Below are positions 1-64,000 of a stretch of DNA of 64,000 bases, in pieces. Under the pieces are notes generated by a model. It saw only the letters and a list, made by a program, of their open reading frames with translations, searched no databases and was not told the DNA's origin. Both the position numbers and the translations under genes were made by a program. This DNA comes from Takakia lepidozioides (taxonomy: Eukaryota > Plantae > Bryophyta), in assembly GCA_030704615.1 (NCBI GenBank), contig CM060732.1, forward strand, positions 59,644,001 to 59,708,000, written 5' to 3'. The number at the start of each line of letters is the position of its first letter. Position 1 is the stretch's first letter.

Positions 1-323
1 CAAAATGACATTGGGTACAATTTCAAATTTGACAATGGCACCATGGACCTTTTACCCTTCTCCAGGGGTGCCAGGCTCGCACATGTATTGCAAACACAAA
101 CGAACGTGATCCGGTCTGGCTTCACCCCTTCCCGCATTATTTGCTCATACGTCTCCGAAGCCTCTATACCATGCCCCCGCTGTGCATATCCTCACCCTTC
201 CTACATCATTTGCTCAAGAATAAGCTCAAGAAAGTTGCATGAGTTGCTCAAGAATAGGTCGCAAAGCCTCAATCCCACGCCCTTGCATTGCATATCCTGC
301 GATCATCGCGTTCCATGACACAA
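1..323 (-). pseudogene. PLS-class PPR gene fragments
   Basis: Minus strand reads VSWNAMIAGYAMQGRGIEA (~323-267) and GYAQRGHGIEASETYEQIMREGVKPDRITFVCVCNTCASLAPLEKGKR.HGAIVKFEIVPNVIL (~192-1); typical P/L/S motifs, discontinuous. Confidence 0.85.
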
Positions 324-539
324 GTTCTTACTGCTAGGGTCGATATTAAGAAAACAAATGGTATCGTTGGAGACAAAAGAGGCTCAGCCCTCTGTGTTCA
401 CGGCTGAATGTGGGCAACCTTAAAGCAACTTTAAAAAAAAATTAACCTTTTGCACTTTGTGTCATTCTATTGACGCAAGTGCTTAGATGGATGAGGTCAT
501 CCAATAGATGAACCCGTTCATGTATATGCCTTAAGATGC

Positions 540-905
540 CCACATGTAGTGATGTAGTCATATAAACATAGCTGTGAAACCTCATGTAGTCATGTAGTCA
601 CAAGCTTCTATGGCATGTCATCAATATGTAGTAATGGTGTAGTCATTTAGTCATACGCTTATATGACACGTGTTTAACGTGTAGTAGTGCGTATGACTAC
701 TAGTTATATAAACCAAGCTTGTGTTCTTGGTCAACAATGTTTGACCGCAGCTCCTAATCATGTAGTAATATGTATGACTTCATTAGATTAAAATATATTA
801 AAATGCGCCCAACAATGGGTTTCATCACTTTGTAGTCACATATATAGTCATGGTTACCAAGGTTTATATCACCCGTAGTCATAAAAACGACAATATGTAG
901 TAGTG
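540..905. mobile_element. CACTA transposon right terminus (type A)
   Basis: Ends ...CCGTAGTCATAAAAACGACAATATGTAGTAGTG at 905; many GTAGTCA/TGACTAC subterminal repeats; 33-bp TIR matches the left end at 56789 with 5 mismatches. Confidence 0.85.
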
Positions 906-2182
906 GATGAAGAGAAGCTTTGGAATGAACACTTTTCTGACCCCAGTCAGTGGGGGGACAATGGAGACAAAAAGGTGAGTGCTTGTTCGACTACAGAGAG
1001 AAGCAGTTGCAGTTCAGAATTGAAACTACTGTTAAGTAGGGTTGGGGTGTTTTCTGGAAGAACTTCACGCCGTCAGTGTTAGCTGCTAGAAGCAAGGCTG
1101 AGGGATATATTCATGATCTGTACACGGGCAGAGATAGCTGAAGGACCGGGGATAGCTGAGGGACCAGGGATAGAGGTCCAGATTCATGTTCAGGTTCAGG
1201 CTGAGGGATCAATAGCTACAAGAAATCAGCTGGAGTAGATGGTCAATTGTTGCAAGTGGAAACAGTAGCAACAACAACACAATTGATAGAATGACGTGCT
1301 GCTAATGAAGGCACCTTCCTCAACACATTTCAGCCTGTTTTTCCAAGTAGGGTTGGGGTGTTTGCTAGAACAAATCTAGGTTGTCATCGTCACCTGCTAG
1401 TAGCAAGGCAATGATATATGCATGATTTGTGCAGAGGCATGGATAGTTGAAGGAGCAAGGATAGAGTGTGGGTGCAAATTCAACCAAGAGGGCCGGGCTT
1501 CAAGCTCCAGATTGACTCTGTAGCTACAAGAACCTGCATGGGTAGATGGTCAACTGGCAACAGCGGCACAATTTATAAAATCAGACATTGCTGATGAAGG
1601 CATCTTCTTCAACACATTTCACCTTGTTTTTCCCTCTTATCAGAATCGGCCCTAAATTTCCATGTTGAATCCTGCAAGTTAGCTGGTTGAGTGAATCTAG
1701 TTTGGAGTGACTTTGACATGATATTGCCAATGTGACAATAGGAAAGTATCAAAAAACAAGTAACAGAGATGAGGAGAAGTTGTGGAATGAATACTTTTCT
1801 GCCCCAGTCAATGATGGGACAACCGAGGCAAAAAGATGAATGCCTGTTACATTTCATGGAGTAGTAGACGCATTCAGCATATGAACTAGTGTGAGAAGCT
1901 GAGTTGGGTGTTTCCTAGAATAAATCTAGGCTGTCATTGTCAGCTACTAGCAGCAAGGCAAGGATGAATGCATGATTTGTGTAGAGGCTCACTTTGACTC
2001 TTTACTTGCCCGTTATCAAACGTCAGTCCTAAGAAACCAGCACTCGAGGAGGAGCTATCTAGCTGAAGGAGCAAAGAAAGTGTGGGTCCAGATTCATCCA
2101 AAATGGCCAGATTTTAAGTACAAGATTATCTATGAATCCTTATGGATCAATAGCTATAAGAAACCTGCATGGGTAGATGGTC
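906..2182 (+). repeat. Degenerate tandem exon/intron modules encoding an OSB-type PDF motif (~3 partial copies)
   Basis: DEEKLWNE.FSDPSQW.DN..KK exon at 906 and ~1768; GT..AG intron; IHPKWPDFKYKIIYESLWINSYKKPAWVDG exon at 2092-2182; further exon copies at ~1180 and ~1480. Confidence 0.8.
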
Positions 2183-2415
2183 TATTCTGCGGGACTCAAT
2201 CTGTCACTGAGTCTTGCATTATGAGGATTACAATTGCTTGGCAGCTTACCTGCACGAGGCCTTGACCCTTAGGCAATCCCCAGAGCAGTAGTAGCTTTGG
2301 GCTGTTTTTTTACTTTGGTTTTTTCATTTTGTACCATAAGCTCTTTGAGCTTTCCGCAGATGTAATAAAGTACCATTTTGTTTCATTTCATTTCATTTTC
2401 ATTTTGTTTTGTTTC
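2183..2415 (+). mobile_element. 3' end of a non-LTR retrotransposon with (TTTCA)n tail
   Basis: Similar to the RT C-terminal piece at 54840-54983; followed by AATAAA and a TTTCA microsatellite tail at ~2378-2415. Confidence 0.55.
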
Positions 2416-3062
2416 ATGGCATGTCTTTCATCATTTTCGCATTTCTAATGACATGATTAGTTCTCTTGTATGGCATTACATGCGTATGTACTAGTCGGCT
2501 CACTACAAACACCAAAACTTCAAAGCATGAACCACTATGAATGATTGTTCAAGTAATTTCGAGCACTTCATTTAAAGTAGTAAAGCAGTGGTTGCGCTGA
2601 CTTCCGCAGTCGCAGTTGCCATTGGGCATGTAGCACTGCAAGTTATATGGTCAACTACCACTTGGCGCCCCGGGCCCGTGGCCACATGGCACAAGTGCTG
2701 CTCGTTGCGGCGCCGCCACGTCGGCGTCCACATCGTCGTCCGCGTCCGCGTCCATGTGTCATCGCGCTCTGGTGAGTTAGTCCACTCATCCGGAGGGAAA
2801 AGTCAAAGTCAGCCCGAAAGGTCAGACACATGGGCGGCCGGGCTGGTTACACCACGTGGTTCTTCAGCATTAATCGCAATAATCGTTGAGCAGTTGTTCG
2901 TGCATCTGCGTCCTTTACCACTCCAATCATTGGATGTCCGACCCAACTTCCACGTCTGTTGTAACTAGTCGTTTGTAACTTCCAGTCGATCCCGGTTTTT
3001 TGACTTTTACGACTCAAAATGAGTCGTTACCCCAGTGGTAAATGACACGAATGCTTCTAGTG
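2416..3062. mobile_element. CACTA transposon right terminus (type B)
   Basis: Ends ...GACTCAAAATGAGTCGTTACCCCAGTGGTAAATGACACGAATGCTTCTAGTG; homology to the inverted copy at 39675 stops exactly at TAGTG. Confidence 0.75.
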
Positions 3063-4808
3063 ATTGTGGGTGTGGGATTACACATCATCTCAATCACTCA
3101 TGGCTTGCCACCTGTTCAACGCATTGTGGGACGACAGCTTATACATTGCCGCCGTTCAGCGACGGCCTACGTTCAACAACTGTGCATCTACCCAACGGGG
3201 CCCGCACCGGTGCGGCAGGGCTATGAGAAAGGATCCGATGCTAATTGAGGCAAGCACTGCCCCCCGCTTTAAGCTTCCATTCACCGCTGGGACATAAACA
3301 AAACTACCAGAGGAATCAGGCACCAAAGGCAACTCGGGCTCATCATCTTCTAACATCCTCTTGAAGCAGGCCCCACCACCTGCTCCTCTGCCAATGTCAA
3401 GTCTGATGTCTTGGGAAATGGAAATGGCAGAATTACACGGCAAGCATGCCACCTCGGGCAACATTCTTCATGGATTGCCAAGCCAGCAGGCCCCTCTGCA
3501 GGTCCCTCGGCAGATTCTACGCCACTCACCAATAGCGCACAACCCGCTCACGGCAAGCATCTGTGCAAGGCTCTGCTCCTTTCCCCTACTACCCCTCAAA
3601 GGCTGCTCCCAGCTGGCCTTAGAAAGTCATCCCGCCATCCAAAACCCGGTGGCTACCTGCCTCACGCCATTGATCTTCCGCAAGCATCCACACCCAGCAT
3701 TCTTGGTGACAAGCAGAGACAACATGAACTTCGACTCCATATGGATCTTAGTACGTGATGTTCAATCCTTCATCTCCAAGAGCCCTATGGACAACAACCC
3801 AATTCCTACATTATGCAACAAAATAAATGACTACTTCCATGCTAACCTCCCATTATACTCTCTCCCATCCACTTCGGCTGTCACCTGGGGAGCATACTCT
3901 GAGGCTTTTCCAGGCCTTTGTGATGACCTCACCCCTAACACTCACATTCTGGCTATCATGGACGAAGACTCGCTTCTGGCATCCACTGGTCAGTACAACT
4001 CTGCCAGGAGTTTGGGCTCAGGAAGATCACTACCAAGGCCCATATACTCAAAGCAAATCTCTGATCAGATCCAATGACATTTTACAGAACGCCTTCATAG
4101 TTCTGCAAGCCATCTCCGAAGCCGGAAAAGAGGGAGAGAATGGAGCAAGGAAGAAGCAACGCTTGGCAGGTCTCATCAATCACTCCTACGACTCCTTCGG
4201 GGAAATTTCAACCTCCAGCTCCTCGGAATTGCAAGTCTCGCAGCTACAAACCCAACAAGCGCCGCATTCATCCTAGCTTCATAGCGAACCTGCAGTTCAC
4301 AACGCTCTTCTACCTTCCCCAATACCTGCTCCAGCTGCATCCCTCCCGCGCTTTGTGAGTCCCCTATCCCCTACTTGGTCCATTCCTATTTTGTTCTTCC
4401 ATGTCCATCCCAAACTCAGTAGCAAATGCAAAATCCTATGCCTCCGTCCTATCCTTTCTCTCCCATCCTCTTGGAAGATCCTACCCTCCATAACCTACCC
4501 TCCCTCGCAAGATGACTTTGCTCAAATCCTAGGTCCTCACAACCTACCTCTCCAGTCTCCAGTTTCCATTAAGACATCACTATTGCACACTGGAAGATTC
4601 ATACCTTTAAACTGCTCGGGAATCCCTCTCAACATTTCTCTCAGTACCCCAGTCATATTTGTCCACCTCAATAAACCAATTTACACTGCAACCATCATCC
4701 ACTTTGGGTCCCCCTCCTTTATTCCGTCCGACAAACGAATTAAATTCCGGTTCTTTGCATCCAGTCCATCAAATGAGTCAAGACCCCTCTGCCTGTCGCC
4801 AGCCCTAG

Positions 4809-5288
4809 ATGCAGATTAGTTTATCCTCCTGGAATATCCGTGGCCTCGGTTCGGATCAGATGGCTCTTAAAACAATTAAGCTATCGGCCTGGCTGAGACC
4901 ACTTCTACCCTCTCTCTCTATTGTCTTTCTTCATGAATACAAACTATGCAATAGGAAAATTAGAAATCTTACAAACCAACTCTGGCCTAAAGATTCAGCT
5001 CTTTGGAAACCCTCCTATGAAGGTTCAAGGGGAGGCACAGCCATCCTCCTCTCGCCTTCCCTAAAACAGTTTCTCATTAAAGGCGAAGTCTGGGTAGAAG
5101 GGAGAGCGCAGTTCTGCTCTCTCCTCTTTCCCAATGACTCTGAGCCAATTGGCTTTATTAACATTTATGCTCCTAATGAACCAGCTCCTAGAACCGCCCT
5201 TTGGGATAAAACCTGCCAGCTAATGTCTCTGCATATCGACATCAGCAGATGGGTCATGGTTGGAGAAATGGAGCCATGTGAACTTTGA
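4809..5288 (+). pseudogene. LINE ORF2 APE endonuclease N-terminal fragment
   Basis: SWNIRGLG...IVFLHE...SRGGTAILL...GRAQ...INIYAPNE...WVMVG motifs. Confidence 0.88.
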
Positions 5289-5339
5289 TCAAGAGAATTG
5301 GAAAGGAATATGGTCGGTGGTTTGGGGCAAATCATAGGG

Positions 5340-5889
5340 TTCTTAAAGTGGGCCACTATTTGAACTTCCTAGAGGCTCTGCTCTGCAGATGTTGCAACAA
5401 CCAATTGATAGAAAGGAACATTGTCTGCTGCACTGCCTGGTTCCATCAAAGATCTGGCCATTGGTCAGTTCTTTCTACAGGGCTTGGGACCAAATGTCTG
5501 CAGATCCAGTAGCTATCCTTCTCAACTACAGTCCGATACAAAAAACAATTGCCTCCCATTGCCCGGTATTTGAAGCTCTTCATAGTTCGGTCCTTTGGAA
5601 CCTTTGGAAAGGACGATGTGCCTGGGCTCTAGACAATGAGAACACATCAGCTTCGGCAATTCTTTCTATGGTGTTCTTTGATCTCATTGTAGCTGCTAAA
5701 AAAGCTTGGGCATTGCTATGTGCAGCGGTCAAAAGGAAGCCACAACGACAGCCCTTTCTCATCCATACCTTCGGAGCAACCTGGGGCAAGCACGGACTCG
5801 TTGTTGGCCTCACCTGTCTTTGGGCAGATTCAATCCCCTCCTGCTGGCAAGGAAATAGGGATTACCTCTTCAGCCTCCCCAGAATTTGA
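5340..5889 (+). pseudogene. LINE ORF2 C-terminal (zf-RVT-like) remnant
   Basis: CRCC...EHCLLHC...IW...VLWNLWKGRC pattern, frameshifted. Confidence 0.7.
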
Positions 5890-6554
5890 CAGAACAGAGA
5901 TCAATTGGAGGCACATTAGAGCAGGTTCAACAACTCGTCTTCATTTCCACAGATAGACTTGCGGTTCTCTCCAGGGCAGCCAATTAGCAAGTGCTTCCCA
6001 TCTTCTAGCCTCATCAAATTCACCTTGTTATTCTCCTGCTCTCCCGGCCACCTCCATGCACCCTCTCCCTCACCATCCTTCTGTTTCCCTGTTCTCAATT
6101 CTGTCCACTGTCGTAGATCCTGACCTACTTCCGTTACGGTTAATGGTTTCTTGAGGATCTTACCAATGTCTTTAAGGTTTTAGATAAGGCATCGAGTCCC
6201 TGTGGCTTCATAATGCAGTTAATTCGAGAGTCCACTCTTGGTTATGGCCCCTGGACCTATCCTGCACGGTCCTCCGTGTGATATGCCTTATGGCAGCCTG
6301 AGGGCATTTAAAGGGTTTTAATTTTTTTTCCCTTAAATAATCATTTAATAAAGTTCTCATGGCACGGTCCCGTTCCGGCAAAAAAATAAAAAAATAAAAA
6401 AATATATTGGGGTTTCATTCCCTTTAATTTAAAAAAAAAACTATTGACTAATGAAATTTAACGAAAAGTACCAAGGTTGCGGAATTCCACAAAAATCGGA
6501 TGAAGCTTAGATGAAAAAATTAATATTGTCATTAAGCCTGCCGAACCTGGTGAC

Positions 6555-6837
6555 CTGCATGTATTTAATGAATCTGGCAGTGTCCGTCGAAATAGAGCAG
6601 CCTCTACACTTCATCCCCCTTCATCCTGGATGGAAATTCGAGTGGGGAGAAAAGCTGCATGTATTTAGTGATTCTGGCAGGGTCCGTCGAAATAGAGCGG
6701 CCTCTCCAGTTCATCCCCCTGGATGGAAATTCGAGTGGGGAGAAAAGCTGCATGTATTTAGTGATTCTGGCAGGGTCCGTCGAAATAGAGCGGCCTCTAC
6801 AGTTCATCCCCCTGGATGGAAATTCGAGGGGGAGAAA
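6555..6837. repeat. Tandem repeat, 93-bp unit x3
   Basis: CTGCATGTATTTA...GGATGGAAATTCGAG(T)GGGGAGAAA units start at 6555, 6655 and 6748. Confidence 0.92.
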
Positions 6838-9800
6838 CGAGCGAAACCTAATCCCCCGTGATGGAAAATCGGCGTTGAATCCATCATGGGGGGTTGGATG
6901 AAAGCATCGCCAGGGTATTGCCTCAGCTCTCGAGAGGCAAGAGAGACGAGAATTTGTGTGGAAGATAGGTACGGTGGTCAAAACAATTCATCTCACATTT
7001 GCACGCACGGGTCGGAGCAGGATCGAAGTTCGCGCTCTGTTGCTGTTCTTGCGGAAGGCAGCTGATTAGAGGTACGCCGCCACAGTCTATGAATCATGCA
7101 CAAAGGTAGTCTAATGAAGTCAGGAAGCTGAGCACGCAGTCTCCTAGACTAGTATTTTTTACAGAAAGGGCGTCACAGAGACACCTAGACTCTAATGCAA
7201 AAAGGGAAGTCGAAAGAAGCCGGCCTGTGACGGTCCAGGAGTGTGTGGCACATGAACGCAAGCCGCACGCACGCAGGATCTGATCTGAAGAAAGACAATG
7301 CGCCTGAGCAGCAAAATAAAATAATTCTGCAAAATAAAACAGTCGACAGGGAGAGGTCACGAAGGAATTGCAGTCTGCAGACTGCAGAGTGGTGATCTGC
7401 TTCGGGCAACGTGGGAGTGCAGGGGACCTGCAGTACCGTGTAATTAGAAGAGCAGATGCTCAGTAGTCAGGAGGCGGTACTACGGTAATGACGAGCTACA
7501 GGCTCCCTATAGCAGCCATAGCCATGACCACCACGACCTCGGAAAGCTTCGGGATCTTGGGCGGAGCCTCATAATTGGCATCTGTCGGCCATCCATCGAC
7601 TCCTCGCTAAAGCCGCGAGTTGGTGAACCATTTTGTCGTTTAGGGAGAGGACAAAATGGGACAGTGCAAATTTCCAAAAGCATGTCTTCTCTACCAAGCT
7701 GTTTGCGGAAGTTGGACTTCTTCCTTTGAACGCGATGGTTGATGAGTGGCAGTTGGTTTCTTTCCAAACGCCCATTCCTATTTTCTAATGTCTATGCGTT
7801 GAATTCCGAGTTAGAGATCAGCATGACAGCAGCATGGGCTTTCCACATGGTACTACAGTAGACGCTGAACAAACCTGGCCCACCGTGCCCATGTTTTTGG
7901 AAGTCAAACACAGCCTACAGGGATTGAGTGAAGGCTGCGCCCACACACCGAGGCTTTAAAATTGAATCTACTTTTGGATCTCGGAACTATTTCCTTCTCC
8001 TTTTGTTATCTGTACTATCGTCCCAACTTTGCAAGCAGTTCGAGGCTAAGACATTTAACCTACCTTAACTAGATGGTTGGTTGCACGACGTCCAAATCGG
8101 GTCTATTCCTCAATCTCCGATTTGACGGCCATGAACACGAACTCAGTATTTCAGGGGCTTGAGGCCTGAGCATTTTGCCCAGTGTCAAAATTTTCCAAAT
8201 GATACAGCTCGTGGAGGCCTCCAATTAAACAGATGCTCCTCCGAGCTTCAAGATGGATCGAGTGATGCAAATCATCATTTAGCATCGGAAGACGTTACGT
8301 ATTCTGAGTGCAATACCTAGTGATCCCGTCCCAGGTTCTGACAGATCAAAGCTTTCAAATACCTAGAATATCTCTATTTAGCTCCTGAAAGGATGAGCGC
8401 AAGATTGGAATTGCAACGAAGACTGTGCAAGTTATCGTCTGACCATGTTCTGAAGTTGGAATAATATTCCGGACTTGCAGACGAGCCTTACCATCTTTTG
8501 GCCAGGGGAAAGGCAAGAAATCTTTGGCAGCCGGCAAGGCTGTATTGAGGATGATTTGACAAGTAGATCTCAAATTACAGCCGGTGTATAAGGACACCCC
8601 CACAAATGTGTCGTGGCATGGTGGGTGGAAAAGCGGCCAGCGCTACACGGGAGATCGAGATCCTCTTTTCGGCCTCCTTGTCCCCGACAAGCTGTAGGAA
8701 TCTATCCTACACGACTTCGCATCAGCAGCCTCTGGCATCCCGCCAACTGTGGAGATTGAGCTCGGCAGCCTAGAGTTTACTTGTTTGCACCTTTGTGACT
8801 TCCGAGCTCTCGGAATGCACATGATTGCACCAATAATGGATACCCCGCTCTCCCCTGGGTCCATTGACCGTTTGCGGTCTTGCCAATGCCCATCCCCGGC
8901 CCCCTCGATAGGCATCTATCCGTCATCAGGATGGCGAGTATGACTCATTGAGTAGATCAGCATGATCTTGCCTGGCATGATCATTGCTGAACATCAACGA
9001 ATTAGTTCGGTCGTCGACCTCACCTCAGACTGAGGAATGAGAAGTGACTTTCTTCCACCGATCGGTGACGGAGTGCAGGGTGCGGGGGTCTTTCCGGAGT
9101 CTGCCATGCCACAGCCGAGCTGGGCTTGTACCAACTGTGAGACTTCGCCATCCGACAATGTAAAACTGGGAACCAGGGAGACCAGGTCACTGTTTTTAAT
9201 TTGGAGCAAGTTTAAATACAAAAAGGGATGTCGCTTCAAGGGTCTGATTTAATAGATTTCAACTAAGTTCTCTTAAGTCAACTGACCGAAAGGTTCAAGC
9301 ACCGGCTAGGTATAAGCGATGGCTTGCGTAAATATAAGGCCTTAACCACATGGCGGGCAACGAGCTACAATTTGAGTTCCACAACAACCTCATATCCGTT
9401 CACGAGAATCATATCATTATATAACTCGAAGTATTCTGGACAACGGCAGTGCCAGAAGATACAACGAAGTTGATGCCATTTCCAGCAGGACAGGAGAAGC
9501 ATAACCCTGGCAACAAGAACACATGAGCCATAGTGGGCACGTCCAGAGAAACCAGCCAGAGTCTGTGAAACTCCTTCGTATTCAAGAGAGCTCTCTGCTT
9601 TTCTCAGGCCTTCAAGAAAGCATGCACAGTGCTCTACACATCTTCGTGGGTTATAATCTATTAGAGTTCTTAATTAAGGAAGTCCCCTGAATCTTAGTAA
9701 TTGAAGATTTTTCCCATACATCTGCAAGCAACGTTTTAAATGCACATATCCCTCGTAAACCTGGCGGCCTGCCACGGAAATCCAGGGCTTTGCAGAGCCT

Positions 9801-11042
9801 GTTTCCACAGAATTTCCTGCTTGACATCTTTCAAGTTTCTTTACCGGCCTTTCCCAGCTCGGGCCCGGTCCCACCTCGAGCAACTTTTACCTCACCAGCT
9901 TCACGTGCCAATTATTGTGTTATAGGCATCTGGAGAAGCTTCACGAAGACTTGCGAAAGCCGACCTCCCTCTGAACCAAACGCACCGGTTGATCATGATA
10001 CACCCCTGCAGGAAAGTTTGTCAAGACCTGAGAATATCGTGCTCCTCTGTTCAAACTTATCAGATTCTTCGCTATCTTTGCTCAACACACAGATGTTTTC
10101 AAATCTTGCTGGCCGCCCTTCTCTCAGGATTTATCCAGTTTCTCGTCTCTTCCACCGCTATGCTCCAAATGATCTGCCCAGGCTAGCTTGCACTGTACCA
10201 AGTCACTAGTCGTGCTAAGCATGACCCACAAACATGTCACTTCCAAAAATCTCAAGTAGGAAAATCTGTGCGGACTGTGCACGGATTGGGCTTCTACAAG
10301 CTCTCAAGCTTGCCTGCACGTCACAAAAGACAATAAAAGCAGCAAAGTCCCAACGTCTTCTTTCCTCACAAACACATAACTTCACACGAATCCCAAGACC
10401 CCTCTTTGCACGATCCATTCGCCTCTCCCTCCGTTTACAGACGTGATGTAACGCAAGTTCCCGTCGTCGTTAGTCGCTCCAAACGGTTATCCTCACCGCC
10501 GGACCTGGTCTTGTTGACCGGCTCCGGATGGATGAATTATGCTCTACAAGATGAGGAAGGATGACAAATGTAATAATCGATATAAAGCTGTTCAACGCTT
10601 TCAACTTTCCAGGTACGTATACGAGGCGAAAATAAGTAATAAACTTTACTTTAAATAGAAAAACCGGCGGAGGGACGTACCGGGTCTTCACTGACACGTC
10701 AATTGACGTCTCCGGTTGACGTCTGTAGCCGTCATCGTATTATTATTATTTAATTTTCCTGCTACATATTATTGTACGTATTTACTTTTCTCTGGCATGT
10801 TGTTTATCCAACCTGCCGACCTCTATCCGTATGGAAAATATATATTTTAATCCAAGATGGCCAGAGAGAGGCCAAATGTATTAAAATTGAAAATATATAT
10901 ATATTATTTTGCAGATATTACTGTCGGGCCAAGGGCTACTGTCCCCTGTTATCTGAAAAAAAAACAAAAGAAGAAGAGAAGGTGTTGTATATCCGGGGTC
11001 GCAATAATGTAAAGCCCCACACGACAAGCATTGCGTCCGCAC

Positions 11043-11505
11043 ATATATCCACACATATCAATGGATATGTTTACGAAAAAAAGTGTACAGGTATTGGAGA
11101 TCACGACAAGGGGTGGATTTCTCATAGGTATTTTTGCATTCCGGGCCCGCATGGGAACGTATGTGTATATATCCACACACATCATTCGATATGTTTACAC
11201 ACAAAAGTGCACATGGATTGGAGATAGCGACAAAGGGCGGATCGCAAGTATTTTTGCATTCCGGGCCTGCATCGGAACGTCTGTGTATATATCCACACAC
11301 ATCATTCGATATGTTTACACACAAAAGTGCACATGGATTGGAGATAGCGACAAAGGGCGGATCGCAAGTATTTTTGCATTCCGGGCCTGCATCGGAACGT
11401 CTGTGTATATATCCACACACATCATTCGATATGTTTACACACAAAAGTGCACATGGATTGGAGATAGCGACAAAGGGTGGATCGCAAGTATTTTTGCATT
11501 CCAAG
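11043..11505. repeat. Tandem repeat, 120-bp unit x~3.8
   Basis: TTTTTGCATTCC recurs at 11131, 11251, 11371 and 11491; middle copies nearly identical. Confidence 0.95.
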
Positions 11506-11614
11506 GGCCCACGGTCATATCATCGTATTCGACACACCAGATTATTTTCACATGGACATGACGTAACTAGCCTAAAGAGATACTTCCTTTTTTCGCCCCA
11601 GTTTTATTTGTTTT

Positions 11615-12725
11615 CCGCAGGCAAGGAGGACCGCCGTACGTACCCATATAAGTGTACGAAGTGAGAATACATAAAGGAAACTACTAACTAAGTATTAGCA
11701 TACATTGGTATGTGCCCTTTTATGCCAAGTTTTTCTTTGTCTCCCTAAGCAAGGATATCTATAATGGACATAATTTTTAGGAAGTGTACAAAGTCAAAAT
11801 ACATAAAGGAAACAACCAACTGACTACCATCATACATTAGTATGTTTCTCCGCCGGAGTTCTAGTTAGGCCTCCGCAAGCAAGGAGGACCGCTCTATCCA
11901 TATAATGTACATAAAATTTAGGAAGAGTACAAAGTGAGAATATGTAAAGGAAACAACCAACTGAATACCCATCATACATGAATATGTTTCTTTTTTTCCG
12001 CTGGAGTTCTAGTCACGCCTCCGCAAGCAAGGAGGACAGCCGTATCAATATAGTATACATAACTTTAGGAGTACAAAGTGAGAATACGTAAAGGAAACAA
12101 CCAACTGACTACCATCGTACATCGATATGTTTCTTTTTTCCGCCGGAGTTCTAGTCACCCCTCCGCAAGCAAGGAGGACAGCCATATCCATATAGTATAC
12201 ATAACTTTAGGAAGAGTACAAAGTGAGAATACGTAAAGGAAACAACCAACTGACTACCATCATACATCGATATGTTTCTTTTTTCCGCCGGAGTTCTAGT
12301 CACGCCTCCGCAAGCAAGGAGGACCGCTGTATCCATGTAATGTACATAAATCTTAGGAAGAATACAAAGTGAGAATAAGTAAAGGAAACAGTGAAACAAC
12401 CAACTGTACCAGCGGTATGTTCCGCAGCCGTAGGTACTGGAACTTACCGCTGTATCCATGTAATGTACATAGATTTTAGGAAGAATACAAAGTGAGAAGA
12501 AGTAAAGGAAACAAGGAAACAACCAACTGAATGTTTCTTTCCCTTAATTTTCAAAAAAATAAAGAAGTTTTTTTCTTGGGCCGGAGTTCTATTCATGCCT
12601 CGACAAGCAAGGCGGCATCCCTAATTTACGAAAAAATTGGGATGGGTACAAAGTGAGAATATGGTCCCCTTTGCTTAAAAATAAAAATTCAAAAAACAAG
12701 AATTTGTAAGGGAAACAAGGAACTA
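11615..12725. repeat. Diverged tandem repeat, ~140-148-bp unit x~7
   Basis: GCAAGGAGGAC...AAAGTGAGAATA..TAAAGGAAACAACCAACTG recurs (~11620, 11880, 12028, 12170, 12315). Confidence 0.88.
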
Positions 12726-13865
12726 AGTACCTACTAGCCTATCATAGATCCTTTTTCCACCGAAAATAGTCCCTCAAAGCTTGACATAGGATGAAAAATC
12801 CTGGCTTTAGGATGAAATCCGTGCAAATGGATGAAAAGGATGAATCATCCAGTAGAGTGATTTCCGAGGTAAATGTTCCAATCATCATCATCATGAAGAA
12901 CTGCAGAGCTCGTGCAGCTGACATTGCAGTTGCATGGTCTTCTGAGCATGTCAGACGATCTTTGTGGGCTTACAGTACATTGAAGTGGGAAATTGAATAC
13001 TGGTGATGCATTGCTCACCCGAGCACGATCTACATATGCCAGTACAAACTTGTGCTCAGGTTTTTCAGTCTGTGAACAAGATGGTTGTGAAGTGAGACTA
13101 AAAGAACAGTGCTAGCAGGTTGTTGACCTTCATGCTCGGCATACCCAGTTGTGTGATCGATTCTGGGGTTTTAGGACTCTCCTGGTGGAAGCAGCCTCAG
13201 ATGGAGGGCTTTATTACCAGATCATAATGATGGTGGCAGTTAGATTAGCTCCCCTAACCTGTTGGGGCCACATCTTTGTTTCATGCGGATGTGCTGCTGG
13301 GTGGGCCCTGGCTGCCACCGAGGAGACATCCTTTGACTGACCTTGGTGGTAACAAAGTCGCCGCCTCTTCAGCCTGTCTTGTTCGAAAAGCCTTTCTACC
13401 ACAACCGTCTACCTACACAACTGAGGTCAGCTAGCAACCAATCGAATCAGATCACAAGTCTACAGTTTCACGTCTAATGTTCAGACTAAGCTAGAGTTGG
13501 GGCCGAGGAATTACCGATTAACGACGGGTAGTATTCTACCCCGGAATTTGAGGGGAATGTTGGAGAAATAAGGTAACTAGGCTGCCGCACCTGGGAACAG
13601 CCCGGGTCTAGAGGCCTGGAACACGCTTCCGCAGCCGGGCCCAGGGTGATGTTCAAATTCAGCTGATGGAAGTTGGAAGACTAGCATGACAAAATTAAGC
13701 ACTCTGATCAAGCAGTGTGCGGTCAAATTCTTGATAGACTTGGTGATGTGCATGCAAATCCGGATAGTGAGCAGCAATCTGGGCCCACTTTGTCTGATTG
13801 AGTTCGATCTTCCCTCTTGTAGTGAAGAGGTCACGGATGTCCTGCACTGCAATCATACATAGTAG

Positions 13866-13874
13866 TATATAAAT
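13866..13874 (+). promoter_or_regulatory. Putative TATA box of PME gene
   Basis: TATATAAAT ~170 bp upstream of ATG 14044. Confidence 0.55.
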
Positions 13875-14043
13875 CGTTCTCGTCTCCCTCCCAACACACA
13901 GCACTTGAGTGAGCGAGTGGAAATTCAAAACAGCCTGAGATCGTTCAAGGGAGGGCGACAGTAGATCTATCAGCTATAGAAACCTTTTGAGGGAGCAGCG
14001 AGACACAATCTGTGACATATTTTCAGTCTTTCAATTTAGAGAT

Positions 14044-16514
14044 ATGGGCCGCACCGTTAGACTTCCCCATTGTCTGTTCCTGTGCGGAGTGATCTTCCTC
14101 TTGACGTGGCCGAAGGCAGTGATGTGCACTCCTCTCGATGATGTAAAGAGCGACTTCCTTGCATGGGTGGATCGGGTGGGCAAAGCGCACCAGGCAGGAT
14201 TGGCAGCTGGTACTGTCGGAACTGCGTCCGAGAACCTAGCTGCTAGGAAGGCCGGCGGAGGTAAAATTGTTGTTGACCAAGGTGGAGCAGGTAATTACAA
14301 GACAGTGCAGGAGGCAGTGAATGCAGCGGGGGGGGGCGGACGAGTCGTCATTCAAATTAACGCTGGGACTTATAAGTGAGTTCGACCCCATTTCTTCCTT
14401 TGTCAGATCACGAATCATTTCTGTTCATTTTGGCAGCTTCAGCATAACGTGTGAAAGAGAACAAGAGTGAATTGTTATGCCGGGTTGGACGACGGGCACA
14501 AGAAGTAAGTGCATTCAAAGGCGGACTCTACAGTGAGATGTCAGTGCAGCGGTCTATTAAATATTCATGAATCTACAGCTGTTAGTGCATTTGAATCGAT
14601 TTTCCTACCCTTCTGAGACTGTCTAAAGTTCGAATGTGAAATGGAACTAAGATTTCTCAATCTCTAGAAACTAGAGTTCGGTACTGAAATCCAGGAACTT
14701 TGGTCGGACCTTGCAGAGAGAAGATTAAGATTCCATCGGGAAAGACCATAACATTCCAGGGAAATGGGAACCCAGTGCTTGTTTGGGGCGATACTGCAAA
14801 TTCGGCTGGAAGTACGTTCAGCAGCGCCTCAGTTGCAGTCAATTCTGATGATTTCATTGCAACGGGTGTAACCTTCAAGGTAACTAGAGCTCCAGATGTT
14901 GAGTGACAATTTTCCCCTGTACCTCGGACTGAATAGTCGAGCCTGCATATGATTCACCATCATACAGTCGAGTGTACATACTTCAAGTGGGTCTACATGA
15001 ATTTGTCTACTTGGGTGAGTATTGCAACCCACGGATGTAGATCATCGCGGTTTTGGGCTCAAAGGTTGAGCTTTCCAAAATCTTGTAGTTCATTTACAGA
15101 TGATTTCTTCGATGTCTCTATTTGCCTTGCGGGAAATGTATCTGGTGTGCATCTATTCAGCGCCCTTGGGCCTATTTCGTGAGCTCTATCATAAAATCCC
15201 AGGGACTTGGCTTCTGATGCTCGATCTTTGGATAACAAATTCAGGATTTATCTCAAAGGTACCTGAACAAATATATTCAGTTTCTCAGCTCTAAAATCTA
15301 CCACCTGATTTTGTCGAATCGACTGTAAGCCTTGGACTGTGTCTTTCGCACAATTCCTGATTACGGTAGGGTACTTGCATTGAAATTGTGATCTGCATGT
15401 AGAATTCAGCGCCAGCTCCACCAGGGGGAGCAGTTGGCCGACAAGCAGTTGCGCTGCGGGTTTCGGGAGATAGAGCTGCCTTCTACGATTGCTCATTTTA
15501 TGGAGCTCAAGACACATTGTACGACCACCAGGGCCGCCACTATTTCAAGAACTGCTACATTCAGGGATCCATTGACTTTATCTTTGGCGATGGCAAGTCT
15601 CTATATCAGGTACCAGTTGGGCAAAGTGTACCTCTGGGATCCCTGCCTAAACATAACGCCGGATTCTGCAATTCATGTACTAAGTAGCATTAGTATGTAA
15701 AAATCGTATACATGTCGAGGCTAGACTTGTACAACAGTGTGTGTTCTTTGCGATCAGTACTGCTCAGCATTCAGATAACCTGGGTTGGCTGGAATTGGAA
15801 AGCTGCAATTGATGTGCTGAATGGCTGTGCAGAGTTGTACACTCCATTCAATCGCCAGTGGAAGTGGATCATTGACTGCACAGAATAGAGGAAGTGGTTC
15901 TGAGGACACAGGCTTCTCCTTCGTGGGCTGCACAGTTACAGGTTCGGGTCCTGTGTACTTGGGGCGCGCCTGGGGTCCCTACTCCAGAGTAGTCTTCGCC
16001 AATACCTATATTGGCAACCTCATCTACCCGGCAGGCTGGTTTAATTGGGGCGACAGTAGTAGAGAAAAGTGAGCATCAAATCATCTTTCGGACTTATTTA
16101 AAATAAGTGCAAGTTTGGTTTGTATGATCAGTACAGGAATTTGATTGTCTTGAGCTCGCTCAGGTTGCCACAGCACGCTCCATACATATGGATTGTTTGG
16201 GATGAGCTGAACAGTGCTGAGCACTGCTTTCTCTTTCCTCCACAACACTCCTCAGAGCCCTCTTTTCAGGATAATGTTCATCTTAGAATACTCTTAATTG
16301 GTCCGTAAGTATGATCTACCTTGAATAACTGACCTAGTGTACGGTGTTTTATGTGGACCCTGTCAGGACGGTCTTCTACGGACAGTACCAATGCTCCGGC
16401 CCTGGTGCAAGTGAGAGCGGGCGTGTCGCTTGGTCTCACGAGCTGTCGGCTTCGCAGGCTGCGCCTTTCATGGACGTCAGCTTCGTTAATGGTAACCAAT
16501 GGCTTCAATCATGA
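14044..16514 (+). CDS. PME: Pectin methylesterase (no PMEI pro-domain), 5 exons: 14044-14375, 14717-14879, 15403-15609, 15833-16068, 16367-16514
   Basis: All introns GT-AG with compatible phases; hydrophobic signal peptide; conserved motifs GTYKE, QAVAL, QDTL, DFIFG, LGRAW; stop TGA 16512-16514. Confidence 0.96.
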
Positions 16515-18919
16515 TTTGTTGACCCAACTGGTAGTGCGTAGATCCAGCCATCTCGCACACCAAAGCAGGCCCTACCGGATGCACCAAGTAAGGGCGTGGG
16601 TGGCATATATTTCCTATAATTGTCGACACGTATCATATAGGATTCTAAGTTCCTCGTCGACACTATGCGTTGATATGTGTTGTGTTCAAAGTTGTGGCTT
16701 GTACTTGCGAAACCAAGTTCAGACAGCTATCCTTGAATAGGTGCGCGGTTCTAAGTTCTGCTGAACTTGTCCTCGACAGCCGATATAAACAGCGTCGAGT
16801 CTAGAAGTTCTGTGATGCTGAAACTGTAAAGATTTTGTTGTACCCTGTTATATATACATTAATAAAGTGAGCCAACCGTTATTTGAAGTAACTTGTCGCA
16901 TGATAGTTCCGCTGTGAGGTTTGCCTGGATTTGATGGCTTTGACAATGGCCATAGATAGCAGCTCGTAATATGTCAATTGTTCAAAACATGTACATATAC
17001 CCCTGTACCAGTTAGAATGCGCTGATCGGTGGTCTCACAGTGGTAGCAGCTGGGCAATGGGTCATGATTGAAGCCATTGATTACTGTTGATGGAGGGTTG
17101 TCCGAGAGAGGCAGAGTCTGCTGTGCCATGAGGTCGTGAGACCAGGCGATGCGCCCGAGCTCATATTACAGCTCTTTTGCATTTTCACAGCTCGACTTCT
17201 TCTACCACAAGTGCTTGGAGCTTAAATCCTCACCCTGACTCTTGGTGTGTTTCTTTGGGATACCATTGTATTTGCATGTTTGGTTAAAGAAGAAGGAATT
17301 AAACAGCTGGAAACGGTAACTGGGGGGAGGGACGAAGGGAGAACACCCCGGGGTGGGTTTTCATTTACTGCAGCTTAGGCTGTCTTACACATGAATACCA
17401 AATTTGCTCGAGAGAGACGTAAGCTTCAGCTCTCAAGACCCGTAGGCCTTATTACGCCCTTCCTTATGTCATCAGGCACACACTGCCACCAGATATATAT
17501 TTACAATCAGCAGCCACCCTTCTCAGAGAATCAATCATATAGGAGAGAAAACAGTTTGTGTTGAGCAACGGTTGTCAGGAGGACTCAGGAGTCTGCAGAA
17601 GGCCATTCATGTCAGTGCTGCAGACGGTGAATCAGCTATTTTGGAGCAGTCTGGAACCCAAATCCCCAAAAGTACTACTTGACTCTTGTGGAACAAACTG
17701 GTTCCGGGCCCACAAGCCCACCACGCCGCCTCTCTCGAGACTCGGATGCTACAAAAACATGGACTCGCATTCTAGACTCTTTCCCCCACAACTCCCAAGG
17801 CTTCTCCTCTTTCCGTCCACATCTTCTCTCCGTTCGTCCAGAAGTTCGTCGTAGCATCGGCCCCACGTCGGGCCGGGCCCAATAGAAGCTGACGACAATA
17901 TATCGGCACCGGCCATTGCTTTCCACTTGCCTTTCCGGTCTGGGTATTCTCTTGGGATATACAGTAAGTATTAGGTACCGTACGTGAATAGTACGTTGAT
18001 AGTTGGACAGGTAGTTTCTGTAGGTATCAAGAGCGACATGAGTGTGTAGGTACATACTTTAAGGACTACGGAGGTACCTTTCACTCCAGGCCAGTTGTTA
18101 TATATACCTGCCAACAGTCAAACTCTGGGCAAACGGTATGGGATATATGTTGCTTTTGCGATAAAGACAATAGTTGAAGGTCCGAGAAAAAAATTGCAGT
18201 GACTCTTTACAGTACTGTACAGAAAAAGTTAAAGAGCGCGGACCCACCCCCAAGCGGCTTGGTTTTCATGACTCAACACCCAAAAGCTAGGCCTGGATGG
18301 AATATTTCATCCATATTACATACGCTTACATCCATTCGGAGGCTGCAGATGGAAGTAGTAGTAGGTATAAGGAATTATCTTCCGTCTGTATACGTACACG
18401 TAGGTCCCTCGTATACTCCGAATGGGTAGAATTCGATTTGGAAAAGCGGAGGTACAGAATGGATCGAGCCTGATCATCTTCATCTCTTGAGCTCGGTATG
18501 AATTTCTTTTCCCATGTCGAGGCCATGTCTGTCGATCTGTCTAGTTCTTGTTGATGTGCGCTGAGCAGGTTCCAAGATCATGAAGAACTGGCGCTTGGAG
18601 AGAAACTGTGAGGAGAGCCGGGGTGATGTGGGTGACGATGATCGATCCACCGGACCATGAAATATAGTTAGGATTCACACATTCTTCGCAGTGTAGGTAG
18701 CGACTCTGATTTTTATTACAAGGAAACCTCGGTTTCTGTCATGAACGCTGGCACATTCACTATGCTTACCTTGTGGCACCGTCAAATTTAACACTACATC
18801 TTATTGTCGTTTGCATGTTGCGACAGGCGCATTTATGGAAACAATTTACGTAATCTAGAAATTTACTAACTGGCTGTTAACCTTTTTCACATAGGAATCT
18901 AGGATAAGCTGGTCGGATT

Positions 18920-20144
18920 CTAACGGCGGCACACGATTCCACCTGTTTTGGCGATTCCCGTGTTACCACATTCTGTGCGGTAGGTTGGCATGGCCAGCGG
19001 ATTGGCCGGCATAGTAGCGATGCCAGAGAACTGGGTAAGTTTGCAATCCGCTGTCAACAAACCGGAGTTGGAGAACTTGTCGTCGCCTCCCATGATGGGC
19101 ATGGGCACGTCTCTCTTGACTGGATTTTTGAATGCTGGCTGATAAGTCTGTCCGATGACACCATTTACAGTGGCTGTCAAGTTGTAGAAGTTGAACTGCA
19201 TGTCCAGATGAGCGAAGCAGTCCTCCGTCGTTATCTGGTAGTTGTGGGTTTTGCTTTCACTATCAGTGATGGGCACTGCGCTCAATGCAACATTCATCTT
19301 CTCCTTAATGGTAATGAGTATACTATTCTTGTCTGTGATGCGCTCCACCGTGACCTCGCCATCGCTGGATGTCCATTCAGCTTCAATGTCTTCAGGAACC
19401 TCGAAAGGCTTCCCGTCGAATGAGAACACGAGCTGATCAACCTTGTCGTCCCATGTGCTCACCTTCTTAACAGCCACAGTGAGTGTGTGAGAATCAAAGA
19501 GAAATCCAAGAGCCTGAACCCATGTGTAATCACGACTCCTGCCCTCAGGCCTTTTGCCAATGAAGTGAGCGTTGATGTGAAGATTCTGGTCGGAAACAAG
19601 GCAGAAATCTTGGTCCTTCTTTCCATGGAAGTAGAACATCACACCGTCCCCACCAACGATTCGAGGGTCGAAGCACATCGCCCCGTAGCCAGGGCAATGT
19701 GGCTTGCGATCTGCCGTGACGCATATCCAAGCATTACGATCAACCTTTCATGTGAGCCCCATTGAGTTCTATTTCAAATCCTAAATATTCAGTGATCACT
19801 CTTGCTTAAGTAACAATTGTAGATTGTCGGGTACGGCAGGAAATTTATACAGACAACGCAAACACTCATATTTGTAACTCAAGAAGCAGCTCTAGAAAAG
19901 ATCAAAGGACTTAGAAGTACTTACGTCTGCACTTCACACTGCAGTCGTCACAGTTGATGTAGCATGCCTTCCTGTCGTCCGAAAAGGAATTCGTCAAGCG
20001 GCTCCCACACTTCCTAGGGCATCTGAGGAGGGGACATCCGCTTTTAACCCCGCAATTGACTATGTCGGCCGCTGCAATGGGCTCTGCCACCAGCACGGCC
20101 AGAGCCGCCACCAACAGCAGGAATCCGCCATACTTGAAATCCAT
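18920..20144 (-). CDS. Root_cap domain / LEA-related secreted protein, 2 exons: 20144-19925 and 19710-18920
   Basis: Signal peptide, Cys-rich N-terminus, GT-AG phase-1 intron giving KCRHRKPHCPGYGAMCFDPRIVGGDGVMFYFHGKKDQDFCLVSD...HINAHFIG...DCFAHLD...GVIGQTY...MPIMGG...GIVCRR. Confidence 0.94.
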
Positions 20145-20262
20145 TGCTACCCAAGCTACAAAATGCTGGAAGATGCAAACAGCAGACCGATATTAAGAGA
20201 GCTCAGACAGTGGCCAGCTGGGACTCCAGGTTAGAAGTGGAATTAGACATGGATTGACCTGC

Positions 20263-20270
20263 TATTTATA
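20263..20270 (-). promoter_or_regulatory. Putative TATA box of Root_cap gene
   Basis: TATAAATA on minus strand ~120 bp upstream of ATG. Confidence 0.55.
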
Positions 20271-20948
20271 CTCCATAGGCAGATCCACTTGCGGATATAC
20301 ACAGTCCATGGTCCACGGCGATGCCCTGATCTCCACCATACCCAACTTTTTCTCATGACTTACAACATCGTGCGTGCAGAGCTCCATGTCTTAGTTGCTT
20401 CTCGCTGTGACTCCAAAAGCGGGCAAGAAAGATGGTTCAAACTTCAAACAGTAGTAAGGCTTAACTGCCTTACTAGTTATTTTGCTTCTATGCACTAACA
20501 GCTATAGTTGGGCAAGGGTCAATTTTCTTAACAGCAACTGGTTGACTTCTTAGTTCAAAAACCAGTATTTTTACGGTAGTCATAAACAGCAACTGTTGAA
20601 CGGCCTTAAGAGAAAAGTGATGAATCATGACATTGTGGGTCATGCATCAAAGTAGTCGGCATATTCCATAGTATCACAAAGTCGCCACTAGGTGCCAAAA
20701 ATAATTAGTTTTAGAATTAGCATGGACAGCTTCATAAGCCTGAAATTTGGGCCCTACATGTTTTTTTTTTTCGATGTTTTGGGATTGAATTATTGCAATA
20801 AAAATCCACCAAATTTTTTAGTCTGATAAGAAATTAATAATTTTCTTCCAATAAGTTAAGTAAAATTGACGCTCACAGTTATACCGGCCTCAAGCAGGTT
20901 CGCCGGCATCGAACCTGCTGTAATAGTCACTAGAAATCCCATTCCCTT

Positions 20949-21097
20949 GCATAAAAGATTAGGGCTAAATTCTAGTGACGTATTTCCCTCACTAGAATCA
21001 TAAAGGTCACTAGAATCATAAAGCTGATCACGATGCAATTCCGTGAAATAATCAACCTCTAAGCAATGAAGGAATATTTAGCCCTAATCTTTTATGC
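20949..21097. repeat. 22-bp perfect inverted repeat with internal 18-bp direct duplication
   Basis: GCATAAAAGATTAGGGCTAAAT (20949-20970) / ATTTAGCCCTAATCTTTTATGC (21076-21097); CACTAGAATCATAAAG twice inside. Confidence 0.75.
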
Positions 21098-23184
21098 GTA
21101 TGTTTTGCAACATCTCGACATTTTTATAAGAAAATGAAATTAAAAAAACAGTTAAATATTTTATGAAAAAATGTCAAACTTATCAGGCAGCTAATTTAAA
21201 ATTTATATTTTGTTGACCCTAATAATAATGTATGACGCTTTGTGGTGTCTCTTGATCCCGAGTGGCTAGTGCCAAGGTTCCCGTAGGAAGGATGGACACA
21301 TGTGTGACACCAATCAGTGGATTGAAACCCACAACCAATTGGGAGGTGGTAGTGCCCATTGTTGACCCTTCATTGTTCTACCGTAGTCGAATTTGAGTTT
21401 GATAAGATCACCCATGTGGAATTTTTGAAAGTATCCTAGCAATTCTTATACCTCTCTCAAGGGTACATGTCCATCTACACCCAATCAGTCCCCAGTACTA
21501 TAGGGAATAATTCCAAACACCCACTATTTGAGATGACTAGATAGCTCCGCACAAATTTGGCTACAAATTTGGCTCCACATCCAGTTGCTCTTGCCATGAC
21601 CTATTACTGCAAGTGGGAGTGACCTACGTGCAAGTAGTGATCTCACAATAGTCGGCGCCCGCTCTGCTCTCCTGATGGGGATGGAGCACGTATATAATGC
21701 CCAATTCCATTGACTACTCATGTAAGAATTTCATGGGGAATATTAGTATCACCACGCAACATTGGCCACTTGCAACATGTAGAGCACGACGTGGAGGGGC
21801 CGGCCCGCATGGATGGGCATGAATCTCCGAAATGAGGATTTATGCTCCCACCAGGAGGGTTTCCATTGCTTATATTGCACCTATTATTTGGTGGTCATGT
21901 GACCCATTCTCATGTGCACTAGTGGATATGAAACTCTGCCCAATTGTTGCCCCATCACACCCAAGAGCCCCGCCTAAAATGTTTTGGGCAGACATTGGCC
22001 TCTTCAAGTGTAAAAAGACCCTTGGGGTGTCTTTCCACCTACACCCATTCACCCTAATTCGCCATATAATAGTGGGTGAGGATGTGATGACAAGTTTTGA
22101 GCTTGGTGGAGATGCGGAGTTCCTCTAGGATTAGTTCTTAGAAAGCAAGTATGTAGTGAGGAAGGGAGAGCAATGCAAAATAGGGTGTACACTAGGTTGT
22201 ACACCGAAATCCAATTTTACCTTTGTAAACTCATGTTGACAGAAAATTTATACAAAGGAACAAGAGGTTCTCATGCCATGCCACTTATCAATACAATACA
22301 TTATGAATTCAAGCTCGAAGAATCTTATCCTGGCAACATTCTTTGAGCAGCCAGGATGAAGCCACATTTCTACATTGACCCTGAGTGAGTAGATAGCCGA
22401 CATTCCATCCAAAATTAAAAATAGATGTGCACCTGCCACCCACATTCATGCACTACAAGGTCAATTATTAGTGATTAACTATGAGGAAGACCATCCACAG
22501 AAGAGGTCAAGATGACATTGTGAATCATCTACAGAATAGGAGATGGAGCAGATCATGCTAGATATATAAGCTTAGAGATTTAGTAGTGGGTAGAGTCCAT
22601 ATAAATAAGAAAGAATAGGAGAAGGGAAAACTCTCTTGAGGCCCGATCCTAGATGGCTTGACTGTGAGACAAAAACTCTTATAAGATCTCATTTATATGT
22701 GAATAAAGAAGTTCATTCCTCCATCTGTTTTAAGAACTGTAGTTTACATAAATATTGTGGTGTGTGGCAACATTAGTTGATAACTAAAATAGGCTTAATA
22801 AAGCTCCAGGGCCGCTGTGAAGAAGAAAAAAAAAAAAACAATTGCACACAAGATCTAAAAAGCAGTCTTGTAAAAAACCCTTGCTAATCGCAACCTAATT
22901 GGGCTATGGCGTAAGTGGAGGGTTTAATTTTTTCCCTCCCAATAATTCTTCATGTAAGGGCTTCGCCCACCAAAAATATTTGATAATAAATTTAACCAGG
23001 GCCCAACCCTGTTAACCAATAAATAATAAATAATGAAAAATGGGCTTAAGTTTTAACCGCCAACCAAAAAAATATCAAATTGTAAAAATCGCATTGGAGA
23101 AGTACTTCTATCATGAAATAACTTTGAAATGGTGGGATAAATTACCGCATTGCCTTGGAACTTGAATAACAACTCTTTTGAATA

Positions 23185-23769
23185 CCGTCCCTTATCAACC
23201 ATTCAGGCGATAATTAACTCAAATTGAAAGTGCCTAACGCGTTTTGGGAATTTTTCAAATTTTGGCCTAATTGCACGGAAATTATGGGACCAAAGTGCCT
23301 AATGCCTAAAATTTCCAGCAAAAAACATTCCAGCCTCTTCTCATGTTGTTTGTAATAAGATGAAAATATCATTGAACAAAAATCAATAAAAATATATGCG
23401 TGCAAAATTAGCTTCCTACAAATCCCAATCTATTTGCGAGAGCTCCATGTAACTTCGAAAGGCCCCTTGATAGACTCGACAATATCATCATATTCATCCT
23501 GGAGGGTAGATGGAGCCTGCATGCTTGGAGGAGATTTGAGCTGGGCCTGTTGGCATGGGACAAGGGGCCCATGGGCATTGGGTTTCTATTTTGTATTTTT
23601 ATTCTTAAGAAAATAAATGTTTTCTCTTCTCATGTGCCTAAATTCAAAAAACTTATAGCATGAAAAGATGCCTAATGTGAGAAATGGTTTGAGAAACGTG
23701 CCTAAGCAGTCTGTTTGGTTTTTAATAATTATTAGGGGCAAAAATGTCTAAACGGTTGATAAGGGACGG
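23185..23769. mobile_element. Tc1/mariner-type MITE
   Basis: TA|CCGTCCCTTATCAACC ... GGTTGATAAGGGACGG|TA: 16-bp perfect TIR with TA target duplication, non-coding interior. Confidence 0.85.
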
Positions 23770-25543
23770 TACATCTAAACAAACGCATAAAATCATCCGA
23801 CCAACAGCACCCGGAATCGGCTCCATCTTGATGGTTTGTACTAAACGTTGAACATAGCATAATCACAGCTGCCAATCGTTGTTTTGGAAAATATTTCTAA
23901 GAATTTTAACCAAGCAGAAGCTACCCGAATAACTCCCTGAATTGAATTTATACCAAAAAGTTTTGATAGACGCGAGAAATAGATAAATGATTGTGGGCCG
24001 TGGAAATGGACTCACAATATAGAAAAGAATAGAGTTTATTATAGAAAAGAATTTTGAATCGAGAGAAATTGTGTCTAGCCTCCTAGCACCTCTTTGAGAC
24101 TATCCTGCAGTTGCATGGAAAATATCTGTGAAAACACAACAATTGTCAACCGTGGCTTTGAAATGTGTAATGAGCATTGTTACTTTGAGGCTAAGCGCTC
24201 TAGCTCTCATTGGAAATGTAAACACTCACAAACCTTGAGTGGAAAGCATGAAAACATATATGTTTGAACTGTCTTATAGAACTGACCATCTTAAATTATT
24301 GTCATTTGCTAACACCTTAATCATATAGGTGATTAAGCTTTGCTTCATGGTCATCGCAGATACTTCCATTTATAGGTTGAAAAACAATAGTTGTATCAAT
24401 GTTTTGCATTCCTGACATATTCTTTATTCTGCATTGGTTTTTGAACAACTTTCTAGAGACGTAAGGAACTGCGGCTGATTTCTCTTTGCAAATATCTGCT
24501 CACTATAAAGCGTAATAGCCAGCCACATGTCGCAGGTGTGCATTACACGCTCGTGTAAGGCACACCTGCGATATTTCTTTATCTTTATATCCAAGATCTT
24601 TTCTCACAGGAAGCTACCAGCGGGGAGAAAATATAAAGGAAGGATGAAAAGAAAATGAAATCAACCTATTTCTTTACGCAAAAAAAAGCCCCTCGTGTCG
24701 GGCATTACTGGATTTTCGGGCCCGCGCCTCAGGCGCCCTCCACTCAGGGCTTTCCCCTATACTTAAAACACCCAAAATGTACAAATTTAGGATCCTTGAT
24801 AAAGTGCAAAGAGATGTATGTCAATTGACATTTACCATTGAAACTAAAAAAAATAGAATACAAAGACCACGAGGCATCTTTCAACAAAACAAAGAACAAC
24901 CTTGAATGATGTACTTCATGCTTACAACAAGAGAGCAACCTCCTAAGTTATGAGAGTCATTTCGAACATTAAACAAGAAGAACTATTTGAAGTAGAGATA
25001 TATACGATCCAGTTCCCCCAAGGGCCAAAACATCCTTATACCAGCCGAGTCATGATCAATTCCCTGAAATTCCTCAGTAAAGATATTGTGACCTTCTTAA
25101 ATGTGTTGTCCTTGCAAGAACATTTTGAGAAGAAAAGAACTCCTGCCAACGCTATACAACATTTTTTTTATTGCCAGATTTCGTCAAGTCCGGCTAAAGC
25201 TCCATATGTCTTTCGCCTTTGTGCATTCAAGGGGAGGGCGCATGTTGCCACCTTAGCCGTAGGAGCTGGCCTGCAATGAAGGGGCCAGATATGGACTTTC
25301 CAAAAGGCGGATTTGTCCTAGTCACTACTTGGCAAGGAATGGGAGAAACCATCTGTACCGGGCCCACCACTATGATTTTCACCACATCCCACATCCACTA
25401 TGGCCAACTCTATAGCCCACTCTCTAGTTCTACCCTTAGTTTTGAATTTGAGGAGATTAGTATTGAGTTCATTTGTGTACAGTGTAGATACTATCATATG
25501 CTCGAGTTGGTGAAGATCACAGGAGAGCAGCTGCGGCGTGAGC

Positions 25544-25575
25544 GTGCTCACGCTTAGCGCACTAAGCGTGAGCAC
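25544..25575. repeat. 14-bp-arm hairpin, possibly subterminal to the MULE
   Basis: GTGCTCACGCTTAG-CGCA-CTAAGCGTGAGCAC with extra GCGTGAG copies on both sides. Confidence 0.7.
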
Positions 25576-26139
25576 AAGTTAAGCGTGAGTCAGAAATTGG
25601 AAGTGGAACGTATAACCGTGGAAGAAGCAGGGCCTATTGTCATGGACGCAAACCGGTGCCTATTGGAGCCTAACATACCATGTTGGGACCGAAGACGCCG
25701 ACCTCCATGACAGAAAATGTGGGACGAATGTGTACGAAAAACTTCTCGACGAAGTAAGCATGGATGATTGGGTTTAGGGAAATGGATGAATGCAGGATGA
25801 ATGTTGGATGATAATGACTGGATGAATGTGGCGTGAATGAGTGAAATAGGATTGCTTGTAAAAGGCCATTCATGACATAAATCCCATTCATCTCATACAA
25901 AGTGAAATCATAAGCCAATTTTGTAATACAAGATTAATCTCATTCAAGAAAGTGTTGCCATTAACCAGCACTAAGTCTGATACAAGTCCACGTGTCTTGT
26001 CATGAACAACAGATCCAGAAGTCGCCATGGTGTACACCCGCCCATACCCTGGCAAGGGAACATTCACAATTTGGGTGACGCGACACTGCAGAGTTCTAGC
26101 AGAGTCCATCTTGCACTCATTGTCTGCACCAGCCTCAAC

Positions 26140-28950
26140 CTAACGTACCGCCTTTCCATTCCTTTTTGTGGGCCTATTGTTGCCATGTCGAGGCCGTGGT
26201 GGAAAGTTGAAAGGGAAAGCCATTGGGTTAACCGGTGTTACGACAGGATGGGCTCTTGGAAGGCGAAAGCCGGCCTCCTCTAGCATGTCAATTTCCAGTT
26301 TGGAGAGTGCGGTTCCTAACTTAACTGGCCACACGGCTGGAATTTGAGGCTTCATTATTACAGATTCCCGAACGGTCCCCATGACACAGCGCACAATGTC
26401 ATCCGGACAGAACCAAAACTTGTGAGGCCTAGACTCCCGCGACTGGTAATGCTTGAACAACCCGGTGAATGTCCGGGCAGGAGTTGGGCAGGAGTTCCAC
26501 AAGTCCTTTTGGAAATTTGGGACTTGCACTTCTGGAACGAGGATACCCTAATAGCGGCACATTTGACTTTTGATCCATGGGGAGTCCGTTCTATATGCCA
26601 CATTGCGTCTGTACAGTCTAACTCCTCTACTGGCAGCATGTTCTCCCCTTCCCTGGGGACTGTGCTGGTTGGAGCCTCCTGAGGGAACGAAGGCGAAGAA
26701 GACTCCCCCACAAAGGGGGTGGCACCCACGAAAGTGGAGGGCACAAGCACACATGGTACCAAGAAGTTGTCATGATCGTGCCGGTGCGAATCTGCATCCA
26801 AGCCTGGTGGGGTGTCAAGTTTCCGTTTGCACGAACCAAACCTCTTCTCTCCTTCCAGATGTGCAAGCCGTGACTCCAATGGTGTTCCCATTGTGCACTC
26901 GTTCACAGCCCGTGCCATCTTAGTAGGATCTTTTAATCTGTTTGCAGCCCTGAGCAGCAACTCTGCCCTGTCTGGCCCCTTGCCTGCACCCCGTCCTCGA
27001 AGGAAATTTCGGTACCGTGTTTGTTGCGATAGCACGCGGGCCATATCATCAGATGATGCAACGTACAGATCCCGTCCGTTCTTCCCGAATTGCTTCATCC
27101 AAACAATGTGCACTGTCTCCGAAAGATTGCAGGAGGACATATCCGCAATTTTCGTCAGCGTCATATTCTGCAAGCAATGAGCTTTTCCAGTGAGCTTTCT
27201 TGTTTGAAGTGCAGTTGTAGTGGACAACAGCAGGCATCAAATGAATCAATCCCTCTTGACAAGTGAAGAAAAAAAACCCTCGGAGTCCCAAAACTTACTG
27301 TTGTCATGAAACCCCCCCACTGTCTGTACTGAAAATGCCAAAACCCAAACCAGTCGTCAAGCTCTTTAAGACCTTCCTGGCTTGCTGCATCCGAGGAGTA
27401 CCACCATGTTCGGATAGTTTGATACAGTGAGTTTACGTCATGCTCAGTCAATGCATCTTTGTACAAACGGCAGAGTCTCATGTGCTCGTCCTGCAATTCC
27501 ACTTTTATGCAACTTTTTGTATTCCTCACAAAGGACTGCATCCAATGAAAGAGACAGGTGCGCTCCCTACCTTCCATAGGGGTTTTGGGGTCTCCAGAAC
27601 CAAACACACACCTCACTGCATTCCAGTTTGTCTGTGCGTTGTCAGCCATGAATCCATTGAAGTTTGGATCAGGCACACCATTCAATGTCATCACGTTGAC
27701 AAGGGACGTCCACATCAGAATTTGAGATTCGGTGTCCTCGGACTGCATGTCACAAACTGCTATAGGCGTGACTCTTTGGTAAGTTGGATTGTACACATGA
27801 CAAGCCATGGTTGTCCAGTCCTTAACACGTTTGACATGGTCGAACATCAGCTACGATTTCTCCAGATCTCCTCCAGGCTGCATTCTTCGGACCAGGCTAA
27901 CCCCACTACAGGCTTCCTCCACCGTCGACATTTTGAACAAGTACACTTTCATGGATCCCTTGCCTAGGAAGACACTATCCTGAATGAAGTCATATTTGCT
28001 TCTACGCTTCAAATCCAGAATGCTATCGACAGAACCTTTGTTCCCTGGGCCCATTCGCAGTGCGTTGATGTGGTTCCGGACATCGGGACTGCTTAAAGTT
28101 GAGAAATGATCAATCACAGCCTCCAGGTTTGAGGAGTCCAGCTTCGATGAGGTGACATCTGGTTCCCCAAGAATATATATTTGCAAGAACGTCTTGCTTG
28201 TTGCAAGGGCGATGGCTGAAGGCGAAGCATTCGGAGCATTGTGGACTTCCTGCTGCATGAGTCCTCGAGCGGTTTCTATACCGTCTCTGCAATCTCCTTT
28301 GCACACCGGGTGATCGTGATTCCCGAAATGTATACAAGCTCAAGAAAGGGTGGGGCAACGATGAAGCACGTAGTACATGCGAGCCTTGCATGTGGCAATG
28401 CATGTTGGGACCAATTTGCAGAACCTGCAGATGAATGAAGTGCTACTGGGAGGGGCACAGCCCACTCCGAATGGATTTTCTGCATAGCCTTCCCACTTTG
28501 TTTCATTTGCGGAACCACTCAATCTCAGGCCATTGCAATCTGCATTTGTACATCTCAGATGCCCCACACAAATTGATCTCTGAAACTTCAAACCATAAGG
28601 ATTGTGTATGTTGGTAGTTTTTGTCGTGCACCAAGGGTGTCCATCATGTTTCTTGTCCATACCTTGCATCAAACCAGCCAAACCACCACACGAGGTTGGA
28701 GGGAGTAACTCAAAAAGGACATCACCATCGAACTCCGCCGGCAAGCATTTTTCTCTTTGAATTCGAATGATCCCCCACGCAATCCCACGCACATCACTCC
28801 TGCTATTAGGCAAGCCTTTTAGAGAGTGCAACTTTGGAATGACACTGGCAATCTCTTGAACATCTTGGTCCACATAAGCACAGGGGTTTAGGAGGTGGAA
28901 GGATCTCTGAAATGTCCTCATCGGAGCTTTCTGAGCACTAGAAGCATTCG
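26140..28950 (-). mobile_element. Mutator-like (MULE) transposase pseudogene with WRKY/GCM-type zinc finger
   Basis: DGHPWCTTKTTN...CVGHLRC...C..C...C...HDHP (28921-28300); DDE core MFDHVKRV...GFMADNAQ...TCLFHW (27847-27300); C-terminal Cys module FWFCPDDIVRC; stops/frameshifts and a probable intron donor at ~27298. Confidence 0.78.
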
Positions 28951-29404
28951 TGTCTTTTCCGAATCGACTAGGTGTCCGCCAACCACTTCGGGAACCACTT
29001 GGCAGTAAGCGGGACTACTGGAGAGTCGAAACGGACAATGTAGGCCCACAGGGGCATTTCAGACGGCGGGCAGAAGTGGGGTCAATGACTCCGGAGTCGT
29101 AGCAAAAATCCGGGCTATTTAATTAATTACGTAAACACATAATATTTGAAAAAATAGAAATTACAAGTGGTTCTAATTACTGCACATGCGACTAGAAATT
29201 TTCATTCATAATTTGATTAATGGAATAAATATATTTAGTGGATATGTAGTCGACTCAACGACTCCATGAACCATTGTGCATTGATTGCACCCGTGATTCA
29301 AGGCCACATTTGCTGACGTGTGTTTCACAAAAACAGGTAAAGAAAATGTGGCCTTGGGGGAATAGATATTTTAATATGTACTGCCTCCACCTGGAAGTGA
29401 CATA

Positions 29405-29448
29405 GAAGGTCCATGGTGACATCGTGAAAGCTGGAATTGTAGGGTTTG
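29405..29448 (+). pseudogene. PPR fragment (left half of the LTR target site)
   Basis: KVHGDIVKAGIVGF continues after the LTR element as VVLNTALVDIYAECGSIEDA. Confidence 0.8.
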
Positions 29449-30127
29449 TGTCGCGCACCTCACTTCGGTAAGCTCCCCCTCAAGTCATAGTTACTCGCTT
29501 TGATGCGCGCGCCTGACTCCCAACCTGGCCGCCGGGCCAACTTGGAGCTTCGGCTGCTCACCGGGGCATAACGGTCCCCCTTTGTTCTCCCAAAGAACCC
29601 TCCACCGATTTGGAACCAGCGGGAATTCCCTTTGGTAGTTGGCAGTCCGGAACAGCTCCCCACTCTTTGGTCGCTTTCCGGCTCGCTCGCTTACTCACTA
29701 GTTGGTCACCAACGGGCTTGCACCGTTCTCGGGGTTACTACTCCCTATATATACTTCTGTAGTTGTCCGCGGGGGTTTCACAACCAGCCATGCCATTTTA
29801 TGGCGAACCACCACGAAAACCCTCGACTCCCGGTGATGAGTCGCGGTGAGTCTTGGCCCACTCACCACAGCCCTTATGGACCGCGATGAGTCCCAAGACT
29901 CCCCACGACTCCCACCACGAGGTCTCCGCCCCCATGGTGAGTCCTATGCCACCCCCACCGCAACCCGGTGTGCGGGGCTCCACCTAGTGAGCGCCTCCGC
30001 CTCCTTGAGTGCCTTGGGCACTCAAGGGTGCTTCAGCCCCCCGTACCTATCGCTGCCACTGCCCCCACCACAGGGGCAGCCCCTCATGTGTCCCGACCCC
30101 CTGCCCTCAAGGCAAAGGGCCGCGACA
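29449..30127 (-). repeat. 3' LTR (679 bp)
   Basis: TGTCGCGC...CGCGACA; adjacent PPT GGTAGGGGTGTG (30139-30128). Confidence 0.95.
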
Positions 30128-31030
30128 CACACCCCTACCAACAGGGAGTCGATGTCCTCATCGACTTGTCTATTTTGTAGAAATGAACATCCAAGTTGTG
30201 GCGTCCCACATCAAGGAGTTTGTTTCCGTACCATGGCGTCCCATGGTAAAGAACCAAACCCCACACTTGACTCTACTCTCCACTAGCTAGTTCGGCCGAC
30301 TTCCTCCAAGTCCCGGCCAAGGGTGGAGCCTCTCCAGCTCCTCCCAGTGCACTCTTCTTGGCCTACTTCAAGGCCAAAGAACGATCCTCCCCGAGGATCG
30401 AATCGCCTTACCGCAACAACATTGCTTGCGATCGCTCATGATGCCGCTTTTGGCATCACCTTGAGCAAGGGTTCACCTGGAACCCTCTTTGTCTAGGAAG
30501 ATAACCTTGAACCAACCGTGTGCCCCAATCACTACAATTGGGTCCGCCTTGGAATGCTGGCCTGAGGACGGGAACACGCCGAAGTCGCACTACGACTTCG
30601 TCCCGAGGCTACACGATTATAGTACGTGAACGGAAGCACTTAGCTTCCGTGTTAGCCCGCACTACAAGGCAACCCCCTCGGTAGCGCAGTTATAGTATGC
30701 GCACGCGCTAGATGCGCACTAGCACGTGAACTCCCAAAGAAGGCGCCAGTTTCCTTGTCCCTTGGATGGGGGTCACCCGATTTCGGCACTACGCAAACAC
30801 ACATTAACCCAATTTACCTCTCCCACTTTTATAAGCTAGCATGCATTCTACACACTAGCCAACCATACCATGCATCACCATTCCAAACAAAATAGGACGC
30901 ACAACATTTGGAAGCCATTTCATTTATAGCACGTTTTGTACAATACAAGTTTTTGCAATCGGATTCCTAAGCTAGCTAAGCCGGGCTAAGCATGCATTTC
31001 CTCCCCCACGCTCCAAGGTTGATGTCCCCA

Positions 31031-34000
31031 TCAACGCTTCTTCCGCTTTTGAGGTCGTCCTTTGAAAGCTGCAACCGCCTCGGATGCGTTTCCCATTTCT
31101 GAGGCACGCACCCAAGATGCCTCCACATGATGATAGCCCTTCCATTTGACGAGATACTCTGTTTCTCGGTTCTTGAACCTCCTCGACTTAAGTATTGCCT
31201 CCACCTCGTACTCAGGTTCATTTTCATGATCCAACAGCATAGGTGGCGGACGCAACACTTGATGCCGATTCGGACGTGCTTCATCTTTGAAGTAAGGCTT
31301 CAAAAGGGAGACATGGAATACTGGGTGCACCTTGCTGTTTGCCGACAGCTCCAATTCATACACATCCTCATTCATAACCTTCCGAATGCGAAAGGGTCCC
31401 GCATACGGAGGTACGAACTTCGGACTCACTTCCGGAGGTAGTCGGAAATTCTTGATGTTCAACCAGACCTTCGTGCCTGCTTCAAACTTCACTTCCCTCC
31501 GCTTCCGATTCGCCTGCCTTTCATACCGTTTCCTAGCTTTGGCAATGTTGTACTTTGCGAGCTTCAATAAACGCTCGCGTTCTTCCAGTACCGCCGCTAC
31601 TGCCGGTTCCTCAACGTCCTGGGCGGCCCAACTTGTCGGCACCAGAGGTGCTTTTCCATAGACCAATACAAAAGGGGAAACTCCCGTTGCGGAGTGTTCT
31701 GTGTTATTATAACAGAACTCTGCCGCGTCTAAGTGTTCCACCCAGTCTGTTTGGTCTGCCGACACGTAATTCCGCAAGATCTGCTTCACTACGGAATTCA
31801 CTCTTTCTGTTTGGCCGTCGGTCGTAGGTCGGAAGGCGGTGCTCATCTTCAGCCTCGTCCCCATCTTCTTCCAAAGTGCCCTCCAAAATTTACTCGTAAA
31901 CTTTGGATCGCGGTCCGAGACAATATCCTTCGGGACTCCATGATGCTTTAAGACGTGGGCGAAGTAAAGTCGCCCTGTCTCCTGCGCCGTTGCCGTCTCC
32001 TTGGTGGGGATGAAATGGCCCATTTTACTGAACCTATCCACCACCACCATGATTGCATCGAATCCTTTTGACAGCGGCATAGCAGTCATGAAATCCATCG
32101 AGACGCTTTCCCAAGTCCCCTCTGGAATCGGCAAGGGTTGTAACAGCCCCGCTTGTTTTTGTACTCGCTCCGGTTTTGTTGGCATGTGGTGCATGTCTTG
32201 ACATACTCCTCTGCCTCCTCCCTCAGTTTGGGCCAGAAATACTCTTTCTTCAAGAGTGCCGCAGTGCGCTTGGCTCCGCCGTGGCCCGCAAGCGGGCTAT
32301 CATGGCATTCTCTCAAGAGGCTATCTCTGATCCCTCCCTTCGGCACGTAGAGACGCTTTTGCTTATACCGGAGCAGTCCATTTTGCAAGTGGAACTGCGA
32401 TTTAACCCCCATCCTCAAGTCCTGCATCACGGACTTCGCCAGCTCATCCTTCCGGCAAGCCTTTCGGATCTTCCTTTGGAGCGCCGTCTCGCCCTTGTAC
32501 ACCAACAAGAGCTGCTGCTTTCTACTTAAAGCATCGGCCACCCGTTGTCTCGTCCCGGTTTGTACTGGATATCCACGTCGAACACCGCCAAAGTATCTTG
32601 CCACCTAAGTTGTTTTGGGGACAACTTGGGCTGCGTGGCAAAATACTTCACCGTGACATTGTCCGTGAACACCTTCACTGGGTTGGAACCAACATAGTGG
32701 CGCCAAAGCTCAAGACAGTGCACCACCGCCTTCATCTCTTTCTCGTGCGTCGGCCACCGTCGCTCCACTTCATTCAGTTTCTTACTTTCGTAAGCCACTG
32801 GACGTCCATCTTGCATCAGTACACCCCCAATCGCGAAGTCCGACGCATCTGTATGTATCTCGAACGGACGATCGAACTCCGGGATTTTCAAGACTGGAGC
32901 TTCCGCCATCCGCTGCTTCAATTCAGCAAAAGCTTGGCCACAAAAGGTGTTCCATGCCCAGACTTTAGATTTACACAGAAGGTCTGACAGCGGCCCCGCG
33001 ATTTTGGCGAAATTTCTCACATACTTCCGGTAATAGGAGGCGAGTCCTAGGAAGGATCGCACTCCCGGGACCGAAGTCGGAGGCTCCCAGTCCAAGATCG
33101 CCCTCACCTTTCTGTCATCCATTTTGATCCCATCCTGTGTAATCACATGCCCCAGGAACTCCACTTTTGTGACCCCGAATTCGCACTTTGAAGCTTTGGC
33201 AACAGCTTCCCTTCTCGCAATTTTTGGAACACCCTTTTCAGGTGCTCCAGGTGCTCCAGGTGCTCTTTTGTTTTCGAGTACACCAAGATGTCGTCGATGT
33301 ACACGATCACAAAGTCATCCAACCACTCCTGGAAAAGGCTGTTCATCAGCGTGCTAAATGTCGCTGGTGCATTGGTGAGCCCAAAAGGCATCACCAAGAA
33401 CTCATATGAACCATACCTTGTCCTGCACGCGGTCTTCTCCTCATCTCCTTCCGCCACCCGAATTTGATGATAGCCGGAGCGCAAGTCGATCCGGCTGAAA
33501 TACTTCGCTCCTGCCAACCGATCAAAGAGGTCGTCGATCCTTGGCAAAGGGTACCGGTTTTTGATAGTCACCTTATTCGGAGCCCTGTAATCGACACACA
33601 TCCGCAGCGTCCCATCCTTTTGTCTGCAAATAGCACCGGGGCTCCGTAAGGTGACTTACTCGGCCGGATGTACCCCTTTGACATTAGATCTTTGAGCTGA
33701 GTCTTCAGCTCGACCAACTCTCTGTGGCTCAACCGGTAGGGCGCCTTGGCAGGCGGTTCCGATCCCGGTATCACCTCAATCTTGTGGTCAACTCCTCTTC
33801 GCGGTGGCAAGCCGCTTGGTAAATCCTCCGGCATCACATCCTGGTATTTCTCCAAAATTCCCCTTGATCCAATCTGGGCTCGGCTCCCCATCGCCTTCTC
33901 CCTTTACTTCTCTAATGTAAAGCAAAAACTGGGGCTCGTGTGCCTCCTCCACGGCCCACTCCCTTGCTGACAGAAGGTTTATTCGCCCTCCCACGGATTT

Positions 34001-34579
34001 GGGCGTTTCCGACACTCGTAAGACCTCGCCACCATTCCCACATGGCAGCGTGACTACTCTCTTGCGGCCATCTATGACCGCTCCGGATTTGCTCAAAAAG
34101 GTCATCCCCAAAATGAGATCCACTCCATCGATCTCGCAGATGGTGAAGTTCTCACGTCCCTCCCAACTCCCCAGTTGAAGAGGAACATCAAACGCCAACC
34201 TTGTCGCCAACTGTGGTTCTCCTTTGGCAGAACGCACCTCAATAGAGGCCCCCACGTCACTTGTCGGGAGTCCCAGCTTTTGTGCCGTTGCCGGTGTCAT
34301 GAAGGAGTGCGACGCTCCTGTGTCCACCAACAACGACACGTTAGTTCCGGATATTATCCCATCCACGAACAATAACTGACTCCCTTTACGTAAGGCGCCA
34401 GTTTCCTGATACAACTCACAAGAAAATTTGCCTACCTTGCAAGTCCTGGCGACCACCGCTTCCACCAAGCGACTGATGGTATCTTCCGACAGCTCTGTGG
34501 TCGCCCGAGTCATGTTCAATTGTCGGGGCTTCGTGCACTTCTTGGCCATGTGCCCGGGCTCCCCGCAATTGAAACACAC
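31031..34579 (-). pseudogene. Frameshifted pol: zinc knuckle, protease, RT, RNase H, integrase, chromodomain
   Basis: CFNCGEPGHMAKKC; LVDTGASHSF; YIDDIL; TDASDFAIG; H..PLAGH/CTTCQ; SMDF..VDRFSK..SDRD..DGQTERVN; YAGPF; EYEVEAIL...YLVKWKGY...SW. Confidence 0.95.
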
Positions 34580-35586
34580 TCCATCAAAGGTCGCCTTCTG
34601 TCCGCCATAGGCCGCTCCACCCGCTTTTCCTTTCGAAGCACCGGGTGCCGCCTTGACTTGTGAAGGCCCTCCCTTCGATTTCCACGTGCCATTGTCGCCG
34701 CGTGGCCTATCCCACTTCTTTTCCGGTCGGAAGGAGTCACCTTCCCGCCGGGTCTTAGCTCCGTACGGCCTTGTCTTTCACCCCTAGGGACATCTGAGAA
34801 ACATTCAGCCCTCTCAATTGCCTCGTTCAAAGTCTTAGGTGGCTTCTCCTCCAACTTCCGCCTGGCCCATGGGGCCAGTCCCGCCACAAAGTTGAAGACC
34901 ATTTCCGGTTCTGCCATGTCCGCGACTTCGAGCAAAAGCACATTGAAAGCCTGGACATATCCCCGAATGTCATCTGTTTGCTTCAAATTCCTCATCTTGT
35001 CCCGGGCAAGCCAGGACGCGTTGAGGGGCACAAACTGTCTCTTCATCAATTCCTTGAACCCACTCCAGTTCAAGGTTTCCGGGCTTGGACCTTGGTCGTG
35101 AAGGCGTTTCTGCCACCATTGTTGAGCATAGCCCCTCAAATAGGTGGGAGCCACTTCCACCCGATCCTCGTCACTCAACTTGGCCGCCCGGAAGTACTGC
35201 TCTAGCTCCAGGAGCCAGGTGTTGAGTGCCTTCCGATTTCGGACGCCCTCGAAGGTGCCGGGTTCCTTAGGCTTCACCTTAAACTTTGCCTTAGTGGAAG
35301 TGGCATTAGCCGCCTTCAACACGTCTTTCAACGTCCCGCCAAACTGCGCCAACAACCCTTCCCAAAAGGCTGCCGGCATGGGAGGCATCTCTTGGTTTGT
35401 CGGAGCTCTCAAGGATTCCTCGGGCTCCGACTCCTCAGATTCCTCCCGCTCTTGAGCGGCCTCGTTTTCAGAAACATGCATCGCTTCCTCAAACGGCCGC
35501 CTCGGTGACACGTCGCCCCCATCGGGCTCACCAGGATCATCATCTTTTGGGCCGTTCCGCTTTCGCTTTGGCTTGCCCGACCCCAT
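34580..35586 (-). pseudogene. gag (retrotransposon capsid), frameshifted before the zinc knuckle
   Basis: PGTFEG...WLLELEQYF...YLRGYAQQWW...LKQT..IRGYVQAF...FVAGL. Confidence 0.9.
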
Positions 35587-35627
35587 GATGAGGCCAATCC
35601 CAAGGACGATCGCGTACTGAACTCTAA

Positions 35628-35639
35628 GCTCTGATACCA
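35628..35639 (-). other. Primer binding site (tRNA-iMet)
   Basis: TGGTATCAGAGC just inside the 5' LTR. Confidence 0.92.
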
Positions 35640-35641
35640 AG

Positions 35642-36368
35642 TGTCGCGCACCTCACTTCGGTAAGCTCCCCCTCAAGTCATAGTTACTCGCTTTGATGCG
35701 CGCGCCTGACTCCCAACCTGGCCGCCGGGCCAACTTGGAGCTTCGGCTGCTCACCGGGGCATAACGGTCCCCCTTTGTTCTCCCAAAGAACCCTCCACCG
35801 ATTTGGAACCAGCGGGAATTCCCTTTGGTAGTTGGCAGTCCGGAACAGCTCCCCACTCTTTGGTCGCTTTCCGGCTCGCTCGCTTACTCACTAGTTTTTG
35901 GTCACCAACGGGCTTGCACCGTTCTCGGGGTTACTACTCCCTATATATACTTCTGTAGCTGTCCGCGGGGGTTTCACAACCAGCCATGCCATTTTATGGC
36001 GAACCACCACGAAAACCCTCGACTCCCGGTGATGAGTCGCGGTGAGTCTTGGCCCACTCACCACGGCCCTTATGGACCGTGATGAGTCCCAAGACTCCCC
36101 ACGACTCCCACCACGAGGTCTCCGCCCCCATGGTGAGTCCTATGCCACCCCCACTAAGTCCCGCTAAGCTACCACCACCCTTTGTGGAGCCACCCCCACC
36201 GCAACCCGGTGTGCGGGGCTCCACCTAGTGAGCGCCTCCGCCTCCTTGAGTGCCTTGGGCACTCAAGGGTGCTTCAGCCCCCCATACCTATCGCTGCCAC
36301 TGCCCCCACCACAGGGGCAGCCCCTCATGTGTCCCGACCCCCTGCCCTCAAGGCAAAGGGCCGCGACA
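35642..36368 (-). repeat. 5' LTR (727 bp)
   Basis: Matches the 3' LTR except ~4 substitutions, a 3-bp and a 45-bp indel. Confidence 0.95.
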
Positions 36369-37405
36369 GTTTGTCGTTCTAAACACTGCCCTGGTGGACA
36401 TATATGCCGAATGCGGGAGCATTGAAGATGCGATGGTAGTGTTCGACTGTGGCTCAACGAGATGTGGTGTCGTGGAGTGTGATGATCGCATTGGCAACAA
36501 GGCGAGGATGTATGCATGATTTGTGCAGAGGCAGTGATAGCTGAAGGAGCAGGATAGAGTGTGGGTCCATATTCATCCAAGAGGGTCGGATTTCAAGCTC
36601 CAGATTACCTATGGATCCCTGTGGAAGGATAGCTACAAGAAACCTCCATGGGTAGATGGTTAGCTGGAAGCGGCAGCTGTAACGGCACAGTTGATAAAAT
36701 CAGGCACCTCAACCATGACCACAGCTTCTGAAAGAGGATCAAGAGAGGGAGTCCACAATGCCTCTTCTGGCACTTATGGGCATGTGAAGATGCTTTATGA
36801 GGCAGGCAGACTGAAAGAGGCTCTACAGATTTTAAACCAAAGAGGCATTTTAGCAGATGTAGAACGTATGTGTGTCTCTTGCATAAGTGCATCAAGATGA
36901 AAGGCCTAGAAGTTGGAAAGCAGGAGCACACTCACATTGTCCAAAGTGGATTCACACCAAACGTTTTTCTGCTCAACAACCTTGTCAACATGTATGTTAA
37001 GGGGATCATCATGGATGATCACCAAGTGTTCAACACAGAATGCCTCAACGATCTTTGATCACGTGGAATATAATGTTGGCAGGATTAACAAGCATGGGCG
37101 TGGTACGAATGCTTTGGAGACCTGTGAGCAAATGATGCGCGAAGGGGTGAAGCCCAACCACATCGCGTTTGTATGTGTTTGCAATGCGTGTGCAAGCCTG
37201 GAAAAGGGGAACGAGGTCCATGGTGACATCGGTCAAAGCTGGAATTGCACTGGATGTCATTCTGAACACTGCCTTAACCTGGACATGTATGCCAAATGTG
37301 GATGCATTGAGGATGCAAAGGGAGTTTTCGACACTATGGCTGAACGAGATGTGGTGTTGTGGAGTGCGATGCTTGCAAGGTATGCACAACAGGGACGTGG
37401 GATGG
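36369..37405 (+). pseudogene. PPR fragment, then PDF exon - linker - PLS PPR N-terminus (best remnant of the source gene)
   Basis: 36374-36490 PPR; from 36571 IHPRGSDFKLQITYGSLWKDSYKKPPWVDG*LEAAAVTAQLIKSGTSTMTTASERGSREG...HVKMLYEAGRLKEALQILNQRG...CLLHKCIKMKGLEVGKQ.HTHIVQSGFTPNVFLLNNLVNMY...MYAKCGCIEDAKGVFDTMAERDVVLWSAML. Confidence 0.85.
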
Positions 37406-37424
37406 ACCCTACCCGAAAAGGGCT

Positions 37425-37492
37425 GTTTTATGACACCGCAGCGTGGCCCCGATGTCGACCCCCCCCCCCCCCTTTTTTTTTTTCCTGTAGTG
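37425..37492. mobile_element. Short CACTA right terminus (type C-like)
   Basis: ...GTCGACCCCCCCCCCCCCCTTTTTTTTTTTCCTGTAGTG. Confidence 0.55.
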
Positions 37493-37599
37493 GATGAAGT
37501 GGAAGAGGTTAGGTCGAGAGTTCGAAAGAATGGCAGAGGCATTTAGTAGAGGAGAAGATCGGGAAGAGGGAGAGTTAGTTTTTGTGGCTAGTGACGAGA

Positions 37600-38616
37600 A
37601 TGAGAAAAACGTTGCAAATTTGCGACCAATGGGGGTCGCAAAAAGACGAAACCGTGATTTGCGACGCTCGGGCGTCGCAAAAAAATAAAAATAAACCTAC
37701 TCTGCATTGCAGAATTAGCATCGTCCGGGGGTCGCAAAGTGCAACCCCCGGACGTCGCAATTTAAGGGGGTACATTTGAAAATTTGAATTGGAAATTTGA
37801 ATTTCAAAAACTTGTTGACCATGGACTCCGACGTTGACCATTCTGTCTAATGGCGATATATTCATTGTTCTACATATATCATGCAATGCTAAGACCTCCA
37901 TGTTATAACATTTCTAAGATATTACAGACTAATCAACACACACCTATGCTACATCTATGTATCACAAAACAATCTAAATATATATATATATATATGAAGA
38001 TTTTCTTCAAGTTCCTTCTAAGAAGGTCCCTCTTGTGACTCCTGGGAGTTGCAACCTCCACAACCTTAGTACCCAGCCCCAACACCAGCCCCAACGTCGT
38101 CACCGTTGTTGCACCCCCCCACCGCCAGGCGCCCCAAGCGATATCCTTGTGATGACATAAGCTGACTACAACACCATTGCGACCCCCTGGTGTCGCAACA
38201 TTGGCCGTCCCAGCGCGGGGCGCCCCCATCGACGCTTTTGTGAAGTTGAGGGCCGCAAAGCCAAAAAAAAAACAAAACAAACAAACTCTCATTATGGTGA
38301 TGTTGTTGCGACGCCCTGGCATCGCAGAGACGCCCTCGGTGACGCTTTTCCGATGCCAAGACGTCGCAACGTCCCAAAAAATAAAAAATAAAAAATAAAT
38401 TGCGAAGCCGAGGCGTCGCAAGAAAAAAAATCCGTCGCAGTGAGGGGCCTCTTTCCCCCTTCATGCCACCTTGCGACGGCTGGGCGTTGCAATGGTGTCG
38501 CAGCGGGGGATTGCGACGTCGGGGCGTCGCAAAAAAGTGCCGCGGGCTCAGCGCCACGCGGGGCATAGGGGCGCGGCTGGCGTTGCAACCCCCCCCCCCT
38601 CCCATTTGTTGTAGTG
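37600..38616. mobile_element. CACTA right terminus with GCGACG/CGTCGC subterminal repeats (type C)
   Basis: Ends GGCGTTGCAACCCCCCCCCCTCCCATTTGTTGTAGTG; resembles reverse complement of the 44290 terminus. Confidence 0.82.
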
Positions 38617-39674
38617 ATCCTCTCCTGAGCTTTCCTACACTGTCTCTCAGTTGTGAAATACAAAGATTGCCTCCTTCTGTGACGCTTGAATGCACTCATG
38701 TCTGTGCTAAAGCCCTCCAGCTTGCTCGCCACTCCGGATGGTTAATCACTCTGAAACGTCGATTCTTTGCAAAAAGTGTCTTGAAGCGGCGATTGGAATT
38801 TTGGGATGAATGAAAAACTCGCGCCCGCGCCTACTTTACATTGTCAACTTAGGGCACTGCTGGATTTTTCGTGTGCTCATCTTCATCTACCATGCAGGCT
38901 AGCGGACGAAATGACATGCGTCCACAGGTGACCGGCCGGGTATCGCAGAAATCAGCGCATGCAGAGCTTTGGATACCTTCCCGGAGACGTCTTCAATATA
39001 ACGGTACTTTCCAACGGTATGTACGCGCCGAAATTACAGTGGGCGAATTGACCATTGCAGCTAGGCAATAGGTGCTTTGCAGAGCCCATGACTGGCAGTG
39101 GGCACGACAATCCCTTTGGGACTCTCATGCAGTAGTCAGTGCCGAGCCTCATCATCTTTGTCAGTACATTCCGCCAATCATTCAAGCAGATATTCCGTCC
39201 GTGTGGTTTCGTATTGTCTACTTTCGTACTCCACGGTTTTGTAGTGTACATATTCCGACCTCTGCACTGCAATTTGCATTGCCCCAGTTGTCTAATGGAT
39301 CGTATTGCAGACATAGCAAAATTCTACTGTGCGTCCCACTCAAGGCCCCTCTGCAAAGTTGCGGGTAGCAATGGCCTCGTTGCTATGCAGGAGGACGTGC
39401 TCTGTAGAAGCTTGGAACTTGAAGTTGGAACTGATCATGTTGAAAGAGAAGTATACAATGATTCCGGCAAGGTTGACAGCATGTTGATTCTGGAGCCAGA
39501 TATGGTTGGAAATCGTAAAGAATGGAGAGTTCCGGCGGGCAAGTACCGCGTGCACGGGGATCAAAGACGCCTGTCTGCTAACGCCTGGAACCGCAACTTC
39601 GGTGGCTCATGCCTTCACACCTGTTCCCTTAAAAAAGAAGAGACCAACACTTCCACAGCATTCGTGGAACTCTC

Positions 39675-40816
39675 CACTAGATGCATTCGTGTCAACCACT
39701 AGGGTAACGACTCATTTTGAGTCGTAAAAGTAAAAAAACCGGGATCGACTGGAAGTTACAAACGACTAGTTACAACAGACGTGGAAGTTGGGTCGGACAT
39801 CCAATGATTGGAGTGGTAAAGGACGTAGACGCACGAACAACTGCTCAACGATTATTGCGATTAATGTTGAAGAACCACGTGGCGTAACCAGGCGGGCCGC
39901 TCGTGTGTCTGACCTTTTGGGCTGACTTTGGCCTTTCCCTCCGAATGAGTGGACTGATTCACCGGAGCGCGGTGACACATGGACGCGGACGTGGACGATG
40001 ATGTGGATGCCGACGTGGCGGTGCCGCGGCGAGCAGCACTGCTGCCACGTGGCCACGGGCCCGGGGCGCCACGTGGTAGTTGACCACATAATTTGCAGTG
40101 CTACATGCCTAGTGGAAATTGCGACTGCGGAAGTCGGCGCAACCACTGCTTTACTACTTTAAATGAAATGCTCAAAATTTCTTGAACAATCACTCATAGT
40201 GGTTCATGCTTTGAAGTTTTGGTGTTTGTAATGAGCCAACTAGTACATACGCATGTAATGCCATACAAGAGAACTAATCATGTCATTAGAAATGCGAAAA
40301 CAATGAAAGACATGCTATGAAACAAAACAAAATGAAAATGAAATGAAATGAAAGAAATGGTACTTTATTACATCTGCGGAAAGCTCAAAGAGCTTATGAT
40401 ACAAAATGAAAAAACCAAAGTAAAAAAGCAGCCCAAAGCTGCTACTGCTCTGGGGATTGCCTAAGGGTCAAGGCCTCATGCAGGTAAGCTGCCAAACAAT
40501 TGTGATCCTCATAATGCAAGGCTCAGTGACAGATTGAGTCCCACGGAATAGACCATCTACCCATGCAAGTTTCTTGTAGCTATTGATCCACAGGGAATCA
40601 TAGGTAATCTTGTGCTTGAAATTTGGCCCTCTTGGATGAATCTGGACCCACACTCTCTTTGTTCCTTCAGCTACACATGCCTCTGCACAAATCATGCATT
40701 CATCCTTACCTCCCTGCTAGTAGCTGACAATGACAGCCTAGATTTATTCTAGGGAACATCCAACTCAGCTTCTCACACTAGTTACTATTTTGAATGCATC
40801 TGCTAGTCTATGAAAT
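39675..40816 (-). repeat. Inverted copy of 1851-3062: CACTA type-B terminus + LINE tail + PDF module
   Basis: Starts CACTAGATGCATTCGTGTCAACCACTAGGGTAACGACTC; ORFs 39766-40146 and 40468-40695 mirror 2588-2968 and 1972-2265. Confidence 0.93.
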
Positions 40817-41210
40817 CACTAGAAGAGAAACCGGTTTTTTCCACGGTTTTTTCCACATTTTTTTCTGTGGAATCAGCTGTAGTCCACACCTGCCGTGGGT
40901 GTAAGAAACGACTAGTGCTTTCGGACACCTCGTGGACGGCCTGGCTCTCGGGTGGCCTTGTGGAAAAGTCCACGGGTGGCTTTTTCCACGGGAGGCTTTT
41001 TCCATGGGTGGCTTTTTTCACGGGGTGCATGGTGACATGGCCGCTGACATGGCCGATGGCATAGCTGACATGGTAGAGTGTGAAAAAGGCCAGTGTGGCA
41101 TGTTTCACGACGGATTACACACCTTGAACAAGCCACTATGCGACACGTGTCATATTTCACACGTTCGACAAGTCACTATGCAACACGTGTTCGTTCCTGT
41201 GTGGTGGTAC
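40817..41210. mobile_element. CACTA left terminus (type D)
   Basis: CACTAGAAGAGAAACCGGTTTTTTCCACGG with CCACGG/CCGTGG subterminal repeats; interrupts the PDF-module intron, which is uninterrupted at 1851. Confidence 0.8.
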
Positions 41211-41434
41211 GTATTAATTAATTATTAATTGATTTCCAATATTAAGTTTGAATATTAATGGATTTAATTTATTGTTATTATTACGATGATGATTATTATT
41301 ATTATTATTATAGGAAAAATGGAGAGTGGCCTTGATGAGAACATTATTAAATAACAAAATATTGAAATTATGTTTTTAAAAATTATATTTATTTGCTCAG
41401 AAAACACACCCTTTGCGGGGAATGAGAGTTTGCC

Positions 41435-42243
41435 TTAGTGTCTATGCTGAGTTGCGTCTCCTACTCTTTGTAATCTAATAGACATTCACATTTTTCCCTC
41501 AGTTGTCCCACCCTTGACTAGGGTCAGAAAAACATTCATTCCACAGCTTCTCCTCATCTCTGTTACATGTTTCTGGATACTTTCCTATTGTCACTTTGGC
41601 AGTATCATGTCAAAATCACTCCAAACTATGTACCATCTACCCATGCAGGTTTCTTGTAGCTATCCTTCCACAGGGAATCATAAGTAATGTGGAGCTTGAA
41701 ATCTGGCCCTCTTGGATGACACTCTATCCCTGCTCCTTCAGCTATCCATGCCTCTGCACAGATCATGCATACATCATTGCATTGTTGTTAGCAGCTGACA
41801 ATGGCAACCTAGATTTGTTCCAACAAACACCCAACTCAACTTATCACACCAGTCCATATTCTCAATTGCATCTACCACTCTGTAATCCAAAGGCATTTAC
41901 CTTCCAAGACGGTTGTCCCACCATTGACTGGGGTCGGAAAAGTATTCATTCCACAGCTTCTCCTCTCTGTTACCTATTTTTGGATACTCTCCTATTGTCA
42001 CTTTGGCAGTATCATGTCAAAGTCACTCCAAACTATCAAAGGTTCACTCAAGCTAACTTGCAAAATTCTTAAAACATGAAAATTTAGGGCGATTCTAATA
42101 AGAGGGGAAAACAGAGTGAAATGTGTTGAAGAAGGTGCCTTGATTAGCATTGCCTGATTTTATCAATTGTGCCGCTGCTGCTGCGGCTTCCAGTTGACCA
42201 TCTACCCATGCAGGTTTCTTGGAGCTATTTTTCCACAGGGAAT
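41435..42243 (-). repeat. PDF-module fragments (~2 copies)
   Basis: Reverse complement of the same exon/intron unit; DSLWKNSSKKPAWVDGQLEAAAAAAQLIKSG. Confidence 0.85.
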
Positions 42244-42986
42244 CACCCCTTCCCGCATCATTGCTCATAGGTCTCCAAAACCTCCATCCGCGCCCTTGCT
42301 GTGCATATCCTGCAATCATCGCACTCCACGACACCACATCTCGTTCAGCCATACTGTCGAACACTTCTTTTGTATCCTCAATGCACCCACATTTGGCATA
42401 CATGCAGTTGCTCATAGGTCTCCAAAGCATTCCTACCACACCCATGTTAAATCCTGCCAACATTATATTCAACGTGATCAAAGTTCGTTGAGGCATTCCG
42501 TTGAACACTCGATGTGCATTCATGATGCTCTTGCACTTAACATACATGTTCACAAGGGTGTTGAGGAGAAAAACACTTGGCGTGAATCCACTTTGGATAA
42601 TGTGAGTGTGCACCTGCTTTCCAGCTTCCAGACCCTTCAATTTGATGCACTTAAGCAAGAGACAGACATACATATCTGAATATGCTGAAATGCTCCTTGG
42701 TTTAAAGGTTGTAAAGCCTCTTTTAGTCTGCCTACCTCACAAAGCATCTTCACATGCCCAGAAGAGCCAGAAGAGGCATTATGGACTCCCTCTCTTGATC
42801 CTTTTTTAGAAGCTGTGGTCATGGTTGAGGTGCCTAAATTAAATCAGGGCTGCCAGGCCTGCAATGCACACAAACATGATGTGGCCGGGCTGAACCCCTT
42901 CCCCCATCATTTGCTCATAGGTCTCCAAAGCCTCCATCCCACGTCCCTGTTGTGCATACCCTACAAGCATCGCACTCCACAACACC
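42244..42986 (-). pseudogene. Linker + PLS PPR fragments
   Basis: MTTASKKGSREG...MLCEVGRLKEALQ...YVCLLLKCIKLKGLEAGKQVHTHIIQSGFTPSVFLLNTLVNMYVKC...MYAKCGCIED...DVVSWSAMIAGYAQQG. Confidence 0.88.
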
Positions 42987-43213
42987 CATGAAATGGTAGG
43001 CACATTTCATACGACAGTTAAGATCCTAGAGTCACTTTTCGAGTCACAACTTCACTAAAATCATTCCTAGATTGCCACACCTACAAAGGATGTTTTTCAT
43101 GGATTTTTCATTAATCAATCATAGAAATAAGCTACATGCATGTACATGTACAATCAATCGAAGGGATGGGTACAGTTATGTGTGAGAATTATTATGTAGC
43201 TTTGATTACGTTT

Positions 43214-44041
43214 CTAATCAACTTGAACATCATCATCCGGAGCTTCTTCGTCTTCATCAAGCTGCAAGTCTTCTTGCTCATCAGAGTCATTGTCATAAAT
43301 GGCCTGGTCACCAAAAGGCACATCTGAATCATCTTCCACCTCAGTTTCAATGACCATGTCTTCATCTTCTTCTCCAACATCCGCATCTGATGGAGCCTCA
43401 TCGTATAGGGTCCGGGATGCATTGTCCGGGGCGTCATCATTCTCTTGTACCCCCTCTATCCAACCTCGGCCAACATCAGCGTTATCATGACCAGTCTCTT
43501 CCTCCTCCGCATTTGCCTCGCCCCATGTAGATCCCCGACCATGATAGATACGTCTTCCTCTTGGCTGAGCATGCACAACCACCTTCCAATTTCCTGATCT
43601 GGAGAAGAAAACTTGCTCCATGTCTGAAGGCCATGAAAAAGGCTCATCGGAGAGACGATGAGTAGACTCGAGCCTATCTGTATTGACGCGCATGAAACCA
43701 CACTCGTCTTCCACTATTGTTGCGGATGGCCCCAAGATATGGCTGGAACCACCTTGCCTTGAAGATAAGAGGCCGGTGCCTTGTATACTGAAGTTGGAGT
43801 ATGCTCTCAAGCTCTCCAAAGTAGTTGAGTGTGCTCATGGTAGGTCGTGTATCTCCCCTGCCCCACACGGAGTCTTGCCAATATGAGGCACACAAGCCAG
43901 AATCAAACGTTGTTTTGCGCTTCATGTCAAGAGCACGAATGCGGAAATGACGACCATGAAACCAAACCGCCGTGTATGAGGTCGCAAATTGAGAGGGGCC
44001 CCTTGCAATGTCTTGCACCAAATCTGAAACCACCTCACCTT
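43214..44041 (-). pseudogene. CACTA transposase C-terminal part (DUF4216-like) with acidic tail
   Basis: ARGP...HGRHFR...DSG...YFGELESILQLQY...FKARWF; DECGFMRVN...DEPF...QVFF...WKVVV. Confidence 0.85.
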
Positions 44042-44289
44042 CCTTTTCCAGGGCTGCCAGGCTCGCGCATTGCATATACAAACGAACGTGGCCAGGTCTA
44101 TGTGACCAGGTCTGGCTTTATCCCTTCCCGCATCATCGCATCATTTGCTCATAGGTCTCCAATGCCTCCATCCCGCATCCATGTTGGAGAATATCCCGCC
44201 ATCATCACACTCCAGGACACGACATTTCGTTCAGCCATATTCTCAAACACTCCCTTTGTATCTCAATACTATCACATTTGGCATACATG
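44042..44289 (-). pseudogene. PPR fragment inside inverted segment 1
   Basis: MYAKC...GVFENMAERNVVSW...MMREGIKPDL...CASLAALEK. Confidence 0.85.
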
Positions 44290-45296
44290 CACTACTACGT
44301 TTAGGGGGGGTTAGCGACGCCGGGACCCCGAGCGCGCCAGACGCGACGACCCTCCTACGACTGCTGCGCTGCGTAGGCGCCCGGCCCAGACATTGCGACG
44401 TCCGCGCGTTGCCGCAGTGCCGCTCCGGTGACGCTTTGCCAGCTTGCGATTCAGCTACGTCGCTGCAGTTGGGGCATGACCCGCCAACAAGCTGGGGGTT
44501 GCGACACCGGGGCGTCGCACGTGCCCTCTGTGACGCTCCCGCAAGGCTGCGACGCCCGGGAATCGCAACAACACCTCCTCACACTTAGGCGCGTGGGGAG
44601 GGTTGAGCCAGCTCGCATTGTTCCGGTGGATTTGCTCCAAAGAGCTGGAGGAAGCGGACTTTCCACGTATGAAGAAGGAGGCAGCGGCGGTCATGTGTAT
44701 GTTGGAGATGCACCTTCCTCCCTCCTTCTTTGCCATCCAAGTGCACTAAGTAGTGCACTTAGTGGAAGAGGCTTCGATTGCCGGCCCCGTTCATTCTCGG
44801 TGGATGTACTACCTTGAGCGATACATGAAGACTTTGAAAGCACATGTAAGACAAATGGCACACCCGGAGGGTAGCATGGCGGAGGGGTATACATTGCAAG
44901 AGGCTATGTTCTACTGCATGGAGTACTTGACAAGGGTGGATAAGGAAGCCCCTCCGATGTGGAAGGAAGATGAGGATGTACGACCCAAGGACATCGTTTT
45001 GCCCAAAAATTCAAAGAGGGTAAAATTACCCATCATGGTGATTGACCAAGCGCATGAGTTGATACTAAAGAACACCCCATCCATACATGAGTGGGAGGAA
45101 AGATACAATCACCTTGTTCAGCAACGACAGGAGGAGACGGTTGCGTGGAGGCGGAACCATGCAAGGGCGACTACACGCGCTCCGCGAGCAAGAGGCCGGC
45201 GTAGGAATGTGCCTTCACAAGAATTGCCCATGGAATTGCAGCCTCTAAGTTCATTCCGCCATTGGCTTCGGACTGAAGTAGAGGATAGCATTGCGA
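44290..45296 (+). mobile_element. CACTA type-C left terminus joined to transposase DUF4218-like segment
   Basis: CACTACTACGTTTAGGGGGGGTTAGCGACGCC; from ~44694 MCMLEMHLPPSFF..QVH*VVHLVEEASIAGPVHSRWMYYLERYMKTLK...PEGSMAEGY. Confidence 0.9.
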
Positions 45297-45825
45297 AAAG
45301 AGGTTCATGGTGAAATCATCAGAGCTGGAATTGTACCCAACGTCATTCTGAACAATACCCTCGTGGACGTGTATGCGAAATGCGGGTGCATCGCGGATGC
45401 GAAGGGAGTTTGCAACTATGGCTGAACGATGCTTGCGGGGTATGCACAGGAAGGCCGCGGGAAGGAGGCTTTGGAGACCTATGATCAAATGATGGCGGAA
45501 GGGGTGATCATGTGCAAGGCTGGCAGCCCTGGAAAAGGGCAAAGAGGTCCATGGTAACATTGAATTGTACACGATGTCATTCTGAATAGTACTCTCGTGG
45601 ACATGTATGCAAAATGTGGGTGCATCAAGGATGCAAAGGGAGTGTTCAAAAGTATGGCTGAACGAGATGTGGTGTCGTGGAGTGCGATGATTGCAGGATA
45701 TGCACAGCAAGGGCGCGAGATGGAGGCTTTGGAGACCTGTGAGCATCTTCCTCAACACATTTCAGCCTGTTTTCCCTGTTATCAGAGTCGTCCATAAATT
45801 TTCAGGTTGAATTCTGCAAGTTATG
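45297..45825 (+). pseudogene. PPR fragments followed by PDF-module intron piece
   Basis: KEVHGEIIRAGIVPNVILNNTLVDVYAKCG...; DMYAKCGCIKDAKGVFKSMAERDVVSWSAMIAGYAQQG; switches to module intron at ~45756. Confidence 0.88.
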
Positions 45826-46419
45826 GGTGCCTGCAATTGTACTCTTCCCCCTTCTTTACACCCGCATTTCTATATTCATAGCCACAACAGATGGATGTCA
45901 TCAAGTCATGGTAAAGGGCTTCTTTGAGAAAGAAATGCTAAAATGCACCAGGGTTAAATTTCATTCTTGGGATTCATGGCCCCTTCCACTATGGTAGTGG
46001 GCCTCTTTGTTTCTGTTGTTGTTCCATCTTTTAGTCTTTTCTGCTCTTTCAAAACTAGGTACAGGCATTAACTTGGCTTGAAGACTACTAGGGCAAGCAA
46101 TGTCTAAATATCATTTTTTTTCTTTCTCTATCCCTGGATGTAATAAGTGTCTTCCTTGTTCTTTTACTGAGTTCATTTCATTCAGTCTTAACTTGGTGCT
46201 CTTACACCTCGAGCAATGAAACCCCACAAGCTCCAAGACCAAAAGTAGTCCATTTGCATGATGTTGCACATTTTTGCTTTGGGAGACCTGGTTTCTTATG
46301 AGAAACAGGGAGAGATCTGGCCACATGGGAAGTTCTTGATGATATATGACAGATTTATCAATGGTATCTCACAGGACAAGATTGGCGTGCAAAAAGGTGA
46401 ATGCATGTTGGAAGCGCAA

Positions 46420-46959
46420 GTCAGCATAGGAACTTGTGTGATAAGTAGGGTTAGGGTGTTTGTTGGAACAAATCTAGGCTGTCATTGTCAGCTGCTAGTA
46501 GCAAGGCAAGGATGTGTGCATGATTTGTGCAGAGGCAAAGATAGCTGAAGGAGCAGGGATGGAGAGTGGGTCCATATTCATCCAAGAGGGCCAGATTTCA
46601 AGCACAAGCTTACTTATGATTCCCTATGGATCAATAGCTACTTGAAACCTGCATGGGTAGATGGTCAACTAGATGCCGCAGCAGCAATGGCACAACTGAT
46701 AAAATTAGGCACTGGTCATCAAGGCACCTTCTTCAACACATTTCACCCTGTTTTCCCCTCTTATCAAAATCAGCCCTAAATTTTCATGTTGAATTTTGCA
46801 AGTTAGCTGGTTGAGTGAATGTAGTTTGGAGTGACTTTGACATGATACTGCCACTGTGACAACAGGAAAGTATCCAAAAACACATAACAGAGATGAGGTG
46901 AAGCTGTGGAATGAATACTTTTCTGACCCCATGAGTCAATGGTGGGACACCGAGGCAAA
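46420..46959 (+). repeat. One nearly complete PDF module
   Basis: intron - IHPRGPDFKHKLTYDSLWINSYLKPAWVDGQLDAAAAMAQLIKLG - intron - DE.KLWNEYFSDP..QWWD. Confidence 0.88.
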
Positions 46960-48449
46960 AATTTCAGTCTAGTGCCAAGAGTGGGTAGGCCCTTGAGGTC
47001 ATCCATGATGTCCTCCCCATGCCACCCACAGACTGGAAACAAGTTCAGGGAAGCTTTCTGCCTAACTTCATTTTCATCATACAATTTTCTGGTAACAGAC
47101 ATGCCTTTGGACACTATAGCCTCTAAGTCATATTTGTCCAACAGGGTCAGTGACTTGCGGGTCTTTACTACCCAAAGAGTGATAAGTTTAGGAATTTGGA
47201 CCTTGCCTGCTTGCTTGGAACCAAAGATGGTCCATCCTCCCTACTTTAAGCCAGTATCAAGGATTTCCCCCTCCTTTGTTTTGGGTGGACGGTGGTGGGC
47301 AGTGTTTATAGTCGGTATCATAGCTTGAAGGCCTGCAATGTGTACTTATTGTTCTGCAAGTGATGAATTATGAAAATTCAATGATGCCCATCATTTGAAG
47401 AGTGCTAGTTGGCCTAGCAATGAAATACCAGAGCACCTCCTCTTCCAATTAAATCCAGGCAATATGATTTTGGTTGGTAAATGAAACTCTGTTGCTACAA
47501 GTTCATGTGATTCCCTTTACTCATTTTTGTCTTATTTTTGGATTATCTTGTTGCCTCACAAATTCACCACTAAGCTGTATGGGACTGCATCTCTTGGTTG
47601 GTACCCCCAAGACCAAATAGAAATAGGTTGAGCCATTTTTATCTGGTAAGTATGTGGTAAGTATCTGGTAATGTATCTGGTAAGTGCTGTACGTTCTGTT
47701 ATGTTGCAGGCTATAGATTGGTATCCTACATTCAAGGATATGCTGGACAGTAATGACCTTGACAAAGTGCTTCTTGGGATCACAACTATTACCAGAGGTA
47801 GATACCCATTGCTATTTTTTCTTATGAGGTCCTACCACATGTTCATCACCAGGACTCCACCTTTCCAGCAGAATGTTTCGTGGATGATGTCTTGTAAGTA
47901 CACCAAATGGAATTCCTGACCTATAGGTAGCACTCGACGCCATGTTTTGGCAAACACTGCATGTTCAAACGTAAAGCAGCTAGAAAAGTATCAAGGTGCT
48001 TATTCACCTAAGACTGCAATGAGTTGGGACACAAAGCAGCTGTAATTAGTTTGAGCTCGTGATATGTTGTTATGACAGTGATGGTTTCTTTTGTACATGT
48101 AGGTGTGCAGGTTCACATGCAATTTTACACAGAAGAAAAGAAGCAAGCAAATGGAGTGTTGGCCATTCATGTTTCTCGGTCTTATGTTCGAAGGCAACCC
48201 ATGGAGCTTTTGTCTGACATGTTGAATGTTAGTACTGTATGTTCCATGTATCATTGACATTAAGGGTTCCGTTATGTTTCATCCTAGGTTGTCTCCCTCC
48301 GTGTTCCAACTTCAATTTGAATGTGTTTCTGAGCAGTTCAGTTGCTGGTTGCCGGTTGAGATGTTCTACTCAATCTTGCAATTGAGTTTGGATGTTCTAG
48401 TCTGCTTGCTCATATGCAGAGGAGAAGTAGAGAGGGGAAGTCCAAAAAA

Positions 48450-49647
48450 CTTCTTTCTGACCCCAGTCAATGGTGGGACAATAGAGGCAAAAAGGTGAAT
48501 GCCTGTTGGATTACAGAGAGTAGCAGATGCCATTGAGCATAGGGTGATAACTGGAGTTGGGTGTTTGCTGGAACAAATATAGACTGTCATTGTCAGCTGC
48601 TAGCAGTAAGGCAAGGATGTATGCATAATCTGTGCAGAGGCATGGATAGCTGAAGGAGCAGGGATAGAGTGTGGGTCCAGCATCAAAGAGGGCCGGATTT
48701 CAAGCACAAGATTACCTATGATTCCCTGTGGAAGCAGCACGGGTAGATGGTCAACTAGAAGCAGCAGCAACAACGACACAATTGATAAACTCAAGCACTG
48801 CTAATCAAGGCACCTTCTTCAACACATTTCACCCTGTTTTTCCATCTTATCAGAATCGGCCCTAGATGTTGAATTCTTCACATTAGCTGGTTGAATGAAC
48901 CTTTGATAGTTTGGAGTGACTTTGACATGATACTGCCAATGTGACAACAGGAAAGTATCCACAAACAGGTAACAAAGACGAGGAGAAACTGTGGAATGAA
49001 TACTTTGTGCCCCAGTCAATGGTGGGACAATCGAGGCAAAAAAGGTGAATGCCTATTGGATTACAGAGAGTAGCATATGCTATTAAGCATAGGAACTAGT
49101 GTGATAAGTAGGGTTGGGGTGTTTGCTGGAACAATTCTAGGCTATCATTATCAGCTGCTAGCAGCAAGGCAAGGATGTATTCATGATTTGTGCAGAGGTA
49201 TGGATAGCTGAAGCAGCAGGGATAGAGTGTGGGTCCAGATTCATCCAAGAGGGCTGGATTTCAAGCTCCAGATTACATATGATTTCACGTGGAAGGGTAA
49301 CTACAAGAAACCTGCATAGGTAGATTATCAACTGGAAGCCGCAGCAGCAACGGCACAATTGATAAATTTAGGCACTGGTAATCAAGACACCTTCTTCAAC
49401 ACAATTCACCCTGTTTTTCCCTCTTATCAGAATTGGCCCTAAATTTTCATGTTGAATTCTGCAATTTAGCTAATTGAGTGAATTTAGTTTGGAGTAACTT
49501 TGACATGAAACTGCCAATGTGACAATATGAAAGTATCCAGAAACAGGTAACAAAGATTATGAGAAGCTATGGAATGAATACTTTCTGACCCCAGTCAATG
49601 GTGGGACAATCGAGGCAAAAAGGTGAATGCCTGCTGGATTACAGAGA
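48450..49647 (+). repeat. Tandem array of PDF modules, period ~550-580 bp
   Basis: CCCCAGTCAATGGTGGGACAAT at 48461, 49010 and 49589. Confidence 0.92.
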
Positions 49648-49649
49648 AT

Positions 49650-49975
49650 TAGCCACGCGCTGGCGTCGCCCAAACGTCGCAGCCGGGCGACGCCCGGGAA
49701 TCGCCATGACGTCGCCGCCATTTGGGGGCGTCGCTAGACTCCCATGGGTAAGGAGGTTCGGTAGCGACGCCCGGGAATCGCAGGGACGTCGCAGCCCCCG
49801 GGGCCGTCGCTAGCTCCATGGGAGGGCGCGTTCGTGTGCGACTCCCTGGAGTCGCAACAACGTCGCAGCCCCTTTGTGGCGTCGCTAGCTCCACGTTGGC
49901 GTGGTTCTGTTGCGACGGCGGGGAATCGCAGCAGAGTCGTTGGTCGCACCCGGCCGTCGCTGGGTGGGAGGGTAG
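49650..49975. mobile_element. CACTA type-C subterminal repeat block (no terminus)
   Basis: Dense GCGACG/CGTCGC motifs. Confidence 0.7.
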
Positions 49976-50210
49976 CCAGCTGGTATTTGGGGTGGGGTTT
50001 TGGGGTTTTTTTTTGTTTTGGGGGTGGGGGGGGGGTTCTTGGGGGTTGGGGTGTGCCTCGTGCTTGCATGAAATGCATGCATTCTAATCTATAGATTATA
50101 TTAGAATCCACATGTCCATTAAGGTTAGAATGAGGATCGAAATGGTAATTGAAGAAATATATACATAAAGCGAGTACTACCTTTACATGTCTCTAACTGG
50201 GAACCATCCC

Positions 50211-51650
50211 TCACTCCTCATCACCTGAGTCATAGGTGTACTTGTCCGAGGAATGCAAGCTACGCTGGGCCTCTAATTTGGAGGATAATGAGGCCGAGTC
50301 CGAGATTACATCATCCTTCGAACCACCCCCTACTACTGGCTCTCCCCCATCCGGCCGAGCCACTGAACTACCCATCCCCACCCCTACAGATGCACTATCC
50401 TCCGTCAATTGTGGCGTCTTGGCCATTAAGGCTACAAGGGCCTTCCACCCCTGAGTCTTGCAAAAGTTGTGCTCGATGGCGGAGGGAGGCCTCTCAAACT
50501 TCTTTTTCTGCACTTGACATACAAATGCAATGACAGGTCAGAATTCATAATGAAGGGAGAAGCTAAAAAAGAAGAATGGGTATGACAAGAGAAAGAACAC
50601 TTACAAATCGGGTGACAAAACTCTTGCTTCCGCCGGGGCCCCACTTGTGTGTTGATTCCGCACACTTCTCGAGGCGGGCTGCAGTTGCCGCACGTCCCCT
50701 TGCGAAGATCTCCGCCTTCAGCTCTTCCCTCTCCCCTGCGATGAGAGCCTCCCAAGATTCATGTCCAGCCCCAACAAAGACACTATAAATGTTAATGAAC
50801 TCCATACCGCAATGAACATGCATTCAAAGACACCAATGACAAGTGAAGTGCGTCTTACCTTGGTTATTCCATGTGGCATGGTCGTTGGTTCCCCCGCCTT
50901 GAGTGCCTTCCGATTGGTTTGTCGCGCACGGTACCTCTTGTCCTTGAGGTTCTTTCCCACCAGCTCCAAGAGCTTCCCCTCATTCCACTCACCCGGAAAT
51001 GTGCCCTCAAGTGCTTGCACGAATGCTCGCCTATGGCGATGTGATTGGTGTGGCCAATCAATATGCCAAGGGAACCACCTCGCCGCCAAGTCGAAGGCTA
51101 TTTTTTTCATGGCCTCCCAATACTCACCAATGGGGTCACCGACCTTATTGGTCTCTAAGGGGGCACCTTCATCTTTGGCAAATCAAGGTTGCGGGGACCC
51201 GAGGTCTTTACCTCGTCCACGCTCTTCTGAACTACCTCTCCCTTGTCTTTTGTTGCCCCGCTAATGCCCTCCACCGGCTGCACGCTCATCTGAACTAGCT
51301 CCCCCTTGTCTTTTGTTCCCCCACTAGTGCCCTCCCCCGGCTGCACCTCTCTCCTTCTTCGCCTCTTCCTCTTACGCTCCCTCTCCTGGGCCTGTCCTTT
51401 ACCCTTCCCCTCCACTACTTCCCTCCCCCCCTCCACTACTTCCCTACCCTCCTTGATGATTAGGGGAACCTCGAGGACACGACGTCTTTTCCTCTTCCTC
51501 TTACCGTCCCCCACGGGTAGGCACCACCACTGTCCCTGCTTTGTCGGTGGCAATCCCACTGTCCCCCCCCCCCCTCAACAGTCCCTTTCTCTCCCTCTCT
51601 CCCTCTGTCTCCCTCCTCGGAACTGGCCGGTTGCATCAGTGTTCTTTTCA
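50211..51650 (-). pseudogene. Probable CACTA second ORF (TnpA/Transposase_24-like), spliced and degenerate
   Basis: FDLAARWFPWHIDW...LKDKRYR...PHGI^..SWEAL...HKWGPGG..F; GT-AG junctions at ~50858 and ~50604; context among CACTA pieces. Confidence 0.55.
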
Positions 51651-51654
51651 TGAT

Positions 51655-52270
51655 TTTCCATTTATACCAGATGGACTCTAAAAGGTGTTTTCACCCGACT
51701 TGTAAAGGTTTTCTATCCGTACCGGAAGAATCACCTGGGTGGACACTAAAGTACCTTTAAAAATGACCTATAATTTTTCCTCTTTTATTGACTTTCATCT
51801 ATATCAGATGAGTCACCAGAGAATGAGGAATTACCTCCATAAGGGTTATGATACTGGCATCCTATCTATAATTTTTTCCATCCATGCCGGATGAAAAATA
51901 TCAGGATTTGAATTCGTTTATTCCCCCTTTATGTTTTTTTTCCGTACTGGATGAGGCTTTTTCTTAAGGGGTGACGAATTACCTGTTAGGATGAAAAACC
52001 GCTGCCCTAGATGATGGATACTACTTTTTCATCCTGCTGATGGACCTCATCCAAACAAATGAACCTATTTATTTTTTCATCTGACAGGATGAAAAAAACA
52101 GCTTATGATGGCCATGGAGATTTTTTTAATTACCCTTAATTATTGCTAATCAAGGAGTGAAACCCTAACTCCTACCCTATAATCTACTGTTTAAACCTAG
52201 CTAACGGATGACATCCGTCGGGTTCTTAAGAGAAAGGGTATTGATTATTCATCCTCCGGATGAAAAATCG
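51655..52270. repeat. Cluster of TTCATCC-n-GGATGAA inverted motifs (probable subterminal region of another DNA transposon)
   Basis: e.g. ~51877-51897, 52076-52095, 52247-52266. Confidence 0.55.
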
Positions 52271-54059
52271 GGCTCTGCCCTAGGGTTTCTCTCCCGCTGT
52301 CAGCTGCATTCCTTGTGCTGCTGAGCTCGGGAGTTATGGCGTCTGAGCTCTGCTGCTACCCTGTCTGCTGCTTCATGCCGGACGAGCTCCTGGGGATGCG
52401 CAATGGCGGCGTCTTGTCTCTTCTCACAGGCGGGAGAACCCGTTGTGATGGCATCGTCCCTTTCCCTCCTCTGGCTTTTATGTTTCGCAGCGGCGCTTTG
52501 GTGGGGAAGTATATCGCTCCCTCTCCCTTCTTAGACCTAGCATTTGTATGCTTCGCTTCTCCTTAGCTGTGCTGGAGGTGGCGTGTTGGTGGCGATGGCG
52601 CAGTGTTACCTTCCCCAATCGCTCAAGGTGCTTTTGGCGATTAGGGCTCATTTTACTTCATATCTTTCTCTCTTGCTTTTTGGGGTTCTTAGTTGACATC
52701 GATAACAAGTGTAGGGGTCTGTGATTCACCTGGGGTTCCACAATCCTCACTAACCCATTGGTTTTTGTGGGGGCTTGTGATGGGACCAGGGGAGGATCCC
52801 TACCTACTTTGAATCTCTTGAGCTTGCAGATAAGGATGTGTGTAAAAGGAACATACTGCTGCTGCCTGCAGCCCCGATTTGGGCCCGCTTGCTCCCGGTT
52901 TGACATGATGATGCTTGCTTTTGACTTATCTTTTGCTGCTGCTGATGGAGCACTTTGGCCTGGCAGCCTTGTCTCATGCAGCACTACATGTGAATCCTAC
53001 CTTGTCTTGAATCTTTGACAGCTTTGCATGTGGATTTTTAGACTAGGTTCCCCTTCTTTTTTTTGGCCTTAAAAGAGGATTGATGGTGTAAGGGACAAGC
53101 CATAAGTGGTTGTTTGGCTCTAAGGATGAGGAGACCTGAGTTTTGTTAAAGAAGACAGCCTGATAAGGCAGTGACAGGCCGTTTTCAGACCTGGTTTTGT
53201 TGTGGAATGGAGCATAGTGAGGTTCTATTTGCAAAACATGGCATTAGCCTCTTGTGAAACAGTGACGGTAAGCTCTAAAGGACTCTGGCCAATGATTATT
53301 TACTCTATTTTTCCATATGAACAGCCACCTACATTGTATGATTTATCTTGGCCAAGTGGGCTTGGTCTTGGGCACTCAAAGTGTATGTTTGTCCAGATCT
53401 GGATGCTGTGACAGGGGGGCCTTTCTTCCATGCAAGAGTCCTATGTGCACACGTCCTGAATATATACAATGACAGACTGTTCTTACATACCCAGAAGGCC
53501 TTGCACGATGCATGCTTTGGGGTGCTTACATTTGGCCAAATGTGAAGTTGTAATATGGCTTACCTTGCCCAAGAACTGTACTTGGTGGTAGGCCTGAAGT
53601 GTAATTAATTGCAGGCTGGTCTTTCCTGCTGCCGGTGTGAACACTCACTGAATGTGTTGCAAGGCAGACTGTTCTTACCTACTTTGCATAATGCTTGTCT
53701 TGGATCACCTCAAGGTACTTGTGTATACATATCTTGGATCTGTAATGTGGCAAGATACTCTTATATGCCCATGATATCTTGCATGGTGCATATCTTATGG
53801 ATAACTATGGATGATGTAATCTGAGGCTGCAATCTGACTTATATTGTGCATAAGGGTCACTTGGGTACATGACAGGAATCTGATTATGAACATACCCCGC
53901 CCTCCCACCCTGTTTTATCATGACTGAATGGGTGGCGTCACTTGGTGTGTTATGACAAGACTGGAAATGTTAGATGGTGCCCTGTCATGGGGCTGTTTAT
54001 GTCTTTAATTGACAATGACCCTAGTTGGTCTTGTCCATGTCTTGACATGACATGAATAT

Positions 54060-55560
54060 CTTCCCTCTCTCGCTCTGTCACCCCCCACCACCATTTTTTT
54101 TTTTTTTTCATTTTTTTTTTTTTTCATCTTCTTCTGTCATTCTATCCCTCTCTGCCTCTCTCCCTCTCTCTCCCTCTTTTCCCTCATCTCTCCCTCTGTC
54201 CCATGAAGATGTGGAGAGAGAGGGACTGTTGAGGGGGAAAAAAAAAAAAAAAAAAATGAAGGGGGGGGGGGGAGAGTGACTGAGCAGCTGCTGCTGCTCA
54301 GTCACTCCCCCACCGCCCCACCTTTTGTTTTTCTTTTTTTCCCCTCGACAGTCCCTCTCTCCTTCTCTCCCTCTCTCCATCTCTCTCCTTTTTTTCCCTC
54401 ATCTCTCCCTCTGTCCCATGAAGATGTGGAGAGAGAGGGAGAGAGGGAGAAAGAGGGAGTGAGGAGGGAAAAAAAAACTAAAAAAGAAGGTGGGGGGGGA
54501 GTGACTGAGCAGCACCAGCATCTGAGCAGCAGCTGCTCAGTCACTCCCCCCCCCACATTTTTTTTTTTTTTTTTCCTCATTTCTCCGTCTCTCTCCTCCA
54601 TCTGTCCATGCCCCTCTGCTGCTCACAAAAGAAAAAAAAACCAGAGAGCTGCTCAGTCACCCCCCCCCTACTTTTTTATTTTATTTTCTTGGCCCCCTCT
54701 ATCCCTCTCCCTCCCTCTCTCCCGTCTGTCCCTGTCCCTCTCTCTCCCTCGTTCTCCCTCTCTCTCCTTCTCCTTTGTGCAGGTCCCAAAAAAAAAAAAA
54801 AAATCTCTCCCACTCTTTCTCTCTCTCCGTCTCTCTCCATGAAATTGAAACTGAAAAACACTTCTTCTATTGTCCTAAATACTATGAGATCCGTGGGGAT
54901 TCCACTGTCTACTCCGTGGAACCCAAACTCTCACTGAAATCTCTCACTATGCAGATAAAAAATGCATGGCTGCTTACCTGCAGTTGGGCGTCTCACGCAG
55001 CAACTCCTTCACGCTGGCGTTCTGCTAGCGCTCCACCACCAGGTCGCGTGGGCACACTCCCTCGCTCAAACAACAAAAAAGGGAGAAGAAGGAGAGAGAG
55101 AGCGAGGGAGAGAATGAGGGAGAGAGATAAGGGCAAGAGGGAGAGTGAGGGCAGCTCCCTCACGCGGCAGCTCCTTCACGCTGGCGGTCCCTCCCGCGGC
55201 GCTGGCATTCGGCTGGCGCTCCACCAGCAGGTCACGGGGGCGCGCTCCCAGCTCGCTCAAACACCAACAAAAAACAAAATGACATAGAAGAGGGAGAGAG
55301 AGAGTGAGGGAGAGGGATTAGGGCGAGAGGGAGAGTGAGAGAGAGGGCGCACACGGGTTTGAACACTGTGGCGCGTTAGTGTTGCGTCACCGCCGTCGGA
55401 AAACGCTCCGCGCGCGGGGGTACTTACGCCCGGGAGAGCTCGAGAGCCAAAAAAAACAAAGTAGGGATGGAGGGAGGGGAGGGAGGAAGAGTGAGAGGAG
55501 GAGGGTGAGGGAGAGAGAGATCAGATTGAGAGATTGAGAGGGGGAGTGAGAGGCGGTCAG
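54060..55560. repeat. Low-complexity CT/GA-rich region with homopolymers and GTGACTGAGCAGC fold-backs
   Basis: e.g. GTGACTGAGCAGC..GCTGCTCAGTCAC at ~54276-54305 and ~54501-54544. Confidence 0.75.
54840..54983 (+). mobile_element. Non-LTR retrotransposon RT C-terminal fragment
   Basis: EIETEKHFFYCPKYYEIRG..HCL, typical CCHC-knuckle end of LINE ORF2. Confidence 0.6.
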
Positions 55561-56072
55561 TGCAGCCGCGGCGTGCCAGTGTGGCGACCCCACCAGAAAA
55601 CCTCGGCGGCGATCAGGGGCTTATGTGATGGTGCCCGGAGGCACTTACACTCCCAATCCTTGGAAAAACTTGAAAAAAAAAACCCTACAAACGTAAAGCC
55701 ATATGTCCCCACCCCACCAAAAAACAAAACCCTAAAAACAAAACTATATTGCAGCTAATCCTAAACTAACTATATTATAACTAACCTAAACTAAACTATG
55801 AAACTAAACCCTAAACTAAACTATGTAACCCTTGAAACCCTAAGGGCCAAAGACCCAAAAACCCAAATGATCCTTGCAAAACCCCATAACCCAAAAAACC
55901 AAAAAAAAAAAAAAAAAAAAAATGAGAGGCCTCTTCAACTCACATGTGCGCCAGATCTGCGACTGCCGTGCGACGTCCCCCTGAGGCAGCGACGCTCGTG
56001 CGATTCCCCAACGTCGCAGCGAATCCTCCTCCTACCAAGGTGGCCGCCCTTCTCTCCCCTTCTCTCTCCCCT

Positions 56073-56788
56073 GGGGATATCATCAAAGCTGGAATTGTAC
56101 CAAATGTTCTGCAAGTTACCTCGTTGGTGGATCTATGGTGGTGTTGGAGTGATTTTGACATGTTACTGCCAATGTGGTCGACAGGAAAGTATCCAAAAAC
56201 AGATAATAGAGATGTGGAGAAGCTTTAGAATGAATACGTTTCCGACCCTCAGTCAATGGTGGAACAATCTAGGCAAAAAGGTGAATGCCTATTGGAAGCA
56301 GACACAAGTAAAAACTAGTGCGATAAGTAGGGTTGGGGTGTTTGCTGGAACAATTCTAGGGTGTTATTGTCAACTGCTAGCATCAAGGCAAGGATGTATG
56401 CATGATTTGTGCAGAGGCATGGATAGCTGAAGGAGCAGGGAGCAATGTGGGTCCAGATTCATCCAAGAGGGCCGGATTTCAAGCTCCATATCGCCTACAA
56501 TTCCCTATGGAAGTAGCACACACCTCGCACACACAAGAGGTCCTCTTGGGTGCATGGTCAGTCAAATCCTCCATGGGTCATGACACAAGGTCGAGGACAA
56601 TGTGGTGAGGGCACCTTCTTCTTTGACCTATTTCAGCCTATTTTGCCCTCTCATCAGACTCAGCCTTGAATTTGCATATTGAATGCTGTAAGTTGGCTCG
56701 TTGGGTGGATATGGGGTGGTTTGGAGTGACTTTGACAAGTTACTGATGATGTGGCAGCAGGAAAGTACCCAAAAATAGATAACAAGAT
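56073..56788 (+). repeat. PPR scrap fused to PDF modules
   Basis: GDIIKAGIVPNV joined at ~56107 to module intron; DVEKL*NEYVSDPSQWWNNLGKK^IHPRGPDFK; foreign ~100 bp at 56511-56608. Confidence 0.82.
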
Positions 56789-57260
56789 CACTAGTACAGA
56801 TTAACGTTTTTATGACTATGGATATCATTTGCATTTGCAGTGATAAATGCTTCTATGACTACCTCACTCTGCAGTGATAAACACGAAGTCAGTTCTACCA
56901 TGACTACGGAGTGATAAGTGCGAAGTCATGGTCGTCACTGAGGACGTGGCGTGGGATAGTGATGCAGGGTTTGGTGATGTAGTCATAACAAATATGACTA
57001 CACGACTGAAAGTTATGACAGAGGTTACAACTACATCACTACAACATTGCGCCTACATGGAGAGGCCTCTGCGTGACATGTGGGATCCTGGGGATTTGAC
57101 ATGTGTAATCATCGTCTGATGGTACAATGGAGTAGTCATATCTTCATGACTACACGACTATGGGTATGACTATATCACTACAACATACAACACTACTGAT
57201 GTCACGTGGTCTTGTTGGAGCAGTTGTGACTGACACGTGTTGATCATGTAGATTTTACAA
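56789..57260. mobile_element. CACTA left terminus (type A)
   Basis: GAT|CACTAGTACAGATTAACGTTTTTATGACTATGG with TGACTAC subterminal repeats. Confidence 0.85.
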
Positions 57261-57761
57261 TTTATTAAATGTTATTTAATTTTAGATGTATTATTTAATT
57301 TTAGATGACTAATTTAGATATTAAACTATATAAAATTTAATAAACCATGCGGTGGAGCTCTCATAAGCACAACAATTGGCAAAGAGGAAAGACCATCTAT
57401 ACCAAGACACAACCCCTCTGCAGAGAAATAGAACATGCATTAATCTTCCAATGACCAAAGAATCGACCCCCAACCCTGCTGGCAATTGCAAAGAGTGGCA
57501 AAGAAAGATTCTACCACCAACCCTATTGCATAGACTGGCAGAAGCAACAATATGATACAATATGAAAGACACAACTACAATCAAACATGCCATCCATAGA
57601 AACACCACAACACAACCTCAGAGGACATTGCACCTTCGAACGATATTGGATGTTAATACATCAGACCCTGACATGGTGTTTGAACCAGTCTACCTATATA
57701 TATTCCCAAAATATACTTCATTCTTCAAGCACGATGTTGCTAAGCACTACCGCAACAAGAA

Positions 57762-57802
57762 ATTGACCATCTATCCATGCAGGTTTCTTGTAGGTATCCT
57801 TC
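57762..57802 (-). repeat. PDF exon scrap (left partner of inversion 2)
   Basis: Reverse complement GAAGGATACCTACAAGAAACCTGCATGGATAGATGGTCAAT. Confidence 0.75.
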
Positions 57803-57868
57803 ATTCATTATGAAGTATAATTAGCATGGTGGAGCATTGAAACAATTAATGGTGTGAATGTCTCATAG

Positions 57869-58866
57869 GGAAAAAAAACAAGTGAAAGACATGGACACGT
57901 ACTTGCGACCTCTAATTGATGAACTGAAGGAGTTATGGAGGGGGGTCCCGGCAATGGATGCTTCACTTGACCCTATGGCCGGACAGTCTTTTCAGATGAG
58001 AGACATCTTGCTTTGGACAATGCATGATTATCCAGGTATATTATGTTCCCCATGAGAAACCCGCGTACATTTACTTGTCAAGGGATATTGATGAGGATTG
58101 GGATTGATTGAAGTAGCGGCGACAGTCTTCTGCACCGTAGTGGGGTAGATGCACATGGGAACTTTTTGTCTTTCCTAATGTGGCGGAATGTCTACAGGAC
58201 TTATTGTTTGCTCGGGGTTGAGCACTAAAGGGTACCACGCATGCCTGCATTGTGGCGATGAACTTGATGCACAAAGCTCCAGCAATCTTCGCAAGATGGT
58301 GTATCCCAACTACCGCAAGTTTCTTCCTATGAGCCATCATTGGAGAAGAAGAGACAAACACTTGTTTGATGGCAAAATGGAGTTATGTCCCCCACTTGTG
58401 ACACCATCCGGGCACTTTTGGGAAGACCGATGGAAGGAGGCCCATCCGGAGGGGTCCGGTGAAGTGGAGGTGCCCGGCATGAAGGGGCTTTAAATCTTCC
58501 ACGAGTTGCCATATTGGGCGGTACATATTCCACAAAAACACCATCAATATTGCTATGCATGCATGTGATATTGCATGTTTTGTATGATTTCCATTGTCAC
58601 TTTCACGACAAAATAGGCGTGTAAGAATTTGTGGGTGGGGATATGTGTAGGACCTGAAGATTCGTCATCTTCTAGATCCCATGCATATTGAGAAGAATGT
58701 TTGCTCGTCCTTTTTTCGTGTTCTTCATGGCACGCCGACAAAGAAGGGAGTGGCTGCGAAAGGATATTCTCTCGGTGTTAGAAAGGAACTTGAGGAGCAG
58801 GGTCGCATGCCCCATCTATGGGTCGAAGAAAATGGTGTGGACCCAAAGGGTGTTGTACGGTGGAAG
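57869..58866 (+). pseudogene. CACTA transposase middle part (Transposase_21 second half), spliced
   Basis: DMDTYLRPLIDELKELW...LLWTMHDYPG^...SGLSTKGYHACLHC...RKFLP..HHWRR...FDGK...FHELPYW^DLKIRHLLDPMHIEKNV. Confidence 0.92.
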
Positions 58867-59092
58867 TATAGAGTAGCGTATGCCATTGAGCATAGGAACT
58901 AGTGTGATAAGTTGAGTTGGGTGTTTCCTAGAAAAAATCTAGGCTATCATTGTCAGCTGCTAGCAGCAAGGCAAAGATGTATGCATGATTTTGTGTAGAA
59001 GCATGGATAGCTGAAGGAGCAGGGATAGAGTGTAGGTCCAAATTCATCCAAGAGGGCCGGATTTCAAGCTCCAGATTACCTATGATTGCCTG
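58867..59092 (+). repeat. PDF module intron + first half of exon (inside inversion 2)
   Basis: ...IHPRGPDFKLQITYD. Confidence 0.85.
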
Positions 59093-60099
59093 CACACGGT
59101 ACAATGGCAGCCAACATGATATGGCATTTTTTTTATTGAAAGATACGGAGGGATGTTGTAATTCACCATGGTCACCGGCCAAGTGGAATGACTACATGAC
59201 TAGACAGAGAATGGGTTGACCCCATCCGAGGAGAAGCCGAGGCGGACATGTCGTGGGTCCTCCAAGAGAAAAAGCCACATCTCTTCAGTATGCCTCCATG
59301 CTTGTGAATCTTGTGGCCCGCACACCTTTCCCGGGGGGCTCTGAGGCGTACCATCTCATCAGTTCTGCCAATGAGGGGCTTCGGTAGTGTGCCTGCAGTC
59401 GCGGGATGATTGGAAAGTAGTGCATTTTCTGGCACCATCCCCATGTTGGCCCCATATCATAATCAGTGTCATTCATATCTCTAAGTAAAACCTTACGTCT
59501 TGTAGCGGTTGCAAAAAGGTAGAATGCAATATACAAGTGTATTTGTGGCGCGGGTATACCTTGCGCGGGGCTTTCTTCCCTTGAACATCATGCCGATATC
59601 GGTCTTTGTTGCATTTTGGACACTTGGTGAGTTTCACATCCTCTCCGTAGTATAGGGTTTTATCACATGGACATGCATGAAAAATCTTATAGCCCATCCC
59701 CACAGCATCCAAGGCTGCTCTTGCCTCTTTTCTTGATCGTGGCATTCTCAGCTTCAAATGTGGGGCAAGGATGTAGTCCGCAATAGTCCGCATTATGGCG
59801 GACATACCCACATTGCTTATGCCAAACCGGATTTGCAAATTCAGTAACAACAAGATGGTTGAAAGTCTACTCACTTTGGCCCCTTTGCATAAGGGATTTT
59901 TGGCTTCTTTTTCCATGTCATTCAAAGAGTCTGTGTCCTCATCTACCATCTGATGCATTAAGAGGTCCTCCATTGCTGCCACATCCTCATGCATAATTCC
60001 ATTGTCATTGTTGTCCTCATCATCGGAGACCGCCATTTCAGACGGGGTTGGGTCCCTTTGATACGCACCCCCCTCCAAAGGAACAAAATCCCGGTTCAT
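59093..60099 (-). pseudogene. CACTA transposase N-terminal part (Transposase_21 first half)
   Basis: EAKNPL...MGYKIFHACPCDKTLY...CPKCNKDRY...YFPIIPRLQ...DPRHVRLGFSSDGVNPF...HSTWPV...YNIPP...IMLAAIVP. Confidence 0.92.
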
Positions 60100-60519
60100 G
60101 ACAAAATCATGAACTTCATGAATTAACGTCGTGGGGTTGTGGCCGACATCCTAAGATGTAAAAAACAACCATGTCATTATCAGTTTCCATACATGACGTT
60201 GTTCATTATCATACAAGATAAAACCCAAAGTACACATTATACACACGAGGGGAATACAAACATTGCTTCACCACATGAAGGAGACACTATATAATTCAAA
60301 ATACCCAAATTCACATATAACGTCCACCCAAACTCCGCGTGTTTATCGACGTGTCACGCTTGAGGATTTGTTGCCGGCTGTGCCATAACCACCCGCTGAG
60401 CAAGAGACAGCACGTTCGCCTCGTCTACGAGTTAGGCGGCATCGCCATGTCCGCACAACTTTGCCCCCATTGGCCACCACCCCAAGGTCGTAGGCCGCCA
60501 AGTCCAGAGGCACGAGCCC

Positions 60520-61464
60520 TGGGGAGACCCCGCCGGGACTGCCTCCCCAAGATTGAGTGTTGGTGCAGTTGGTATTGGGCATGACTACCGGTTGGGAAGA
60601 CCACACCGATGATGCGGCGACCCCATGTTGTGCAAAAACATTACGCCAAGTACGAGATTGCTGATGCAACAAAGGTAAGTCGTCCATATATCTTCTCACA
60701 TACTCCTCAATTAATAGTACTATATCTAATGAAACCTCGTGTTTGTGAATTGAGTATTGATGCATTTCATATCATGCATCTTGCAGCCCCATCTTGATGT
60801 CCAAGCTTGCAATTTTTTTGCTGAAGAGGCATACCGATGCGGGTTTCTTCCTTCTTACGAGCCCCACCCCGTTCCGGATGTGAACATTTTTTTCTCGCAA
60901 CATGACGTAGATGCAGTTTGTGAGGTATCGGGGTACGATGTGTGTTTTTCTACTTTTGGGCACCGGGCTAGGCGCTTGTCACCTACGCACACACATTCGT
61001 CATCCTCGACATCGGCACCCCCATCATCACCATCATCCGCATCGTCCGTTCCTCCTATTGTAGATGATCTTTCCTCATCACCATTGCCATCCGAGGTCCC
61101 TCATACCGACCGGCTACATGTCCCTTCCCCTCCATTGCCGAGATCACAGCCGCCACCGAGTCCGAGTTCGACATCCTTGACATCGGAACCCCCATCATCA
61201 CCATCATCCGCATCGTCCGTTCCTCCTATTGTACATGTTCTTTCCTCATCACCATCGCCATCCCGGTCATCTCGGCCAGTACTACCTCCACGCGAGATCC
61301 CTCATACCAACCTGCGTGTCCCTTCCCCTCCATTGCCGAGATCACAGCCGCCACCGAGTCCATATCCGGGTCCTCCGGCAGAACCCGGATGGATCCCACC
61401 ACCTTTGGGGACTGTTGTATGCTTGGGACCGATGGATCACACTCCGGAGAAGGGCCCCGAGTGA
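60520..61464 (+). pseudogene. Cys-rich (GRF-zinc-finger-like) spliced ORF with Pro/Ser-rich duplicated tail, divergent from the transposase
   Basis: IECWC...CCAK...DC*CNK^PHLDVQACNFF (GTAAG at ~60675, TGCAG at ~60786); ~171-bp duplication (61017 vs 61188). Confidence 0.4.
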
Positions 61465-64000
61465 TGGACGGGCGCCGTCCCTTAGGAGAGGTGGACCGAA
61501 GTTGTTTCGCACGGTTGGTCCATGCCTTCGCCGGCCTGATGACGGCACCATACGTCATCGTGGTGCTAGGGAGCTATTGACGATGGGAGTCCAACCCCAT
61601 TTCTACCAATGTCTTGTGCTTTGTCCAGTTCCGATTCCCGAGGGTGAGCCCTTTCTTTTTTGGGGTCGCATGTATTGCGTGAGGCAATGGACCCTAGTAT
61701 GGGTCGCGGATTTTTTTTGATGGAGGATGTAGTTTTGGGGGGGAAGGAGAGGATTATGTGGATTTGTTCCTTTATTTTGGGCCGAGGTACACCCACCGGG
61801 AGTGGCAATTATTGCAGACACACAGCCTTGGGTCCTTGATCCATCCTTACATCCTTGTTGTGAACGACATGATGTAAGGGCGAGAAATTTGTTGGGCCGC
61901 AAGCCCATTTTATTGTGACGGAAACCCCCGATGTGTACGGCAATGTGGCTGGGCTCATCAACATTCAGTTACCTTACCGCCGGGCCACACCGCCAACGTG
62001 TTTTGGGATTGAGTGCCATGACGGGGATAGTAGATTGGACCCTAATATCACCACTTTTGTGATAACATGTGCAAGGAGGACTATTACGGCTGGATTGGAG
62101 CCAATAAATGAATAACCGCATAGCCACCATCACCCAATTGTCACCCTGCCGTCGCGCGTCACACAACGGTTGCACGAACGGAAAATAGAAAACCAAAAGG
62201 AAAAAACCAATACATATAGTCACCGTCACCGAGAGGTCGCCCGAACTATGAAAAAAACAATTAAATTTTTTTTTTATAAAAAAAAAACATTAACTATATC
62301 GCCCCGGAGTCACCTCGCCGTCGCCGTCGCCCAAACCCCAAAATAAATAATAAATTAACTAAATTAAAAAAATAAAAAGTATGGCCATTGTTGCCCGATG
62401 GTCTCTGCGATCGTATGAACAAAAACAAATTAACTAAATAACCAAAAACACATATGGCCACCGTTGCCCCGCGGTCGTCCAACCATTGTCATCGCCCAGC
62501 GATACTCTGAATATATTGCTCCGAATATATTTAAAGAAACAAAAAAATTAAAATGTCATATTCGCCCCGACGGCCCGCCTTGCATTTGTTCGAACCAAAA
62601 AATAAAATAAAAAATGACATATGGCCACCGTTGCCCCGCGTTTGTCCAACCGTTGCCATCCGAATATATTTAAAGAAACAAAAAAAAAAAAATGTCATAT
62701 TCGTCCAACGGTCGCCCAGTATTTGTCCGGAAAAAAAAAAAAAAAAAAAAAAAAACACCCACTGTCGCCGGAGCCGGACTATCACCTAACAGGTCATTTG
62801 CGAAAACCAAAGAAAACCCCAAAAAAAAAAATGTCATGTGTACATTACACGTAGGCCGCCACCTTGACAATGAGATAAGTTTGATCCCGTGAAAGTAAAA
62901 TAGTAAAAAAATATTACTCCACGTAAATCAGTTTAGGACGTGACGCTGACGTGTTTGCACTACGTCACATCTACAACCTCCACCTCTGATACTGACCCTT
63001 GTTGCGAGGACTCGTAGGGCGAGATAGAATGGTGTACTTCATGTTCATATCAAACTGGTTATAATCATCCAAATTAACAACACGGCCAGTGTACGGCATC
63101 TTCCCACTTCCATCAATAGCCCCTAGTATTCCAGCTGTTTTGGATGTGCAATCCCACGGCTTGTCACATTTGTCATAGAAGAGCAACACAGTTGGTACTC
63201 CTCCAAAAGTCTTCACAATTTTTTTTTATTTTTTATTTTTTTTGTAATATTTTTTCATGTTGTTATGTTTGGGGCGCATCTGGTTCTTGGCAGTCTTGCC
63301 AGTCCGTTGATAGAACTCCTTCACAAAATCCTGTCAATGACTCTGTCTGAAATTCCTTTTTTTTGTATGCACGTACTTGTTAGCCAAATATCCAAAAAAT
63401 TATCCACCATGATATCGTTCCAAATCAGACTTGGAACTTTAGCAATTGTTGGAGATGTATTGGACGATGTCATTTTAAACATGCACAATCAAACCATGAA
63501 CATTTCATAGTGGCTCATCTACCTTAGTACCATTTTTATGCCTCACTTGCTACACTAGGTCTAAATTGCACAAAATAAACAAAACATATAGTTTTTTTAG
63601 GGTGAATGAAGTGACATAGTGTCTCTTTGTACACTTAGACATATCTCAGTCACAACTAACTCAAATTCAGTGAGCAAGGATGCTACAGACTCATGAGACC
63701 ATGCCCCACATGTTGCACATTTGAACTACACAAAAAAACATGCTTTATATTTTTTTATGGTGACTAAAGTATCATTTTTACGTTTCGAGAGGCCTCTTTG
63801 CAAATTTGGGCATATCTCGGTCATAGTACACGAAAAGAAGCATGGTCCAATTTTTCTAGGGTGGCTGAACTTACATTTCTTGGTTTCGTAAAGCCTCATC
63901 GTTTCTTTAGGCATATCTTGGCAGAACTCACTCAAATTGAGTGAGTGATGTTGCTACATGCCCATCATAAGAGCATGCCCCACACTCTACAGATCTGAAC

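What the first reader, a model, noticed from the sequence alone, without database searches (positions are those of the whole stretch)
44042..45296. Reciprocal inversion 1: re-flipping 1.25 kb restores both a CACTA transposase and a PPR motif
Seen: the left junction (minus strand) reads PPR CASLAALEK | transposase EGEVVSDLVQDIARGP. The right junction (plus strand) reads transposase WLRTEVEDSIA | PPR KEVHGEIIRAG. Inverting 44042-45296 gives in-frame ...EDSIAKGEVVSDLVQDIARGP (DUF4218 to DUF4216) and ...AALEK(G)KEVHG, with only ~2 nt missing. It also puts the CACTA TIR at the element end, abutting the PPR MYAK codons. Breakpoints share only a short GAAAAG-like microhomology. The by-product is an in-frame PPR-transposase chimeric ORF (43674-44081).
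Basis: seen in the sequence. Interest (0 to 1): 0.78.

Follow-up and report, generated by a model that had tools for sequence, protein, structure and literature searches.

The report
Flipped segment scarring a dead transposon
A 1.25-kb piece of plant DNA is flipped, cutting through a dead jumping gene and a dead PPR gene copy, likely because two chromosome breaks were rejoined the wrong way round; this is an ordinary repair scar, though pieces of what is likely the same jumping gene are shuffled further nearby.

Summary
The inversion is in the assembly, at 44042-45296 exactly. Contigs of other family copies in 3 samples match the transposase to 45298 and run on into the window's minus strand from 44039: the transposase join lost nothing. 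The PPR join is 2 nt short against 3 of 3 paralogs. The 'GAAAAG microhomology' is wrong: the left junction is blunt, the right shares 2 nt, and there are no inverted repeats. Neither break is at a transposon end. This fits classical end joining of two breaks, a known process. Re-flipping restores continuity, not function; the chimeric ORF has about nine PPR-like codons and ends at a frameshift. Reads could not test the junctions. Beyond the finding: a second 1.29-kb inversion (57803-59092, also 2 nt short) and a third in-register join scatter four non-overlapping transposase pieces over 17 kb. One shattering event is possible (about 0.2) but unshown; the third join alone is not above chance. 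The scan noted a similar scrambled Tc1 element in another genome (e1-7507598, unchecked). Interest 0.25.

The parts
44042..45296 (.). Inversion 1 (1,255 nt), the finding
44042..44289 (-). PPR pseudogene piece P1 (MYAK... to ...LAALEK), with stops and frameshifts; continues at 45297 after re-flipping, 2 nt short
44290..44616 (+). CACTA terminal repeat and subterminal repeats; family contigs run on past 44616 with sequence not found in the window
44615..45296 (+). Transposase piece c (DUF4218, E 3.5e-21), joined directly to the subterminal repeats; stop at 44747
43023..44041 (-). Transposase piece d (linker, DUF4216-equivalent region, acidic tail); frameshift near 43732; family contigs leave the window sequence at 43023
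45297..45745 (+). PPR pseudogene piece P2 (KEVHG...), with internal deletions and stops
43674..44075 (-). Chimeric open frame: 11 codons before the junction (about nine PPR-like), then transposase, ending out of frame; no Pfam hit
57803..59092 (.). Inversion 2 (1,290 nt): breaks in a 578-nt PPR-associated repeat (2 nt short against 4 of 4 paralogs) and likely at the start of a transposase intron
57803..58869 (+). Transposase piece b
59093..60150 (-). Transposase piece a (N-terminal part)
49648..51230 (+). Subterminal repeats without a terminal repeat, followed by the 3' part of the element's antisense gene (matches L001 antisense ORF, E 2e-17)
49590..49647 (+). End of a repeat copy that is in register with the copy starting at 58870 (3 shared letters, none lost): candidate third break

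Best explanation
The 1,255-nt segment 44042-45296 is inverted between a break in a CACTA transposase and a break in a PPR pseudogene, with no base lost from the transposase and two from the PPR copy, and it likely arose when two nearby double-strand breaks were rejoined in flipped order by classical end joining. Shown: the inversion in the assembly, the breakpoints, the base balance, no inverted repeats, no break at a transposon end. Inferred: the repair pathway; that it is one of several separate repair accidents that piled up in a decayed transposon and PPR cluster; and that it has no function.
For: Exact transposase join from family contigs in 3 samples; 24 of 24 homologs in the re-flipped order; 2-nt gap against 3 of 3 PPR paralogs. 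Longest inverted match within 60 nt of both breakpoints is 6 nt, equalled or beaten by 92% of 300 random pairs. In gamma-irradiated Arabidopsis 16 of 26 rearrangement junctions had 0-5 bp indels, which the authors ascribe to c-NHEJ (PMC8775353, passages). Two breaks on one chromosome can give an inversion in plants (PMC8316200, passages). Only 568 of 5,626 natural plant inversions had an inverted match near both breakpoints (bioRxiv 2022.08.31.506062, passages). The copy is decayed: in 24 of 40 rows shown (86 listed) at least 90% of X1 depth differs from the window letter (my count).
Against: The pathway is read from junction letters only; template switching can leave the same scars. Both 1.3-kb inversions straddle a junction of an apparent three-way exchange (about 44616 and 58869), and under the inferred ancestral order the breakpoint graph has a 3-cycle and needs at least 5 reversals, which separate two-break events explain poorly.
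Confidence: 0.6

Rival explanations
1. The inversion is one pair of joins out of a single multi-break event that cut one CACTA element and its PPR neighbourhood into about eight pieces over 17-20 kb and re-ligated them in shuffled order and orientation.
For: Four transposase pieces tile one protein without overlap, on alternating strands, with about 83 aa missing between b and c. The four repeat ends that abut element pieces pair off in register (+2 and -3 nt). The third pair's partners (subterminal repeats at 49648, end of piece b) are not neighbours in intact relative L001. Cycles 2,2,3,2.
Against: Over all 156 pairs of repeat ends, 3 are in register against 2.4 expected; the 1.6% chance for the third join holds only after a post hoc restriction to element-adjacent ends. 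The family continuation of the repeats at 44616 is not found at 49648, so that adjacency is inferred. Two sequential inversions plus a resection also fit. The fourth event's breakpoints were not located. The pieces could come from two copies of the family.
Confidence: 0.22
2. Replication-based template switching, or microhomology-mediated end joining, produced the flip.
For: 2 shared letters at the right junction, 3 at the candidate third join; small inversions in complex patterns are attributed to replication errors (bioRxiv 2022.08.31.506062, passage cut short).
Against: Left junction is blunt, losses are 0-2 nt, and no duplicated or templated filler is seen at the inversion 1 junctions; medium deletions with microhomology mark that pathway in Arabidopsis (PMC8775353).
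Confidence: 0.08
3. The flip is an assembly or library artefact (chimeric molecule or mis-join) and does not exist in the plant.
For: No independent sequence confirms either derived junction. The region is made of high-copy repeats.
Against: Both junctions are reciprocal to within 2 nt and join unrelated sequences with no repeat to mislead an assembler; the window has no N; a second inversion shows the same pattern. From general knowledge (recalled), amplification chimeras give single unbalanced junctions.
Confidence: 0.07
4. The CACTA transposase caused it by alternative transposition, or recombination between inverted repeats did.
For: A CACTA end lies inside the segment; reversed Ac ends can make inversions in maize (PMC1592236, listing and start of abstract only).
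Against: The terminal repeat is 248 nt inside the left breakpoint, both breaks are in coding sequence, there is no 3-bp target duplication, and no inverted repeat above chance.
Confidence: 0.03

Closest known systems
End-joining inversions in plants (radiation-induced, PMC8775353; paired nuclease cuts, reviewed in PMC8316200)
   Same: Two breaks, flipped middle, junctions with 0-5 bp indels and little microhomology.
   Different: Natural and old rather than induced; 1.25 kb against 15 kb to 14.9 Mb in the irradiated set; both breaks in dead repeats.
Natural plant inversions without flanking repeats (bioRxiv 2022.08.31.506062)
   Same: No inverted repeats at the breakpoints; lies in transposon-rich, gene-poor DNA.
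   Different: Found by internal reconstruction from family copies, not genome comparison; near that study's 1-kb lower limit.
Plant chromoanagenesis (poplar, PMC8423247)
   Same: Clustered joins of blunt and short-microhomology type, some inverted.
   Different: Here 17-20 kb and fewer than 10 located junctions, against 10-kb to Mb fragments and more than 10 events per arm; no copy-number data; single event not shown.
SPO11 double-cut end joining in mouse germline (bioRxiv 2020.06.23.168138; PMC13532658)
   Same: Closely spaced breaks, local inverted reinsertion, triple-cut model; 2-nt overhangs that may be removed or filled.
   Different: Mouse inverted inserts are 16-709 bp, accompany deletions and show a median 5-bp microhomology at one end; no hotspot data here.
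CACTA (En/Spm) DNA transposons with Transposase_21, DUF4218 and DUF4216; intact relative L001
   Same: CACTA end, subterminal repeats, transposase order and introns, antisense second gene.
   Different: The window copy is in pieces on both strands, lacks about 83 aa and its second end; 38% identity to L001 in the best segment.

Membership tests
Balanced two-break inversion | Both junctions reciprocal: re-flipping restores both parental sequences | tested here: met
   Transposase 0 nt lost; PPR 2 nt lost
Balanced two-break inversion | Junctions present in molecules of the source individual | tested here: inconclusive
   Only contigs of other samples could be laid; none shown to bridge
Classical NHEJ product | Indels of 0-5 bp and little or no microhomology at junctions | tested here: met
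   0 and 2 nt lost; 0 and 2 nt shared; criterion from PMC8775353
Classical NHEJ product | Dependence on Ku and ligase IV | not testable with these tools
   Historical event
Inversion by recombination between inverted repeats | Inverted homology in register at both breakpoints | tested here: not met
   Longest inverted match 6 nt, null median 6
Alternative transposition | Breakpoint at a transposon end with a target-site duplication | tested here: not met
   End at 44290, breaks at 44042 and 45296 in coding sequence
Chromoanagenesis | At least 10 clustered rearrangements on one chromosome | tested here: not met
   Seven junctions located in three reciprocal sets; criterion from PMC8423247; further unpaired junctions exist
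Chromoanagenesis | All joins arose in one event | not testable with these tools
   Needs relatives or haplotypes; a 3-cycle is only suggestive
CACTA transposon | Terminal repeat starting CACTA with subterminal repeats | tested here: met
   One end at 44290; family contigs diverge left of 44290
CACTA transposon | Tnp2-type transposase | tested here: met
   DUF4218 in the window; pieces align to L001 exons with Transposase_21 and DUF4216
CACTA transposon | Second terminal repeat and 3-bp target duplication | tested here: inconclusive
   No partner end with matching flank in the 64-kb window
PPR gene family (PLS class, label recalled) | PPR motifs | tested here: met
   Paralogous pieces 42098-42736 and 36910-37494 hit PPR and PPR_2; P1 and P2 match them at about 74-92%; P1 and P2 were not scanned themselves
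PPR gene family (PLS class, label recalled) | Intact reading frame | tested here: not met
   Stops and frameshifts in all three frames after re-flipping

The most novel reading that the evidence does not exclude
A natural, inherited micro-shattering: one CACTA element and its PPR neighbourhood were cut at seven or more sites within 20 kb in one event and re-ligated almost without loss. The 2-nt loss at both inversions would point to 2-nt staggered cuts such as SPO11 makes, giving a fossil of meiotic multi-cut end joining in a plant.
Probability: 0.2. Interest if true: 0.55.

Novelty: new member of a known kind. Interest (0 to 1): 0.25.

Why it matters
As a single inversion in dead repeats it matters little: it is a clean, base-resolved example of a known repair outcome. 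Its value is methodological and cumulative. High-copy transposon and PPR families let breakpoints be reconstructed to the base without a second genome, so a genome-wide count could measure how natural small inversions form in this lineage. If the clustered joins prove to be one event, or a 2-nt loss recurs across many, it would show kilobase-scale shattering as a route of transposon decay and gene-family shuffling.

Tried and rejected
Whole genome: none held, so no genome-wide count. Read test of the derived junctions: only contigs were available; the last bin (45312-45320) had no depth in 4 of 4 runs and nothing ran over the ends, but the PPR flanks given were 22-24 nt, under the 31 needed to count a bridge; the 32 records shown of more than 50,000 included no bridge. 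Many window letters are absent from these runs, so they may lack this copy; a hole proves nothing. No RNA holder listed. Homolog search among longer proteins: 244 candidates, none at E 0.001. Metagenome scan: 62 pattern matches, 1 relative, L001 at 38%; no close full-length copy, so the joins at 44616, 43023 and in the intron could not be checked at base level beyond loose ends. Missing transposase stretch between b and c: not found in the window at E 10. Family continuation of the repeats past 44616: not at 49648 nor elsewhere; the three near matches are other repeat units. Partner terminal repeat: none. Source of the 36-nt filler at 42987-43022 and of the stretch after 56030: no informative match. 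All-pairs test of repeat ends: not above chance. GAAAAG microhomology, inverted-repeat recombination and alternative transposition: rejected. Paper searches returned nothing; others listed nothing on natural kilobase-scale shattering in such a plant (titles and abstract starts only); ten searches of an incomplete library are weak evidence of absence. Earlier findings: none near this place or with 'inversion' in this genome. No supplements were read.

Full report
Setting. The window is land-plant DNA full of decayed PPR pieces, a 578-nt PPR-associated repeat and several transposons. No whole genome is held. An earlier, unreviewed note calls the host a moss (e1-10610744); I did not test this.

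Observation. Re-flipping 44042-45296 in a script gives a 304-aa open transposase frame from 44750 across the join. Of 150 homologs, 40 align across that join by more than 15 aa each side; 24 hit the two pieces separately and all 24 place the right-hand piece first. The other 110 were not examined one by one.

Base-level balance. The intact element therefore reads through with nothing lost. The two letters at 45297-45298 fit both parents; the left junction is blunt. The PPR join has a 2-nt gap against 3 of 3 in-window paralogs, and the X1 loose end before 45297 shows the same two extra letters (21 contigs, agreement 0.76). An alternative parse (2 nt duplicated on the transposase side, 4 lost on the PPR side) gives the same net. 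The GAAAAG seen at the right junction is created by the join. The longest inverted match within 60 nt of both breakpoints is 6 nt, equalled or exceeded by 92% of 300 random pairs. A different family copy in X1 and X2 joins 45210 to 43547 on opposite strands, as the re-flipped order predicts.

What is not restored. The element has a stop at 44747 and a frameshift near 43732. Its subterminal repeats join the transposase directly at about 44616, where family contigs diverge both ways. The PPR frames carry stops. The chimeric frame has its first ATG at 44075, 11 codons before the junction, no Pfam hit, and ends out of frame. The copy differs from the family majority at 24 of the 40 rows shown (86 listed), at least 2.3% of 1,053 bases, so it is not new.

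What could not be checked. No raw reads of the source were available; the derived junctions are neither confirmed nor refuted by reads (see Tried and rejected). An artefact is unlikely on the junction anatomy but not excluded.

Surroundings. L001 is a full-length relative with both CACTA ends, an antisense gene and the transposase exons. Against it, the window holds four non-overlapping transposase pieces: a (59093-60150, minus), b (57803-58869, plus), c (44615-45296, plus), d (43023-44041, minus), with about 83 aa between b and c absent. Seven of 12 long homologs listed hit both a and b, all in that order. Re-flipping 57803-59092 rejoins the repeat with a 2-nt gap against 4 of 4 paralogs; the element-side break likely lies a few bases into an intron that L001 has at the same place (read by eye, not confirmed by family contigs). 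A third pair of repeat ends, 49647 and 58870, is in register with 3 shared letters, and its partners were not neighbours in L001. Under the ancestral order inferred from L001 the breakpoint graph has cycles 2,2,3,2 and needs at least 5 reversals; two of the assumed adjacencies are inferred and the fourth event was not located. Against over-reading: across all 156 pairs of 25 repeat ends, 3 are in register where 2.4 are expected; only the post hoc restriction to the four element-adjacent ends makes the third join unlikely by chance (about 9/578).

Mechanism. Best: two breaks 1.25 kb apart rejoined in flipped order by classical end joining, one of several accidents at a decaying locus (0.6). Junctions with 0-5 bp indels were 16 of 26 in irradiated Arabidopsis and were ascribed to c-NHEJ (PMC8775353, passages); paired cuts give inversions in plants (PMC8316200, passages); most natural plant inversions lack flanking repeats (bioRxiv 2022.08.31.506062, passages). 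Rival: one multi-break event (0.22); poplar chromoanagenesis shows the same junction types at far larger scale (PMC8423247, passages), and this locus does not meet its criterion of ten or more events. The 2-nt loss at both inversions matches the 2-nt overhang of SPO11, whose double cuts can be end-joined with inverted inserts in mice (PMC13532658 and bioRxiv 2020.06.23.168138, passages); two cases are a hint only. Template switching (0.08), artefact (0.07) and transposase- or repeat-driven inversion (0.03) fit worse.

Verdict. Observation confirmed; interpretation partly supported; a new member of a known kind. The scan has noted scrambled elements in other genomes (unchecked), which suggests such scars are not unique. 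Interest 0.25.

Noticed in passing
window 57803-59092: Second balanced inversion, 1,290 nt, 2 nt short on the repeat side.
   Followed up: yes
window 49647|49648, 58869|58870, about 44616: Three junctions that may form one three-way exchange moving the middle of the CACTA element into the repeat.
   Followed up: partly
window 901-908 and 56786-56802: Two ends of another CACTA family (similar terminal repeats, same subterminal motif) with the same 3-bp flank and in-register repeat flanks, but in reversed order 56 kb apart; suggests a large duplication or block move.
   Followed up: partly
window 2060-3062 and 39675-40673: Inverted 1-kb duplication at 92.8% identity, 37 kb apart, ending in a CACTA-like end.
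   Followed up: no
window 29448-36368: LTR retrotransposon (LTR pair 92.9% identical, gag/pol-like ORFs on the minus strand) inserted inside a PPR pseudogene piece.
   Followed up: no
window 906-1990, 41436-42245, 46389-46961, 48453-49647, 56107-56788: A 578-nt repeat that runs into the PPR N-terminal region at 36702 and occurs in tandem, broken and inverted copies; likely the 5' region of an expanded PPR family.
   Followed up: partly
window 37407-37492, 37590-38616, 40817-41435, 57745-57760: Further CACTA-like ends and subterminal blocks abutting PPR or repeat pieces without visible partners.
   Followed up: no
window 42987-43022: 36-nt filler of unknown origin between transposase piece d and a PPR piece.
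   Followed up: partly
window 60754-61464: Proline-rich open frame antisense to transposase piece a, with no Pfam hit; L001 has a proline-rich antisense ORF but no match was found.
   Followed up: partly
window 18920-19747 and 26358-29014: A Root_cap domain exon (E 2.2e-24), and three long minus-strand frames with no Pfam hit that look transposon-like (likeness is my impression).
   Followed up: no
L001 113-10154: Full-length CACTA element with a divergent antisense gene upstream of the transposase.
   Followed up: partly
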